Positions 1 to 45,558 of a stretch of DNA of 45,558 nt are shown one piece after another. The stretch spans positions 1 through 45,558 of the forward strand of contig JBCCFK010000001.1 of assembly GCA_039029775.1 (NCBI GenBank), given 5' to 3'. Every line of letters begins with the position of its first letter. The stretch's first letter is position 1. The notes under the pieces are model-generated. The model was not told the DNA's origin. It did no database searches and saw only the letters and a list, made by a program, of their open reading frames with translations. The translations under genes were made by a program, and so were the position numbers. Source of the DNA: Actinomycetota bacterium (GTDB lineage: Bacteria > Actinomycetota > Acidimicrobiia > Acidimicrobiales > UBA8592).

Positions 1-1140
1 CCTCGGCAGGATGGTGGCGAACAGCCGGCGGAGTTCGTTGCGGGCCAGCTGGGCACCGAGGCAGTAGTGCACGCCGAAGCCGAAGCTGATGTTGCGGTTG
101 GCGTTCTCCCGCTCGACGTCGAAGGTCAGCGGGTCGTCGAAGACCTTGGGGTCGAGGTTCGCCGCCTTGTACGACAGGTACAGCCAGTCGCCCTTCTTGA
201 TCTCCTGTCCGAGGATCTCGGTGTCCTCGGTGGCGGTCCGCATGAAGTGCCGCACCGGAGCGGTCCAGCGGATCATCTCCTCGACGGCGTTGTTCACCAG
301 GTCCGGGTTCTCCCGGACCTTCCGGAGCTGGTCCGGTCGCTCGACCAGTGCGTGCATGCCGCCCGCCATCGCCGACGACGTGGTGTCGTGGCCGGCCGTG
401 GCGACGATCACGTAGTAGCCCATCGTCTCGAGGTCGGGCATCGGCTCGTCGTCGATCTGGCCGTTGGCGATCACGGTTGCCAGGTCCTCACCCGGCTTGG
501 CCCGCCGGTCCCCGGTGAGGGTCATGAAGTAGTTGTAGAAGTCCCCGATCACCTCCGCCATCACCTCGGGCGTGGCCTCGTCGCGCTGCATGTCCGGGTC
601 CTCGCCGCCGAACAGCTCCTGGGTCAGCTGGAGCATGCGCGGAAAGTCCTCCTCGGGCAGACCGAGGATCTTCAGGATCACCTGGAGCGGGAACGGGAGC
701 GCGATGTCGGTGGCGAAGTCGCACTGGCCGTCGAATCGTTCGAGCTTCGCCAGTGCCTCGTCGCTGAGCTGCTGCAGCCGAGCATCGAGGCGCTTGATGC
801 TGGCCGGCTTGAACCAGGCGTTCGTCAGCTTGCGGTACTTCGTGTGGTCGGGCGCGTCCATGTGGATGAGCGTCTTGATCTCGAGGCCGCGGTTCTCGTG
901 GGCCTCGATGGTGGTGAGCACGGGAATCGGGCCGTTGGTGAACCGCTCGGGCTGGCGTTCGATCTCGAGCACCGCCGCGTGGTCGATCACGGCCCAGAAC
1001 GGGGTGAACCCGTCGCGCTCGATGCGATGGATGCCGCCCTGGTCGTGCAGCGCCAGGGCGGTGCGATTCCACTCGTCGAGATCGCCCCAGCGGTGGTTGT
1101 CGGTGAAGATGTCCTGCGGTGCCGGTGCGCCAATCGCCAC
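1..1140 (-). CDS. Cytochrome P450 monooxygenase (partial; the 3' end runs off the left window edge)
   Basis: The minus-strand frame is open from the window edge up to a GTG at 1140-1138, so it is absent from the ORF track. My translation reads VAIGAPAPQDIF...HMDAPDHTKYRKL...VATAGHDTTS...ISFGFGVHYCLGAQLARNELRRLFATILPR. It shows the I-helix AGxDTT motif and the Cys-ligand heme loop FGxGxHxCxG. The plus-strand ORF 67..1701 is its shadow. Confidence 0.9.
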   Translation of the reverse strand, partial: MAIGAPAPQDIFTDNHRWGDLDEWNRTALALHDQGGIHRIERDGFTPFWAVIDHAAVLEIERQPERFTNGPIPVLTTIEAHENRGLEIKTLIHMDAPDHTKYRKLTNAWFKPASIKRLDARLQQLSDEALAKLERFDGQCDFATDIALPFPLQVILKILGLPEEDFPRMLQLTQELFGGEDPDMQRDEATPEVMAEVIGDFYNYFMTLTGDRRAKPGEDLATVIANGQIDDEPMPDLETMGYYVIVATAGHDTTSSAMAGGMHALVERPDQLRKVRENPDLVNNAVEEMIRWTAPVRHFMRTATEDTEILGQEIKKGDWLYLSYKAANLDPKVFDDPLTFDVERENANRNISFGFGVHYCLGAQLARNELRRLFATILPR

Positions 1141-1295
1141 GGTTCCCCCCTCGGCTCTCGCTGCTGGAGCGACGCTACCAAAACCACAATCACGGTTCGG
1201 TATCGTCGTGGTGCAGCCGTGAAGGGTCTGGCGTCGGCCGCCACGCCCCGCTTGAATGGCAGGCGACTCAGGGCATACGAAGCGAAGGTCAGATC

Positions 1296-1967
1296 GTGGA
1301 ACGAAGCCGATGGATCTCGGATCTCCACTGGGTGCGCCCGGGGCAGCAGACGCGAAGCCAGCGCACCCAGCAGGCCTTGCTCGACGCGGCCGAGGAGCTC
1401 TTCGCCAAGCAGGGCGTCGACGCCACCTCGGTGGTGGACATCGCCGGCAAGGCGGGCTGCAGTGTCGGTGCCGTCTACCACCACTTCAGCGACAAGAAGG
1501 CGGTGCTCTACGCGCTCTTCGACCGTTTGGCCGAGGAGTTCGAGGCCACCACGCGAGATGCGGTCGACCCCGAGCGCTGGGACGGCGCCGCGGTCGGCGA
1601 CATCCTCTACGGGTACGTCGAGTTCGCGCTGGAGAACTCGCAACGGCGCCCCGGCTTCAAGACCACGGCGCTCGAGGCGGCCCGCGAGGATCCCGCGCTG
1701 ACCGGTCAGTACCGGAAGCTCCAGACCAACCTCGACGACGGGCTCTATGACCTGCTGATCGCCCGTCGGGACGAGATCGGGCACGCCGATCCCGAGCTGG
1801 CCTGCCGCTACGCCCTGGAACAGGTCGGCGCGGTGCTGCACATGCGGCTCAAGGGCGAGACCCTCGACACCCGCTTCAAGAAGCGGAAGGACGACGTGTT
1901 CCTCGCCGAGACCCTCCGTTCGGTGTGCGGCTACCTCGGCGTCGACCTCCCCGAACAGCTGCGCTGA
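1296..1967 (+). CDS. TetR/AcrR family transcriptional regulator
   Basis: Part of ORF 1119..1967. The N-terminal HTH reads RTQQALLDAAEELFAKQGVDATSVVDIAGKAGCSVGAVYHHFSDKKAV. I chose the GTG at 1296 because it lies 7 nt after GAAGG and avoids overlapping the divergent P450 start. The start is uncertain. Confidence 0.85.
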   Translation: MERSRWISDLHWVRPGQQTRSQRTQQALLDAAEELFAKQGVDATSVVDIAGKAGCSVGAVYHHFSDKKAVLYALFDRLAEEFEATTRDAVDPERWDGAAVGDILYGYVEFALENSQRRPGFKTTALEAAREDPALTGQYRKLQTNLDDGLYDLLIARRDEIGHADPELACRYALEQVGAVLHMRLKGETLDTRFKKRKDDVFLAETLRSVCGYLGVDLPEQLR

Positions 1968-1986
1968 ATCGGCCGGAGCCGAGCCG

Positions 1987-2961
1987 TCAGAACGAGGGGC
2001 CTCGGGGGACGTAGGGCTGTTCGAGGGCGGCGATCTCGTCGTCGTCCAGCGTGACGTCGACCGCGGCGACGGCATCGGTGAGGTGGTGCATCTTCGTGGC
2101 GCCGATGATCGGCGAGGTGACGTAGGGCTTGGACAGCATCCACGCCAGCGCCACCTGGGCCCGGGAGATGCCCCGGTTGTCGGCGATCTCCGCGACCTTC
2201 TGCACGATCGTGCGGTCCGACTCGTCGCCGCCGTAGCGCCTGGTCAGGTTGGGGTCGCTGTCGCTGCGGGTCGTGGTCTCGTCCCAATCGCGTGTCAGCA
2301 GGCCCCGGGCCATCGGGCTCCACGGGACGACGCCGATGCCCTGGTCCTCGCAGAGCGGCATCATCTCGCGCTCCTCCTCACGCTGGAGCAGGTTGTAGTG
2401 GTTCTGCATCGAGACGAACTTCGTCCAGCCGCGCATCTCGGACGTGTACAACGCTTTGGAGAACTGCCAGGCGTACATCGACGAGGCGCCGACGTAGCGG
2501 ACCTTGCCAGAGGCGACCACGTCGTGGAGCGCACCCATCGTCTCCTCGATCGGTGTGCGGTCGTCCCAGCGGTGGATCTGGTACAGGTCGATGTAGTCGG
2601 TGCCGAGGCGGCGCAGGCTGTGGTCGACCTCCTGCATGATCGCCTTGCGGGACAAGCCGATCGAGTTGCGGGCCCGGCCCCGCATCGGGAAGTAGACCTT
2701 GGTGGCGATGACGATCTCATCGCGGTTCGCCATCTCGTCGAGGGCCTTGCCGACGATCTCCTCGCTCGACCCCAGCGAGTAGGCGTTCGCGGTGTCGAAG
2801 AAGTTGATGCCGGCCTCGAGTGCCTGCTCGATGAAGGGCCGCGCCTCCTCCTCCGGGAGCGCCCAGTCCTGAACCCCGGGGCTCTCGTTGCCGTAGCTCA
2901 TGCAGCCGAGGCAGATTCGGGAGACGTCGAGGCCGGTGTTGCCGAGTCGGGTGTACTTCAT
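1987..2961 (-). CDS. Aldo/keto reductase family oxidoreductase
   Basis: C-terminal 324 aa of ORF 1987..3774: MKYTRLGNTGLDVSRICLGCMSYG...FFDTANAYS...IDLYQIHRWD. The ATG at 2961 is preceded by GGGGAG. The upstream part of the ORF is R/G/P-rich shadow sequence. Confidence 0.92.
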   Translation of the reverse strand: MKYTRLGNTGLDVSRICLGCMSYGNESPGVQDWALPEEEARPFIEQALEAGINFFDTANAYSLGSSEEIVGKALDEMANRDEIVIATKVYFPMRGRARNSIGLSRKAIMQEVDHSLRRLGTDYIDLYQIHRWDDRTPIEETMGALHDVVASGKVRYVGASSMYAWQFSKALYTSEMRGWTKFVSMQNHYNLLQREEEREMMPLCEDQGIGVVPWSPMARGLLTRDWDETTTRSDSDPNLTRRYGGDESDRTIVQKVAEIADNRGISRAQVALAWMLSKPYVTSPIIGATKMHHLTDAVAAVDVTLDDDEIAALEQPYVPRGPSF

Positions 2962-3048
2962 GTTCACTCCCCTGGTCTTCGTTCGAGGACCTACAGTAAC
3001 CGAATCGTGGTTCGGCTTGTCGGGCCACGACACCGCGGAGCCGACGAC

Positions 3049-3852
3049 GTGACCGACCCGGAGCCCCTGATCAGCAGTCACCCGTTCGCTGCCACGCGCG
3101 CGACCGCGGACCGGCTGCGATACGTGGTCCTGGTCGACGAGCCGATCTGCGCCTGGGGCAACGAGCGGCACTTTCTGATGGGCGGTGTCGGGTTCGGCGC
3201 GTGCATCGACGCGCTCGAGAACGCCACCGGACTGCCCACGATCTTCGCCTCGGCGCAGTTCATCTCGTTCGCGACCGTGGGCGAGACGGTGGAGCTCGCC
3301 GTCGAGCTGCCTGCCCAGGGTCGCACCATCACCCAGGGTCGGGTGGTGGCGAGCGTCGGCGACCGAGACGTCCTGCGGGTCACGGCCGCACTCGGTGGCC
3401 GCGACGCCGAACTCGATCGCAGCTGGGGGGCGATGCCCGATGTGCCGCCCCCGATGGAGTGCCCGCTGCGCCCCGTCGACCACCCGGGCATCACCAGCAT
3501 CCACACCGTGCTGGAGGATCGGACCGTGCCCTCGCCGCACGCCGGCGCGACCGGGACGAGCTGCAAGTGGATGCGGGTGCCCGGCCATGGCGAGACGACT
3601 GCCTCGCTCCTCGCCTTCTACGCCGACTTCCTGCCCCGGGCGTCGGCCATCGCCACCGGCGAGGACTTCAGCCGCAACAGCCTCGACAACGTCCTGCGCA
3701 TCCATCACGTCGTCCCCACCGAGTGGGTGCTGATCGAGACGTCGATTTCGATGGTCGCCCGGGGGACGTTCCACGGCAGCTCGCGCCTCTTTGCCGAGGA
3801 CGGGACGCTGCTGGCCACGGCAAACCAGAGCGGCATCGCCCGCACTCGCTAG
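3049..3852 (+). CDS. Acyl-CoA thioesterase II-like (double hotdog) protein
   Basis: C-terminal part of ORF 2083..3852: ...GNERHFLMGGVGFGACIDALE...QGRTITQGRVVASVGDRDVLRVTAAL...LFAEDGTLLATANQSG. It resembles TesB/4HBT_3 thioesterases. The GTG at 3049 is the first in-frame start outside the divergent AKR gene. Confidence 0.65.
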   Translation: MTDPEPLISSHPFAATRATADRLRYVVLVDEPICAWGNERHFLMGGVGFGACIDALENATGLPTIFASAQFISFATVGETVELAVELPAQGRTITQGRVVASVGDRDVLRVTAALGGRDAELDRSWGAMPDVPPPMECPLRPVDHPGITSIHTVLEDRTVPSPHAGATGTSCKWMRVPGHGETTASLLAFYADFLPRASAIATGEDFSRNSLDNVLRIHHVVPTEWVLIETSISMVARGTFHGSSRLFAEDGTLLATANQSGIARTR

Positions 3853-3881
3853 GTTCGGACCAAACCCCAGGGGGACACGCC

Positions 3882-4643
3882 ATGGACATCAACGGACTAC
3901 GAGCCATCCTCATCGGCGGCGCGTCGGGCATGGCCAGGGCCACCGCCGAGCGCATCGTCGCCGGCGGAGGGTCGGTCGCCATCCTCGACCGGGAACAGTC
4001 GTCAGGCGCGGACGTGGCCGCCGAGCTCGGAGGCTCGTGGCACCCGTGCGACGTGCTGGACTTCGACGGCATCGAGGTCGTGATCCAGGAGGCGGTCGAC
4101 GCGCTGGGCGGCCTCGACGCCGCGGTCAACACCGCCGGCGGCGGCAAGGCCGGCCGCACCCTGAGCCGTGAGGGCCCGTACAGCCTCGACGACTTCCGGG
4201 CCGTCATCGACCTCAACCTGATCGGCACGTTCAACACCAACCGCCTCTGCGCGTTCCACATGAGCAAGAACGACCCCAACGAGGACGATGAGCGCGGCGT
4301 GATGATCAACACCGCGTCGATCGCCGCGTTCGAGGGCCAGATCGGCCAGGTCTCCTACACGGCGGCCAAGGCGGGTGTGGCCGGCATGACCCTCACGATG
4401 GCCCGGGACCTCGGGTCGCTCGGTATCCGGGTCAACACCATCGCGCCGAGCTTGTTCGCCACCGGCCTGACCGCCGGCGTCACCGAGGACCGGGCCGAGA
4501 ACCTGACCAAGGACGCTGCCTTTCCCCGGCGCATGGGTCGTCCCGACGAGTACGGCCGACTGGCCATCGCCATCATCGAGAACCCCATGCTCAACGGCGA
4601 CACCATCCGCCTCGACGGCGGCCAGCGGTTCGCCCCCAAATAG
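3882..4643 (+). CDS. SDR family oxidoreductase, 3-hydroxyacyl-CoA dehydrogenase type-2-like
   Basis: MDINGLRAILIGGASGMARATA (Rossmann GxxxGxG region); NTASIAAFEGQIGQVSYTAAKAGVAGMT (YxxxK catalytic motif). The ATG at 3882 is preceded by CAGGGGGA. Confidence 0.9.
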   Translation: MDINGLRAILIGGASGMARATAERIVAGGGSVAILDREQSSGADVAAELGGSWHPCDVLDFDGIEVVIQEAVDALGGLDAAVNTAGGGKAGRTLSREGPYSLDDFRAVIDLNLIGTFNTNRLCAFHMSKNDPNEDDERGVMINTASIAAFEGQIGQVSYTAAKAGVAGMTLTMARDLGSLGIRVNTIAPSLFATGLTAGVTEDRAENLTKDAAFPRRMGRPDEYGRLAIAIIENPMLNGDTIRLDGGQRFAPK

Positions 4644-4669
4644 CCCACGAGACACCGAACGAGGAACCC

Positions 4670-5170
4670 ATGAAGAAGCTGAGCAAGGACGACCCCCGGG
4701 CCAAGCACATGGCCAGCGACGTCGACGTCGACATCGACGAGCTGCGGGCCCACCTCGCGGGCAAGAACCGGTGGGTCATCTCCACCACCCGCAAGGACGG
4801 CCGCCCGCAGATGAGCCTGGTCACCGGCGGCATGACCGAGGACGGCCGCCTCGCAGTCGCCACCTATCCCATGCGGGCCAAGGCCAAGAACGCCAAGGCC
4901 AACCCCGCAGTGTCGGTCCTCGTGATGGGAGAGGCCTTCAACTCCGAGTGGGTCCAGATCGACGGCACCGCCGAGGTCCACGACATGCCCAGCCAGGAGG
5001 CGTCCGACGCCCTGGTCGACTACTTCCGATGCATCAGCGGTGAGCACGACGACTGGGACGACTACCGCCAGGCCATGGCCGACCAGGGCAAGTCCGCCAT
5101 CATGATCACGCCCACTCGCTGGAGTCCGGTCAGCAAGGGCGGGTTCCCGCCCGAGCTCTTCGAGGACTGA
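4670..5170 (+). CDS. PPOX-class (pyridoxamine 5'-phosphate oxidase family) probable F420-dependent enzyme
   Basis: ORF 4670..5170. ...NRWVISTTRKDGRPQMSLVTGG...AKAKNAKANPAVSVLV... is typical of the split-barrel flavin/deazaflavin-binding family. Confidence 0.8.
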   Translation: MKKLSKDDPRAKHMASDVDVDIDELRAHLAGKNRWVISTTRKDGRPQMSLVTGGMTEDGRLAVATYPMRAKAKNAKANPAVSVLVMGEAFNSEWVQIDGTAEVHDMPSQEASDALVDYFRCISGEHDDWDDYRQAMADQGKSAIMITPTRWSPVSKGGFPPELFED

Positions 5171-5194
5171 GGGCCGCTTGGACGGGGCTGTGTT

Positions 5195-5794
5195 GTGGTC
5201 GTCAGAGTCATCGTCGTCCAACACGCTGAGAAGGAGCGCACAGCCGGCGATCCGGCGCTGACGCCTCGCGGTCACGAGCAGGCGATCGCCGTCGCGGATT
5301 GGGTGGGGGCGACGCATCCCGATGCGCTCGGCGTGTGGTCCAGTCCGCTCGCCCGCACACGCCAGACCGCAGACCCGATCGCTGCCGCGCTGGGTCTACC
5401 TGTTCACATCGACGATCGGCTCGTGGAGCGCATGAACTGGTCCGACGACCGGTCCCAGACGTTGGACGAGTTCTTGGCCGACTGGCGACACGCTTCCGCC
5501 GACCGGGACCACCAGCCGCTCCAAGGCGAATCGTCGCTCCAGGCCGGTGCTCGATTCGTCGACGCCCTTCGCGCGATTGCCGAGCAGGTCGTCGATGGTG
5601 TGGCGGTCGTGGTCTCCCATGGTGGTGTCACCGTGGACGCCCTCCGAACGCTCGTCGGCGACGCGGCTGTTGATGCCGCCGGTCCGACGCTCGTGACCGA
5701 CGGCGTGCCGAACGGTGCCGTGACGATCCTCTCCGTCGAGCTCGGTCAGGTCGACGTCGTCTCCTACCCGGACACCCACCACCTCGAGCGGTGA
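5195..5794 (+). CDS. Histidine phosphatase (phosphoglycerate mutase-like) family protein
   Basis: ORF 5195..5794 with a GTG start. VIVVQHAEKERTAGDPALTPRGHEQA...VVVSHGGV matches the RHG-like N-terminal and C-terminal His motifs of the family (QHAE here instead of RHGE). Confidence 0.75.
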   Translation: MVVRVIVVQHAEKERTAGDPALTPRGHEQAIAVADWVGATHPDALGVWSSPLARTRQTADPIAAALGLPVHIDDRLVERMNWSDDRSQTLDEFLADWRHASADRDHQPLQGESSLQAGARFVDALRAIAEQVVDGVAVVVSHGGVTVDALRTLVGDAAVDAAGPTLVTDGVPNGAVTILSVELGQVDVVSYPDTHHLER

Positions 5795-5812
5795 CCGGGG
5801 CTTCGGTGGCAT

Positions 5813-5832
5813 CCCCGAACCGGCGTTCGGGG
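5813..5832 (+). terminator. Stem-loop CCCCGAAC-cggc-GTTCGGGG downstream of the histidine phosphatase gene
   Basis: Perfect 8-bp GC-rich stem with a 4-nt loop, starting 19 nt after the stop at 5792-5794. There is no U-tract, which is common for actinobacterial terminators. Confidence 0.5.
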
Positions 5833-5898
5833 ACGCTGGAACCTCTCAAGTAGCGTCGGCGCTATGAACCAGCCAAGCCCTGCTGCCCAACGAGTGGT

Positions 5899-6363
5899 GT
5901 GTCGGGCGTGACGCAGCCGGATCAAGACGATGCAACGCTCGCAGATCTACGGTTCGGGCGGCTGCTCGACCGCTTCGCCGGATTGTGGGACGCCCTTGCA
6001 TCAGACGACTTTGAGCGAGCGCGCGGGTTTCTGGCGCCGGACTTTCGGCATCGCATCGTGAAACAGCTGAATTGGGCCGACCTCGACGTCGAGGGCTTCA
6101 TCGACAACATTCGTGTGTGGAAGGGCCTCGCCGGGTCTATCGAAGAGGAACGTGGTGAGCTGCTAGCAGCGACCGAAGCCGCCGCGGTATATCGCCGCGA
6201 TCTTCACGGAACCAGCGACGATGGCGTGAAGACGACATGGTCGGCCCTCGTCGTTGTCGTCGCTCGGGGCAATCAACTCACGCACTATGAGGAGTTTGAG
6301 CCGGAGGATCGCAATCGTGCACTAGCGCGGTTCTCCGAGCTCACTGCCGATACCCGCAGCTAG
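5899..6363 (+). CDS. Hypothetical protein, NTF2/SnoaL-like fold suspected
   Basis: ORF 5899..6363 with a GTG start. Size and pattern (...DFRHRIV...W.....GELLAATEAAAVYRRDLHGTSDDG...VVVVARGNQLTHYEEF) resemble NTF2-like proteins. G+C and GC3 are lower than in the neighbours. Confidence 0.55.
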   Translation: MSGVTQPDQDDATLADLRFGRLLDRFAGLWDALASDDFERARGFLAPDFRHRIVKQLNWADLDVEGFIDNIRVWKGLAGSIEEERGELLAATEAAAVYRRDLHGTSDDGVKTTWSALVVVVARGNQLTHYEEFEPEDRNRALARFSELTADTRS

Positions 6364-6440
6364 CCATCCGAGCATTCCGGCCGTGCCCAGCACTTACCGG
6401 TCCAGTCCGGGGGCATCCCCGAAGTGCCGGTGGGACGCGG

Positions 6441-6479
6441 CTGCGGACGCGTGGACGGCGCGATCGGACGCGTCCGCAG
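6441..6479 (+). terminator. 11-bp perfect inverted repeat CTGCGGACGCG / CGCGTCCGCAG with a 17-nt loop
   Basis: Read directly from the sequence. It lies about 80 nt downstream of the stop at 6363, in a 285-bp non-coding gap. The motif GGACGCG occurs three times between 6433 and 6472. Confidence 0.4.
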
Positions 6480-6648
6480 GCCTTTGGGTCGTCCGGAGAC
6501 TGTCACACCTCGTCGGTAGGCTGACCGCACCGCTTCAAAGCGTCGGTTAGCGCGGTCCGAAGAGACGAGTCGCACCGTGGTGGACGAGCTCCAACTCCGA
6601 TGCGCACCCTGCCACCACCGTCGGCATGCCCGTGGGTGAGGACCACAC

Positions 6649-6999
6649 TCAGCAGCGGGCACCCCAGTGTTCGACGGCCTTGCCGTCGGCCGCCCGCACG
6701 ATCTCGATCGACTGCCGGTCCACTTCGGTGCCATCGATGCGGACACCACGCCAACGGAGCCTGGCGACGGCTCGATCGTCGGCGCCGAACAGGTCCTCGA
6801 TGGTGACGGTCTGCTCCCGGTGAGCTGCGTGGTTGGTCCGGACGACGTGGACGAAGCCGTCGAGTCCCACGAGCTGCTCGCCGCCCAGACCCTGGCGATC
6901 GACATAGTCGGCCGCCACGATGTCGCCGGCTCCGGTCGGATCTCCGGAGTCGAACATCGTCACCATCGCTTCGAGCACGTCGGTCGCCGATCGCATCAC
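6649..6999 (-). CDS. SnoaL-like / ester cyclase family protein
   Basis: ORF 6649..6999: ...MFDSGDPTGAGDIVAADYVDRQG...GLDGFVHVVRTNHAAH...TIEDLFGADDRAVARLRWRGV...IEIVRAADGKAVEHWG, typical of predicted ester cyclases (NTF2 superfamily). Confidence 0.8.
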   Translation of the reverse strand: MMRSATDVLEAMVTMFDSGDPTGAGDIVAADYVDRQGLGGEQLVGLDGFVHVVRTNHAAHREQTVTIEDLFGADDRAVARLRWRGVRIDGTEVDRQSIEIVRAADGKAVEHWGARC

Positions 7000-7047
7000 C
7001 GCATGGTCGCACTCGCCACGGGCGGCGACAATGGATTTCCGCGGGTC

Positions 7048-8526
7048 TCAGCTCCCCCGGGGCGCGCTGTACTGCTCGCCTCGGGCCAGCGGCAGCCCCG
7101 ATCCGTCGTTCAGTCGCGACCAGAGCTGCGCGCCCTCGCCCGTCAGGCCGTCGGGCCCGCCGTACACGACATTGAAGGCACCGGCGTTCCTGACGCCGGC
7201 CAGGTCCTCGAGGTGGACACTGAAGACGGCATCGTCGAACCCGTCGCCGTTCACATCCAACGCGACGATCGACCAGCCGAAGAGGTCCGACGCCTGAGGG
7301 CTGCCGGGGATGTCGCCGCCTGTCCGGTCGCCGCGTTGGGACCAGAACTGGTCGCCGAACGCTGTCAGCCCATCCGCACTGCCGTAGATCAGGTTCGCGC
7401 CGCCCGCGTTGCGCCGAGTGCCGACGTCTTCGAGCGTTGCGTCGATGATCAGGTCGGCCCGGCCGTCCGCGTCGAAGTCGCCGGTGACCACGCCCGCCCG
7501 GCTGCCGATGCGGTCGATGCGCTCGATCTTGCCCCGGACGCCCCGGCCCTGGTGCCAGATCTGGTTGCCGTCGGTGGTGATGCCGTCGGCCGATCCGTAC
7601 AACACGTTCGCCGCGCCCGCGCTGGTGACGCCGGCCAGGTCCTCCCAGGGGACGGCGACCGCAACGTCGTCGAAGCCGTCGCCGTCGAAGTCGTCGACGG
7701 CCACGCTGGCGCCGAAGCGGTCCTTGAACTGCGGCGCGCCCCGGACCGGTCCTGCTTGCGAGAAGCGCTGGACGGCGTCGTAGTCGAAGCTGCCGCCGTC
7801 GCCGAGGAGCACGTCCACGACGCCGGCGAGCTCGACCCCTGCGACCGTCGAGTCGCGGCGCCCCACGACGATGTCGGCCTGACCGTCACCGTTCACGTCT
7901 CCGATGTCGATCGATGATGCGGGGCCCACGCCCTGGGATGCGCCGGTCTCGATCGCACCGGCTGCCTCATCGGTGCGAATGCCGTCCGGCGTGCCCGAGA
8001 AGATGACCAGCTGCCCGACGTCGTCATCAGTGTCATCCCCGACGACGAGGTCGTCGTAGCCGTCCCCGTCGACATCGCCGACCGCGATCGTCCAGTTGGT
8101 GAAGCCGGGCGGCATGCTGATCTGGGACCACGTCGACGGATCCAGCCCCTCGCCGGTTCCGAAGACCGCGAACAGTCTCCGCCGCTTGGCGACCAGGAGG
8201 TCGTCGAACCCGTCCCCGTCGAAGTCGCCCCAAGGCTTGTCGATCGCGACCGCGAGTTCGCCCGGGGCCGCGGGAGCGATGTCATCCTCGACGATGACCT
8301 GCGTGAGCGAGGGATCGGGACCGCCAGGCCCTCCGTACATCACGGTGATCGTGGCCTGCTGCGAGAGTTGCGGCTGCGTCGGCGTGGCGATGTCGCTGTA
8401 GCCGTCGCCGTTGAAGTCGGACGGGGCCGGGGTCGCGGGCTGAGCCGGTACCGGCGGAGCGGTGGCCACCACCGAGGCAGCGAACGCCAGAGCGGTGGCA
8501 ATGGTCAGCAGGGTTCTCAACGGCAC
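7048..8526 (-). CDS. Secreted FG-GAP/VCBS repeat (integrin-alpha-like beta-propeller) protein
   Basis: Part of ORF 7048..8625. About seven DxDGDGxxD calcium-loop repeats are present: DFNGDGYSDI, GDFDGDGFDDLLV, GDVDGDGYDDLVV, GDVNGDGQADIVV, DDFDGDGFDDVAV, GDFDADGRADLII, LDVNGDGFDDAVF. The signal peptide reads LRTLLTIATALAFAASVVATAPP. The start is GTG 8526 or TTG 8520, just after GAGGAAGGAG. Confidence 0.88.
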   Translation of the reverse strand: MPLRTLLTIATALAFAASVVATAPPVPAQPATPAPSDFNGDGYSDIATPTQPQLSQQATITVMYGGPGGPDPSLTQVIVEDDIAPAAPGELAVAIDKPWGDFDGDGFDDLLVAKRRRLFAVFGTGEGLDPSTWSQISMPPGFTNWTIAVGDVDGDGYDDLVVGDDTDDDVGQLVIFSGTPDGIRTDEAAGAIETGASQGVGPASSIDIGDVNGDGQADIVVGRRDSTVAGVELAGVVDVLLGDGGSFDYDAVQRFSQAGPVRGAPQFKDRFGASVAVDDFDGDGFDDVAVAVPWEDLAGVTSAGAANVLYGSADGITTDGNQIWHQGRGVRGKIERIDRIGSRAGVVTGDFDADGRADLIIDATLEDVGTRRNAGGANLIYGSADGLTAFGDQFWSQRGDRTGGDIPGSPQASDLFGWSIVALDVNGDGFDDAVFSVHLEDLAGVRNAGAFNVVYGGPDGLTGEGAQLWSRLNDGSGLPLARGEQYSAPRGS

Positions 8527-8581
8527 TCCTTCCTCGAACACGATGTCACGACCAGGAGGACGCGGGCCGACCGTCAGTCGT

Positions 8582-9340
8582 TCATCTCTCGCCGACGAAC
8601 TCCAGCACGGCGTCGTTGAACGCATCGGCCTGTTCGACGTTGATCGAGTGGCCGCCCTCGAGCTCGACGAGGCGGAAGTCGGGGATGCGTTCGGCGGCGG
8701 TGGGGACGTGCTCCTGGAAGGCCGACTCCCAGCGTCCGTTGACCAGCATCGTGGGCACGGTCAGGTCACCGAGCTGGTCGAGCGAATGCCAGGCGTTGCG
8801 CCACCGGGTGATGCCCATCGCCGCAGCCGGGTCCATGGCGTCTGCGGCGGCGACCATCGCGGCCTTCACGTCATCGGGGAACCGCTTGGCGTTGATCGGG
8901 TGCATCGGGAGGTCGCGCAGGTCGGTGATCTCGGGGCCCGGGGGAGCGGGGGCGTCGGAGCGGGCTCGGCGGCGCGCGATGCCGAAGGCGGCTCGCGAGT
9001 TGGTGAAGACCAGGCCTCTGGCCCGGTCGGCGTGGGCCAGGACGTACTGGATGGCGATGGCGCCGCCGAGCGACTGCCCGATGACCCACCAGGTGTCGAT
9101 GCCGGCGTCGGTCCGGATCGATTCGATGGCCGTCATGATGGCCTCGGGTCGGTACCCGTCGTCGTCTGCGGGCACGGGGGAGTGGCCGTGGCCGGGCAGC
9201 TCCACCATGTGGAGATGCAGCCGCTCGCCGAGGGCGTCGCGGTTGGACATCCACTGCGCGTTGCTGGACATGAAGCCGTGGATGAGGACCGCTGGGGGGC
9301 CGTCGGGGTTGCCGGCGACCTCGACGTTCAGCGCGGTCAC
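8582..9340 (-). CDS. Alpha/beta hydrolase fold protein
   Basis: ORF 8582..9340: ...PPAVLIHGFMSS...GHGHS...VIGQSLGGAIA (GxSxG nucleophile elbow)...GGHSINVEQ. The GTG start overlaps the TetR stop (GTGA at 9337-9340). Confidence 0.9.
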   Translation of the reverse strand: MTALNVEVAGNPDGPPAVLIHGFMSSNAQWMSNRDALGERLHLHMVELPGHGHSPVPADDDGYRPEAIMTAIESIRTDAGIDTWWVIGQSLGGAIAIQYVLAHADRARGLVFTNSRAAFGIARRRARSDAPAPPGPEITDLRDLPMHPINAKRFPDDVKAAMVAAADAMDPAAAMGITRWRNAWHSLDQLGDLTVPTMLVNGRWESAFQEHVPTAAERIPDFRLVELEGGHSINVEQADAFNDAVLEFVGER

Positions 9341-9924
9341 GTCGAGGAGTCGCTGAGCGCCTCTGCGAGGGCGATGACCTCGTCGGCGAGCCCGGGGCCG
9401 TCGACGCCGGACTGGAACGAGATGCGATGCAGGGCCAGCGCCGGGGTGAGCTCGGCGAGGGTGTCGAGGAACGGGTTGTCCTCACCCATGATGCGGGCGA
9501 GCACATTGCGGTAGAAGTCGACGTTGTAGCGCTCGTGCACGGCGTCCGCGATCACGGGGTGCGTGCGCATCGCCGCGATCATGCCCGGCAGCATGTCGGG
9601 GTCGCCGTAGTACTCCATGGCCTTGCCCTCGATCAGGTTGCGCAGATCGGCGACCGGGTCGTCGGACACGTCGGCCTCGGGCTCGTCCATGGTCCGGATC
9701 GCCTCGGCCACGAGGTCTTCCTTGGTCTTCCAGCGGCGGTAGATCGCACCGGTGCCCGAGCAGGCGCGATCGGCGACGTCCTGGATCCGCAGCTTGTCGT
9801 AGCCCGTCTCCATCAGGATCTCGGTGGCGGCGTCGAGGATCGCCGTCGTGCGTTCGTCGTCTTGGGGCCGACCACGCGAAGCCGCAGGTCGGCGGCGGTT
9901 TTCGGTGGTGTCGGGTTCGGTCAT
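9337..9924 (-). CDS. TetR/AcrR family transcriptional regulator
   Basis: ORF 9337..9924. HTH region: TTAILDAATEILMETGYDKLRIQDVADRACSGTGAIYRRWKTKEDL. Confidence 0.9.
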   Translation of the reverse strand: MTEPDTTENRRRPAASRGRPQDDERTTAILDAATEILMETGYDKLRIQDVADRACSGTGAIYRRWKTKEDLVAEAIRTMDEPEADVSDDPVADLRNLIEGKAMEYYGDPDMLPGMIAAMRTHPVIADAVHERYNVDFYRNVLARIMGEDNPFLDTLAELTPALALHRISFQSGVDGPGLADEVIALAEALSDSST

Positions 9925-9951
9925 GGTGTGAAACCTATCACAGAAGTCTTG

Positions 9952-10014
9952 ATTTCCGGAAATGATTGTTTACGATACGGAACAACAGTTTCCGGAAGTA
10001 GTTATTTCCGGTAA
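9952..10014. promoter_or_regulatory. Three TTTCCGG(A/T)AA operator-like motifs in the TetR/MFS divergent intergenic region
   Basis: ATTTCCGGAAAT (9952-9963, perfect 12-bp palindrome), TTTCCGGAA (9989-9997) and ATTTCCGGTAA (10004-10014), all within an AT-richer 141-bp spacer. Confidence 0.6.
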
Positions 10015-10065
10015 GAGCGAATCCCAGAAGATACCCACTCGCCCCCTGAGACGAAGAAGACGACG

Positions 10066-11667
10066 ATGGACACACCCTCTCTCCACGACACCGCAATCGA
10101 CACCGAACCCAAGACCGACGTCGAGACCACCGCCTCGCAGCGCCGCTGGATCCTGATCGCCACCTGCCTCGCGCTGCTGGCGATCATGGTCTCGGTCTCG
10201 GGCCTCAACGTCGCCCAGGGCGCACTCGCTGCCGATCTCGGCGCCAGCCAGGGCGAGCTGCTCTGGATCATCAACGGCTTCACGGTCGCCCTGGCCGCCA
10301 GCCTCCTGCCCCTCGGGGCGCTCGGCGACCGGATCGGGCGCAAGAGCGTCCTGGTCGTCGGCACCACGGCCTTCGCTGCGTTGAACGTGGCGTCGGCCTT
10401 CGCCGACAGCGCCGGCTTGCTCATCGGCCTGCGGGTCGCGATGGGTGTGAGCGCGGCGCTCGTGATGCCCGCCACGCTGTCGACGATCACCGCAGCCTTC
10501 CCGCCCGAGGAGCGGGGTCGAGCCGTCGGCGTCTGGACCGGCGTGGCCGGTGGCGGTGGCGTGATCGGCCTGATCAGCTCGGCGATCCTCGTCGACAACG
10601 TCTCCTGGCCGTGGGTCTTCGCCGCCCCGATCGGCATCGCCCTGATCTCGCTGGCGATCACCATCCCGATGGTGCCCAACACCCAGGAGATCGCCGAAGG
10701 TGCCTTCGACCGCATCGGTTCGCTGCTGTCGGTCCTCGCCGTCGGCGGCATCGTGCTCGCCATCCACGAGGGTCCCGAGCAGGGCTGGACCGCCGCCATC
10801 ACCGTCGCCGCCGCCGTCGTCGGCGTGCTCGCTCTGATCGGCTTCATCGCCTGGGAGCGCCGTCAGGCCGCCCCGCTGCTCGACGTCAGCGTCTTCACCA
10901 ACCGGGTCCTGTCGGCTGGCGCCCTGTCGCTCACTGTCATGTTCGCCCTGATCATCGGGATGTTCCTGGTGATGATCCAGTTCCTCCAGGCCGTCCTCGA
11001 GTTCAGCGCCATCCGGGCCTCCGTCGCCCTCCTGCCGATGATCGTGGTGCTCATGGCCATCGCTCCGATCGCCCCGTCGATCTCCCAGCGCTTCGGCTAC
11101 CGGAACACCATGACCGCTTCGCTGTTCGTCGTCGCCGGTGCCCTGGGGTGGCTGGCGCTCGTGCCCGAGGCGCCGAGCTACATGGACGTGGCCCCGGCGC
11201 TGGTCGTGCTCGGCCTGGCACTCGGTGTCGCCATGACGCCGTCGACCACGGCGATCACCGAGTCGCTCCCCGCCGAGAAGCAGGGTGTGGCCTCGGCGCT
11301 CAACGACACCGTCCGCGAGCTCGGCGGCGCCATCGGCGTGGCCCTGATCGGTTCGATGCTCGCCGCCGGCTACCGCTCCAGCGTGGCCGACACCGCCGAG
11401 ACGCTCGATCCCGAGCTGGCCCACCTGGTCGAGGAGGGCATCGGTGGTGCGTTCGTCGCCGCTCAGCAGGCGGGCCCGGCCGGTGGCGGGATCATCACCA
11501 GCGCCCAGTCGGCGTTCCTCGAAGGCTGGGGTCCCGCCATGTGGCTGGCCGCCGGCATCGCCGCAGCGACCGCCCTGGTCGCCTACCGGATCATCCCGGC
11601 CGACGCCGACGCCTCGGTGTCGCCGCTGCCTGAGCGCACCGACGACCGGGACCTCGTCGCCGCCTGA
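10066..11667 (+). CDS. MFS transporter, DHA2 (EmrB/QacA-like, 14-TMS) drug:H+ antiporter family
   Basis: ORF 10066..11667: ...LIATCLALLAIMVSVSGLNVAQ...LLPLGALGDRIGRKSVLVVG (MFS motif A)... It is long and hydrophobic throughout. Confidence 0.9.
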   Translation: MDTPSLHDTAIDTEPKTDVETTASQRRWILIATCLALLAIMVSVSGLNVAQGALAADLGASQGELLWIINGFTVALAASLLPLGALGDRIGRKSVLVVGTTAFAALNVASAFADSAGLLIGLRVAMGVSAALVMPATLSTITAAFPPEERGRAVGVWTGVAGGGGVIGLISSAILVDNVSWPWVFAAPIGIALISLAITIPMVPNTQEIAEGAFDRIGSLLSVLAVGGIVLAIHEGPEQGWTAAITVAAAVVGVLALIGFIAWERRQAAPLLDVSVFTNRVLSAGALSLTVMFALIIGMFLVMIQFLQAVLEFSAIRASVALLPMIVVLMAIAPIAPSISQRFGYRNTMTASLFVVAGALGWLALVPEAPSYMDVAPALVVLGLALGVAMTPSTTAITESLPAEKQGVASALNDTVRELGGAIGVALIGSMLAAGYRSSVADTAETLDPELAHLVEEGIGGAFVAAQQAGPAGGGIITSAQSAFLEGWGPAMWLAAGIAAATALVAYRIIPADADASVSPLPERTDDRDLVAA

Positions 11668-11764
11668 TCGTCCCGCTCGGCGACGAATGTCGCCCGGCCC
11701 GCGCCCGTCGGCGCCCGGTTCGTCCGGTGCGCCGACGCTGCGCGTCCGGTCGGCGGGCGATCGG

Positions 11765-12484
11765 CTAGGAGTAGTCGGCCAGGTTGCGGAGCATGTGGGC
11801 GGCACCGTGCGGCTGGTTGATCGCCGCGTGCTCGCCGTACATCTGCTCCTTCTGCCACCGGTAGTTGTCCCGGTTCGCGGCGAGGTGTGCGAGCGACGCG
11901 GCTCGCTCGATGCTCGCCTCGCGGACGTGCTCGTGCGGGACGGCCGACTCGACGAACCCTGCGGCCACCGCGTCGGGCGCCGTCCAGCGCTTGGCCAGCA
12001 GCACCGTCTGGTGGAAGGCGGATGCCGACAGCTTGTGCTTGAACAGCGCCACCTCGGGGATCGGCACCGTCAGGCCGATCTCGAGTTCGTTTGCACACAG
12101 AAAGCCCCGGTCCTCGCGCATGATCCGCACGTCGTGGCACAGCGCCGACATGAACCCGGCGCCGAAGCCGTGGCCGTTGACCGCACACACCGTGGGCACC
12201 GGCAGGGTGATGATGCGCCCCATGAGTTCCATGAACTCGGTGCCGAAGGTCTTCCGGTCGCCGCCGGGGTGATCGGGGTCGGAGCCCATGATCCAGTCGA
12301 CGTCGAGGCCGTTGGAGAAGAACTTCTCGTGAGCGGACGCGGTGACCATCGCCGCCGGACCGTCGGAGGCCTCGACCTCGTCGATCGCCTTGGCGAACTC
12401 CCGAGTGAAGGTGGTGGTCCACCGGTTCTCGCCGTCCACCATGGTGAGGACGAAGACGTTGTCGTGCCGCTCGAGTTCGATCAT
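11765..12484 (-). CDS. Enoyl-CoA hydratase/isomerase (crotonase) family protein
   Basis: ORF 11765..12484: MIELERHDNVFVLTM...FFSNGLDVDW...PTVCAVNGHGFGAGFMSALCHDVRIM. Confidence 0.85.
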   Translation of the reverse strand: MIELERHDNVFVLTMVDGENRWTTTFTREFAKAIDEVEASDGPAAMVTASAHEKFFSNGLDVDWIMGSDPDHPGGDRKTFGTEFMELMGRIITLPVPTVCAVNGHGFGAGFMSALCHDVRIMREDRGFLCANELEIGLTVPIPEVALFKHKLSASAFHQTVLLAKRWTAPDAVAAGFVESAVPHEHVREASIERAASLAHLAANRDNYRWQKEQMYGEHAAINQPHGAAHMLRNLADYS

Positions 12485-12495
12485 GCCGGCAGGCT

Positions 12496-12536
12496 AGTTG
12501 GCGCGCTTTCCGGTCAGACCACGAAGCGCGCCAACT
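12496..12536 (-). promoter_or_regulatory. 13-bp perfect inverted repeat AGTTGGCGCGCTT / AAGCGCGCCAACT (15-nt loop) between the tauD-like stop and the crotonase start
   Basis: Read directly from the sequence. It lies 22 nt below the stop at 12558 and 12 nt above the ATG at 12484. It could be a terminator, attenuator or protein-binding site. Confidence 0.5.
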
Positions 12537-12557
12537 CGGGCACGCCCGTCCTGAGGC

Positions 12558-13400
12558 TCAGACCGGCCGGTCGCCCTTGACGGTGATGCGGCGCATGCGG
12601 CGGCTGTGGCCCGCGAAGTCGAACAGGGCGTGGTGCTGGACGCTGCGGTTGTCCCACATGGTCAGGGTCCCCGGCTCCCAGCGCACCCGGCAGGTGAAGC
12701 GCTCGTGCACCGCGTGGTCCCACAGGAACCGCAGGAGGGCGTTCGATTCGGGTGGCGTCATCCCGACGATGCGGGTCGTGAACGCCTGGTTCACGTAGAG
12801 GCCCCTGCGCCCGGTCTCGGGATGCGTTCGCACGACCGGATGCTCGACGCGAGTCGAGGCCAGGTCGGCGTTCTTGGTCTTCATGTCCTTGTTGACCGTC
12901 GACTGGCCCCGTGCGCCGTACTGACGCTCGGCCGAGTGGACGGCGACCAGGCCGTCGAGCATCCCCTTCATCGTGTCACTCAGCGCGTCGTAGGCCGCAT
13001 GCTGGTTGGCGAACAGGGTGTCGCCGCCCACGGGCGGCAGCTCGACGGCATAGAGGATCGAGCCGAGGTCGGGCTGGTCGAGGAACGTGACGTCGGTGTG
13101 CCAGCCGCCGCCGAAGTTGATCTTGTCGTCGGCTCGCGTGACGACGTCGAGGATCTCCGGATGCTCAGCGTTCATCTCGACGTACGGGTGCTCATCGAGG
13201 TCGCCGAACCGGTGACCGAACGCGATCTGCTCGGCCGGTGACAGGTCCTGGTTGCGGAACACCAGGACGTGGTGGTCGAGGAAGGCTCGGTGCACGGCGA
13301 CGAAGCCGTCGTCGTCCAGCGCTCGGAGATCGAGCCCGAACACCTCGGCACCGATCAGCCCCGAGAGCGGCCGCAGATCCAGTTGCGTCGTCGTGGTCAC
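12558..13400 (-). CDS. TauD/TfdA family Fe(II)/2-oxoglutarate-dependent dioxygenase
   Basis: ORF 12558..13400: ...FLDHHVLVFRNQDLSPAEQIAFGHRFG...GGGWHTDVTF (HxD iron ligands)...GDTLFAN...VEHPVVRTHPETG...WDNRSVQHHA...RRMRRITV. Confidence 0.92.
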   Translation of the reverse strand: MTTTTQLDLRPLSGLIGAEVFGLDLRALDDDGFVAVHRAFLDHHVLVFRNQDLSPAEQIAFGHRFGDLDEHPYVEMNAEHPEILDVVTRADDKINFGGGWHTDVTFLDQPDLGSILYAVELPPVGGDTLFANQHAAYDALSDTMKGMLDGLVAVHSAERQYGARGQSTVNKDMKTKNADLASTRVEHPVVRTHPETGRRGLYVNQAFTTRIVGMTPPESNALLRFLWDHAVHERFTCRVRWEPGTLTMWDNRSVQHHALFDFAGHSRRMRRITVKGDRPV

Positions 13401-13410
13401 GCTCCCGAGG

Positions 13411-14388
13411 TTACGTTCCCGGAATGGCGGTGGCCACGGGGTCGAGGCGTGCGCGGCTGGGCGGGTGGCCCATGACCCGCTTGTAGGCCCGGCTGAACGC
13501 AGCCTCGGATCCGTACCCCAGGCGCATCGCCACGTCGAAGACCGACAGGTCCTCCGTGCGGAGGATGTCGGTGGCCACGTGCATGCGCCACTCGGTCACG
13601 TAGTGCATGGGCGACTGGCCGACCAGGTCGGTGAAGCGGGCCGAGAACGCCGAGCGGGACATCGCGCATTCGGCTGCCATCGCCGCCACGGTCCAGTCGC
13701 GGTCGGGGGAGCGGTGGACCATGGCGATGGCATGGCCGATCGCCGGATCCCGCAGGGCCCCGAGCCAGCCCTGGTGGGCCTCCGGTGTGGTGTCCAGCCA
13801 AGACCGGATGGCCTGGATGACGAGGATGTCGCTCAGTCGGGTGACGACGGCCTCGCCGCCGGGTTGGGGGTCTCGCGTCTCGGCCGCCATCAGCGACAGG
13901 AGACCGCCGAACCACGGCCAGCCGGTTTCGGCTGTGGCCCCTCTCACGTGGATGACGTCGGGGAGCATGGCGACGAGGAACCGCGCCGCCGGGTGGCCGA
14001 ACTGGACGAGGCCGCAGATCAGGTCGGTCGGGCTGCCGCCGCCGCCGTGGCGGAGCACGGCGTACTGACGGCTGATGTAGTCGTGCGGGAGGTCGAACAC
14101 GATCGGCGTCGGGGTCCGGTCGATGTCCCAGGCGGTGTGGCCGCCGCCTCTCGGGAGCACGACCACGTCGCCCTGCGACAGCAGATGCTCCGTGCCGACG
14201 TTGTCGCGCATGGTGAACGTGCCCTCGGTGACCACGTGGAACCAGATGCAGTCCTCCATCTCGGGCAGGTGGATGCCCCACGGCTGCGTCAGCTCGGACC
14301 GGCAGTAGAAGACGCCCTCCATGCGGAGGAAGTGCAGGGCCTCGGCCAGCGGGTCGGCGATCAGCGGGATCTCGTGTGGGGCATCCAT
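13411..14388 (-). CDS. AraC family transcriptional regulator with N-terminal cupin-like sensor domain
   Basis: ORF 13411..14388. The C-terminal HTH pair reads ...AAECAMSRSAFSARFTDLVGQSPMHYVTEWRMHVATDIL...VFDVAMRLGYGSEAAFSRAYKRVMG. Confidence 0.9.
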   Translation of the reverse strand: MDAPHEIPLIADPLAEALHFLRMEGVFYCRSELTQPWGIHLPEMEDCIWFHVVTEGTFTMRDNVGTEHLLSQGDVVVLPRGGGHTAWDIDRTPTPIVFDLPHDYISRQYAVLRHGGGGSPTDLICGLVQFGHPAARFLVAMLPDVIHVRGATAETGWPWFGGLLSLMAAETRDPQPGGEAVVTRLSDILVIQAIRSWLDTTPEAHQGWLGALRDPAIGHAIAMVHRSPDRDWTVAAMAAECAMSRSAFSARFTDLVGQSPMHYVTEWRMHVATDILRTEDLSVFDVAMRLGYGSEAAFSRAYKRVMGHPPSRARLDPVATAIPGT

Positions 14389-14391
14389 GGG

Positions 14392-14874
14392 TCAGTCCTC
14401 GATGACGGCGATGAGGGCGATGGTGAGGGCGGCCAGGTTGGCGACGGTCCGAGCGCCGTGCCATCGGTTCCACGGGCGCTCGTAGGTGACACGGGCCCGG
14501 TGGAGGTCGTCGTCGGTCGCATCGGCGAGCGGCACCCGGTCGAGGGCGTTGTTCAGCGGTACGTTGCCGCCGAAGGTCACGCCAAGCACGCCGACGAGGT
14601 ACGTGCCGCCGGCGGCGAGCAGCAGGCCACCGCGGCGGGTGTCGCCGCTGCGCCACTCGGCGATGCCGGCGACCGCCAGCAGCGCGGGGGTGAGGAGGAA
14701 CGGTCCGATGAAGCCGGGGTTGATGATCGCCCGGTTGATGTTCTGCATCGTGGTCACGTACACCCGGTCGGGGACGAGCCGCGTGCCGGGGATGACCGAG
14801 ACCGCCCAGGCGAACCAGAGGCCGGCCATCAGCGCGGTGCTGGCGACGGCGACGAAGGTGAGGGTGGCGGTCAT
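14392..14874 (-). CDS. DUF1772 (anthrone oxygenase-like) membrane protein
   Basis: ORF 14392..14874 with four hydrophobic segments. ...GLWFAWAVSVIP...MQNINRAIINPGF...GGNVPLNNAL...W..WHGARTV fits my recollection of DUF1772. Confidence 0.7.
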   Translation of the reverse strand: MTATLTFVAVASTALMAGLWFAWAVSVIPGTRLVPDRVYVTTMQNINRAIINPGFIGPFLLTPALLAVAGIAEWRSGDTRRGGLLLAAGGTYLVGVLGVTFGGNVPLNNALDRVPLADATDDDLHRARVTYERPWNRWHGARTVANLAALTIALIAVIED

Positions 14875-15431
14875 CGGACGTCCTCCGTGGTGTCTTGGAG
14901 ACGGAAGCTCGCGGCGCCGTGGTTGAGCGGATCGCGGATCAGGTCGATGGTGCGGGCGCCCGGGCCGTAGCTGTGGATCGTGCCGGTCGGGACGATCTCG
15001 ACGAACACGCCGTCGGCCATGTCCAGGGCGCCGTGGCCGGCGATGGCCTTCAGGTCGCCGCGCTCCACGAGGTCGATCACCTTCGCGTCGTCCATGGCGA
15101 CCAGCTCGGCCCGCGCCTGGAAGTGGATGGTGAACGGCGGACCGGCGGGGAGGCGCCGGAACGGGATCGAGACGGCGACGTGCGGATTGGCCACGGCGTT
15201 TCGTGCCTTGCGGCTGGTGGTCAAGGTGTGGATCCAGAGCGAGGAGCCGACCGCCGAGTAGACGACGCCGGCGACGTGGGGTCGACCGGCCGGCGAGACC
15301 GTGGCCAACGTGCAGAAGTCGCGCCTAGCGATGGTCTTCATGACCTTCCGCATGACTCGCTCGGCGGGCTTGTCTCGCAGGTCCGGGTCGTCGGTGAGGT
15401 TCGGGTTGCGTGGGGTGGTGATGGTTTCCAT
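14871..15431 (-). CDS. PPOX-class (pyridoxamine 5'-phosphate oxidase family) flavin/F420-binding protein
   Basis: C-terminal part of ORF 14871..16652: METITTPRN...IARRDFCTLATVSPAGRPHVAGVVYSAV...KARNAVANPHVAVSIP. The start is ATG 15431 (alternative GTG 15440). The stop overlaps the DUF1772 start by 4 nt (14871-14874). Confidence 0.8.
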   Translation of the reverse strand: METITTPRNPNLTDDPDLRDKPAERVMRKVMKTIARRDFCTLATVSPAGRPHVAGVVYSAVGSSLWIHTLTTSRKARNAVANPHVAVSIPFRRLPAGPPFTIHFQARAELVAMDDAKVIDLVERGDLKAIAGHGALDMADGVFVEIVPTGTIHSYGPGARTIDLIRDPLNHGAASFRLQDTTEDVR

Positions 15432-15511
15432 GGGCTTCACCCTGACGGCTCGTCGCCGGATGATGAATACCCAGAATGCCCGGATCCTTGATCGATCGTC
15501 CAGCGATCGGG

Positions 15512-16747
15512 TCAGTTCGGATCGGGGTCGCCGCCGAAGACCGCTCGCGCCGCCACGCCGACCGCCAGGGTGATGCCGCCGCCGACCAGGGCCGAGACGG
15601 GGAGCGAGAAGATCAGGACCACGCACCCGACGAGCCCGAGCAAAGCGATGCTCCGCGGCCAGCGCCGTTGGTCGGCGGTCAGGGTGAGGGCCGACGCGTT
15701 GGTGATGGCGTAGTAGGTGAGGATCGCCACGCCGGAGACGGCGATGGCGCTGCGCAGCTCGAGCACGAGGACGAGGACGATCACCACCGACGCCACGGTG
15801 AGCTCCGCTCGCAGCGGGAGGCTCCGCGCTCCGTCGACGTGGGCGTACCAGCTCGGGAGCTCGCGGTTTCGGGCCATGGCGAGCGTCGTCCGCGACACCC
15901 CTGGGATCAGGTTGAGCAGCACGCCGAGCGCCGCGATGCCTGCGCCCACTCGGATCACGCCCGACAGGCTGGAGTCGCCGACGAGTCGCAACGGCGCATC
16001 GGTGGCGGCCAGTGCGTCCGCGTCGACGGTGGCCAGGGCGGTGACCGCGACGACGGCGTAGAGCACCAGCACCGCGGCGAGCGCGCGGGGTACGGCCTTC
16101 GGGATCGTGACCTCGGGCTCTCGGACCTCCTCGCCCAGGGTGGCGATGCGCGCGTACCCGGCGAACGCGAAGAAGAGGAAGCCGGCGGACTGGAGGACGT
16201 CGTAGAGCGACCCGTCGATCGGTGTGAGTCGGTCGATGTCCGCGCCGTCGCCGGACCACCCGGTCACGACCACGAGGGTCAGGGCGGTGAGTGAGACGAC
16301 GAGCAGGATGCGGGTCACCGCCACGGTTCGACTCAGCCCGCCGATGTTGACCGCCGTGATGCCGACGACGGCGAGGATGGCGACGAGGCGTTCCTGCTCG
16401 GGCCAGAGGTACGCGCCGACCGTGAGCGCCATCGCCGCACATGACGCGGTCTTGCCGACGACGAAGCCCCAGCCGGCGAGGTGGCCCCACCGGAGGCCGA
16501 GCTGGCGCCGGCCGTAGACGTAGGTGCCGCCGGACTCGGGATGGATCGCCGCGAGCTGGGCGGAGGATGCCGCGTTGCAGAACGCGACGACGCCGGCGAT
16601 GACCAGTCCGATCAGGAGCCCGGTCCCGGCGGCTCTGGCTGCGGGAGCCCACGCGGCGAACACGCCGGCGCCGATCATCGAACCGGCTCCGATGATCACC
16701 GCATCGGACACGCCGAGTTCCCGTTTGAGGGTTCCGCTGGTCGCCAT
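15512..16747 (-). CDS. APC superfamily amino acid permease
   Basis: ORF 15512..16747: ...LKRELGVSDAVIIGAGSMIGAGVFAAWAPAA...NAASSAQLAAIHPESGGTYVYG... with about 12 hydrophobic segments. Confidence 0.9.
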   Translation of the reverse strand: MATSGTLKRELGVSDAVIIGAGSMIGAGVFAAWAPAARAAGTGLLIGLVIAGVVAFCNAASSAQLAAIHPESGGTYVYGRRQLGLRWGHLAGWGFVVGKTASCAAMALTVGAYLWPEQERLVAILAVVGITAVNIGGLSRTVAVTRILLVVSLTALTLVVVTGWSGDGADIDRLTPIDGSLYDVLQSAGFLFFAFAGYARIATLGEEVREPEVTIPKAVPRALAAVLVLYAVVAVTALATVDADALAATDAPLRLVGDSSLSGVIRVGAGIAALGVLLNLIPGVSRTTLAMARNRELPSWYAHVDGARSLPLRAELTVASVVIVLVLVLELRSAIAVSGVAILTYYAITNASALTLTADQRRWPRSIALLGLVGCVVLIFSLPVSALVGGGITLAVGVAARAVFGGDPDPN

Positions 16748-16823
16748 CGCTGGCTCACCCTAGGGCTCGGAGGCGGACGACCTGGTGTCCGGAGCGACTC
16801 GTCGTCAGGCGTTCACGCCGTCG

Positions 16824-17243
16824 TCACGCGGCCCTCACCGCGGACTCGGAGCGGCGCCAGTCCCACGCGACCAGCGCGGCGAGCAGCGCCGTGAGGGCGA
16901 AGGCGATCCAGGTCACGAACACGTTGGTGCCCGACTGCGCCCCGGCGTTGACGTCACCGGCCTGCATGACCAGCAACATGGCGATCGTGGTGACGACGAG
17001 GAAGCGGAGTCGGGTGACGAACGCCACGCTCATCACCACGAGGAGTGCCGTGTTCTTGCCGGCCCAGCTCCAGATCATGAACTCGTTGGCCGGGATGGGG
17101 ATGTCCATGCTCTCGAAGAACGAGGTCTGGTCGAACAGGGCGATGAAGCTCAACATCGCGTAGATCGCCATCAGGAGATAGCCGGGGGCGATGACGCTGA
17201 CGGGGAGGCGGGGTGTGGTGTGGGAGGCGTGGGAGTTCTGCAT
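16824..17243 (-). CDS. Hypothetical small integral membrane protein (about 4 TMS)
   Basis: Part of ORF 16824..17285. I prefer the ATG at 17243 (MQNSHASHTTPRLPVSVIAPGYLLMAIYAML...). It is strongly hydrophobic with a good GC3 pattern. No family assignment is possible by eye. Confidence 0.6.
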   Translation of the reverse strand: MQNSHASHTTPRLPVSVIAPGYLLMAIYAMLSFIALFDQTSFFESMDIPIPANEFMIWSWAGKNTALLVVMSVAFVTRLRFLVVTTIAMLLVMQAGDVNAGAQSGTNVFVTWIAFALTALLAALVAWDWRRSESAVRAA

Positions 17244-17252
17244 GCTGCGAAC

Positions 17253-17274
17253 TGTAGCGCTACAAAGTGTAGCG
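17253..17274. promoter_or_regulatory. Perfect 12-bp palindrome TGTAGCGCTACA plus an adjacent half-site TGTAGCG (candidate TetR operator)
   Basis: Palindrome at 17253-17264 and repeated half-site at 17268-17274. It lies in the 105-bp divergent spacer between the membrane protein gene and the TetR gene at 17349. Confidence 0.6.
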
Positions 17275-17348
17275 GCAAGTGGCACGGGGCTTCAGGAGCG
17301 ACGCCGGATAAACGATCCGATTCGTATCGAGGCGGGTAGCGTCGGATC

Positions 17349-17927
17349 ATGGCTCCAGCCGGCGGCGTCGGTCGCCCACCCGGACCCCACGGCGACACGC
17401 TGGCGAAGATCCTGCCGACGGCCCTGCGCCTCTTCCTGGAGGAGGGCGGTGCGGCGTTGACCCCGACCCGGCTGCATCAGGAGACCGGGGTCTCACGGGC
17501 GACGATCTACCGGAACTTCCCGGAGCCGGCGGACCTGATCGAGATCATGTTGACCCGCGCCACCGAGCTGCCCCCGGACGACTGCTGGACTGGCGACCTC
17601 ACCTCCGACCTCCATCGGGCGGTCGAGACACTGCGGTTCCGCTTCGAGCACCGGCCCGCGCGAGCGTTCTTCGCCGCGACGCTCGAGTACGGCCGGACCT
17701 CGCCCCGGGTGGCCGAGACCTCCGAACGCTTCGTCGCCGGGATCCTCGAACCGATCCGGCTCGTCGTCGCCGCCGCCGTCGACGCCGGTCAGCTCGAGGG
17801 CGACGTCGACGAGCTGGTGTCGGAGGTCGCCGGCCCCCTGATGCTCGAACACGTGATCCAGGGTCGTGCCGTCTCCGAGCGTCGAGCCCGCGAGGTGGTC
17901 GACGCGTTCCTCTCCCATCGTCGCTGA
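17349..17927 (+). CDS. TetR/AcrR family transcriptional regulator
   Basis: ORF 17349..17927. HTH region: ILPTALRLFLEEGGAALTPTRLHQETGVSRATIYRNFPEPADL. Confidence 0.88.
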   Translation: MAPAGGVGRPPGPHGDTLAKILPTALRLFLEEGGAALTPTRLHQETGVSRATIYRNFPEPADLIEIMLTRATELPPDDCWTGDLTSDLHRAVETLRFRFEHRPARAFFAATLEYGRTSPRVAETSERFVAGILEPIRLVVAAAVDAGQLEGDVDELVSEVAGPLMLEHVIQGRAVSERRAREVVDAFLSHRR

Positions 17928-18006
17928 GGCGTCGCCCGGGCTGACCTTTCGTCAGTCCGGTACGGTGATCGCCGGAACGAGCCGGACGATCAACGAGGAC
18001 CGAACC

Positions 18007-19230
18007 ATGGCCGAGGCTTACATCATCGACGCGTGCCGCACCCCGCGGGGGATCGGCAAGCAGGGCAAGGGCGCGCTGGCGCATCTGCACCCCGGCCACC
18101 TCGGTCGGACCGTCCTCGAGGCGATCCGCGACCGAAACGGCATCGACACCGCAGACGTCGACGACGTGATCTGGGGCACGAGCTCACAGGTCATGGAGCA
18201 GAGCGGTGATCTCGGTCGGATGTCGGCGCTCGATGCGGGCTACGACATCAAGGCGAGCGGCGTCACCCTCGACCGCTTCTGCGGCTCGGGCATCACCAGC
18301 GCCAACATGGCCGCGACCGCGGTGATGGCCGGCATGGAGGACCTGGTGGTCTCGGGCGGCACCGAGATGATGTCGCTGCCGAAGAAGGGGATCATGCCGA
18401 TGGGTGCCGGCAACCCACACCTGCAGGAGCTGCATCCGCAGTCGCACCAGGGGGTCTGCGCCGACGCCATCGCCACGCTCGAGGGGATCCCGCGGCGGGC
18501 GCTCGACGAGCACGCGGCCGAGTCCCAGGCACGCGCCGAGGTCGCCATCAAGGAAGGCCGGTTCGACAACAGCCTCATCCCCGTCTTCAACCTCGACGGC
18601 TCGCTGGCGCTCGATCAGGAGGAGTTCCCCCGCCCCGGGACCACGGCCGACTCGCTGGCCAACCTCCAGCCGAGCTTCCCGGCGATCGCCGACTACCGCC
18701 ACGACGAAGACGGACTCACGTTCCGCGAGCAGATCAATGCCAAGTACCCCGACCTCGAGATCGAGCACGTGCACCATGCAGGCAACAGCTCCGGCGTGGT
18801 CGACGGTTCGGCGGCGATCCTCTGGGCCTCGGCGGAGTACGCGCAGGCCCACGGTCTCCAGCCGCGCGCCCGGGTGGTGGCCACCGGCAACATGGGCGAC
18901 GACCCGACGCTGATGCTCAACGCACCGGTGCCGTCTGCCAAGAAGGTGCTCAAGCGGGCCGGTATGACGCTGGACGACATCGACCTGTTCGAGATCAACG
19001 AGGCCTTCGCCGTCGTGTCCGAGAAGTTCCAGCGCGACCTCGACCTCGACCGCTCCAAGGTCAACGTCAACGGTGGCGCCATGGCGCTCGGCCATCCGAT
19101 CGGCGCCACCGGTGCGATCCTGATCGGCACCTGCCTCGACGAGCTCGAGCGTCAGGACAAGCAGGTCGGCCTGATCACGATGTGCGCGGGCGGCGGCATG
19201 GCCCCGGCGATCATCATCGAGCGGGTCTGA
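18007..19230 (+). CDS. Acetyl-CoA C-acyltransferase (thiolase)
   Basis: Part of ORF 17866..19230 from the ATG at 18007: MAEAYIIDACRTPRG...LDRFCGSGITSA (active-site Cys)...NEAFAVV...NGGAMALGHPIGATG...MCAGGGMA. Confidence 0.93.
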   Translation: MAEAYIIDACRTPRGIGKQGKGALAHLHPGHLGRTVLEAIRDRNGIDTADVDDVIWGTSSQVMEQSGDLGRMSALDAGYDIKASGVTLDRFCGSGITSANMAATAVMAGMEDLVVSGGTEMMSLPKKGIMPMGAGNPHLQELHPQSHQGVCADAIATLEGIPRRALDEHAAESQARAEVAIKEGRFDNSLIPVFNLDGSLALDQEEFPRPGTTADSLANLQPSFPAIADYRHDEDGLTFREQINAKYPDLEIEHVHHAGNSSGVVDGSAAILWASAEYAQAHGLQPRARVVATGNMGDDPTLMLNAPVPSAKKVLKRAGMTLDDIDLFEINEAFAVVSEKFQRDLDLDRSKVNVNGGAMALGHPIGATGAILIGTCLDELERQDKQVGLITMCAGGGMAPAIIIERV

Positions 19231-19234
19231 GCCG

Positions 19235-19825
19235 ATGCCGAACCGGATCGAGCCGCTGCCGCGCGAGGAATTGGCCGAGTTCGAGGACGGCCTGGCACTG
19301 ATCGAAGGCCTGATGGGCTTTGTCCCGACGTCGATGCACGCGATGGCGCGGGTCCCCGGCCTGGTGCCGGCGTTCCTCGCCATGGGGAACGCCGCCATGG
19401 CCAACGGCCTGCTCCCGCCCGGGCTGCCGCACATGATCTCCCACGTCACGTCCTTCGGTGCCGGGTGCCGCTACTGCCAGGCCCACACCGCTCACACCGT
19501 GGAACGGAACGGACTCGCACCGGAGAAGGTCGCCGAGCTCTGGAACTTCGAGCACAGCGACCTGTTCGACGACGCGGAGCGCGCTGCACTGCGGATCGCC
19601 TTCGGTGCCGGTCAGAGCCCCAACGCGGTGACCGACGAGGACTTCGAGCGAGCCCGCGAGTTCTACGACGACGCGCAGCTCGCCGCGATCGTCGCGGCCG
19701 CGTCGTTCTTCGGGTACCTCAACCGTTGGAACGACACCGTCGCCACCGCGCTCGAGGAGGAGCCGCTCACCTTCGCCGCCGAGCGGCTCGGCGGCGAGGC
19801 CTGGGACCCCGGCAAGCACGCCTGA
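19235..19825 (+). CDS. Carboxymuconolactone decarboxylase (AhpD-like) family protein
   Basis: ORF 19235..19825. It carries the CxxC motif typical of the AhpD/CMD fold (SFGAGCRYCQAHTAH) and starts 4 nt after the thiolase stop. Confidence 0.8.
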   Translation: MPNRIEPLPREELAEFEDGLALIEGLMGFVPTSMHAMARVPGLVPAFLAMGNAAMANGLLPPGLPHMISHVTSFGAGCRYCQAHTAHTVERNGLAPEKVAELWNFEHSDLFDDAERAALRIAFGAGQSPNAVTDEDFERAREFYDDAQLAAIVAAASFFGYLNRWNDTVATALEEEPLTFAAERLGGEAWDPGKHA

Positions 19826-20293
19826 TCAGTCGGGCGCCCCCACGAGATCGGCGACCGACCGCAAGAGCGGTGTTGCCAGCGCGAGCTGGGTCTCGGTGTG
19901 GGAGACCTCGTCCAGCGCGGCGATCTCCTGCAGGATGCGATGGAGGTCTTCGTTGGTCGTGGCCACGATCTTCAGGAGGAGGTCGCCCGACCCCGTGACC
20001 GTGTGCACCTCGAGGACCTCGGGGATCCTGCTGAGGTGCTCGATCGTGCGGTCGTGGCGACCCTGCGCGATCGACAAGGTCGTGAACGCCCGCACGTCGT
20101 AGCCTGCCGCCGCGGCGTCCATGTCGGGGCCGAAGCCGGTGATGATGCCGCGCTCGATCAGACGCTCCAGTCGGGACTGCACGGTCCCCCGAGCCAGGGC
20201 CAGGCGACGTGCGAGGTCGGAGATGCCGGCGCGCGGGCGGCGCCGCAGTTGACCCACGAGGCGCCGGTCGGTGTCGTCGAGTGCCGGACTCAA
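19826..20293 (-). CDS. Lrp/AsnC family transcriptional regulator
   Basis: Part of ORF 19826..20392: LDDTDRRLVGQLRRRPRAGISDLARRLALARGTVQSRLERLIERGIITGF...VHTVTGSGDLLLKIVATTNEDL. The TTG at 20293 gives the usual family length of about 155 aa. The start is uncertain. Confidence 0.85.
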   Translation of the reverse strand: MSPALDDTDRRLVGQLRRRPRAGISDLARRLALARGTVQSRLERLIERGIITGFGPDMDAAAAGYDVRAFTTLSIAQGRHDRTIEHLSRIPEVLEVHTVTGSGDLLLKIVATTNEDLHRILQEIAALDEVSHTETQLALATPLLRSVADLVGAPD

Positions 20294-20330
20294 GATGCTC
20301 GGTCTCGGTGGCTGGCGCCCTGCACGGATT

Positions 20331-20388
20331 GGACAGACTGTCCAACCTGGGTGCCCATTGGCAACAACATGTGCATCATCATTGCACA
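20331..20388. promoter_or_regulatory. Two inverted repeats in the Lrp / HPPD-like divergent spacer
   Basis: GGACAG-a-CTGTCC (20331-20343) and TGTGCA-tcatcat-TGCACA (20370-20388), inside a visibly AT-richer 170-bp intergenic region. Confidence 0.45.
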
Positions 20389-20463
20389 TCACTCGTGAAT
20401 AGTGCTCAATGGAGGAACAGAACGGCGCAGATCGTTCACCAGATCACGAAAGGACTGGTCAGG

Positions 20464-21093
20464 ATGAGCCCCCATCTCAAGAAGGTCGATCACATCACCT
20501 ACGCGTGTGAGCAGGGCACCATCGAACGGTGGGCCTGGTTCCACATCGAGGTCGAGGGCGGCACCCTCATCAACCGCATCGACGACGTCCGGCCCGACGA
20601 TCGCGACTCGAGCATGAAGATCTGGTGCATCGACTACGGCGACTTCGGCGTCGCCCTGATCGAGGGCATCGATCGTGCGCAGAAGTCCCAGGTCACCAAG
20701 TTCGTCGATGTCCACGGCGACCACGCCGTGCAGCACGTCGCGTACGACACCCACGATCTGGAGAAGTTCCAGGCGCACATGAAGAAGATGGGCGGCACGC
20801 CCCGTGGCGAGACGCTCGTCCGCAACGACGGCTTCGGGATCCTGAAGCAGATGTTCGCCCGTGGCTACGCCGAGGGCGACGCCGCGGAGGCCTCGTTCCC
20901 CGAGTACGTGCAGCGCCCCAACCCGGGTGAGACCGATGCCGAGGTGGCGATCACCTTCGCGGAGGAGACCGGCAAGGGCTTCTACGACCAGATCGAGGAC
21001 GCCGTCGCCGCTGGCGACGAGGCTCCCTTCTTCGACTTCAGCCGGATGCCGGAGGACTGGGAGGTCCCCGCCGCCCAACCGAAGGGCGTCTGA
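20464..21093 (+). CDS. VOC-superfamily dioxygenase resembling the C-terminal catalytic domain of 4-hydroxyphenylpyruvate dioxygenase
   Basis: Part of ORF 20209..21093 from the ATG at 20464 (GAAAGGA upstream). Segments match the HPPD iron-ligand regions: KVDHITYAC (His), HAVQHVAYDT (His), FPEYVQR (Glu). There is also ILKQMF and a GKGFYDQIEDAV tail. It is only 209 aa. Confidence 0.65.
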   Translation: MSPHLKKVDHITYACEQGTIERWAWFHIEVEGGTLINRIDDVRPDDRDSSMKIWCIDYGDFGVALIEGIDRAQKSQVTKFVDVHGDHAVQHVAYDTHDLEKFQAHMKKMGGTPRGETLVRNDGFGILKQMFARGYAEGDAAEASFPEYVQRPNPGETDAEVAITFAEETGKGFYDQIEDAVAAGDEAPFFDFSRMPEDWEVPAAQPKGV

Positions 21094-21100
21094 AGCCGGT

Positions 21101-22504
21101 TCATCCGCGGGGCAACCGAGAGGCCGGCACGAGCGCGGCCAGGGAAACGCCAGCCGCCGCGAGGTAGGCGGCCCTCCAGCCGTCGATGAACGAGTCATCG
21201 GCACCGGCGGTGTCCGCGATGTCCGCCAACGGGATGTCGTACCCCTGGCCGGCGAGAACGCCGGCCACGATCGCTGCGACCGCGGCCTGGCCGAGCACGC
21301 TGCCGAAGGTGCGGGTCACATTGGTGAACGCCCCCACCACCCCCAGGGACGCGGCCGATGTCGCACCCATCATCGAGCTGTTGGCCGGCACGTTCCACAT
21401 GGCGAGGCTGAGCCCCGCCGCGATCGTGATCGGGATGATCAGTCCGAGTGACGTGTCGAGACCGGTGAACGCGAAGACGGCCATCACCGCGGCCTGCGTG
21501 GTCAGACCTGTCACCACCGAGGGGCGCGGACCGAGTCGGTCGTAGAGGCGTCCCGAGATCTGGGCGGAGACCGCCATGCCGACCGCGTAGCAGGCCAAGA
21601 CGATCCCGGTCGTCCGCGAGGTCAGGCCGCGCACGCTGATGAGCTGGATCGGGATCAGGAGCGTCGTCGCGGCAGAGGCCGCGAACCCCATGACCCGCAC
21701 CGCGACCGCGGCCCCGAACGATGGAAGCGCGAACAGTCGCAGGTCGAGCATCGGCGCCTCGTGGCCGAGCTCGTGTCGGACGAACGCGACGATGACGATC
21801 GCCGCGCCGATGCCGCCGGCGATGATCGGGACCGACAACCAGGCGAACTCGAAGGGGTTGTTCGCCGTCACGACCACCAGCACGATGCCGAGCCCGGCGA
21901 GCACCCCACCCAGTCGATCGGCGCGGTGTCGCTGCGCGGCGGGGTCGACCGTGTCGTCGTCGAGTACCGCCGGGATGATCACGAGCGTCACGAACACCGG
22001 GACGGCCAGCAGCACGAACAGCCACTCCCACGAGAGCGGGCCGAGCAGCAGCCCGCCGACGAGCGGGCCCGAGGCCGAGGCAGCCCCCACCGCAGTCGTC
22101 TGGCCTCCCATGGCCAGACCACGCTCGTGGGGTGGGAACGCCGCGACCAGGATGCCGGTCGCGACCGACTGGGCGAGCACGTTGCCGGTGGCCGAGACCA
22201 CGCGTGCGGCGATCAACAACGGGAAGTTCGGGGCCAGGCCTGTGGCGACCAGACCGAGCCCGAAGATGCACATGCCCCACCAGAGGATGCGGCGACGACC
22301 GACCCGATCCGCCAGGGAACCGACCGGCAGCAGGCAGGCCGCCACGATCAGCGATTCGATGATGACCACCCATCCGACGGCCCTCAACGTGACGTCGAAG
22401 TCCTCCGCGATGTCCGGCAGCACGAGGAACGACATGCTCGATGCGGCGACGAGCAGGAAGTACGTCATGGCCATCGCCGCGAAGGCGCGCCACTTCGGCT
22501 CCAT
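21101..22504 (-). CDS. MFS transporter (drug:H+ antiporter-like)
   Basis: Part of ORF 21101..22627: MEPKWRAFAAMAMTYFLLVAASSMSF...LLPVGSLADRVGRRRILWWG (motif A)... An alternative GTG start at 22543 would overlap the upstream stop as GTGA. Confidence 0.88.
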   Translation of the reverse strand: MEPKWRAFAAMAMTYFLLVAASSMSFLVLPDIAEDFDVTLRAVGWVVIIESLIVAACLLPVGSLADRVGRRRILWWGMCIFGLGLVATGLAPNFPLLIAARVVSATGNVLAQSVATGILVAAFPPHERGLAMGGQTTAVGAASASGPLVGGLLLGPLSWEWLFVLLAVPVFVTLVIIPAVLDDDTVDPAAQRHRADRLGGVLAGLGIVLVVVTANNPFEFAWLSVPIIAGGIGAAIVIVAFVRHELGHEAPMLDLRLFALPSFGAAVAVRVMGFAASAATTLLIPIQLISVRGLTSRTTGIVLACYAVGMAVSAQISGRLYDRLGPRPSVVTGLTTQAAVMAVFAFTGLDTSLGLIIPITIAAGLSLAMWNVPANSSMMGATSAASLGVVGAFTNVTRTFGSVLGQAAVAAIVAGVLAGQGYDIPLADIADTAGADDSFIDGWRAAYLAAAGVSLAALVPASRLPRG

Positions 22505-22539
22505 CCGGCCGGTGAGTCGGCCGACCACGCTGGCCCGCG

Positions 22540-23961
22540 TCACCCCTCGGCCGCCGGGAGCAGCGCTCCGGGATTCATGATGCCGTCGGGGTCGAACACG
22601 TGCTTCACGGACCGCATGAGCTCCCACTCGACCGCCGGCTTCTGCGCACGGATGCGGGTCCGGAGATGCCGGCCGACGCCGTGTTCGGCTGAAAGCGTGC
22701 CGCCCATCGCGATCGTCGTCTCGTCGACCCGCTGTTCGAGTTGCGGGCGCGCTGCGAGGAACGCGTCCATGTCCTCGATGCGCGCCGGCAGGATCATCAC
22801 GTGGAGGTTCCCGTCACCGACGTGGCCGAAGCCGTAGGCGACGGCGTCGGGGACCACGTCGGCGGCAGCCGCCAGGACGGCGTCGTGGTATTCGGCCATG
22901 CGATCGACGGGCACCGCCGTGTCCATCTTCAGGCCGACTCGTTGCGTGTCCGGGAAGATCCGCTGCGGTGGCAGCTCGTCGCGGATGAGCCAGAGGCGCT
23001 CCTCCTGGTCGGAGGTGGCCGCGACGATGGCATCGAGGATCCGACCCTCTGCGGCTGCGGTCTGCAGGAACGTCCCGAGCGCGTCCGTGACCGGACGGGT
23101 CGAGCCCAGCTTGACCAGTACGTAGAAGGGCGCTTCGGTCTCGATCGGCCGCGGAACGTCGTACAGCTCGCACACGCGTCGCATGCCGATCGCCGGAACC
23201 AACTCGAACGCGGTCACCAGTCCGGGTGCGGTCTCCTGGGCGAGGGCGTAGAGCTCGCTCAAGCCGTCGAGCCCGGGGATCGCCGCCAGCGCCGACTGTT
23301 CGTGGGTGGCGGGCGGGTGGAGGCGGACCACCGCCCGGGTCACCAGGCCGAGGGTTCCCTCGGACCCGATGAAGAGCTGCTTGAGGTCGTACCCCGAAGA
23401 GTCCTTGCGCAACGCCCGGGTTCCGTCCCAGACGCGGCCGTCGGCCAGCACCGCCTCGATGCCCAGGACGTTGTCGCGGAGGTTGCCGTAGCGGAGCACG
23501 TTGTTGCCGCCCGCGTCCGTCGCGATGGCGCCACCGATGGTGGCCGTACCCCTGGCGCCCCAGTCCGGGGCGAACATGCGGTCTGCCGCCGACGCCGCCT
23601 CGTGCATCGCCTGGATGGTGACGCCCGCCTGCACGGTCATGGACCAGCGGTGCGGATCGACCGCCTCGATCCGGTTCATCCGGCTGAGCGAGACCACGAT
23701 CGACGGGGTCGTGCCCGTCGGCGCAGTTCCGCCGCTCAGCCCCGTGTTCCCGCCCTGGGGCACGATGGCGACGCCGTGGTCCGCGCAGGCTTCCACGACG
23801 GCCTGGACCTCGAAGGTCGAGGCCGGGCGCACCACGGCGAGCGCGCTGCCGACGTGCACGCCCCTCGGGTCGACGAGGAACGGGGCGGCCTCGTCGCCGG
23901 TGAGGACGCCGACCTCGCCGAGCTGGGCCCGGATGGCGGCGATGGCCCGATGCTCGGTCAC
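22540..23961 (-). CDS. FAD-linked oxidase (GlcD / D-lactate or D-2-hydroxyacid dehydrogenase-like)
   Basis: Part of ORF 22540..24063: ...ALAVVRPASTFEVQAVVEACADHGVAIVPQGGNTGLSGG (PCMH-type FAD-binding domain)...GTLSAEHGVGR...IFDPDGIMNPG. I chose the GTG at 23961 to avoid overlapping the divergent gene at 24030. The start is uncertain. Confidence 0.88.
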   Translation of the reverse strand: MTEHRAIAAIRAQLGEVGVLTGDEAAPFLVDPRGVHVGSALAVVRPASTFEVQAVVEACADHGVAIVPQGGNTGLSGGTAPTGTTPSIVVSLSRMNRIEAVDPHRWSMTVQAGVTIQAMHEAASAADRMFAPDWGARGTATIGGAIATDAGGNNVLRYGNLRDNVLGIEAVLADGRVWDGTRALRKDSSGYDLKQLFIGSEGTLGLVTRAVVRLHPPATHEQSALAAIPGLDGLSELYALAQETAPGLVTAFELVPAIGMRRVCELYDVPRPIETEAPFYVLVKLGSTRPVTDALGTFLQTAAAEGRILDAIVAATSDQEERLWLIRDELPPQRIFPDTQRVGLKMDTAVPVDRMAEYHDAVLAAAADVVPDAVAYGFGHVGDGNLHVMILPARIEDMDAFLAARPQLEQRVDETTIAMGGTLSAEHGVGRHLRTRIRAQKPAVEWELMRSVKHVFDPDGIMNPGALLPAAEG

Positions 23962-24029
23962 GACGGTGACGGTACTGTCCCGGGCGAACGTTCGGCACGA
24001 GATCAGCCCGGCGGAGTGAGGAGTCGACC

Positions 24030-24470
24030 ATGCGCCCGATGTCCGACGACGAGGTACTCGCATTCATGTGCGAGGGCTCCAAGACCGGCAAGCTCGCGGT
24101 CACGCGCAAGGACGGGCGACCGCACGTGTCGCCGATCTGGTTCGACCTGGATCCCGCGACCGGCGAGCTGGTGTTCGTGACCCAGATGGAGAGCGTGAAG
24201 GGTCGGTGCATCCGTCGCGACCCCCGCGTGTCGATCTGTGTCGACGTCCAGGAGATGCCCTTCGACTTCGCACGCGTCGACGGCACGGCGACGTGGACGC
24301 CCGGTGAGGACGACCCCGAGGCGATGCTGCACTGGGCCACCGAGACCTGCCGGCGCTACGTCGGTGACGACCGCGCCGAGGAGTTCGGCCGCCGCAACGC
24401 CCACCCCAGCGAGATGCTCGTCCGTGTGACCCCCACCAACATGCTCGGCGCGTACGGCGTCAGCGACTGA
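24030..24470 (+). CDS. PPOX-class probable F420-dependent enzyme
   Basis: ORF 24030..24470: ...GKLAVTRKDGRPHVSPIWFDLDPATGELVF...KGRCIRRDPRVSICVD. Confidence 0.82.
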   Translation: MRPMSDDEVLAFMCEGSKTGKLAVTRKDGRPHVSPIWFDLDPATGELVFVTQMESVKGRCIRRDPRVSICVDVQEMPFDFARVDGTATWTPGEDDPEAMLHWATETCRRYVGDDRAEEFGRRNAHPSEMLVRVTPTNMLGAYGVSD

Positions 24471-24484
24471 GGACAGGAGCCCCG

Positions 24485-25318
24485 ATGGGACGACACGCCA
24501 TCAAGACGCCGCCGCACCACGCCACCTGGGCCGAGTTCCTGGACGTGTGGCGCGCGGCCGACGAGATCGACATCTTCGAGTCCGCGTGGAACTGGGACCA
24601 CTTCTATCCGTTGGCACCGCCCTACGACGGCCCGAACCTCGAGGGGTGGACGATGCTGGGCGCGCTGGCCCAGGCGACGAGCCGCATCCGGATCGGAGCG
24701 ATGGTCAATGGCATGCACCATCGGCACCCGGCGGTCACGGCCAACATGGCGGCCACGCTGGACCACTTGTCCGACGGGCGCTTCGAGCTCGGGATGGGAG
24801 CGGGCTGGAACTTCATGGAGTCCGATGCGTACGGCATTCCGCTCGGCACGCTCAAGGAGCGCTCGGATCGGTTCGAGGAGGGCATGGAGGTCATCGTGTC
24901 GCTCCTCGCGAACGAGGCGACCACGTTCTCGGGTGCGTGGTTCGAGCTCACCGACGCCTGGTGCGAGCCGAAACCCGTCCAGGATCGGATCCCCATCGTG
25001 ATCGGAGGCAAGGGTCGGATGCGGACGCTGCGCACAGCGGCCCGCTTCGCCGACCAGTGGGACATGACGTTCCCCGAGCGGCCCGCCGACTGGCTGGAGC
25101 TCGACGAGGTCCTCCGCGTGCACTGCGAGAAGGTCGGCCGCGACCAGTCGGAGATCGCGCGATCGGTGCATCTCGGCTTCGACGAGGACACCGCGGCGGG
25201 CGAACTGGCCGAAACCGCGAACGCGTTCTTCGACGTGGGGGTCGACATCGTCGTGTGGTCCATGAGAGGGACGGTGGACGCGTCCCGCCTCGAACCGCTC
25301 GCGAACGCCCTCAGCTGA
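24485..25318 (+). CDS. LLM-class (luciferase-like) probable F420-dependent oxidoreductase
   Basis: ORF 24485..25318: ...FESAWNWDHFYP...LGALAQATSRIRIGAMV...HRHPAVTANMAATLDHLSDGRFELGMGAGW...IPIVIGGKG. Confidence 0.88.
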   Translation: MGRHAIKTPPHHATWAEFLDVWRAADEIDIFESAWNWDHFYPLAPPYDGPNLEGWTMLGALAQATSRIRIGAMVNGMHHRHPAVTANMAATLDHLSDGRFELGMGAGWNFMESDAYGIPLGTLKERSDRFEEGMEVIVSLLANEATTFSGAWFELTDAWCEPKPVQDRIPIVIGGKGRMRTLRTAARFADQWDMTFPERPADWLELDEVLRVHCEKVGRDQSEIARSVHLGFDEDTAAGELAETANAFFDVGVDIVVWSMRGTVDASRLEPLANALS

Positions 25319-25808
25319 CCGCGGCCACGATGGCCCGGACGAGCTGGTCTGCGGGCCGGCGAGCGTCGAGGCGCAGATCGGCGACCGCGGCGAGCGCGGG
25401 CTCGCGTCGTTCGATCAGCGCGGCGATCTCGGCGAGCGTGATCGACCGTCGGTGCCGGCCGGTTCCGATCCGCTCGAGCAGCGGCTCGGGATCGAGGTCC
25501 AGCGTCACCACGAAGGGCGCGGCCAGCGCCCGCCGGCAATCCTCGCGATCGACCACCGACGCCGCCGCTGCGATGACCGAAGGTGTGTCACCGCCCAACG
25601 CGTCGAGCAGCACCGCCGCCTCGAGGGCGTGAAGGGCCGGGACACCGTCGGCTTCGGCGATCGCCCGTCCCGTCCGGCCGGTGTCGGCCTCGATGTCGGC
25701 GTCGCTGTCGCGCACGGGCCTGCCGAGCGCCGTCGCCGTCGCCACGGCCGTGGTGGTCTTGCCCACACCCATCGGTCCGATCACGACGATGTGCTCCGGC
25801 ACGGTCAT
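25311..25808 (-). CDS. Shikimate kinase-like P-loop kinase
   Basis: C-terminal 165 aa of ORF 25311..26519: MTVPEHIVVIGPMGVGKTTTAVATATALGRPVRDSDADIEADTGR...IAEADGVPALHALEAAVL. It shows Walker A plus the DxD and E..F/H..E pattern of AroK/AroL-like kinases. It starts 23 nt after the phhA-like stop. Confidence 0.75.
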   Translation of the reverse strand: MTVPEHIVVIGPMGVGKTTTAVATATALGRPVRDSDADIEADTGRTGRAIAEADGVPALHALEAAVLLDALGGDTPSVIAAAASVVDREDCRRALAAPFVVTLDLDPEPLLERIGTGRHRRSITLAEIAALIERREPALAAVADLRLDARRPADQLVRAIVAAVS

Positions 25809-25831
25809 GGCGCGGAGGGTACTGCGGTCGC

Positions 25832-26644
25832 TCAGGCGGTCGCTCGCAGCGAGTCGATCATGTCGTCGTCGGCGTCGGCGAAGAACTCGCCGACCACGTC
25901 GGTGACCTCCGCCAGGGACCGGGCGGCGAACAGCACCGGTTGGTAGGCGTCGATGTCGTAGGGGAGCGTGCCCATCGCCGAGATGTCGAGCGGGCGAAAG
26001 AGGGCCTCGGAACGGAACCAGTCGAGTTCGCCCGCCGATGAGAGCAGCCCTGCGCCGTAGGCGAGTGGACCACGGTCGCTCTCGAGTACGCCGAACTCCG
26101 CGCTGAACCAGAAGACGTCGGCGAGGAACTGGCGGGAGCTCTCCCGCTGAACGCGGGTCATCGCGGCACCCGCCGCTCGATGCAACAGGGCCAGGTGCGG
26201 GTCGGCCAGGCATGTGGCGTGGCCGAGGACCTCGTGGAGGACATCCGGCTCCGGCGTGTAGAGGGGCGAGGACGGGTGGCGGACGTACTGGGTCGAGAGG
26301 AAGATCCCGTCGGCGAGCGAGCCGAAGAACTCGTCGACGGGGACGAGACCGGGGACCGCTCGAAATCGGAACCCGGTCCGCCGCGCCAGACGGTCGGTCA
26401 CCTCGCGGAGCTGCGGAACCCGGTCGGTGGGAAGACCGAGGCGCTCCGACGCGATGAGGATCTCTGGCGCGGCGAACCTCCGCCAGCGGTCGAGGAGCTC
26501 GCCATGGGCGAACGACCACGTGTCGTCCTCGATCTGCAGATAGGCGATGTCCTGGGGGTCCCGCTCCGGCCCGCGGGCGGCGCCGGCGATCTCGCGTCGC
26601 CGTCGGGCGTAGGTCTCGTCGGGTTCGATCGCCATCACGGGCAT
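25832..26644 (-). CDS. phhA: Phenylalanine 4-hydroxylase (bacterial aromatic amino acid hydroxylase)
   Basis: ORF 25832..26644: ...YVRHPSSPLYTPEPDVLHEVLGHATCL (2-His iron motif)...VFWFSAEFGV (Glu ligand)...AYGAGLLSSAGE. These are hallmark motifs of biopterin-dependent hydroxylases. Confidence 0.88.
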   Translation of the reverse strand: MPVMAIEPDETYARRRREIAGAARGPERDPQDIAYLQIEDDTWSFAHGELLDRWRRFAAPEILIASERLGLPTDRVPQLREVTDRLARRTGFRFRAVPGLVPVDEFFGSLADGIFLSTQYVRHPSSPLYTPEPDVLHEVLGHATCLADPHLALLHRAAGAAMTRVQRESSRQFLADVFWFSAEFGVLESDRGPLAYGAGLLSSAGELDWFRSEALFRPLDISAMGTLPYDIDAYQPVLFAARSLAEVTDVVGEFFADADDDMIDSLRATA

Positions 26645-26702
26645 GTGACCATTGTCGCGAATCGTGATTGCTTCGTCTCGTCGTGCGGATCAGATCGAGA
26701 TG

Positions 26703-26712
26703 ATCATATGAT
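26703..26712. promoter_or_regulatory. Perfect 10-bp palindrome ATCATATGAT in the phhA / Lrp divergent spacer
   Basis: Read directly from the sequence. It lies in an AT-rich 74-bp intergenic region, 7 nt upstream of the Lrp ATG at 26719. Confidence 0.4.
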
Positions 26713-26718
26713 TGGTTT

Positions 26719-27195
26719 ATGGATTCTCAGCTGAACGTACGGGCAGATGTCGATCTCGACGAGATCGATCGGACGATCGTCGACGTGCTTCGCATCGACG
26801 GGCGGATCTCGATCCCCGCTCTGGCCGAGCGAGTCGGCATCGGTCGGGCCACCGCCTATGCCCGATTCGATCGTCTGATGGACGCCGGCGTGATCCGCGG
26901 GTTCGAGGCTCGGGTCGCCGCCGATGCGCTGGGCCTCGGGGTGTCGGCGCTCGTCGTCATCGAGGCCGAACAGGTCGCCTGGGCCGACCTGCGGGACCGG
27001 GTGATGGCGCTGTCGAGTGTGCACTGGGTGGGGCTGACCGCAGGTGCCTCGGACTTCGTGGTGCTGGTTCGCGCCGGCGACCTCGACGAGCTGCGAGATG
27101 TCGTGTTGCGCGATCTGCTCAGCGTGCCCGGCATCCGCAACACGCAGACGTCGGTCCTGCTCGAGGAGGCCCGCCCCGAGGGCAGCCTGCTCTGA
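26719..27195 (+). CDS. Lrp/AsnC family transcriptional regulator
   Basis: ORF 26719..27195: LDEIDRTIVDVLRIDGRISIPALAERVGIGRATAYARFDRLMDAGVIRGF...WVGLTAGASDFVVLVRAGDLDEL. Confidence 0.9.
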   Translation: MDSQLNVRADVDLDEIDRTIVDVLRIDGRISIPALAERVGIGRATAYARFDRLMDAGVIRGFEARVAADALGLGVSALVVIEAEQVAWADLRDRVMALSSVHWVGLTAGASDFVVLVRAGDLDELRDVVLRDLLSVPGIRNTQTSVLLEEARPEGSLL

Positions 27196-27246
27196 CGGAC
27201 CGACGCCACCCACCCGGTCGGCCGGTCAGCGGTACGCTCCCGGGCC

Positions 27247-28356
27247 GTGAGCATCGATGAAGCACAGGTGGACCGGCTCCTCGCTCGAGCCGCACGCGAG
27301 GTCGAGGAGGGTCACCTGCCGTCGTGCCAGGTCGCCCTCGGCTACGAGGGCGAGATCGTGGCAGCCGAGGCGTTCGGTGACGCCACCCCGGACAGCCGCT
27401 ACTGCATCTTCTCGGCGACGAAGCCGTTCGTGGCGTCGACCGTCTGGACGCTGCTGGCCGAGGGTGTGCTGGCACTCGAGACCGTCGTCGCCGAGGTCGT
27501 GGAGGGATTCGGCGCCAACGGCAAGGACAGGATCACCCTCGAGCAGGTGATGCTCCACACCTCGGGCTTCCCGCACGCACCCATGGGGCCGCCGGCGTGG
27601 TCGAGCCCGCAGGGCCGCGCCGCGAAGATGGCGTCGTGGCGCCTCAACTGGGAGCCCGGCACGGCGTTCGAGTACCACCCGTCGTCGGCGCACTGGGTGC
27701 TCGGTGCGCTGATCGAGGCGGTGACCGGCAACGACTTCCGCGACGAGGTCCAACGGCGCGTCACCGACGCGGTCGGCCTGCCGAGGATCGTCGGCATCGC
27801 CCCCGATGACCAGGGAGACCTCCAGGACCTCGTGCTGGTCGGCGAGCACGCCTCGCCCGACGAGCTCGAGGCCGCCTTCGGCGTGCGAGAGCTGCCGGCG
27901 ACCGAGGTCACCGACGATGCGATCCTGCGCTTCAACCTGGCCGAGACCCGGGAGGTCGGCGTTCCCGGTGGGGGAGGGTTCGCCCGATCAGTCGACCTCG
28001 CCACCTTCTACCAGCACCTGCTGCACGACCCGAACGACATCTGGGACCCGGCCTGGCGAGCCATCGGCACGGCCGAGGTCCGGAACACGTTCCCAGATCC
28101 GATGGGCGTTCCCGCCAACCGCGCGCTCGGTCTCATCGTGGCCGGCGACGACGGCATGTCCCACATCCGTGGTCTCGGGCGGACCGTCTCGCCCACGGCT
28201 TTCGGGCACAACGGCGCAGGTGGGCAGCTGGCGTGGGCGGACCCGGCCACCGGCCTGTCGCTCGGGTACGTGACCAACGGTTACGACGTGCACGAGGTCC
28301 GGATGCCCAGGCGCGGGACGGCCATCAGCTCGATCGCCGCGGAGTGCGTCGCCTGA
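27247..28356 (+). CDS. Serine hydrolase of the beta-lactamase / class C (AmpC/esterase) family
   Basis: ORF 27247..28356 with a GTG start. SxxK motif: CIFSATKPFVAST. Also ...FEYHPSSAHWVLG...FGHNGAGGQLAWADP. Confidence 0.85.
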   Translation: MSIDEAQVDRLLARAAREVEEGHLPSCQVALGYEGEIVAAEAFGDATPDSRYCIFSATKPFVASTVWTLLAEGVLALETVVAEVVEGFGANGKDRITLEQVMLHTSGFPHAPMGPPAWSSPQGRAAKMASWRLNWEPGTAFEYHPSSAHWVLGALIEAVTGNDFRDEVQRRVTDAVGLPRIVGIAPDDQGDLQDLVLVGEHASPDELEAAFGVRELPATEVTDDAILRFNLAETREVGVPGGGGFARSVDLATFYQHLLHDPNDIWDPAWRAIGTAEVRNTFPDPMGVPANRALGLIVAGDDGMSHIRGLGRTVSPTAFGHNGAGGQLAWADPATGLSLGYVTNGYDVHEVRMPRRGTAISSIAAECVA

Positions 28357-29097
28357 TCACATGCGCCCGGGGCGAACCTGCCTGCCATCGGCGCGGGCCG
28401 CGAGCCGGCCCACATCTTCGAACCACGCGGCGTGTTCGGTGTGGTCCGTGACCCGGAGCACACCCTGCTTCATCATCCGGCCCGCGCCGCGCGGGTAGCC
28501 GGCGAGCTGGGCCCCGAGAGCTTCGGCACGTGAGCGGACTTCGGGGTCGGGCACCACGTCGTACGCGACGCCGAGCTCTCTGAGTCGAGGCCCGGGCAGT
28601 CGTTCGCCCGGCACGACGATCTGCATGATCGTCGACAGCGGATAGCGGGGCGCCAGCCACGCCAGGTTGTTCGGCGCCGCCATCCCGAGTTTGACCTCGC
28701 CGACCTGCAGCCAGGACTCCTCGCCGACGACGATCAGGTCGCCCGCCAGCGCCAGCGCGGCCCCGCCGTTGATCGCGTACCGCTCCAGGGCGACCACGAT
28801 CGGGACCGGGCACGCCGCGAGGGACACGTGCGCACGGCGCATGACGGTCGGTGCATCGGCCAACCAGTCCGGCGGGGGATCGGCGTTGTACTCGTCCAGG
28901 TCCAGGCCGGAGCAGAATGCCCCGCCGGCGCCGCAGAAGACGACGGCCTCGACCGACTCGTCCCTCGCGACCGCCTCCATGGTGTCCGCGAGGGCCGCCA
29001 TGAGCGGACCGGTCATCGCGTTCTTGCGGTGCGGGCGGTTGAGCTCGACGACGGCCACGCCGTCGGTGTCGGTGCGGAGCACCAGCGGGTCGGTCAT
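28357..29097 (-). CDS. Enoyl-CoA hydratase/isomerase (crotonase) family protein
   Basis: ORF 28357..29097: ...VAVVELNRPHRKNAM...VVFCGAGGAFCSGLDL...PIVVALERYAINGGAALALAGDLIV. Confidence 0.9.
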   Translation of the reverse strand: MTDPLVLRTDTDGVAVVELNRPHRKNAMTGPLMAALADTMEAVARDESVEAVVFCGAGGAFCSGLDLDEYNADPPPDWLADAPTVMRRAHVSLAACPVPIVVALERYAINGGAALALAGDLIVVGEESWLQVGEVKLGMAAPNNLAWLAPRYPLSTIMQIVVPGERLPGPRLRELGVAYDVVPDPEVRSRAEALGAQLAGYPRGAGRMMKQGVLRVTDHTEHAAWFEDVGRLAARADGRQVRPGRM

Positions 29098-29100
29098 GGC

Positions 29101-30285
29101 TCAGTTCCTCGGCAGTTCTCGGAAGGGGGTGTCGCGATCGGGACCGGGCTCGCGCGGAAGCCCGAGCACGCGTTCGCCCAGGGTGTTGCGTTGGATCTCG
29201 TCGGTGCCGCCGCCGAGCGACATGCCCCGGCAGTTGAGCACGTGGTACTGCCAGTAGTCGGCGTCGCGGTCGGCGTCGGCCCAGGCCACGGCCCGGGGGC
29301 CGTTCAGGGTGTGCGCCACCTGAGCCGCGTGCCGGCCCTGGATCGTCCGCCAGAGCTTGCCGATCGACGGATGACGCTTGCGTGCGGCCACCCACGGGAT
29401 GATCCGCTCGCCGATGTAGACCTGCGCCAGGGCCTGCCGCACGGTCGGGTCGTCGCTGGCGCCATGCTGGCGGGCCAGGGCGAGAAGGCCGTCGAAGGGC
29501 AGCGGGGCGCGGCCCGCCTTGGACTTGGCCGCGTCGTCGGTCTTGGTTCCCCGGCCGAGCGAGCTGCGCTCGTGGGCCAGCAGCGCGACGGCGAGGGCCC
29601 ATCCACCGTTCACCTCACCGATCACCCAGTCCGCGGGAATGCGGGCCTCGTCGAGGAAGACCTCGTTGAACTCGGCGACGCCGGTCATCTGGACCAGCGG
29701 GCGGACCGTGACGCCGGGTTGATCCATCGGGCAGGCGAACATCGTGATGCCCCGATGTTTCGGCAGGTCGCTGTCGGTGCGCGCGATCAGGATCGCCAGG
29801 TCGGCGTGCTGCGCGCCCGAGGTCCAGACCTTCTGGCCGGTGACCACCCATTCGTCGCCGTCTCGCACCGCGGACGTGGTGAGCCCGGCCAGGTCGCTGC
29901 CGGCGCCGGGCTCGGAGTACAGCTGGCACCAGATCTCTTCACCCCGAAGGGCCGGCTTGATGAATCGGCGCTGCAGGTCGGGCGATGCGTACTCGGCGAT
30001 GGTCGGGATCGCCATGCCGATCCCGATGCCGAACATCGCCTCCTCGCCGGGCAACAGGTCGAGGCTGGCCCGACGGAGCGCCTGCTCGTACGCGGGGCCC
30101 AGGCCCTGACCCCCGACGTCGCGCGGGTAGCTCACGCCTGCCAGGCCCGCGTCGTCGAGGGCGGCGCGGTAGGCCCGCGCTCGAGCCAGCCGGTCGTCGA
30201 TGCCCGAGATCAGGTCCGGGACCGATCGGTAGAACGCCACGACGCGATCGCTGAAGTCGGCGATGGATTCCTGCGTGTTCGACAC
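29101..30285 (-). CDS. Acyl-CoA dehydrogenase family protein
   Basis: Part of ORF 29101..30624: ...IWCQLYSEPGAGSDLAGLTTSAVRDGDEWVVTGQKVWTSGAQHADL...GGGTDEIQRNTLGERVLGLP. The GTG at 30285 is the first in-frame start after the upstream stop at 30321. It ends 3 nt before the crotonase start. Confidence 0.9.
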   Translation of the reverse strand: MSNTQESIADFSDRVVAFYRSVPDLISGIDDRLARARAYRAALDDAGLAGVSYPRDVGGQGLGPAYEQALRRASLDLLPGEEAMFGIGIGMAIPTIAEYASPDLQRRFIKPALRGEEIWCQLYSEPGAGSDLAGLTTSAVRDGDEWVVTGQKVWTSGAQHADLAILIARTDSDLPKHRGITMFACPMDQPGVTVRPLVQMTGVAEFNEVFLDEARIPADWVIGEVNGGWALAVALLAHERSSLGRGTKTDDAAKSKAGRAPLPFDGLLALARQHGASDDPTVRQALAQVYIGERIIPWVAARKRHPSIGKLWRTIQGRHAAQVAHTLNGPRAVAWADADRDADYWQYHVLNCRGMSLGGGTDEIQRNTLGERVLGLPREPGPDRDTPFRELPRN

Positions 30286-30320
30286 GACCGGGATTCTGGC
30301 ACCTCCCGCTCGGCCGTTGC

Positions 30321-31136
30321 TCAGGCCGAGAAGTAGTCCTCGGGAGCCGAGGCCGCGACGGCGCGCACCTCGGCTTCGGTGACGCCGGGGTCGAGCGCGG
30401 TCAGGCACCAGGTCGCGCCGAGGTCGGCGATGGCGTCGTAGGTCAATCCGTCGCCGTCGCCGGGACGAACCGCGACGTCCCACCCGTCGAGCGAGCCCCG
30501 GACCGACCGGGCGACGTCCAGCATCTCGGTCAGGGATTCGGCGTCGATGTCGACCGGGAACAGGCCCTCGTAGCGGGCCGCTCGTCGCACCGGCCTGCGC
30601 GATCCGCTCCGCGCTGCGAACCACATCGGAATGGTCGGTGGGCGGCCTGCCGGGTGGGCGATCGTGACGTCTCGGGCGACGAAGTGCTCGCCCTCGAAGT
30701 CGACGGTCTCCCCGCTCCAGATCCGCCGCAGGATCTCGACGCCCTCGTCCAGCCGTTGACCGCGAACGACGGGATCGACCACCTCGCCGAACTTGCTGAG
30801 CTCACCCGAATGGTCGACCCCCAGACCCAGACCCAGGACGAGTCGACCCTCGGACAGGTGGTCCAGCGACAGCGTCTCGCGCGCCAGCTTGATCGGCCGT
30901 CGGCGCGTGATGGGCGTGACCATCGGTCCGATCCGGACGCGCTCGGTCGCAGCCGCGACCACGGCCATGCAGATCCACGGGTCCGCGATCTCCTGTGGTT
31001 CCTCGGGTTTGCGGAGGACGTGATCCCACACGAAGAACCCGTCCCACAGGTTCGCCTCGGCGGTGGCGGCGATCTCGGCTTGGACGCCCGGGTGGGCCAT
31101 CTCGCCGCTCGGAGGGATGAAGACGGCATGTCGCAT
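30321..31136 (-). CDS. LLM-class (luciferase-like) probable F420-dependent oxidoreductase
   Basis: C-terminal 271 aa of ORF 30321..31640 from the ATG at 31136: MRHAVFIPPSGEM...WDGFFVWDHV...RVRIGPMVTPITRRRPIKLARETLSLDHLSEGRLVLGLGLG. Confidence 0.85.
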   Translation of the reverse strand: MRHAVFIPPSGEMAHPGVQAEIAATAEANLWDGFFVWDHVLRKPEEPQEIADPWICMAVVAAATERVRIGPMVTPITRRRPIKLARETLSLDHLSEGRLVLGLGLGVDHSGELSKFGEVVDPVVRGQRLDEGVEILRRIWSGETVDFEGEHFVARDVTIAHPAGRPPTIPMWFAARSGSRRPVRRAARYEGLFPVDIDAESLTEMLDVARSVRGSLDGWDVAVRPGDGDGLTYDAIADLGATWCLTALDPGVTEAEVRAVAASAPEDYFSA

Positions 31137-31191
31137 GAGCCTCGACGCTACCGGTATGTCGGGGCCCGGCCGGGCTGTACCGTTTTCGGCC

Positions 31192-32211
31192 ATGCAGCCC
31201 GACGCGCCGAACTTCGGAGCCGCCCGCGAGGCGGAGCTGGCGGCCGAGGCGGCGTCCTGGGACACCAGCGCACCAGGCTCGGCGACCGCCGACGACGTGC
31301 CCGTCGTCGACGTGGCTGCGTGGTTGAGAACGGGCGATGCCCGGGAGCTCCGCCGGCTCGGTGACCAGGTGCGCCACATCGGCGAGGAGCTCGGGTTCCA
31401 TCTGCTCGTCGGCCACGGGATCGCCCCCGCGCTGTTCCAGCGGATGTTCGACGCGGCCGCCGCCTTCCTGTCGATGGAGGAGTCGGACAAGCGGACCATC
31501 GTCATGGACCAGCCCGATGCCCCGGTCAACGGCATCGGATGGCTCCCGCCCAAGGAGCGTCGCCTCCCCACGAGGTCCAAGGGCAACCTGAACGAGGCCA
31601 TCCTCTTCAAGCAGGATCGCGACCACCGGCTCGCGCACAATCTGTGGCCGGACCCGGCGCTCGTGCCCGACTTCCGTTCGACCGTCGAGGAGTACGCCGC
31701 GGAGATCGAGCGCGTCGCGCTGGGTCTGGTGCCGGTGTATGCCGCCGCACTCGACCTCCCCGGGGACTACTTCGACGACGCGTTCGCCTCACCGTTCTGG
31801 AGGCTCCGCATGACCCGATATCACCCCACCGACGCCGCCGATGCGGACGAGTTCGGGATCGCGCCGCACGTCGACACCACCTTCTTCACGTTGCTGGCGC
31901 AGAGCGGGCCCGGTCTGGTCATCCACTCACCGCGGCGGGATCGGTGGCTCGAGGTGCCACTGGTACGCGACGCGTTGGTGGTCAACACCGGCGAGCTCCT
32001 GAAGCAGTGGTCCAACGACCGCTTCCTGAGCGTCAAGCACTTCGTGCCGCCGCATCGGGGTCCGGGCGACCGCTACAGCGTCCCGTTCTTCTTCAATGCC
32101 ACGGCGGATCATCCAATGGCCTGCCTGCCGACGTGCCACGGTCCCGACAACCCGCCCAGGTACCCGACCGTCTCGTACCTCGAGAGTCAGGCGGCGGCAC
32201 AGCGTGAGTAG
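31192..32211 (+). CDS. 2-oxoglutarate/Fe(II)-dependent oxygenase (isopenicillin N synthase-like family)
   Basis: Part of ORF 31063..32211: ...VPVVDVAAW...GFHLLVGHGI...RLRMTRYHP...GIAPHVDTTFFTLL (HxD)...NTGELLKQWSNDRFLSVKHFV (His...RxS). The start is ATG 31192 or ATG 31156. Confidence 0.88.
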   Translation: MQPDAPNFGAAREAELAAEAASWDTSAPGSATADDVPVVDVAAWLRTGDARELRRLGDQVRHIGEELGFHLLVGHGIAPALFQRMFDAAAAFLSMEESDKRTIVMDQPDAPVNGIGWLPPKERRLPTRSKGNLNEAILFKQDRDHRLAHNLWPDPALVPDFRSTVEEYAAEIERVALGLVPVYAAALDLPGDYFDDAFASPFWRLRMTRYHPTDAADADEFGIAPHVDTTFFTLLAQSGPGLVIHSPRRDRWLEVPLVRDALVVNTGELLKQWSNDRFLSVKHFVPPHRGPGDRYSVPFFFNATADHPMACLPTCHGPDNPPRYPTVSYLESQAAAQRE

Positions 32212-32248
32212 TCGTCCGACCCTTCGTCCGGGACGGCCGATCGTGGGC

Positions 32249-33142
32249 ATGTCCGCGATCCTGTTGCCACACCTCGACGCCCACACGGTGGACTGGGACG
32301 GGTTCGCCGCACACGTCACCCGGACCCGCGACGCCGGGCTCACCCCTGCGGTCAACATGGACACCGGGTTCGTGCAGCTGCTCGATCGCTCGACGAAGCT
32401 GCGGGTCCTCGACCAGACCGCGGAGATCACCGGTGGCGCATTCGTCGCGGGTGCCTTCGTGTCCGACGACGAGGGCGCCGAATTCGATCTGGGGGCGTAT
32501 GTGATCGCCTCCACCGAGATCGCCGAGCGCGGCGGGACGCCGGTCGTGTTCCCTTCCCACGGTCTGAACGGGACGGGGGACGACGGTTGGCTCGCCGGGT
32601 ATCGCGCGATCGCGGGCGAGATCGACCGGTTCATCGGGTTCGAGCTGGGCACGATGTTCGTGCCGTACGGGCGCATCGTCGCGCTCGACACGTACCGGGC
32701 GCTGCTCGAGATCCCGCAGTGCGTGGGCGCCAAGCACTCGTCGCTCGATCGACAGCTCGAGTGGGACCGGCTCGCGATCCGCGACGAGGTGCGGCCCGAC
32801 TTCATGGTTCTGACCGGCAACGATCTGGCGATCGACATGGTCCGGTACGGGAGTGACTACCTGCTCGGGCTGTCGACGTTCGCGCCGGACCTGTTCGCTC
32901 GCCGGGATGTGTTGTGGGCCGCCGAGGATCCGGCATACCACGAGCTCGACGACCTCCTGCAGTACCTGGGCCAGTTCGCCTTCCGCTCACCGGTCCCCGG
33001 GTATCGCCACGACGCCGCCATGGTGATGAAGGTCCGTGGCTGGATCGGATCGGACGCCGTGCCCCACGGTGCGCCGCTGCGGCCGGAGTCGGACCGCGAC
33101 GTGCTCGCGGGGATCGTCGAGCGCATGGAGCGCTGGGCGTGA
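32249..33142 (+). CDS. Dihydrodipicolinate synthase/N-acetylneuraminate lyase family (class I aldolase-like) protein
   Basis: Part of ORF 32096..33142: MSAILLPHLDAHTVDWDGFAAHV...TPAVNMDTG...CVGAKHSS (candidate Schiff-base Lys). The start is ATG 32249. Alternative in-frame GTG starts lie at 32243 and at 32204, the latter overlapping the upstream stop. Confidence 0.75.
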   Translation: MSAILLPHLDAHTVDWDGFAAHVTRTRDAGLTPAVNMDTGFVQLLDRSTKLRVLDQTAEITGGAFVAGAFVSDDEGAEFDLGAYVIASTEIAERGGTPVVFPSHGLNGTGDDGWLAGYRAIAGEIDRFIGFELGTMFVPYGRIVALDTYRALLEIPQCVGAKHSSLDRQLEWDRLAIRDEVRPDFMVLTGNDLAIDMVRYGSDYLLGLSTFAPDLFARRDVLWAAEDPAYHELDDLLQYLGQFAFRSPVPGYRHDAAMVMKVRGWIGSDAVPHGAPLRPESDRDVLAGIVERMERWA

Positions 33143-34536
33143 GGATCACCCAGGTCAAGAGCCTGCGCGACGCCGAGGCCTTCGAGGCTCACGTCGAGTC
33201 GCTCGGCGTGGATCTCCCGTGGCACGACGACCCGGCGTCGGTCCTGTCCCGTCGCGTCGTGGTGCGGGACGGGACGGCCGGGGAGCTGTCCGCGTCGAAC
33301 CGGTTGGCGATCCTCCCGATGGAGGGATGGGACGGGACCGCCGACGGTCGCCCGACCGACCTCGTGCAGCGGCGATGGGCCCGGTTCGGAGCCAGCGGTG
33401 CCGGGCTGGTCTGGGGGGAGGCCACCGCGCTCGTCCCCGAGGGCCGCGCGAACCCGAACCAGCTGGTGCTCAGCGACGAGACGGTCGAGGACATCGCGGC
33501 CCTTCGAGCACTCCTGGCGGACGATCAGGTTGCTGGCCTGCAGCTCACCCACTCCGGTCGGTACGCCCGACCCGCCGATCGGGCGCCCAGGACCGCCTAC
33601 GTGCACCCGGCCCTCGACGAGCCCTCCGGCGCGACCGAGGCGTCGGTGCTGTCCGACGACGAGCTCGACGAGCTCGTCGTCGCGTTCGTGGACGCCGCGG
33701 TGCTGGCACGCGACGCCGGGTTCGACTTCGTCGACGTCAAGGCCTGCCACGGCTACCTCGGGCACGAGTTGTTGAGCGCGTACGACCGGACGGGCCGATA
33801 CGGCGGCGACTTCGCCGGCCGCACCCGGTTCATGCGCAGCGTGATCGAAGGCATCCGAAGCCGGGCGCCGGACCTCGCCATCGGTGCCCGGATCTCGATC
33901 TTCGACATGGCTCCGTTCCGCCCGGGCGCCGGCGGCGTCGGCGAGACCACCGCCGACGGCGAGTACCGGTACGCGTTCGGCGGCGACGGCACAGGGGTCG
34001 GGATCGACCTCGCAGAGCCGTCGGCGCTGCTGTCGATGCTCGAGGACCTGGGGGTCGGCCTGGTGAGCGCCACGGCGGGGAGCCCGTACTACGTCCCGCA
34101 TGTCCAGCGCCCCGCCTACTTCCCGCCGTCGGACGGCTATCGGCCTCCCGAGGATCCGCTGGTCGGCGTCGCCCGGCTGCTCGCCGCCACCGCGGAGCTC
34201 GCCCGTCGCCATCCCGCCATCGTGGTCGTCGGCTCCGGCTACTCCTACCTGCAGCAGTGGCTGGCGCCGGTGGCCGCGGGGGCGGTCGCGGAGGGGGGAG
34301 CCTCGATGATCGGGCTCGGTCGGATGGCGCTGTCGTATCCCGACATGCCCAACGACGTCCTGGCGGAGGGAGCGCTGCAGACCAGGCTGATCTGTCGGAC
34401 CTTCAGCGACTGTACGACGGCGCCCCGCGCCGGACTGGTCTCGGGGTGCTTCCCACTCGACCCCTTCTACAAGGAGCACGAGCATCGCGTGGCGTTGGCG
34501 GCGGCCAAGAAGGCCAGCCGTTCACGCCTCGGGTGA
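33139..34536 (+). CDS. Old Yellow Enzyme-type NADH:flavin oxidoreductase
   Basis: Part of ORF 32914..34536 from the GTG at 33139, which forms a GTGA overlap with the upstream stop: ...NRLAILPMEGW...GLVWGEATALVPEGRAN...QLTHSGRY...FDFVDVKACHGYLGHELLS...RTGRYGGDFAGRTRF...IGARIS. Confidence 0.88.
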   Translation: MRITQVKSLRDAEAFEAHVESLGVDLPWHDDPASVLSRRVVVRDGTAGELSASNRLAILPMEGWDGTADGRPTDLVQRRWARFGASGAGLVWGEATALVPEGRANPNQLVLSDETVEDIAALRALLADDQVAGLQLTHSGRYARPADRAPRTAYVHPALDEPSGATEASVLSDDELDELVVAFVDAAVLARDAGFDFVDVKACHGYLGHELLSAYDRTGRYGGDFAGRTRFMRSVIEGIRSRAPDLAIGARISIFDMAPFRPGAGGVGETTADGEYRYAFGGDGTGVGIDLAEPSALLSMLEDLGVGLVSATAGSPYYVPHVQRPAYFPPSDGYRPPEDPLVGVARLLAATAELARRHPAIVVVGSGYSYLQQWLAPVAAGAVAEGGASMIGLGRMALSYPDMPNDVLAEGALQTRLICRTFSDCTTAPRAGLVSGCFPLDPFYKEHEHRVALAAAKKASRSRLG

Positions 34537-35541
34537 CGTGGTGGCCTCGCCGACGACGTTGGTGTCGGCGAGGCGGTACAGCAGCAGCAGAGGGGGAATG
34601 ACCAGGGCGGCCGCGATCCCGCTGGCCACCAACAGTCCGATCAGGGTGGCTCGAGCACCGGCGCCGTCGGCGATCTCGGTCTCGTCGACGAGGATCCACG
34701 GGTACTGGGCCACGCCCCAACCGGCGACCACGGTGGCGACCGCGATCGCCCCGCTGATGCGCGCGTGACGCAACCGCCGTTGCTGCAGCAGCCGGAGCGT
34801 CCACAGGCCCGCGATGCCGGACGCGGCGATCACCGGGAGTCCTCGGCCGAGGAGGCCGTCGACGAGGGTCTCGTCGTCGATCACGAGGACCGGGATGCCC
34901 GCCAGCGCGATGCCGCCGGTGATGAGCCCGCCGATCAACGTCTTCTGCCGCAGTTCCTCGGCCAGATCGCCCTCGCCGAGGCTCTCGGCCTCGGCGGCGA
35001 GGAGGAGGCCGGCCATGAAGGTGCAGGTGGCGATGGCGAGGACGCCACCGAGGACCGACGTGGCCGACAGCCAGGAGGTCCACAGCCCCGCGCGCCCATC
35101 GGCGGGGACTCGACCCGACGCGACGGCGCCGGCGATGGCTCCGAGGAAGAAGGGCGTCAGCAGTGACGAAGCCGCGAACACCACCCCGGCGGTCTGGGCC
35201 CACCCGAGGGTGGGGGAGTACTTCCTGAACGCGAACGCCGCACCGCGCAGCACGATGCCGAGGCCGGCGAACCACAGCGGGATCGCGAGCGTCTGGACGA
35301 GATCGGTGAACGGCTCGGGGAAGCCGGACCACAACAGCACCAGCACGAAGATCAACCACACGTGGTTGGCCTCCCACACGGGCCCGATCGCATGGTCGAT
35401 CAAGCGGCGCAGGCGGGCGCCCTTCTTCGCGTCGCCCGCGGTGAGATCCCACACCCCCGAACCGAAGTCGGCGCCGCCGAAGACCGCATAGAGGATGACC
35501 GCCGCGAACATGATGGCCGCCACCGCGTCGGCGGGACTCAC
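34522..35541 (-). CDS. cydB: Cytochrome bd ubiquinol/menaquinol oxidase subunit II
   Basis: ORF 34522..35541: ...ILYAVFGGADFGSGVWDL...IGPVWEANHVWLIFVLV... The GTG start overlaps the cydA stop (GTGA). Confidence 0.93.
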   Translation of the reverse strand: MSPADAVAAIMFAAVILYAVFGGADFGSGVWDLTAGDAKKGARLRRLIDHAIGPVWEANHVWLIFVLVLLWSGFPEPFTDLVQTLAIPLWFAGLGIVLRGAAFAFRKYSPTLGWAQTAGVVFAASSLLTPFFLGAIAGAVASGRVPADGRAGLWTSWLSATSVLGGVLAIATCTFMAGLLLAAEAESLGEGDLAEELRQKTLIGGLITGGIALAGIPVLVIDDETLVDGLLGRGLPVIAASGIAGLWTLRLLQQRRLRHARISGAIAVATVVAGWGVAQYPWILVDETEIADGAGARATLIGLLVASGIAAALVIPPLLLLYRLADTNVVGEATTSPEA

Positions 35542-36914
35542 GCCCGGATCTCCTCTGGTGTCTCGACCGGCGGCCCGTACGGCGCCTCGAGGTCGTGCTC
35601 ACCCGCCGCCCAGCGGCGCGACATCGAACGGATCACCGCCACCGCGGCAGCCGTCATGCCGGCGTAGACCACGACGAGGATGCCGAGAGTCACCCAGATG
35701 TAGCCGGCGTCGGTGACCGCGTCCTCGGTCCGCAGCAGGCCGTGCACGATCCACGGCTGACGGCCCACTTCAGTCGTGACCCACCCCGCCTCCATGGCCA
35801 CGACCGCGGCGGGCCCGGCCACGACGAGCGCGCGCAGCATCCACGTGGAGGCCAACGGTTCGTCGCTGCGACGCCACCGCCAGCCCGCCCAGGCGATGAG
35901 GGCGACCAGCGCGGTGCCGATGAAGACCATCAGCTGGAAGGCGGCGTGGACGATCGCCACCGGCGGTTGGTCGTCCTCGGGGACGGTGTCGAGGCCGAGC
36001 AACGTGCCGTCGAAGTCGTTGGTCGACAGGAACGAGAGCAGGCCGTCGATCGGGATCTCGATGGCACCGACCAGCTCCTCCCCGTTCCACCATCCGCCGA
36101 GCTCGAGGTTCGCCGACTCCGTGGTGGTGGCCAGGCCCTCCATCGCCGCGAGCTTGATCGGCTGTTCGTCCGCCAGCCGTTGCCCCGCGAAGTGACCGAC
36201 CAGCGGCTGGATCGGGGTGGCGACGGCGGCGAACACGAGCGGGATCACGATCCCCAGGCGATGGATCCGCTCGCGACGACCCCGCAGCCAGCCGGCTGCG
36301 TAGACCGATGCCACGCAGAAGCCGACGACCATCACCGCGGCCAGGTACATGTGGAGGAACTGGAGCCAGACGGCGGAGTTGAAGATCGCGGCGATGGGGT
36401 CGACGTCGACGACCTCGCCGTTCACGATCTCGAATCCGGTGGGCGCGTTCATCCAGGCGTTCACCGACACCACGAGGAAGGAGCCGGTGACCCCGGCGGC
36501 CATGATCGGGATCAGCATCAGCGAGTGGACGCGCCCCGGGAGGCGGCCCCAGCCGTAGACGTAGATGCCCAGGAAGATCGCCTCGAGGAAGAACGAGATG
36601 CCCTCGAGCGTGAAGGCCAGCCCGATGACGTCGCCGTACTGCTCCATCAGTCCCGGCCACAGCAGACCGAGCTCGAACGACAGGATCGTGCCGGACACGG
36701 CGCCGATCGCGAAGAGCACGGCCGCCACCTTCGACCACCGCTTCGCCAGCTCCAGCGCGACGTCGTCGCCGGCGAGTCCCTTGCGGTGGAGGACGTAGAT
36801 CATCGCCGGGAAGGTCATGCCGAAGCAGGCGAGGATGATGTGCCAGCCCAGCGACAGCGCCATCTGGTTCCGAGCGGGGAGGAGCGCATCGGACGAGGCG
36901 AGCACGGTGAGCAC
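35538..36914 (-). CDS. cydA: Cytochrome bd ubiquinol/menaquinol oxidase subunit I
   Basis: ORF 35538..36914: ...ARNQMALSLGWHIILACFGMTFP...GTILSFELGLLWPG...FTLEGISFFLEAIFLGIYVYGW...GWVTTEVGRQPW. Confidence 0.95.
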   Translation of the reverse strand: MLTVLASSDALLPARNQMALSLGWHIILACFGMTFPAMIYVLHRKGLAGDDVALELAKRWSKVAAVLFAIGAVSGTILSFELGLLWPGLMEQYGDVIGLAFTLEGISFFLEAIFLGIYVYGWGRLPGRVHSLMLIPIMAAGVTGSFLVVSVNAWMNAPTGFEIVNGEVVDVDPIAAIFNSAVWLQFLHMYLAAVMVVGFCVASVYAAGWLRGRRERIHRLGIVIPLVFAAVATPIQPLVGHFAGQRLADEQPIKLAAMEGLATTTESANLELGGWWNGEELVGAIEIPIDGLLSFLSTNDFDGTLLGLDTVPEDDQPPVAIVHAAFQLMVFIGTALVALIAWAGWRWRRSDEPLASTWMLRALVVAGPAAVVAMEAGWVTTEVGRQPWIVHGLLRTEDAVTDAGYIWVTLGILVVVYAGMTAAAVAVIRSMSRRWAAGEHDLEAPYGPPVETPEEIRA

Positions 36915-36950
36915 GAGTTCAGTCTCGCGGTTCCCGGACCGTTGCGCGAA

Positions 36951-37865
36951 CTAGTCGGAGGTGTCTGCCGTCACCTCGGCTCGACTCCGTGAGGTGATCC
37001 ATGCCCCGCCCAACACGACCACGGTGCCGACCACGGCCCAGCCGCTCAGCGACTCGTCGCGGAAGACCACACCGAGGACCGCAGCGACGATCGGAATGAG
37101 ATAGGTGACGATCGACATGCGGACCGCGCCCACGCGCCCGCCCAACGTCGCCGCGGCGATGTAGGCGAGCCCGGTCCCGCCCGCGCCGAGCACGGCACAC
37201 GCGATCAACGCCCCCCAGTCGAACGACGAGTCGATCAGGTCGATGAGGCCGAAGGGGGCGGTGAACAGGGCCGCCCAGGCCAAGGCCGTGCGCAGGACCG
37301 GGAGCGAGCCGTACTTCTGCGTCAGCGGCGTGTTCATGTTGGCCGCCACGCCGTAGGACGTGACCGCCAGCAGCACGAGACCGACACCGAGGGCGTTGGT
37401 GTCGCCGGTGGTCGCCGTGGGGATGCCGATGCAGAGAATGCCGACCACGCCGACCAGCACACCGATGGCCTGCCGGCGGACGATGGTGGCCCCGAAGACC
37501 GCGACGCCGACGACCAGCGTCATGATCGGCATCGCCGAGTTCAACATGCCGGTGACCGACGAGTCGATCCACTGCTGCGCGAGCGGGAACATCGTGAAGG
37601 GCAACGCCATCCAGACGAAGCCGAGGCCCACCACCGTCGGACGATCGGCGGCGTGGATCGGTCGTCGGGACGACGGGATCGCAGCGAGCGTGATGGCCCC
37701 GAACGAGGCGCGCAGCCACGTGACCAGCCCCGGCTCGAAGTCGTCGAGGGCGATGTCCATCAGCAGGAAGCTGGATCCCCAGATGCCGGCAGCCAGCGTG
37801 AGGAGCGCCCAGTCGAGCGGCTCGAACGATCGGGCCTCGGCGGAGGCGGTCGCGCTGGCGGTCAC
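36951..37865 (-). CDS. EamA/DMT superfamily transporter
   Basis: ORF 36951..37865 with ten hydrophobic segments: ...LLTLAAGIWGSSFLLMDIAL... and a second EamA-like half. Confidence 0.85.
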   Translation of the reverse strand: MTASATASAEARSFEPLDWALLTLAAGIWGSSFLLMDIALDDFEPGLVTWLRASFGAITLAAIPSSRRPIHAADRPTVVGLGFVWMALPFTMFPLAQQWIDSSVTGMLNSAMPIMTLVVGVAVFGATIVRRQAIGVLVGVVGILCIGIPTATTGDTNALGVGLVLLAVTSYGVAANMNTPLTQKYGSLPVLRTALAWAALFTAPFGLIDLIDSSFDWGALIACAVLGAGGTGLAYIAAATLGGRVGAVRMSIVTYLIPIVAAVLGVVFRDESLSGWAVVGTVVVLGGAWITSRSRAEVTADTSD

Positions 37866-37988
37866 TGCCGCCCACCCGGTGTGGCCATGGGCGCCACGCT
37901 AACGGCGCCCGTCGCGGATCCCTGGCGGAATTCGGACCGTCACCCCGCCGAACGGGACGGCCAAGCACGGCGGTGGCAAGCTGCGGGC

Positions 37989-38816
37989 ATGACCACTGCG
38001 CCCGAGACCGATACCGACCCCGTGCTCTCGTCGTCACCGGAGCCCGGCATCACCCTCCTCACCCTCAACCGGCCCGATCAGCTCAACGCCATGACGTACG
38101 AGTTGGTCGAGCGCCTCCACGAGCGGCTCGACGAGGTCGATCGGGACCACGGGTGCCGAGCGGTCGTTCTCACCGGTGCCGGCCGCGGGTTCTGTGCCGG
38201 CCTCGACCTCAACGGTTTCGGGGTGGTTCCCGGCAACGAGGAGTTCGGCCGGCCACAGGCCGGGATGGCGACCCAACAGATCATCGCCGACCTCGTGCCA
38301 CGGATGCGCGACGTCCGGCAGCCGATCATCGCCGCGGTGAACGGTGCCGCCGCAGGCGGTGGGTTCGCGCTCACGCTCGCGAGCGACGTCAGGGTCGCGT
38401 CGACGTCGGCCAAGTTCGCGACGGCGTTCGTTCGGCTCGGCCTCTCGGGGTGCGACATCGGCGTGTCCTGGATGCTCCCTCGCCTGATCGGCTCGGGTCG
38501 GGCGTGGGAGCTCCTGCTGACGGGCCGCGTCTTCGACGCCGCGGAGGCCGATGACCTGGGTCTGCTGACGCGGGTCGTCGAACCCGACGACCTGCTGGAC
38601 ACGGCACTGCACTTCGCGGGGCTGATCGCCGGCAACTCGCCGTTCGGGGTCTGGATGACCAAGGAGGTCATGTGGTCGAACCTCGAGATCCCGTCGCTGC
38701 GCGCCGGCATCGACCTCGAGAACCGGACCCAGATCATGGCCAGCGGCACCGAAGACAGTCGTGCCGCGATGGGCGGCTTCCTGCGCGGCGAGACCCCCGA
38801 CTGGCAGAACCGCTGA
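37989..38816 (+). CDS. Enoyl-CoA hydratase/isomerase (crotonase) family protein
   Basis: Part of ORF 37653..38816 from the ATG at 37989: ...ITLLTLNRPDQLNAM...VVLTGAGRGFCAGLDL...PIIAAVNGAAAGGGFALTLASDVRV. Confidence 0.9.
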   Translation: MTTAPETDTDPVLSSSPEPGITLLTLNRPDQLNAMTYELVERLHERLDEVDRDHGCRAVVLTGAGRGFCAGLDLNGFGVVPGNEEFGRPQAGMATQQIIADLVPRMRDVRQPIIAAVNGAAAGGGFALTLASDVRVASTSAKFATAFVRLGLSGCDIGVSWMLPRLIGSGRAWELLLTGRVFDAAEADDLGLLTRVVEPDDLLDTALHFAGLIAGNSPFGVWMTKEVMWSNLEIPSLRAGIDLENRTQIMASGTEDSRAAMGGFLRGETPDWQNR

Positions 38817-38819
38817 GGG

Positions 38820-39338
38820 TCACCTGCTCAGCAGCTCGACACACCGCTCGGCGGCCGTGGCGGCGCGCTCGTTCAACACATCGGTGGTCGCCGAGCTGAT
38901 CGGGTGCGGGATCACCACGAACGGGTAGTCCTCGGCGCCGAGCGTGCGAGCCATCAGCTCGGCCGCGCTGACGAAGGCCTCGGTCATGATGCCGACCGAC
39001 GGCAGGCCGAGGCGCTCACCCGAGACGGCGTCGTGCAGACTGCACGACGAGCAGCTGCCTCAATCGCCGACACCCGCCACCAGGGCGTTCCACCTCTTGG
39101 CCCGGTCGAGGATGTCGTCGCCGGCGGGGGCGCTGTAGTTGGGCTTGGTGACCCGCTCGACCTCGGCGACACCTCGAGCGCGCAGCTCGGTCTCCAGCGC
39201 ATCGAAGAACGGGCGGGTGCCCTGCTTGCCGTTGGAGATGATGCCGACCGTGATGCCCGAGAGGTCCGGCAGGCGGTCGGCCAGCTTTGTGACCTCGGCT
39301 TCCTCTTCGTGGGTGGGGTTCAGGACCTCGAGGCTCAT
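38820..39338 (-). CDS. Candidate selenoprotein of the UGSC type (172 aa, with the in-frame TGA at 39060-39062 read as Sec)
   Basis: The ORF track stops ORF 39060..39338 at a TGA. My translation of the same frame continues for 79 codons (GSCSSCSLHDAVSGERLGLPSVGIMTEAFVSAAELMARTLGAEDYPFVVIPHPISSATTDVLNERAATAAERCVELLSR) to the TGA at 38820-38822, and 74 of the 79 codons end in G/C. The context is VAGVGD-U-GSCSSC. No independent start or RBS exists for the downstream part. A hairpin follows the TGA. The ATG at 39338 lies 1 nt after the upstream stop. Confidence 0.7.
39029..39049 (-). promoter_or_regulatory. Candidate bacterial SECIS hairpin
   Basis: On the mRNA strand: UGA + 10 nt + CGUCGUGC-AGUCU-GCACGACG. 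This is an 8-bp perfect stem with a 5-nt apical loop that has G at loop position 2. The loop starts 18 nt after the UGA, within the range reported for bacterial SECIS elements. Confidence 0.5.
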
Positions 39339-39339
39339 C

Positions 39340-40398
39340 TCAGGGCACCTCGCAGTCCACGCAGGCGCCGATGCCGACGGTGACGGCCCGGCTCTTGTGG
39401 CCCAGCCACGGGGGGATCACCATGCCGAAGCCGCCCGCCGGACCGCCGGCTGCGATCACCAGGACGTGATCGGGGTCCGGGAGCGCCGCGTACTCCCGGT
39501 CGCCCTTGTCCTGGACCACTGCGCCCTTGCCGACGTCGGCCCACTCGCGGCGGCGGATCCGGGCATTGTCGAACACGTACCGGCGGATGTCCGCCTTGGA
39601 CCAGCCGGCGGCCACGAAGTGGGTCCGCAGCTGCGGCGGGATCACGAGTGCGTAGTTGCCCGGCCAGATCGAGTAGTGGCGCATGTTGGCCTTGATCTCC
39701 GCGCAGTACGTGTCGAGGATCTGCTCGGGGTCGGTGGTCCACTCGTTCATGATCTGGCGGGGCGACATCGCGGCCATCACCGTCACCGCCGACACGTGGG
39801 GATCGCCGAGTCGTTCGCCGGCGAGGGACGGCCATGGCGAGTTGTCCTCGTCCTCGACGATGCAGAAGCTGACCTTGCCCGGGTGCCCGAACGTCGAGCG
39901 ATCGATGTCGCCTGGACGGACGTCCATGAGGTTGATGAGGACCAGGCGGACCGCCCGCCCGACGGCCGTGCTCGCCCGGTCGCTCGGTCCGACGGCGTTG
40001 AAGGTGCCGTCCATCCCGAGCTCGTTGCGGATCGGGCCGTTCACCACGACGAGGACAGCCGACCCGCCGGTGCTGGCGGTGGCGCCGTGGCACAGGAATG
40101 GTTCCTGCAGCATCGCCGTCACCGCGGTGACCACGACCGGGAAGTGCTGGGGCAGGCATCCGGCCATCACCGCGTTGATCGCCACCTTCTCGGCGGTGAT
40201 GCGTCGGGGTCGGACCGGCTCGATGCCCACCAGGTGATCCGCGGTCAGACCGGCCCAGTCGAGGCACGCCTGCACCGCCTCAGCGGTTGGTGGCACGACC
40301 GGCAGTCCATCGGTCCAGCCTCGGTTGTGGAACAGCTCCTGGGCCGCGTGGATGTCGTCGACCGCGATCGACTCCGAGCCGAGCGTCACGTTGATCAC
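39340..40398 (-). CDS. Conserved hypothetical protein (352 aa), partner of the candidate selenoprotein
   Basis: C-terminal part of ORF 39340..41154 from the GTG at 40398, which forms a GTGA overlap with the LLM stop: VINVTLGSESIAVDDIHAAQELFHNRGWTDGLPVVPPT...MAGCLPQHFP...FLCHGATASTGG...GIGACVDCEVP. It has strong GC3 and is soluble. I cannot assign a family by eye. Confidence 0.75.
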   Translation of the reverse strand: MINVTLGSESIAVDDIHAAQELFHNRGWTDGLPVVPPTAEAVQACLDWAGLTADHLVGIEPVRPRRITAEKVAINAVMAGCLPQHFPVVVTAVTAMLQEPFLCHGATASTGGSAVLVVVNGPIRNELGMDGTFNAVGPSDRASTAVGRAVRLVLINLMDVRPGDIDRSTFGHPGKVSFCIVEDEDNSPWPSLAGERLGDPHVSAVTVMAAMSPRQIMNEWTTDPEQILDTYCAEIKANMRHYSIWPGNYALVIPPQLRTHFVAAGWSKADIRRYVFDNARIRRREWADVGKGAVVQDKGDREYAALPDPDHVLVIAAGGPAGGFGMVIPPWLGHKSRAVTVGIGACVDCEVP

Positions 40399-41252
40399 GC
40401 CATCCCGGTGGTCTTGCGGAGGGCGTCGATCCGGCCGTCGAGGCTCTCGAGGCTGCCGGCGAACAGCGGCAGGATCAGTTGAGCCACGCCGGCGGCGGCG
40501 TAGGCCTCGACCATGTCCCGGTCGACACCCGACCGGTTGGGGCTGATGTAGACGTCGATCTCGTCCCGGCTGCGACCGGCGGCCTCCAGGTGGGTGTCGA
40601 GGCGCAGGAGATGGCTCTCGACCTCGTCGGGGCCCACGCCGTAGCCGTACCAGCCCGTGGCGAAGGTGGCGACGCGGCGGAGGGCCGGCTCGCTCTCGCC
40701 GCCGACGAACACCGGCACGGGTGATTGCACCGGCTTGGGGTTGAACTGCGCGTTGCGGATGGAGACGGTCTGACCCTCGAACGTCACCGGATCGGGTCCC
40801 CAGAGGGCTTTCATCGCCGCCATGTACTCCGTCGTGTCCCTCGCCCGGCGCTTGAAGTCCATGCCCAGGGCGTCGAACTCCTCCTCGAGCCATCCGATGC
40901 CGATACCGAAGTCGACCCGTCCGTTCGAGAGGTAGTCCAGGTCGGCGACCATCTTGGCGGTGTACACGGGTTGGCGCTGTGGCACGAGGCAGATGCCGGT
41001 GCCGAGCCGGAGCCTCGTCGTGTTCGCGGCGACGAAGGTGAGTGCGGTGAACGGATCCAGCACACCGTCGGGGTCCCCCGGCACCTTCCCGTCCTTCGAG
41101 TAGGGATACGACGACTCGTACTCGGGGAAGAACAGCACGTGTTCGGGAACCCACACCGTCGCGAACCCCGCGGCCTCGATGCGCTGGGCCGCCCCGACGA
41201 TGTAGTCGATGGGCGTGTGGTGGCTGAATGCGGTCGTGATCCCGATGTCCAT
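40395..41252 (-). CDS. LLM-class (luciferase-like) probable F420-dependent oxidoreductase
   Basis: ORF 40395..41252: MDIGITTAFSHHTPIDY...GFATVWVPEHVLF...RLRLGTGICLVPQRQPVYTAKMVADLDYLSNGRVDFGIGIGW...VPVFVGGES. Confidence 0.88.
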   Translation of the reverse strand: MDIGITTAFSHHTPIDYIVGAAQRIEAAGFATVWVPEHVLFFPEYESSYPYSKDGKVPGDPDGVLDPFTALTFVAANTTRLRLGTGICLVPQRQPVYTAKMVADLDYLSNGRVDFGIGIGWLEEEFDALGMDFKRRARDTTEYMAAMKALWGPDPVTFEGQTVSIRNAQFNPKPVQSPVPVFVGGESEPALRRVATFATGWYGYGVGPDEVESHLLRLDTHLEAAGRSRDEIDVYISPNRSGVDRDMVEAYAAAGVAQLILPLFAGSLESLDGRIDALRKTTGMA

Positions 41253-41298
41253 GGCCGTGGACGCTAGACCGTCGGGGCCCGTCGGGCGGCGAGGAAGC

Positions 41299-41844
41299 TC
41301 AGACGTCCTCGGTCCACAGCGCCCGCATGTCGTCGCGGCTCATCCGTTCGATGCCGCTCGCGTAGTTGAGGGCGTTGCGGTGGTAGAAGCGTGCGTTCCA
41401 GGCGTTGTTCTCGCTGTTGTCCCGCTCGCCCACCTGCTTGGCCGGGACGCCGGCGATGATCGAGTTCGCCGGGAACTCGTGGCCTTCGGAGACGATGGCG
41501 TGGCCGGCGACGATCGAGTTGTCCCCGATGACCGAGCCGTCCATGAGGGTGGCGTTGATGCCGATGAGACACCGGTCGCCGATCTCACAACCGTGGAGCG
41601 TGACGTGGTGTGTGACCGAGCAGAGCTCGCCGACCACGGTGGGGGTACGCCCGCCGACGTGCACCATCACGAAGTCCTGGATGTTCGACTTCGCGCCGAT
41701 CCGGATCTCGTGCAGCTCCGCGCGCATGACCACGTAGGGCCAGACCGACGCGCCCGGCCCGATGTGGACCTTGCCGTGGATGAGCGCGGTCTCGTGGATG
41801 AACGCCGGGTCCTCGAGCGTGACCTCGGCTCCGATGTGGCCCAT
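41299..41844 (-). CDS. Gamma carbonic anhydrase-like / left-handed beta-helix (hexapeptide repeat) protein
   Basis: ORF 41299..41844: ...AFIHETALIHGKVHIGPGASVWPYVVMRAELHEIRIGAKSNIQDFVMVHV...VTLHGCEIGDRCLIGINATLMDGSVIGDNSIVAGHAIV. Confidence 0.85.
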   Translation of the reverse strand: MGHIGAEVTLEDPAFIHETALIHGKVHIGPGASVWPYVVMRAELHEIRIGAKSNIQDFVMVHVGGRTPTVVGELCSVTHHVTLHGCEIGDRCLIGINATLMDGSVIGDNSIVAGHAIVSEGHEFPANSIIAGVPAKQVGERDNSENNAWNARFYHRNALNYASGIERMSRDDMRALWTEDV

Positions 41845-41866
41845 GGATCTCCCTGTGGTCGACCTG

Positions 41867-41887
41867 CCGCGGTCCCAGAGACCGCGG
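41867..41887. promoter_or_regulatory. Inverted repeat CCGCGGTC-ccaga-GACCGCGG in the divergent spacer between the LbH gene and the TetR gene
   Basis: Perfect 8-bp arms, located 23 nt upstream of the LbH ATG (41844). It is followed by an AT-richer stretch (acaaacaaacatttgcagatgtatgtaagt, about 41990-42019). Confidence 0.4.
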
Positions 41888-42037
41888 CGGGTTTCGGCCG
41901 GTCGGCAGATGGTAATCGGCGGTGTCGTCGGGGAGACCCGGCCCGCCGCGACGTTTCAGGTGGTGCCAGGCACGAATCGAAACGCTCCGACAAACAAACA
42001 TTTGCAGATGTATGTAAGTGGGTGCCACGATGCTTCC

Positions 42038-42601
42038 GTGGCAACGCGGCGCACGCAGGCAGAACGGTCGGCTTCGACCCAGCACGCGCTGATCGAAGCG
42101 GCGATCGAGTCGCTCGTCGAGCGCGGCTGGGCCGCAACCACGGCGGTCGAGGTCTGCCAGCGCGCCGGCGTCACCCGAGGCGCCCTCATGCACCACGTCC
42201 CCGACCTCTCGAGCCTGCTCGCCCGAGCGCTCGAGACGGTGTACCAGGGGATCCGGGTCGAGCCGCCCGACACCCTCGTCGGCTTCGTCGACACCGTCGA
42301 GGAAGCGGTCACCAACCCGCGCTTCGTCGCCGTCATCGAGGCGTGGATGGCCGCCGGCAACGACCCCGAGCTGGCGCAGGAGATCGGTCCGGCGATCTCC
42401 CGATTCGCCAAGCTGATCGACCCCAGCGAGCGACTCGGCGACCTCGGCGTCGACGCCGTCACCTTCTGCTACACCGCACGCGAGACCGCCATCGGCCTCG
42501 CCCTCGGCCGCGCCGTCACCGGCGACGCCGTCGGCCACGAAGAGCTCGTGTTCGACGACCTCCGCGCCCGCGCCACCGAGCTCGACCGAACCCGATCCTG
42601 A
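42038..42601 (+). CDS. TetR/AcrR family transcriptional regulator
   Basis: Part of ORF 41762..42601. HTH region: STQHALIEAAIESLVERGWAATTAVEVCQRAGVTRGALMHHVPDLSSL. The start is GTG 42038 or ATG 42008. Confidence 0.85.
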   Translation: MATRRTQAERSASTQHALIEAAIESLVERGWAATTAVEVCQRAGVTRGALMHHVPDLSSLLARALETVYQGIRVEPPDTLVGFVDTVEEAVTNPRFVAVIEAWMAAGNDPELAQEIGPAISRFAKLIDPSERLGDLGVDAVTFCYTARETAIGLALGRAVTGDAVGHEELVFDDLRARATELDRTRS

Positions 42602-42694
42602 TCAGCCCGATCCATCCCGTCCCGAGAGGCGTCCGCCACGACCCCGAACTCGACCACGACGCCGACGAGTGACCGGGTAGTAGCTTTCCCGGCC

Positions 42695-44098
42695 ATGACC
42701 GACAGCTTCGACGTCGACTACCTCGTCATCGGTGCGGGGGCCATGGGGATGGCCTTCACCGATGTGATCCTGACCGAGAGCGACGCCACCGTCGCGCTGG
42801 TCGACCGCCGGCCGAGGCCCGGTGGGCACTGGAACGACGCCTATCCGCATGTCCGGCTGCATCAGCCGTCGGCGTTCTACGGCGTGAACTCACGCGAGCT
42901 GGGGACCGAGGCGATCGACGCCTACGGCTGGAACGAGGGCCTAAGCGAGCTGGCGTCGGGTACCGAGGTCGTCGCCTACTTCGACCAGGTCCTGCGCCAG
43001 CAGTTCATGTCGACCGGTCGCGTGCAATGGTTCCCCCTGCACGAGCATCAGGGGGGCGGCGACATCCGCTCGATCGCCACGGGGGACGTGACGTCGATCT
43101 CGGCCCGCAAAGTGGTCGACGCCCGCTACATGAACGTCACCGTGCCGTCGGTGAAGGCGCCGGACTACGAGATCGGCGACGGCGTCACCTGCATTCCGCC
43201 GAACGGGTTGTCGCGGCCGGGCGTGTTGCCCGCCGAGTCCTTCGTGGTGATCGGCGGCGGCAAGACCGGGATGGACGCGTGCCTGTTCCTCATCGAGAAC
43301 GGCGTGCCCACCGACGACATCACCTGGATCCGGCCGCGGGACTCCTGGTGTCTCGACCGGGCCCGGATCCAACCCGGCCAGGACTTCTTCGAGTTGACCG
43401 TGGGCGGCCAGGCGTCGCAGCTCCAGGCGGTGGCGGAGTCCGAGAGCATTGCCGACATGTGGGAGCGCATCGAGGCCGAGGGCCTCTTGCTGCGCTTCGA
43501 TCCCGACGTGACGCCGACCATGTATCGCTGTGCCACGGTGAGCCAGGCCGAGCTCGCCGCACTCAAGACCGTGACCGACGTCGTTCGCATGGGCCGGGTC
43601 CAACGCATCACGGCAGACGAGATCGTCCTCGACCAGGGCACGATCCCGACCTCGCCGGGCACGGTGCACATCGACTGCTCGGCGGACGGTCTGGAGCGGC
43701 GGCCGATCGTGCCCGTTTTCGACGGCGACCGAATCACGCTGCAGACCGTGCGGACGTGTCAGCAGGTGTTCAGCGCGGCGTTCATCGGCCACGTCGAGGT
43801 GGCCTACGACGACGAGGCGCAGAAGAACGAGCTCGCCACGGTGGTGCCCCATCCCGACACCGACGAGGACTGGCTTCGGGTGACGCTCGGCGGCCTCCTC
43901 AACTCTGCGCGCTGGCGTGCGGACGCCGACCTCGGCGAGTGGCTCCGGGACGCCCGGCTCGACGCCTTCAGCTCGATCCGGTTCCCCGAAGGCGATGCGA
44001 TCCCGGCGGGCCACGCCGAGACGATGGCCCGCATCGAGGAACACGCCCTGCCCGCCGTCCTCAAGCTCCAGGAGTACGTCGCCGAGCTGGATCTGTGA
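42695..44098 (+). CDS. FAD/NAD(P)-binding oxidoreductase (flavin-containing monooxygenase-like)
   Basis: ORF 42695..44098. First dinucleotide motif: DYLVIGAGAMGMAF...DRRPRPGGHW. Second motif: FVVIGGGKTGMDACL. Confidence 0.8.
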   Translation: MTDSFDVDYLVIGAGAMGMAFTDVILTESDATVALVDRRPRPGGHWNDAYPHVRLHQPSAFYGVNSRELGTEAIDAYGWNEGLSELASGTEVVAYFDQVLRQQFMSTGRVQWFPLHEHQGGGDIRSIATGDVTSISARKVVDARYMNVTVPSVKAPDYEIGDGVTCIPPNGLSRPGVLPAESFVVIGGGKTGMDACLFLIENGVPTDDITWIRPRDSWCLDRARIQPGQDFFELTVGGQASQLQAVAESESIADMWERIEAEGLLLRFDPDVTPTMYRCATVSQAELAALKTVTDVVRMGRVQRITADEIVLDQGTIPTSPGTVHIDCSADGLERRPIVPVFDGDRITLQTVRTCQQVFSAAFIGHVEVAYDDEAQKNELATVVPHPDTDEDWLRVTLGGLLNSARWRADADLGEWLRDARLDAFSSIRFPEGDAIPAGHAETMARIEEHALPAVLKLQEYVAELDL

Positions 44099-44134
44099 AC
44101 CAAAACCGGCGGCGCGATTTGGGTTCACAGATCC
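44089..44134 (+). terminator. 13-bp perfect inverted repeat GGATCTGTGAACC / GGTTCACAGATCC (20-nt loop) overlapping the stop codon at 44096-44098
   Basis: Read directly from the sequence. The 5' arm contains the last codons and the TGA of the flavoprotein gene. It could be a terminator or a palindromic operator for the downstream cupin gene. Confidence 0.45.
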
Positions 44135-44221
44135 TGTCTCGAGGGGTCACGCCTGGGCGACACGGCGCGGCTGACGGCGAAGTGGCACGCTCGTAGGACG
44201 CACGCGCCACTGGAGGGCCCC

Positions 44222-44740
44222 ATGACCGACACCGTCGAATCCGCCATCGAACCCGGACCGATCCCGATGCACGGCCTGACCGAGGCCCTGCACATCGGCG
44301 AGGACGAGCTGCCCCACGTGGACATCGGCGACGGGAGCACCCTGCAGCTCCTGCAGGTCGATCTCAACGTCGGGCTCTGGGTGATCCGGGCCCGATTCCA
44401 ACCCGGGTACCAGGTGACGAAGCACTACCACACGGGTCAGGTGTTCGCCGTCACGCTGTCCGGCTCCTGGTACTACCTCGAGTACCCGGACTACGTGAAC
44501 CGGAAGGGCTCCTACCTCTACGAGCCAGCGCACTCGGTCCACACCCTGAAGGTGAGCGACGACAACGAGGACGTGACCGACGTCTGGTTCGCGATCTATG
44601 GCGCGAACGTGAACGTCGACGAGCACGGGAACGTGGTCGGCATCACCGATGCCCAGTCCGTGCTCGCCGCGTATCGCGGGCTGTGTGCCGCGCAGGGTCT
44701 CGACCACTCGAAGGTGATCGTGATGGGGGAGCCGTCCTGA
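44222..44740 (+). CDS. Cupin, 2,4'-dihydroxyacetophenone dioxygenase-like family
   Basis: ORF 44222..44740: ...LQLLQVDLNVGLWVIRARFQPGYQVTKHYHTGQVFAVTLSGSWYYLEY...GSYLYEPAHSVHTL (cupin His ligands). Confidence 0.8.
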   Translation: MTDTVESAIEPGPIPMHGLTEALHIGEDELPHVDIGDGSTLQLLQVDLNVGLWVIRARFQPGYQVTKHYHTGQVFAVTLSGSWYYLEYPDYVNRKGSYLYEPAHSVHTLKVSDDNEDVTDVWFAIYGANVNVDEHGNVVGITDAQSVLAAYRGLCAAQGLDHSKVIVMGEPS

Positions 44741-44757
44741 CCGAGGTGCCCTCGTCG

Positions 44758-45558
44758 ATGCGAAGCGTCCTCATCCGAGGGGGCGCCATCGTGGTGGAGG
44801 ACCAGCCGGTCCCCCAGCCCGGACCCGGCCAGGTCCTCGTCCGCAGTCGCGCGTGCGGCATCTGTGGATCGGACCTCCACATGGTCCGGCACCACGACGA
44901 GATGTTCGAGATGCGGAAGCGGACGGGTCGCGTCGGCGCAGACGAGACCGAGGCCCCGCCCATCTTCCTCGGACACGAACTCGCCGGGGAGGTCGCCGCG
45001 CTCGGGCCTGGCGCGGACCGCCACGCCGTGGGCACCCGTGTCGCGTCGGTGCCGTTCGTGATGGGCCCCGACGGCGAGATGGTCGGTGTGGGAACGACGG
45101 AGTCGGTCTACGGCGCATTCTCCGAGTACTTCGTATTGAACGAGGCGACCCTCATCCCGGTGCCCGATGCCGTCCCCGACGAAGCGGTCGCGCTGGCGGA
45201 GCCGCTCGCCGTCGGGGTGCACGCCGTCGCCCGCGGTGAGGTCGGAGCCGACGATGCGGTGCTCGTGGTCGGTGCCGGGCCGGTGGGCCTCGCGGTGATC
45301 GCCGCGCTCAGGATGCGTGGCGTTGTCACGATCGTCGCCTCCGATCCCGTCGCGGGCCGCCGGGACATGGCGCTCGCCATGGGCGCCTCGGAGGTCACCG
45401 ATCCGGCGGGCGCCGTCGAGATGGAGCGGATCGCGGAGTTGGCCGGCGATTCGCGGGTCGTGATCATCGAGTGCGCCGGCGTGACGCCGTTGATTGCCTC
45501 GATCATCGAGCGTGCGCCGGCGAAGGCGTGCGTGGTGTTCGCGGGCGTCCACACCGCG
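44758..45558 (+). CDS. Zinc-binding medium-chain alcohol dehydrogenase/reductase (partial; the 3' end runs off the window)
   Basis: The plus frame is open from the ATG at 44758 to the window end, so it is not in the ORF track. My translation: MRSVLIRGGAIVVEDQPVPQPGPGQVLVRSRACGICGSDLH...LGHELAGEV...LAEPLAVGVHAV...VLVVGAGPVGLAVIAA (GxGxxG). Confidence 0.88.
   Translation, partial: MRSVLIRGGAIVVEDQPVPQPGPGQVLVRSRACGICGSDLHMVRHHDEMFEMRKRTGRVGADETEAPPIFLGHELAGEVAALGPGADRHAVGTRVASVPFVMGPDGEMVGVGTTESVYGAFSEYFVLNEATLIPVPDAVPDEAVALAEPLAVGVHAVARGEVGADDAVLVVGAGPVGLAVIAALRMRGVVTIVASDPVAGRRDMALAMGASEVTDPAGAVEMERIAELAGDSRVVIIECAGVTPLIASIIERAPAKACVVFAGVHTA

Follow-up and report, generated by a model that had tools for sequence, protein, structure and literature searches.

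The UGSC family was described between 2005 and 2008 as a predicted selenoprotein (Zhang & Gladyshev, PLoS Genet 2008, PMC2398784) and is also listed as such in PMC5029168. In the GOS dataset, 255 selenocysteine (Sec) forms and 21 Cys forms were reported (PMC2398784). In aquatic metagenomes it ranks among the most abundant families of predicted selenoproteins, and no experimental demonstration of selenium in any member was found in the literature examined. The Sec trait is patchy among bacteria (PMC5029168), and Sec machinery is documented in the class Acidimicrobiia, in the sister order Actinomarinales (bioRxiv 10.64898/2026.04.03.716425). The gene described here lies on the minus strand of the window, which is the whole analyzed stretch of 45,558 nucleotides, and its in-frame UGA at codon 93 is read as the selenocysteine codon of a single UGSC-family gene of 172 residues, a reading to which sequence comparison lends a probability of about 0.93. 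The family has been in print since 2005-2008, so the gene is another member of a described kind. It has in common with published UGSC (PMC2398784) the U-G-S-C motif, the predominance of Sec forms and the occurrence in aquatic and uncultured taxa, and nothing essential sets its product apart.

An open reading frame of 92 amino acids at 39060-39338 (minus strand) is closed by the TGA at 39062-39060. Beyond this TGA the frame that starts at the ATG at 39338 remains open for 79 more codons, up to the TGA at 38822-38820 (minus strand), and 74 of the 79 codons have G or C at the third position. The earlier note on this DNA had placed the 92-residue frame and its continuation in the same way; the recount agrees with it, and so does the translation of the redox-looking context that it pointed out, VAGVGD-*-GSCSSCS. 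The read-through peptide across the UGA is ALVAGVGD-U-GSCSSCSLHDAVSGER. An enoyl-CoA hydratase gene, in convergent orientation, has its end at 38816. The GC3 of the window genes is about 90%. The features of the reading frame are as follows.

38820..39338, minus strand: UGSC-family gene, predicted to encode a selenoprotein of about 18 kDa; from its translation, 172 sense codons (92 + Sec + 79) and a stop
39060..39062, minus strand: in-frame UGA, predicted to be read as selenocysteine, residue 93, in the motif GVGD-U-GSC-SSC; from the conservation of the TGA column and the Cys homologues
38820..38822, minus strand: stop codon of the UGSC gene; position kept in close relatives

Over its whole length the read-through protein fits the Pfam profile PF24696 (UGSC), at profile positions 1-171 of 172, with an E-value of 7e-49 and 166.7 bits (cutoff 25). 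When U was replaced by C, the comparison with NCBIfam NF041046 gave an E-value of 4e-35 and 121 bits, marginally under the stricter equivalog cutoff of 125 bits. NF041046 carries the name 'UGSC family (seleno)protein', so that the family name given in the earlier note is correct. Among 28 database hits, the UGA column holds TGA in 26, AGA in one and Cys in one, and 25 of the 28 were cut by gene callers exactly at ..G[VI]GD. The gene calls of close relatives show two ORFs, of 92 and either 55 or 68 amino acids, both of which match PF24696.

For a comparison at the DNA level, the closest 80 of 561 genomic relatives were used. TGA occupies the same column in all 80 loci, which belong to Actinomycetota (including Acidimicrobiia) and to Alpha- and Betaproteobacteria, and it is followed in them by the invariant GSCSSCSLHD and then by about 80 conserved codons. 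Five close relatives (L081-L084 and L088) likewise carry TGA in this column, and six more distant homologues (P0028 and P0149-P0153) carry Cys. Homologues align across the UGA with either Sec (TGA) or Cys at that point, as the earlier note had proposed to check. The position of the UGSC stop (TGA or TAG) is kept in four of five close relatives; the contig of the fifth ends earlier.

Downstream of the UGA lies a hairpin.

39029..39049, minus strand: putative bacterial SECIS-type hairpin, stem CGUCGUGC/GCACGACG, loop AGUCU; perfect stem of 8 bp, codons +4 to +11

It starts 10 nt past the UGA, as the earlier note had described, and its minimum free energy (MFE) is -13.3 kcal/mol. The loop measures 5 nt, or 3 nt if the A-U pair closes, giving a stem of 8-9 bp. 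The bSECIS consensus of the bSECISearch model (PMC13188914) consists of an apical loop of 3-9 nt on an upper stem of 4-16 bp, a G within the first two loop positions in the pattern N1-G-[G/U]-N-N2, a spacing of 16-37 nt from UGA to apical loop, and an MFE of -7.5 kcal/mol or lower. In the window hairpin the loop A-G-U-C-U fits N1-G-U-N-N2 with its G at position 2, and the spacing from UGA to loop is 18 nt, so that all four published constraints (PMC13188914) are satisfied and the likeness to bacterial SECIS geometry noted earlier holds; no sequence similarity to the SECIS elements of E. coli fdhF or fdnG is implied. All 81 sequences retain the hairpin, with 96.8% of cells paired, and it is present in every orthologue that carries TGA. 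Beyond the terminal pair, the changes in the stem of the 81 sequences are only G-C to G-U, at two pairs. The codons TCG TCG TGC AGT show a synonymous entropy of 0-0.43 bit in this set, whereas other invariant residues have 1-1.8 bits, and the Ser codon is AGT in 81/81 sequences, against the approximately 90% GC3 of window genes. In Cys-type genes the hairpin is degraded in two of three.

Compensatory covariation was not found in the stem among the 81 sequences, and shuffle controls were not exceeded; this test could give no information, since the stem hardly varies. The 71-nt context folds with an energy that is ordinary for its G+C content when compared with shuffles (z = -0.19), so the weight of the evidence lies in conservation and not in thermodynamics. 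The window has 990 TGA triplets, and only seven of them precede a hairpin of SECIS geometry with at least 8 perfect bp. Other window sites with a TGA and a hairpin, at 34534, 5792 and 5848, were considered and rejected as ordinary stops with terminator-like hairpins. No SECIS family of Rfam matched the whole window at gathering thresholds, or 38950-39120 at E ≤ 10, as expected from the sparse coverage of bacterial SECIS elements in that database. The hairpin would direct the decoding of the UGA as Sec and, following the standard bacterial mechanism, would bring SelB-GTP-Sec-tRNA(Sec) to the ribosome; this recruitment is inferred, as the window contains none of the machinery genes. Genes for selA, selB, selD and tRNA-Sec were not detected within the 45.6-kb window by ARAGORN, by Pfam on about 45 ORFs or by motif scans. 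Nor did ARAGORN detect tRNA-Sec within 10 kb of the UGSC gene in 60 relatives (L001-L060), and a motif scan for SelD and SelA in 1.28 Mb of DNA (L001-L089 and the window) gave nothing credible.

The earlier note had also considered that a Cys codon (TGC) had mutated to TGA, leaving a pseudogene. On this reading, taken here for TGC or TGT, the product would be truncated at 92 residues and the frame downstream would decay. TGA is indeed one base from TGC, Cys-containing homologues exist, and the window shows no Sec machinery; however, a chance mutation does not agree with a TGA column shared by 80/80 loci of several phyla and by the five close relatives, nor with the dedicated conserved hairpin. 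The homologues do not end at the UGA, and the 79 codons beyond it are conserved. Compared with the closest locus (L001), the part after the UGA shows 24 synonymous and 5 non-synonymous differences, a dN/dS of 0.05, and in five relatives of about 85% identity at the DNA level the differences per codon position range from 4/1/25 to 3/0/18, nearly all of them at the third position. By this measure the UGSC segment after the UGA is under purifying selection. The close relatives are free of downstream frameshifts and stops, and the four whose contigs reach the stop have kept its position. The excess of third-position differences and the low dN/dS exclude a pseudogene, which is left with hardly any probability, and this alternative of the earlier note is rejected. 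A related possibility is a relic Sec gene, whose machinery was recently lost and of which only the truncated 92-residue product is now made. The patchy Sec trait of bacteria (PMC5029168) and the missing machinery in the window and in the linked DNA of relatives would suit such a history. Against it stand the purifying selection after the UGA between the window and the five relatives of about 85% DNA identity, the intact SECIS and the machinery documented within Acidimicrobiia (bioRxiv 10.64898/2026.04.03.716425); the relic is considered very unlikely.

Gene callers annotate two separate small genes (92 and 55 aa), which would correspond to a naturally split protein. The public gene calls of relatives contain two such ORFs and start the second at the ATG corresponding to 38987, which in the window lies in frame after the TGA at 39062-39060 and opens an ORF of 55 amino acids. 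The statement of the earlier note that the part after the UGA has no start with a ribosome-binding site of its own needs a nuance in this respect: an in-frame ATG is present, and it is the ribosome-binding site that was noted as missing before it. With a start at 38987, however, the 25 codons between TGA and ATG (GSCSSCSLHDAVSGERLGLPSVGI) would be non-coding, yet they are the best-conserved stretch and include the signature motif of the family, and the Cys-type homologues are single polypeptides across the UGA point. A split protein is extremely improbable on these grounds. The same can be said of a reassignment of TGA throughout the genome (code 4 or 25, to Trp or Gly), by which the codon would not be Sec. 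One public call (P0001) does translate it as W, but TGA is an ordinary stop elsewhere in the window, where it closes the genes of the partner, LLM and UGSC as well as further ones; the homologue column holds Cys, neither Trp nor Gly, and the SECIS-type hairpin is found specifically at the UGSC TGA. Its probability is negligible, and insertion of Sec at codon 93 is the preferred reading in what follows.

The UGSC gene is the last of an apparent three-gene operon (LLM, partner, UGSC), whose further features are given here.

39340..40398, minus strand: partner gene of 352 aa, unnamed conserved family; from sequence, adjacency to UGSC and fusions
39348..39351, minus strand: GAGG, putative Shine-Dalgarno-like motif, read from sequence; 9 nt from the UGSC ATG
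40395..41252, minus strand: F420-dependent LLM-class oxidoreductase gene; TIGR03619, 252 bits, cutoff 167

The LLM gene is the first of the three, and its stop is overlapped by the GTG start of the partner (GTGA). The TGA stop of the partner is situated 1 nt ahead of the UGSC ATG, and the GAGG motif falls within the 3' end of the partner; the translation of UGSC is coupled to that of this upstream 352-aa partner. The C-terminal tail of the partner is GACVDC (CxxC, C346-x-x-C349), and its Cys81 is invariant. An LLM homologue was found at only 11 of the 80 loci; its association is variable and the LLM gene is therefore placed outside the conserved core. The partner (67-95% identity) is located about 100 nt or less upstream of UGSC in 79/80 loci. 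At Cys-type loci it likewise lies upstream of the UGSC homologue, and fusions of partner and UGSC in both orders occur among distant representatives. These fusions and the adjacency in 79/80 loci suggest a two-part selenoenzyme, and a functional pairing of UGSC with the partner is likely; the pair behaves as one unit across phyla. The association probably corresponds to the 'UGSC/Unknown_1 fusion' of PMC2398784. Long open stretches that precede UGSC in frame at eight loci were rejected as fusions: they lie in a frame different from that of the partner and are high-G+C artefacts. The genes around three fusion proteins gave no clue. The partner family has at least 7950 database relatives, in about 5200 clusters at 50% identity, and is without a Pfam or NCBIfam match; Pfam at E ≤ 5 gave scattered single hits only for 40 partner homologues. 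No convincing structural relative of the partner was found in the PDB, and PDB sequence searches with the UGSC and partner profiles found nothing.

An AF2 model of the Cys-form P0028, a homologue 32% identical to the window protein, has a pLDDT of 90.6 and consists of five consecutive beta-alpha units, with Cys99 opening the helix 100-115. Its best PDB matches in Foldseek are flavodoxin-like folds (TM 0.38-0.48, probability 0.9-1.0). The UGSC product is predicted from this model to be a flavodoxin-like alpha/beta protein, with Sec at the N-terminus of helix 3 within a U-x2-C-x2-C motif (U93, C96 and C99 of the window protein). The N-terminus of a helix is a typical place for a redox-active or nucleophilic residue. 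A Trx-like fold had been suggested for UGSC in 2008 (PMC2398784), in contrast to the flavodoxin-like homologue model; no thioredoxin-fold protein is among the top 50 PDB matches of the P0028 model, which does not show a thioredoxin fold (a mixed sheet with CxxC at the N-terminus of helix 1). In two loci of the Cys type, L085 and L086, the downstream DNA encodes a thioredoxin-reductase-like flavoprotein that has a CADC motif.

From gene context and predicted structures, UGSC would supply the selenol/thiol redox subunit in an oxidoreductase of two components, which may act on a substrate of the carboxylic-acid or acyl-CoA type; the weak PDB matches of the predicted structures behind this model have TM values of 0.25-0.48. 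A role of UGSC as redox carrier is given an even chance. It is proposed more tentatively, at slightly less than even odds, that UGSC and the 352-aa partner form a widespread Se-dependent enzyme of two subunits, fused in some cases, that would belong to a so far undescribed class. In the Cys-type systems the electrons may come from the TrxR-like flavoprotein, and the substrate of the two-subunit enzyme may belong to carboxylate or acyl-CoA metabolism.

The UGSC gene would be a textbook selenoprotein gene split by ORF callers, an error shared by the public calls of its relatives, and recognition of the Sec codon restores the complete 18-kDa protein. It would also imply the use of Sec by the Acidimicrobiales-like host. 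The gene itself is an ordinary catch; of more interest is its pairing with a common, unnamed protein of 352 residues, an equally uncharacterised and very abundant partner to which UGSC is firmly tied by conserved neighbourhood, by coupled translation and by fusions in either order. Together with the TrxR-like neighbour in Cys-type systems, this link offers a concrete and testable start toward the reaction of UGSC.

Flavodoxin-like proteins with a nucleophile at a helix N-terminus (LMW-PTP/ArsC, PTS EIIB, CheY-like, TIR and lumazine synthase) have the topology of five beta-alpha units predicted for UGSC, at modest TM and with no sequence similarity to it. The reactive residue follows strand 1 in LMW-PTP and EIIB, whereas in UGSC it follows strand 3. 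Glycine and D-proline reductases contain GrdA, a CxxU carrier, and the UxxC selenoproteins GrdB and PrdB, and they are reduced via thioredoxin reductase and thioredoxin. Membership of UGSC in these systems is not claimed: no sequence or profile relationship was found, the partner is without a match to GRDB, PrdA or other Pfam families, and the gene content of the window is of aerobic type (cytochrome bd, many oxygenases). The analogy is one of working principle only, in that a small selenoprotein with a Sec/Cys pair stands beside a larger catalytic partner, and it has a parallel in the TrxR-like neighbour seen beside the Cys-type versions of UGSC.

The UGSC gene of the window is the last of three tightly packed genes on the minus strand, following the genes for an LLM-class oxidoreductase and for a 352-aa partner protein. 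The features of this region are as follows.

41252-40395, minus strand: F420-dependent LLM-class oxidoreductase (TIGR03619), first of the three tightly packed genes
40398-39340, minus strand: partner gene (352 aa); its GTG start overlaps the LLM stop (GTGA) and its TGA lies 1 base before the UGSC ATG
Upstream of the UGSC start, minus strand: GAGG motif, read from the sequence, with 9 nt between motif and ATG
39338, minus strand: ATG start of the UGSC reading frame, 92 codons to the TGA at 39062-39060
Beyond this TGA, minus strand: read-through part of 79 sense codons, obtained by translation through the TGA, to a second TGA at 38822-38820
39029-39049, minus strand: hairpin with an 8-bp perfect stem (CGUCGUGC/GCACGACG) and the loop AGUCU, starting 10 nt after the TGA
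37989-38816, plus strand: convergent enoyl-CoA hydratase gene, ending 3 nt beyond the UGSC stop

The earlier note had described this frame, its TGA and the hairpin, and the observation was confirmed in full, coordinates included. Codons ending in G or C number 74 of 79 after the TGA, the same figure as counted there, versus 83 of 92 before it. The in-frame TGA is flanked by VAGVGD on one side and GSCSSCSLHD on the other. For profile searches the 172-residue read-through product was used with Cys in place of the stop. It matches the Pfam family PF24696 ('UGSC family') over profile positions 1-171 of 172 (E 7e-49, 166.7 bits, cutoff 25) and the NCBIfam family NF041046 ('UGSC family (seleno)protein') with E 4e-35 and 121 bits, against a curated cutoff of 125. 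The UGSC-containing protein was published as a predicted selenoprotein family, ranks among the most abundant selenoprotein families of the GOS data (255 Sec versus 21 Cys forms) and is enriched in the non-marine aquatic GOS samples (PMC2398784). A 2016 survey covering over 5200 sequenced organisms gives UGSC with the figures 26 and 33 (PMC5029168), and a 2026 review names it together with NF041046 (PMC13188914). Having passed each family test that was run, the window gene belongs to this already described family. The selenoprotein reading proposed in the earlier note was right. The annotation is thereby corrected and a selenoprotein gene recovered.

When one genome per species was scanned (185,579 species), 561 relatives were found, of which the best 80 were retrieved. 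These are MAGs of Acidimicrobiales, other Actinomycetota, Alpha- and Betaproteobacteria, and a few with other labels. The codon aligned to the window TGA is TGA in all of the best 80, and GSCSS follows directly in every one; the consensus GSCSSCSLHD is intact in 78 of 80, with single substitutions in the other two (L004 and L049), and about 79-94 conserved codons follow the motif. The search pattern tolerated a stop, C, W, R, S or U in the Sec column, so the TGA was not imposed by the search. Distant homologues (29-37% identity) carry Cys in this column, within GVGD-C-G[SAG]C. Such alignment of Sec with Cys at the UGA column is the classical criterion of a Sec/Cys pair. In a collection of 5.8 billion proteins, 28 homologues were found, and 25 of them, with lengths of 94-127 aa, break off precisely at ..G[VI]GD, the mark left by gene callers that stop at a Sec codon. 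Three read past the column: P0028 has Cys, the second has W in the protein record and TGA in its DNA, and the third, from a 506-bp contig, has AGA. This AGA (Arg; L089:235-237) stands in place of TGA unlike in all other sequences, with the complete hairpin sequence retained, and arose by sequencing error or by very recent mutation. Public gene calls split UGSC into 92 aa plus 55 or 68 aa at three close relatives (L081:2365-2883, L082:7134-7652, L083:2906-3424). Both fragments match PF24696 at these three loci, and the splitting is a systematic mis-annotation in metagenome resources.

The window is syntenic with, and about 85-86% identical in DNA to, an Acidimicrobiales MAG contig (L001) and two metagenome contigs (L081 and L082). 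Over 78 post-UGA codons compared with L001 there are 24 synonymous and 5 non-synonymous differences (dN/dS 0.05). Against five close relatives the differences, counted by codon position, range from 4/1/25 to 3/0/18, with 1-4 amino-acid changes in 79 residues, and the stop after codon 79 (TGA or TAG) is in place in all four relatives whose contigs reach so far. The alternative given in the earlier note, a pseudogene in which TGC had become TGA, was wrong; it is excluded because of this substitution pattern (dN/dS 0.05, third-position bias) and the preserved position of the stop. Two independent small genes might be suggested by the in-frame ATG at 38987 within the post-TGA piece, which opens a 55-aa ORF and whose equivalent is chosen by public gene callers in relatives. 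This reading is excluded, since no part of the family is more conserved than the 25 codons that separate the UGA from the internal ATG. A general reassignment of TGA is ruled out, as the partner, LLM and UGSC genes all terminate with TGA. Purifying selection on the post-UGA codons is the best pointer, an indirect one, to working Sec decoding in the lineage of the window.

The bacterial SECIS consensus was described by four constraints (PMC13188914): the apical loop has 3-9 nt and sits on an upper stem of 4-16 bp; a G occupies one of loop positions 1-2 (usually N1-G-[G/U]-N-N2, N1 pairing with N2); the loop lies 16-37 nt from the UGA; and the MFE is -7.5 kcal/mol or lower. The hairpin agrees with all four constraints, with the loop A-G-U-C-U, an 8-bp stem, 18-nt spacing and an MFE of -13.3 kcal/mol. 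Of the 990 TGA triplets in the window, only 7 precede a hairpin of SECIS geometry with a stem of 8 or more perfect pairs. The fold of the 71-nt context is no more stable than that of shuffled sequence (z = -0.19, in DNA of 69% G+C), so thermodynamics alone proves little. In an ungapped alignment of 81 sequences, standard pairs occupy 96.8% of the pair cells and 4 of the 8 stem pairs are invariant. Beyond the terminal pair, nearly all variation consists of G-C pairs becoming G-U, where His CAC/CAT and Asp GAC/GAT lie opposite G, and compensatory covariation in this alignment is essentially nil, shuffle controls not being exceeded. The alignment thus shows conservation of the hairpin but not covariation. 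Codons +4 to +7 (Ser-Ser-Cys-Ser) are TCG-TCG-TGC-AGT in 76, 81, 80 and 81 of the 81 sequences, with codon entropies of 0.43, 0, 0 and 0 bit, versus 1.0-1.8 bits in most other invariant Ala, Gly, Pro, Ser and Leu columns. The fixed AGT stands out against a GC3 of about 90% in the window genes. This freezing of synonymous sites is a stronger signal than the pairing. The hairpin is lost in two of three Cys-type genes (TCG TCC TGC ACG in L085, TCG TTG GGG ACG in L087) and mostly kept in the third (L086), a small control of 3 genes. Other TGAs of the window followed by G+C-rich hairpins of 9-11 bp with SECIS-like spacing lie at 34534 (+) and 5792 (+) / 5848 (-), where an OYE-type flavin oxidoreductase gene and a histidine-phosphatase gene end. 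These were rejected as Sec codons, the frame closing beyond them; they are ordinary stops with terminator-like hairpins.

The UGSC gene implies the use of Sec by an Acidimicrobiales-like organism. The window holds no tRNA genes (ARAGORN), no SelA, SelB or SelD among the ~45 ORFs scanned with Pfam and no Rfam RNA families at gathering thresholds. No tRNA-Sec was found within 10 kb of the UGSC gene in 60 loci (L001-L060), and no SelD or SelA motifs in loci L001-L089. The genes selA, selB, selC and selD were reported in all 84 complete genomes of Actinomarina (bioRxiv 10.64898/2026.04.03.716425), which belongs like the window organism to the class Acidimicrobiia, but to a sister order. From this precedent the Sec trait is plausible in the window organism.

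In 79 of the best 80 loci the partner gene is found upstream of UGSC at a distance of no more than about 100 nt (67-95% identity), and across these 80 loci, in Actinomycetota and Proteobacteria, the partner is more conserved than UGSC itself. In the sole exception, L069, a large inserted gene keeps the two apart. In this sponge-associated Ca. Poriferisodalis MAG (L069:5747-10000) the gene of a 1080-aa repeat protein and another ORF intervene, and the partner homologue has 61% identity. Cys-type UGSC genes also have a partner homologue directly upstream (28-35% identity, E down to 1e-59), there without the CxxC tail. The partner has at least 7950 relatives in a 90%-identity collection, every named one 'hypothetical', and its family comprises 5208 clusters at 50% identity (E <= 1e-3). 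No Pfam or NCBIfam family was found for it, even at E <= 5 over 40 members, and no PDB relative by sequence. Its AF2 model (pLDDT 82.8) gave weak PDB matches (TM ~0.25), to class I fumarate hydratase and 'Toblerone-fold' cyclic amide hydrolases. The invariant cysteines include C81, C179 and the flexible C-terminal tail C346-x-x-C349.

UGSC sequence is found inside 24 of the 150 best representatives of the partner family, in both orders. In P0178, P0295, P0192 and P0250, for example, the partner is followed by the N-terminal half of UGSC ending exactly at ..GD, so that the fused ORF stops at the Sec codon. A full Cys-type UGSC precedes the partner in P0301, P0284, P0297 and P0223, and the post-Sec C-terminal half does so in P0214, P0227, P0189 and P0236, whose ORFs begin just past the Sec TGA. 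The fused ORFs that stop at or begin after this TGA are further gene-calling casualties of Sec codons. A 'UGSC/Unknown_1 fusion' was recorded in 2008 (PMC2398784) and probably corresponds to these proteins. Six proteins of ~710-740 aa (P0159, P0161, P0168, P0176, P0198, P0204), with 2 or 3 partner-profile matches each, are tandem duplications of the partner domain.

Beyond the partner-UGSC pair the neighbourhood varies among loci. In 24 of 80 loci the next gene after UGSC, on the same strand, encodes a family III CoA-transferase (e.g., L077:5785-7023, plus strand); in the window the convergent enoyl-CoA hydratase gene takes this place. LLM oxidoreductases, enoyl-CoA hydratases, SDRs and aldehyde dehydrogenases occur sporadically. 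Two Cys-type loci have downstream a thioredoxin-reductase-like flavoprotein (~300 aa, Pyr_redox_2, CADC motif):

L085:2758-3663, plus strand: thioredoxin-reductase-like flavoprotein, next gene after UGSC
L086:2820-3773, plus strand: thioredoxin-reductase-like flavoprotein, with a TctC-family gene between UGSC and it

Neither the window nor the 10 kb around Sec-type genes showed such a gene. The window (1-45558) is a redox and catabolic gene neighbourhood, with 3 or 4 LLM/F420-type oxidoreductases, 4 enoyl-CoA hydratases, a thiolase, an acyl-CoA dehydrogenase, TauD and 2OG-Fe(II) dioxygenases, an aromatic amino-acid hydroxylase, cytochrome bd subunits I and II, and several TetR, AsnC and AraC regulators.

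The structure was modelled on the Cys homologue P0028 (32% identical), standing in for the window protein. The model (pLDDT 90.6) shows five beta-alpha units; helix 3 begins with the Cys/Sec residue, right after strand 3. Its best PDB matches are flavodoxin-like (TM 0.38-0.48: TIR, lumazine synthase, CheY-like, LMW-PTP and PTS-IIB), and no thioredoxin-fold proteins are among the top 50. UGSC may act as a selenol/thiol redox subunit, with U-x2-C-x2-C at the N-terminus of a helix, and would form with the 352-aa partner a two-component enzyme, fused in some cases. The two proteins are well supported as a pair; a redox-carrier role for UGSC is inferred, and so is the type of substrate. The main value added is the firm link between UGSC and an abundant unnamed partner family, through which the function of this long-orphan selenoprotein can be approached. 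The working principle of UGSC and its partner would be similar to that of GrdA and thioredoxin, small redox carriers serving a larger catalytic subunit.

What the first reader, a model, noticed from the sequence alone, without database searches (positions are those of the whole stretch)
38820..42601. Tightly coupled four-gene operon of unknown function (LbH/gamma-CA-like, F420-type LLM, hypothetical, selenoprotein) facing a divergent TetR
All four genes lie on the minus strand with minimal spacing. There are 46 nt between the LbH gene and the LLM gene. The LLM stop and the hypothetical-gene start overlap as GTGA (40395-40398). Only 1 nt separates the hypothetical-gene stop (39340-39342) from the selenoprotein ATG (39338). 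A TetR gene is transcribed divergently from a 193-bp spacer. The operon combines a deazaflavin/flavin-type oxidoreductase, a Cys-rich protein of unknown function and a U-x-x-C redox protein. That arrangement resembles multi-subunit reductase systems that use a selenoprotein as the redox-active carrier, such as glycine or proline reductases. However, none of these sequences matches those known systems in any way I can recognise. I know of no characterised pathway with this gene set, so the function is an open question.
Basis: inference. Interest (0 to 1): 0.72.

Follow-up and report, generated by a model that had tools for sequence, protein, structure and literature searches.

The report
Selenoprotein UGSC and its unnamed partner enzyme
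The part of this four-gene cluster that is conserved is a two-gene module: a selenocysteine protein of the known but uncharacterised UGSC family, and directly upstream a 352-residue enzyme from a very large, unnamed family with no known structural relative, which probably work together as a thioredoxin-fed redox enzyme.

Summary
Four minus-strand genes sit at the stated coordinates with the stated spacings, and a TetR gene faces them. The four genes are not a conserved unit. The LbH, LLM and TetR genes accompany the pair only in near-identical (95%) relatives.

The conserved core is the 352-aa protein (P352) followed by the UGSC selenoprotein. In 75 of 78 evaluable genome loci, spanning at least eight phylum- or class-level lineages, a UGSC gene follows a P352 gene on the same strand. 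All 75 have TGA at the Sec position and a conserved SECIS-like hairpin. The two proteins are also found fused, in both orders.

Other P352 fusion partners are all thiol-redox modules: Redoxin/AhpC-TSA, ferredoxin-thioredoxin reductase beta and a Pyr_redox_2 flavoprotein domain. Cys-type versions in cultured strains sit in trxB–trxA–P352–UGSC or P352–UGSC–trxB clusters. In seven loci selA and/or selB flank the module; tRNA-Sec does in one.

P352 represents about 5,200 clusters at 50% identity. It has no Pfam, NCBIfam or PDB match, and its confident AlphaFold model has no real fold neighbour.

Best reading: a two-subunit selenol/thiol redox enzyme recharged by the thioredoxin system. The substrate is unknown.

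The parts
38820..39338 (-). UGSC-family selenoprotein gene, 172 aa including Sec93. The motif is GD-U-GSC-SSC.
   Evidence: The translation reads through the TGA. Pfam PF24696 UGSC scores 166.7 bits against a cutoff of 25. NCBIfam NF041046 scores 121 bits against a cutoff of 125, with C substituted for U. Homologs in 75 loci all have TGA at this position.
39060..39062 (-). In-frame UGA that encodes selenocysteine 93.
   Evidence: TGA occupies the aligned position in 75 of 75 loci, and protein conservation continues on both sides of it. Rare homologs have Cys here.
39029..39049 (-). SECIS-like hairpin, C-GTCGTGCA-GTC-TGCACGAC-G, starting 10-11 nt after the UGA.
   Evidence: The hairpin is present in all 75 loci. 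92% of cells are paired, and the core 7 bp are about 99% paired. Columns 21/33 show the series G-C, G-U, A-U. 12 cells show a change on both sides of a pair, against 5.4 expected from shuffles (2 of 500 shuffles reached this). No Rfam family reached threshold.
39340..40398 (-). P352, a 352-aa protein of a large undescribed family and the conserved partner of UGSC. Superfamily-wide residues are D30, C81, R141, R148, E182 and W189, plus C179. The C-terminal C346-x-x-C349 is specific to the close subfamily.
   Evidence: No Pfam or NCBIfam hit. More than 7,950 homologs, with 73-95% identity across the listed top 120, which include Actinomycetota and Alphaproteobacteria records. 5,188 clusters at 50% identity. 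The AlphaFold2 model has pLDDT 91.5 and pTM 0.92. The best Foldseek PDB hit has E 8e-4 and TM <= 0.32. No PDB sequence match.
40395..41252 (-). Luciferase-like oxidoreductase of the TIGR03619 (F420-dependent LLM) family, 285 aa. It is lineage-specific context, and its stop overlaps the P352 start.
   Evidence: TIGR03619 scores 252 bits against a cutoff of 167, and PF00296 scores 183 bits. It lies upstream of P352 in L081, L082 and L083 (95% P352 relatives). L084 has an unverified upstream gene of about the same size. No orthologous LLM is in this position in the 80 more distant loci.
41299..41844 (-). Left-handed beta-helix protein of the gamma-carbonic-anhydrase / PaaY / CaiE type, 181 aa. 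It is the first gene of the local cluster and is lineage-specific context.
   Evidence: PF00132 Hexapep scores 56 bits. The gamma-CA, PaaY and CaiE models score 109, 106 and 88 bits, all below their equivalog cutoffs. It is present in L082 and L083 only. One weak, distant hit occurs in the 80 loci.
42038..42601 (+). Divergent TetR-family regulator gene. An alternative ATG start lies at 42008.
   Evidence: PF00440 TetR_N scores 33.5 bits against a cutoff of 24. It is not conserved next to the cluster: the 95% relative L082 has TauD and PhyH genes in its place.
41845..42037 (.). Divergent intergenic region with two palindromes, 41862-41892 and 41952-41984. These are candidate operator sites.
   Evidence: the repeat finder found 13-nt arms at 92% complementarity and 16-nt arms at 75%. 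No sigma-70-type promoter or intrinsic terminator was called anywhere in 38500-42700.

Best explanation
The functional unit is a two-gene module, not a four-gene pathway. P352 (39340-40398) is the main enzyme subunit. It belongs to a very large family that no database describes. The UGSC selenoprotein (38820-39338) is its dedicated partner.

Shown:
- The two genes are adjacent and co-oriented in almost every genome that has P352 of this subfamily.
- The two proteins occur as single fused polypeptides in both orders.
- The Sec codon and its SECIS hairpin are conserved.

Inferred:
- The two proteins form a heteromeric enzyme. Its active site or electron path combines Sec93 (with Cys96) of UGSC and the near-universal Cys81 (with Cys179) of P352. 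Sec93 sits at the end of a beta-strand and the start of a helix in a flavodoxin-like domain.
- In the window's subfamily, a flexible C-terminal Cys346-x-x-Cys349 tail may shuttle electrons.
- After each turnover, the resulting selenenylsulfide or disulfide is re-reduced by NADPH through thioredoxin reductase, with or without thioredoxin.

The substrate is unknown. The commonest neighbours are a family III CoA-transferase and carboxylate transporters (TctC, TRAP, MFS). This points weakly to a small carboxylic acid or its CoA ester.

In this window the module has been placed behind an LbH gene and an F420-type LLM gene. Given the overlapping stop and start it is probably co-transcribed with them, possibly under the divergent TetR. 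That arrangement is specific to this lineage.
For: Synteny:
- A UGSC gene follows P352 on the same strand in 75 of 80 genome loci. Two of the other five are truncated at the P352 3' end. In 69 of the 75 the gap is under 200 nt.
- The loci come from Acidimicrobiia, Alpha-, Beta- and Gammaproteobacteria, Myxococcota, Binatia, Chloroflexota and Methylomirabilota.
- Starting instead from UGSC proteins, the upstream gene is again a P352 homolog.

Fusions:
- UGSC-P352 (P0251, P0262, P0172) and P352-UGSC (P0145).
- 25 of the 50 long P352 representatives carry a UGSC domain.
- All other fusion partners are thiol-redox modules: AhpC-TSA/Redoxin with a CPTC motif (5), ferredoxin-thioredoxin reductase beta (2) and Pyr_redox_2 (1).

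Thioredoxin-system neighbours:
- Arthrobacter sp. ERGS1:01 has trxB-trxA-P352-UGSC.
- Roseovarius sp. THAF8 has P352-UGSC-trxB.
- Variovorax sp. SRS16 has trxB-TctC-SDR-P352-UGSC.
- Thioredoxin-reductase-like genes also lie next to the pair in L085, L086, L090, L063 and L068.

Selenocysteine:
- Sec is retained in 75 of 75 loci, and Cys forms are rare.
- selA, selB and tRNA-Sec flank the module in L010. selA and/or selB are near it in L042, L067, L068, L070, L071 and L074.

Conserved residues:
- C81 is near-invariant superfamily-wide, and C179 nearly so.

Local coupling:
- GTGA overlap between LLM and P352, and a 1-nt gap between P352 and UGSC.
Against: - No biochemical data exist, and no substrate can be named.
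- I could not model the complex or obtain coordinates, so the proximity of Sec93 to Cys81 and Cys179 is untested.
- Neighbouring genes are heterogeneous. Nothing beyond UGSC is present in more than 18 of 80 loci.
- No thioredoxin reductase gene lies in this window, or near most Sec-type loci. The reductant there would have to be the housekeeping thioredoxin system.
- In the Vibrio europaeus and Sporomusa termitida fusions, the UGSC-like domain has Met in place of Sec/Cys. The domain can therefore serve a non-redox, structural role.
- In one branch Cys179 is His. A Cys81-Cys179 disulfide therefore cannot be universal.
- U-x-x-C-x-x-C could also be a metal or cluster ligand set.
Confidence: 0.6

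Rival explanations
1. All four genes (LbH, F420-type LLM, P352, UGSC) encode one dedicated pathway controlled by the divergent TetR. The LLM would supply or consume reducing equivalents for the selenoprotein system.
For: - Spacing is tight and there is a stop/start overlap.
- No terminator is called inside the cluster.
- LbH-LLM-P352-UGSC recurs in L082 and L083, and LLM-P352-UGSC in L081.
- Unrelated LLM paralogs lie within 6 kb in about 11 other loci.
- LbH (CaiE/PaaY-like), crotonase and CoA-transferase neighbours recall CoA-ester pathways.
Against: - The arrangement is seen only where P352 is 95% identical, so it carries almost no independent evolutionary weight.
- At 82% identity and below, none of the 80 loci has an orthologous LLM or LbH in this position.
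- TetR is already absent in L082.
- L081 has an extra 113-aa ORF between LLM and P352.
- LLM hits elsewhere are at 24-42% identity, in varied positions and on varied strands.
Confidence: 0.15
2. A distant analogue of glycine, sarcosine, betaine or D-proline reductase. P352 would be a substrate-binding 'protein B'-like subunit, possibly self-processed at Gly80-Cys81 to a pyruvoyl group. UGSC would be the Sec-bearing acceptor that cleaves a C-N (or C-S) bond reductively.
For: - A U-x-x-C selenoprotein is paired with a larger Cys-containing subunit.
- Thioredoxin-system genes are adjacent, as in grd and prd clusters (the grd/prd organisation is from my own knowledge).
- Near-absolute retention of Sec suggests a catalytic rather than a relay role.
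Against: - No sequence similarity to GrdA, GrdB, GrdE, PrdA or PrdB families. At E <= 0.01 the only Pfam match among P352 and UGSC was UGSC to its own family, and no such family appeared at E <= 1 across 38 diverse P352 homologs.
- No GrdC/GrdD or PrdA-like genes were found among neighbours.
- The hosts are mostly aerobes, and the window carries cytochrome bd oxidase genes.
- There is no evidence of self-cleavage.
Confidence: 0.1
3. P352 is a metal or Fe-S dependent hydro-lyase or isomerase-type enzyme, with a distant class I fumarate hydratase or Toblerone-like fold. UGSC would contribute Sec/Cys ligands (U-x-x-C-x-x-C) or would protect or repair the metal site, rather than carry electrons for substrate reduction.
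For: - The best Foldseek hits are class I fumarate hydratases (probability up to 0.84 for 7xky_A) and cyanuric acid hydrolase / barbiturase.
- The C/U-x-x-C-x-x-C spacing resembles cluster-binding motifs.
- Variants with Met instead of Cys sit next to aconitase X and DUF126 genes.
- The Arthrobacter UGSC has a weak NifU-like tail.
Against: - TM-scores are 0.18-0.32, with rmsd of 13-17 A for the fumarate hydratase hits. This is no real fold match.
- Only one or two Cys are conserved across the P352 superfamily.
- The third Cys of UGSC is not conserved.
- All fusion partners are disulfide-redox modules.
Confidence: 0.12
4. The TGA is an ordinary stop, so there are two unrelated small ORFs and no selenoprotein.
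For: Gene callers split the gene into products of 92 aa and 55-68 aa. No tRNA-Sec, selA or selB lies in the 45-kb window.
Against: - Protein conservation runs straight through the TGA in 75 of 75 loci.
- The hairpin at the right distance from the UGA is conserved.
- Cys-containing full-length homologs exist.
- The Pfam UGSC model covers both halves of the protein.
- The Sec machinery flanks the module in other genomes.
Confidence: 0.02

Closest known systems
UGSC-containing selenoprotein family (Pfam PF24696, NCBIfam NF041046). It was found by Zhang, Gladyshev and co-workers in the Sargasso Sea and GOS metagenomes and in Hyphomonas neptunium (PMC2398784, PMC1976440).
   Same: The window protein matches the Pfam model end to end. 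It has the U-G-S-C motif, the in-frame TGA and a SECIS hairpin. As in GOS, Sec forms far outnumber Cys forms (255 against 21 there; 75 of 75 here).
   Different: Nothing differs for the protein itself: it is an ordinary member. The new points are these.
- Its near-obligate gene partner is documented here.
- Its predicted fold is flavodoxin-like, not the 'likely Trx-like fold' suggested in 2008.
- It is linked to trxB/trxA genes and to selA/selB genes.

The 2008 paper noted a 'UGSC/Unknown_1 fusion'. Its figure is an image, and the stored dataset did not contain the motifs. I therefore could not confirm that Unknown_1 is the P352 family.
Glycine/sarcosine/betaine reductase (GrdA, GrdB, GrdE) and D-proline reductase (PrdA, PrdB)
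   Same: A Sec protein with a U-x-x-C / C-x-x-U type motif works with a larger partner subunit, and the thioredoxin system is the electron donor (organisation from my own knowledge).
   Different: No detectable homology of either protein. There are no GrdC/GrdD or PrdA-type neighbours. The hosts are mainly aerobic aquatic and soil bacteria. The module has two genes only.
Thioredoxin-dependent reductases that use a dedicated redoxin and sometimes a flexible C-terminal Cys pair. Examples are class Ia ribonucleotide reductase R1, MsrB, and thioredoxin-coupled ArsC of the LMW-PTP fold (own knowledge).
   Same: There are conserved catalytic Cys residues in the large subunit. A C/U-x-x-C partner sits at a strand-to-helix junction. 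trxB and trxA lie alongside. The window's subfamily has a low-confidence (probably flexible) C-terminal C-x-x-C tail.
   Different: No sequence or fold relationship. The partner is flavodoxin-like rather than thioredoxin-fold. The reaction is unknown.
Class I (Fe-S) fumarate hydratase, and Toblerone-fold cyclic amide hydrolases (cyanuric acid hydrolase, barbiturase)
   Same: These are the only PDB entries that Foldseek returns for the P352 model with E near 1e-3.
   Different: TM-scores are at most 0.32 and identity is about 10%. There is no sequence signal. I do not regard this as membership or as an established fold relationship.

Membership tests
UGSC family (seleno)protein (PF24696 / NF041046) | Match to the family profile above its curated threshold | tested here: met
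   PF24696 scores 166.7 bits against a cutoff of 25, covering residues 4-171 of 172. NF041046 scores 121 bits against a cutoff of 125 with Cys substituted for Sec. That is 4 bits short, and the substitution itself costs score.
UGSC family (seleno)protein (PF24696 / NF041046) | U-G-S-C motif with Sec encoded by an in-frame UGA | tested here: met
   VGD-[TGA]-GSCSSC at 39062-39060. The same codon is present in 75 of 75 homologous loci.
UGSC family (seleno)protein (PF24696 / NF041046) | Bacterial SECIS stem-loop a short distance downstream of the UGA | tested here: met
   A hairpin lies at 39029-39049. It is conserved, with G-C / G-U / A-U exchanges. The coding constraint on GSCSSCSLHD confounds the covariation test, so support is moderate. 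No Rfam model hit.
Bacterial selenoprotein in general | The host genome encodes selA, selB, selC (tRNA-Sec) and selD | not testable with these tools
   None of these genes lies in the 45-kb window, and the rest of the genome is not available. In other genomes selA, selB and tRNA-Sec lie next to the module.
Glycine / D-proline reductase systems | Homology of the subunits to GrdA, GrdB, GrdE or PrdA, PrdB families | tested here: not met
   At E <= 0.01 the only Pfam or NCBIfam matches were UGSC to its own family and a below-threshold HAD-IA hit. No Grd or Prd family appeared for either protein. None appeared at E <= 1 across 38 diverse P352 homologs.
Glycine / D-proline reductase systems | Accompanying grdC/grdD or prdA-type genes in the cluster | tested here: not met
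   Neighbour clustering and Pfam scans of flanks in 80 loci found none.
Thioredoxin-fold redoxins | Thioredoxin fold around the C/U-x-x-C motif | tested here: not met
   The AlphaFold2 model of a Cys-form homolog (P0298, 34% identical to the window protein, pLDDT 90.8) has five beta-alpha units. Foldseek returns flavodoxin, CheY, TIR, lumazine-synthase and LMW-PTP type folds.
TIGR03619 F420-dependent LLM class oxidoreductase | Profile score above the curated cutoff | tested here: met
   252.3 bits against a cutoff of 166.9. Actual F420 use is not testable here.
Gamma-carbonic anhydrase / PaaY / CaiE equivalogs | Profile score above the equivalog cutoff | tested here: not met
   Scores of 109, 106 and 88 bits against cutoffs of 250, 320 and 305. 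Only the general hexapeptide-repeat (LbH) assignment holds: PF00132 scores 56 bits against a cutoff of 27.
TetR family regulator | N-terminal TetR helix-turn-helix domain | tested here: met
   PF00440 scores 33.5 bits against a cutoff of 24. Regulation of the cluster by this protein was not tested.
Class I fumarate hydratase / Toblerone-fold enzymes | Global structural superposition (TM above about 0.5) | tested here: not met
   The best TM-scores are 0.18-0.38, with E >= 8e-4.

The most novel reading that the evidence does not exclude
P352 plus UGSC is a previously unrecognised class of selenocysteine-dependent enzyme with a new catalytic fold. It is widespread in aerobic marine, freshwater and soil bacteria. 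In some genomes (for example a SAR116 cell and several Burkholderiales) it may be the principal reason the Sec-decoding machinery is kept. It would catalyse a thioredoxin-driven reductive step on a small carboxylate or CoA-ester metabolite that no known enzyme family performs.
Probability: 0.35. Interest if true: 0.85.

Novelty: new variant of a known kind. Interest (0 to 1): 0.68.

Why it matters
[quoted passage not shown] It has had no known function for about twenty years (PMC2398784, PMC13188914).

Four results turn this open question into a testable one:
- UGSC is almost always encoded with one particular protein, and is sometimes fused to it.
- That protein belongs to a family with about 5,200 clusters at 50% identity. 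The family has no Pfam or NCBIfam model, and no relative was found in the PDB by sequence or fold search.
- Cys-type versions come with their own thioredoxin reductase and thioredoxin genes.
- Cultured carriers exist: Sheuella amnicola (Sec type), and Roseovarius sp. THAF8, Arthrobacter sp. ERGS1:01 and Variovorax sp. SRS16 (Cys type).

These results also suggest why some aerobic bacteria keep the costly Sec machinery.

For annotation, two points follow. The 92-aa and 55-68-aa split gene calls should be merged into one selenoprotein. The 'hypothetical protein' upstream deserves a family model.

Tried and rejected
- **Rfam scan of the window:** no hit, including no SECIS model.
- **tRNA scan of the window:** none found.
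- **Pfam and NCBIfam on P352:** nothing, even at E <= 1 over 38 diverse members.
- **PDB sequence searches:** two P352 profiles and the UGSC profile gave nothing meaningful.
- **Foldseek against the PDB:** only weak or generic matches for both models. I rejected the fumarate hydratase and Toblerone leads as fold assignments.
- **Structure prediction of UGSC:** I modelled a Cys-form homolog instead.
- **The 2008 'Unknown_1' fusion domain:** I tried to confirm that it is P352. The figure panel is an image, and the stored datasets lack the motifs.
- **Search for a third universally conserved gene:** I clustered all ORFs of 90 aa or more in 80 loci and ran Pfam on same-strand neighbours. Nothing exceeds 18 of 80 loci.
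- **Genes inserted between P352 and UGSC in six loci:** Pfam found an MFS transporter in one and a weak NYN-domain match in another. Three had no match and one (L033) was not scanned, so no pattern emerged.
- **The three complete loci without UGSC (L014, L058, L078):** no G[D/H]-[U/C]-G motif in any frame within 6 kb.
- **Promoter and terminator scan:** no calls in this high-GC DNA.
- **A correction to my own reading:** I first read L081 as lacking the LLM gene. BLAST showed that its upstream 303-aa gene is the LLM, at 92% identity.
- **Literature search for 'UGSC':** only catalogue-type mentions, with no functional work.

Full report
**1. What is in the window**

The region is high-GC (about 69%) DNA.

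- A 181-aa left-handed beta-helix protein lies at 41299-41844.
- After a 46-nt gap comes a 285-aa luciferase-like oxidoreductase at 40395-41252.
- A 352-aa protein (here called P352) lies at 39340-40398. Its GTG start overlaps the LLM stop as GTGA.
- One nucleotide after the P352 stop, a 172-codon frame begins at 39338 and ends at 38820. It contains an in-frame TGA at 39062-39060, within the motif VGD-U-GSCSSCSLHD.
- A TetR-family gene diverges from the cluster. Its start is at 42038, or at an alternative ATG at 42008.

Family scans gave the following.

| Protein | Result |
|---|---|
| LbH | Hexapeptide-repeat protein. It resembles gamma-carbonic anhydrase, PaaY and CaiE, but scores below every equivalog cutoff. 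|
| LLM | TIGR03619 F420-type LLM family, 252 bits against a cutoff of 167. |
| TetR | PF00440. |
| Small protein | Pfam PF24696 'UGSC family', 167 bits end to end. NCBIfam NF041046 scores 121 against 125 with Cys written for Sec. |
| P352 | No match in Pfam or NCBIfam. |

**2. The selenoprotein is real and belongs to a known family**

UGSC-containing proteins were catalogued in the Sargasso Sea and GOS metagenomes. They rank among the most abundant aquatic selenoprotein families: 255 Sec forms against 21 Cys forms. Their function is unknown (PMC2398784; PMC1976440; 2022 and 2026 reviews).

In 75 homologous loci the aligned codon is always TGA, and the motif GD-U-GSCSS(C/G)S is almost invariant. 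A hairpin starts 10-11 nt after the UGA (window 39029-39049) and is present in all 75 loci. Its core 7 bp are about 99% paired. One pair shows G-C, G-U and A-U states. The number of cells changed on both sides of a pair exceeds the shuffled expectation, 12 against 5.4, with 2 of 500 shuffles reaching this. The coding constraint on this segment confounds that test, so I treat the covariation as moderate support.

Rare full-length Cys forms exist. The reading 'two small ORFs' is effectively excluded.

**3. The conserved unit is two genes, not four**

P352 has more than 7,950 homologs in the word-indexed search. The listed top hits, which include Actinomycetota and Alphaproteobacteria records, are 73-95% identical. 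All named ones are called 'hypothetical protein'.

A scan of one genome per species found 594 confirmed homologs, and I kept the best 80 loci. They come from Acidimicrobiia, Alpha-, Beta- and Gammaproteobacteria, Myxococcota, Binatia, Chloroflexota and Methylomirabilota.

- tblastn with the five window proteins shows a UGSC gene downstream of P352 on the same strand in 75 of the 80 loci. In 69 of these the gap is under 200 nt.
- Two of the five exceptions are cut at the P352 3' end. The other three have no UGSC-type motif within 6 kb.
- None of the 80 loci has an orthologous LLM or LbH in the window's position. About eleven carry unrelated LLM paralogs somewhere in the flanks.

The LbH-LLM-P352-UGSC order recurs only in contigs whose P352 is 95% identical: L082 and L083. 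L081 has LLM, then an extra 113-aa ORF, then P352. TetR is already replaced by TauD and PhyH genes in L082.

Clustering of all flanking ORFs found no third gene in more than 18 of 80 loci. The commonest are a family III CoA-transferase (14 loci, directly adjacent in L001, L010, L067, L070 and L071), LysR regulators and LLMs.

Starting from UGSC proteins instead, the upstream gene is again a P352 homolog.

**4. Fusions and thioredoxin-system neighbours**

An exhaustive profile search shows that P352 represents a superfamily of 5,188 clusters at 50% identity with E <= 1e-3, and 1,216 clusters with E <= 1e-30. Among its long members the following fusions occur.

- UGSC-P352 fusions: P0251 and P0262 are Cys forms. 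P0172 begins just after the Sec codon.
- A P352-UGSC fusion: P0145, which ends at ...IGD, where the Sec codon would follow.

Of the 50 representatives longer than about 400 aa, 25 carry a UGSC domain. Five carry AhpC-TSA/Redoxin, one of which (P0178) shows a TlpA-like CPTC motif. Two carry the ferredoxin-thioredoxin reductase catalytic chain, and one a Pyr_redox_2 flavoprotein domain. Every fusion partner is a thiol-disulfide redox module.

In annotated replicons of cultured strains the Cys-type pair sits in these clusters:

- trxB-trxA-P352-UGSC in Arthrobacter sp. ERGS1:01
- LysR-P352-UGSC-trxB in Roseovarius sp. THAF8
- trxB-TctC-SDR-P352-UGSC in Variovorax sp. SRS16

Metagenomic Cys-type loci have P352-UGSC-(TctC)-TrxR-like. 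The Sec-type loci L063 and L068 also have a TrxR-like gene nearby. RefSeq names UGSC correctly and leaves P352 as 'hypothetical protein'.

**5. Link to the Sec machinery**

In a SAR116 single-cell genome (L010) the gene order is:

- selB
- a CoA-transferase gene
- P352
- UGSC
- selA
- tRNA-Sec

selA and/or selB lie within 6 kb in L042, L067, L068 (Sheuella amnicola, a cultured isolate), L070, L071 and L074. That makes 7 of 80 loci, in both Alpha- and Betaproteobacteria. It suggests that in some genomes UGSC is a main client of Sec decoding.

**6. Structures**

The AlphaFold2 model of the window P352, built on a 38-sequence diverse alignment, is confident: pLDDT 91.5 and pTM 0.92. Only the C-terminal tail, which carries C346-x-x-C349, has low confidence.

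Foldseek against the PDB gives no real neighbour. The best E-value is 8e-4, with TM 0.18-0.32 to class I fumarate hydratases and Toblerone-fold hydrolases, and TM 0.38 when normalised to the shorter M. jannaschii chain. Profile searches of PDB sequences find nothing.

A Cys-form UGSC homolog (P0298) models with pLDDT 90.8 as a five-unit beta/alpha, flavodoxin-like domain. The U/C-x-x-C motif lies at the end of strand 3 and the start of the following helix. Foldseek returns only generic flavodoxin, CheY, TIR and LMW-PTP type matches, not thioredoxin folds.

**7. Conserved residues**

Across the superfamily D30, C81, R141, R148, E182 and W189 are near-invariant. C179 is nearly so, but is His in the L085/L090 branch. 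The C-terminal CxxC is present in 59 of 78 sequences of the close subfamily and is absent in Burkholderiales and Binatia relatives that still pair with Sec-UGSC.

In UGSC the first position (U or C) is the only constant redox residue among forms that keep the motif. The second and third Cys can be lost. In the Vibrio europaeus and Sporomusa termitida fusions, which lie next to aconitase X and DUF126 genes, even the first position is Met. The UGSC domain is therefore an integral partner subunit that usually, but not always, carries the redox residue.

**8. Interpretation**

- **Shown:** P352 and UGSC form a tightly linked, widely transferred two-gene module. UGSC is a genuine selenoprotein. The module associates recurrently with thioredoxin-system genes and with Sec-machinery genes.
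- **Inferred (about 0.6):** the pair is a heteromeric selenol/thiol redox enzyme. Sec93 and Cys96 cooperate with Cys81 and Cys179 of P352. In this subfamily the flexible C-terminal CxxC may act as a shuttle, and NADPH recharges the system through TrxB, with or without TrxA.
- **Weak inference:** the substrate is a small carboxylate or CoA ester. This rests on the CoA-transferase III, TctC, TRAP, MFS and crotonase neighbours.
- **Local arrangement:** the module is probably co-transcribed with the LbH and LLM genes, given the overlap and the absence of terminator calls. This is a lineage-specific placement.

**9. Rivals**

- A genuine four-gene pathway: about 0.15.
- A glycine- or proline-reductase-like mechanism, possibly with a pyruvoyl group: about 0.1.
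- A metal or Fe-S hydro-lyase with UGSC as ligand donor or protector: about 0.12.
- TGA as an ordinary stop codon: about 0.02.

**10. Novelty and verdict**

The selenoprotein is an ordinary member of a known, uncharacterised family. The four-gene operon is not a conserved system.

What I could not find described in the databases and papers available here:

- the near-obligate partnership of UGSC with P352
- the size and unannotated state of the P352 family, and the absence of any relative of known structure
- the fusions to redox modules
- the trxB/trxA and selA/selB linkage

The 2008 GOS paper mentions a 'UGSC/Unknown_1' fusion that may be the same domain. I could not verify this.

I classify the finding as a new variant of a known kind, namely a redoxin- or selenoprotein-coupled reductase. 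A substantial chance remains that the chemistry is new.

Noticed in passing
L010:1929-8649 (SAR116 cluster bacterium AG-325-I21); also L042, L067, L068, L070, L071, L074: The Sec machinery surrounds the P352-UGSC module. In L010 the order is selB, CoA-transferase III, P352, UGSC, selA, tRNA-Sec. In six other loci selA and/or selB lie within 6 kb. This suggests UGSC is a principal client of Sec decoding in these genomes.
   Followed up: partly
L095:5398-7083 (Vibrio europaeus pVEu) and L096:5323-7047 (Sporomusa termitida pSPTER): These are UGSC-like/P352 fusion proteins of 561 and 574 aa. The Sec/Cys position is Met (…DMGTS…). Both lie next to aconitase X and DUF126 genes. They may be a non-redox offshoot of the family.
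   Followed up: partly
L091:3725-4513 (Arthrobacter sp. ERGS1:01) and L092:2889-3356 (Natrinema zhouii): A gene annotated 'phosphosulfolactate synthase' lies near the P352/UGSC pair in both a bacterial and a haloarchaeal replicon. The 95% relative of the window (L082) has TauD and PhyH genes upstream. This is a possible hint at organosulfonate metabolism. I did not test it.
   Followed up: no
P0126, P0128, P0134, P0141, P0162, P0170 (about 710-740 aa): These proteins contain two tandem P352 domains and no recognised redox domain.
   Followed up: no
window 37947-38816 (+): An enoyl-CoA hydratase (crotonase) family gene converges on the UGSC gene. Only 3 nt separate the two stop codons. This neighbour is conserved in the 95% relatives L081-L083.
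   Followed up: partly
window 34522-36914 (-): Cytochrome bd oxidase subunit I and II genes (cydAB) lie here. An EamA-family transporter gene lies at 36951-37865. These indicate an aerobic or microaerobic host.
   Followed up: partly
window 42695-44098 (+): A 467-aa protein with a weak N-terminal FAD/NAD(P)-binding signature lies here. It scores only 26 bits to an ArsO-type flavin monooxygenase model. A gene of the same size and with the same faint NAD_binding_8 signature is present in the 95% relative L082. No confident family assignment.
   Followed up: no
window 41862-41892 and 41952-41984: Two palindromes lie in the TetR/LbH intergenic region, with 13-nt arms at 92% and 16-nt arms at 75% complementarity. 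They are candidate operator sites.
   Followed up: no
L034, L046, L049 (about 0.9-kb insert, 7040-8009) and L024, L033, L047: In six loci a gene has been inserted between P352 and UGSC. In the three Acidimicrobiia / Poriferisodalis loci it is a 260-285-aa ORF with no Pfam match. In L047 it is an MFS transporter. In L024 it is an opposite-strand ORF with a weak NYN-domain match. The L033 insert was not scanned.
   Followed up: partly
window 30324-31640 (-): A second luciferase-like monooxygenase gene (PF00296, 122 bits) lies about 9 kb from the cluster.
   Followed up: no
L081-L084, L087 (gene calls): Public gene callers split the UGSC gene at the Sec codon into a 92-98-aa product and a 55-68-aa product. 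Some translate the UGA as W or R (P0271, P0272). This is a systematic mis-annotation of the family.
   Followed up: yes
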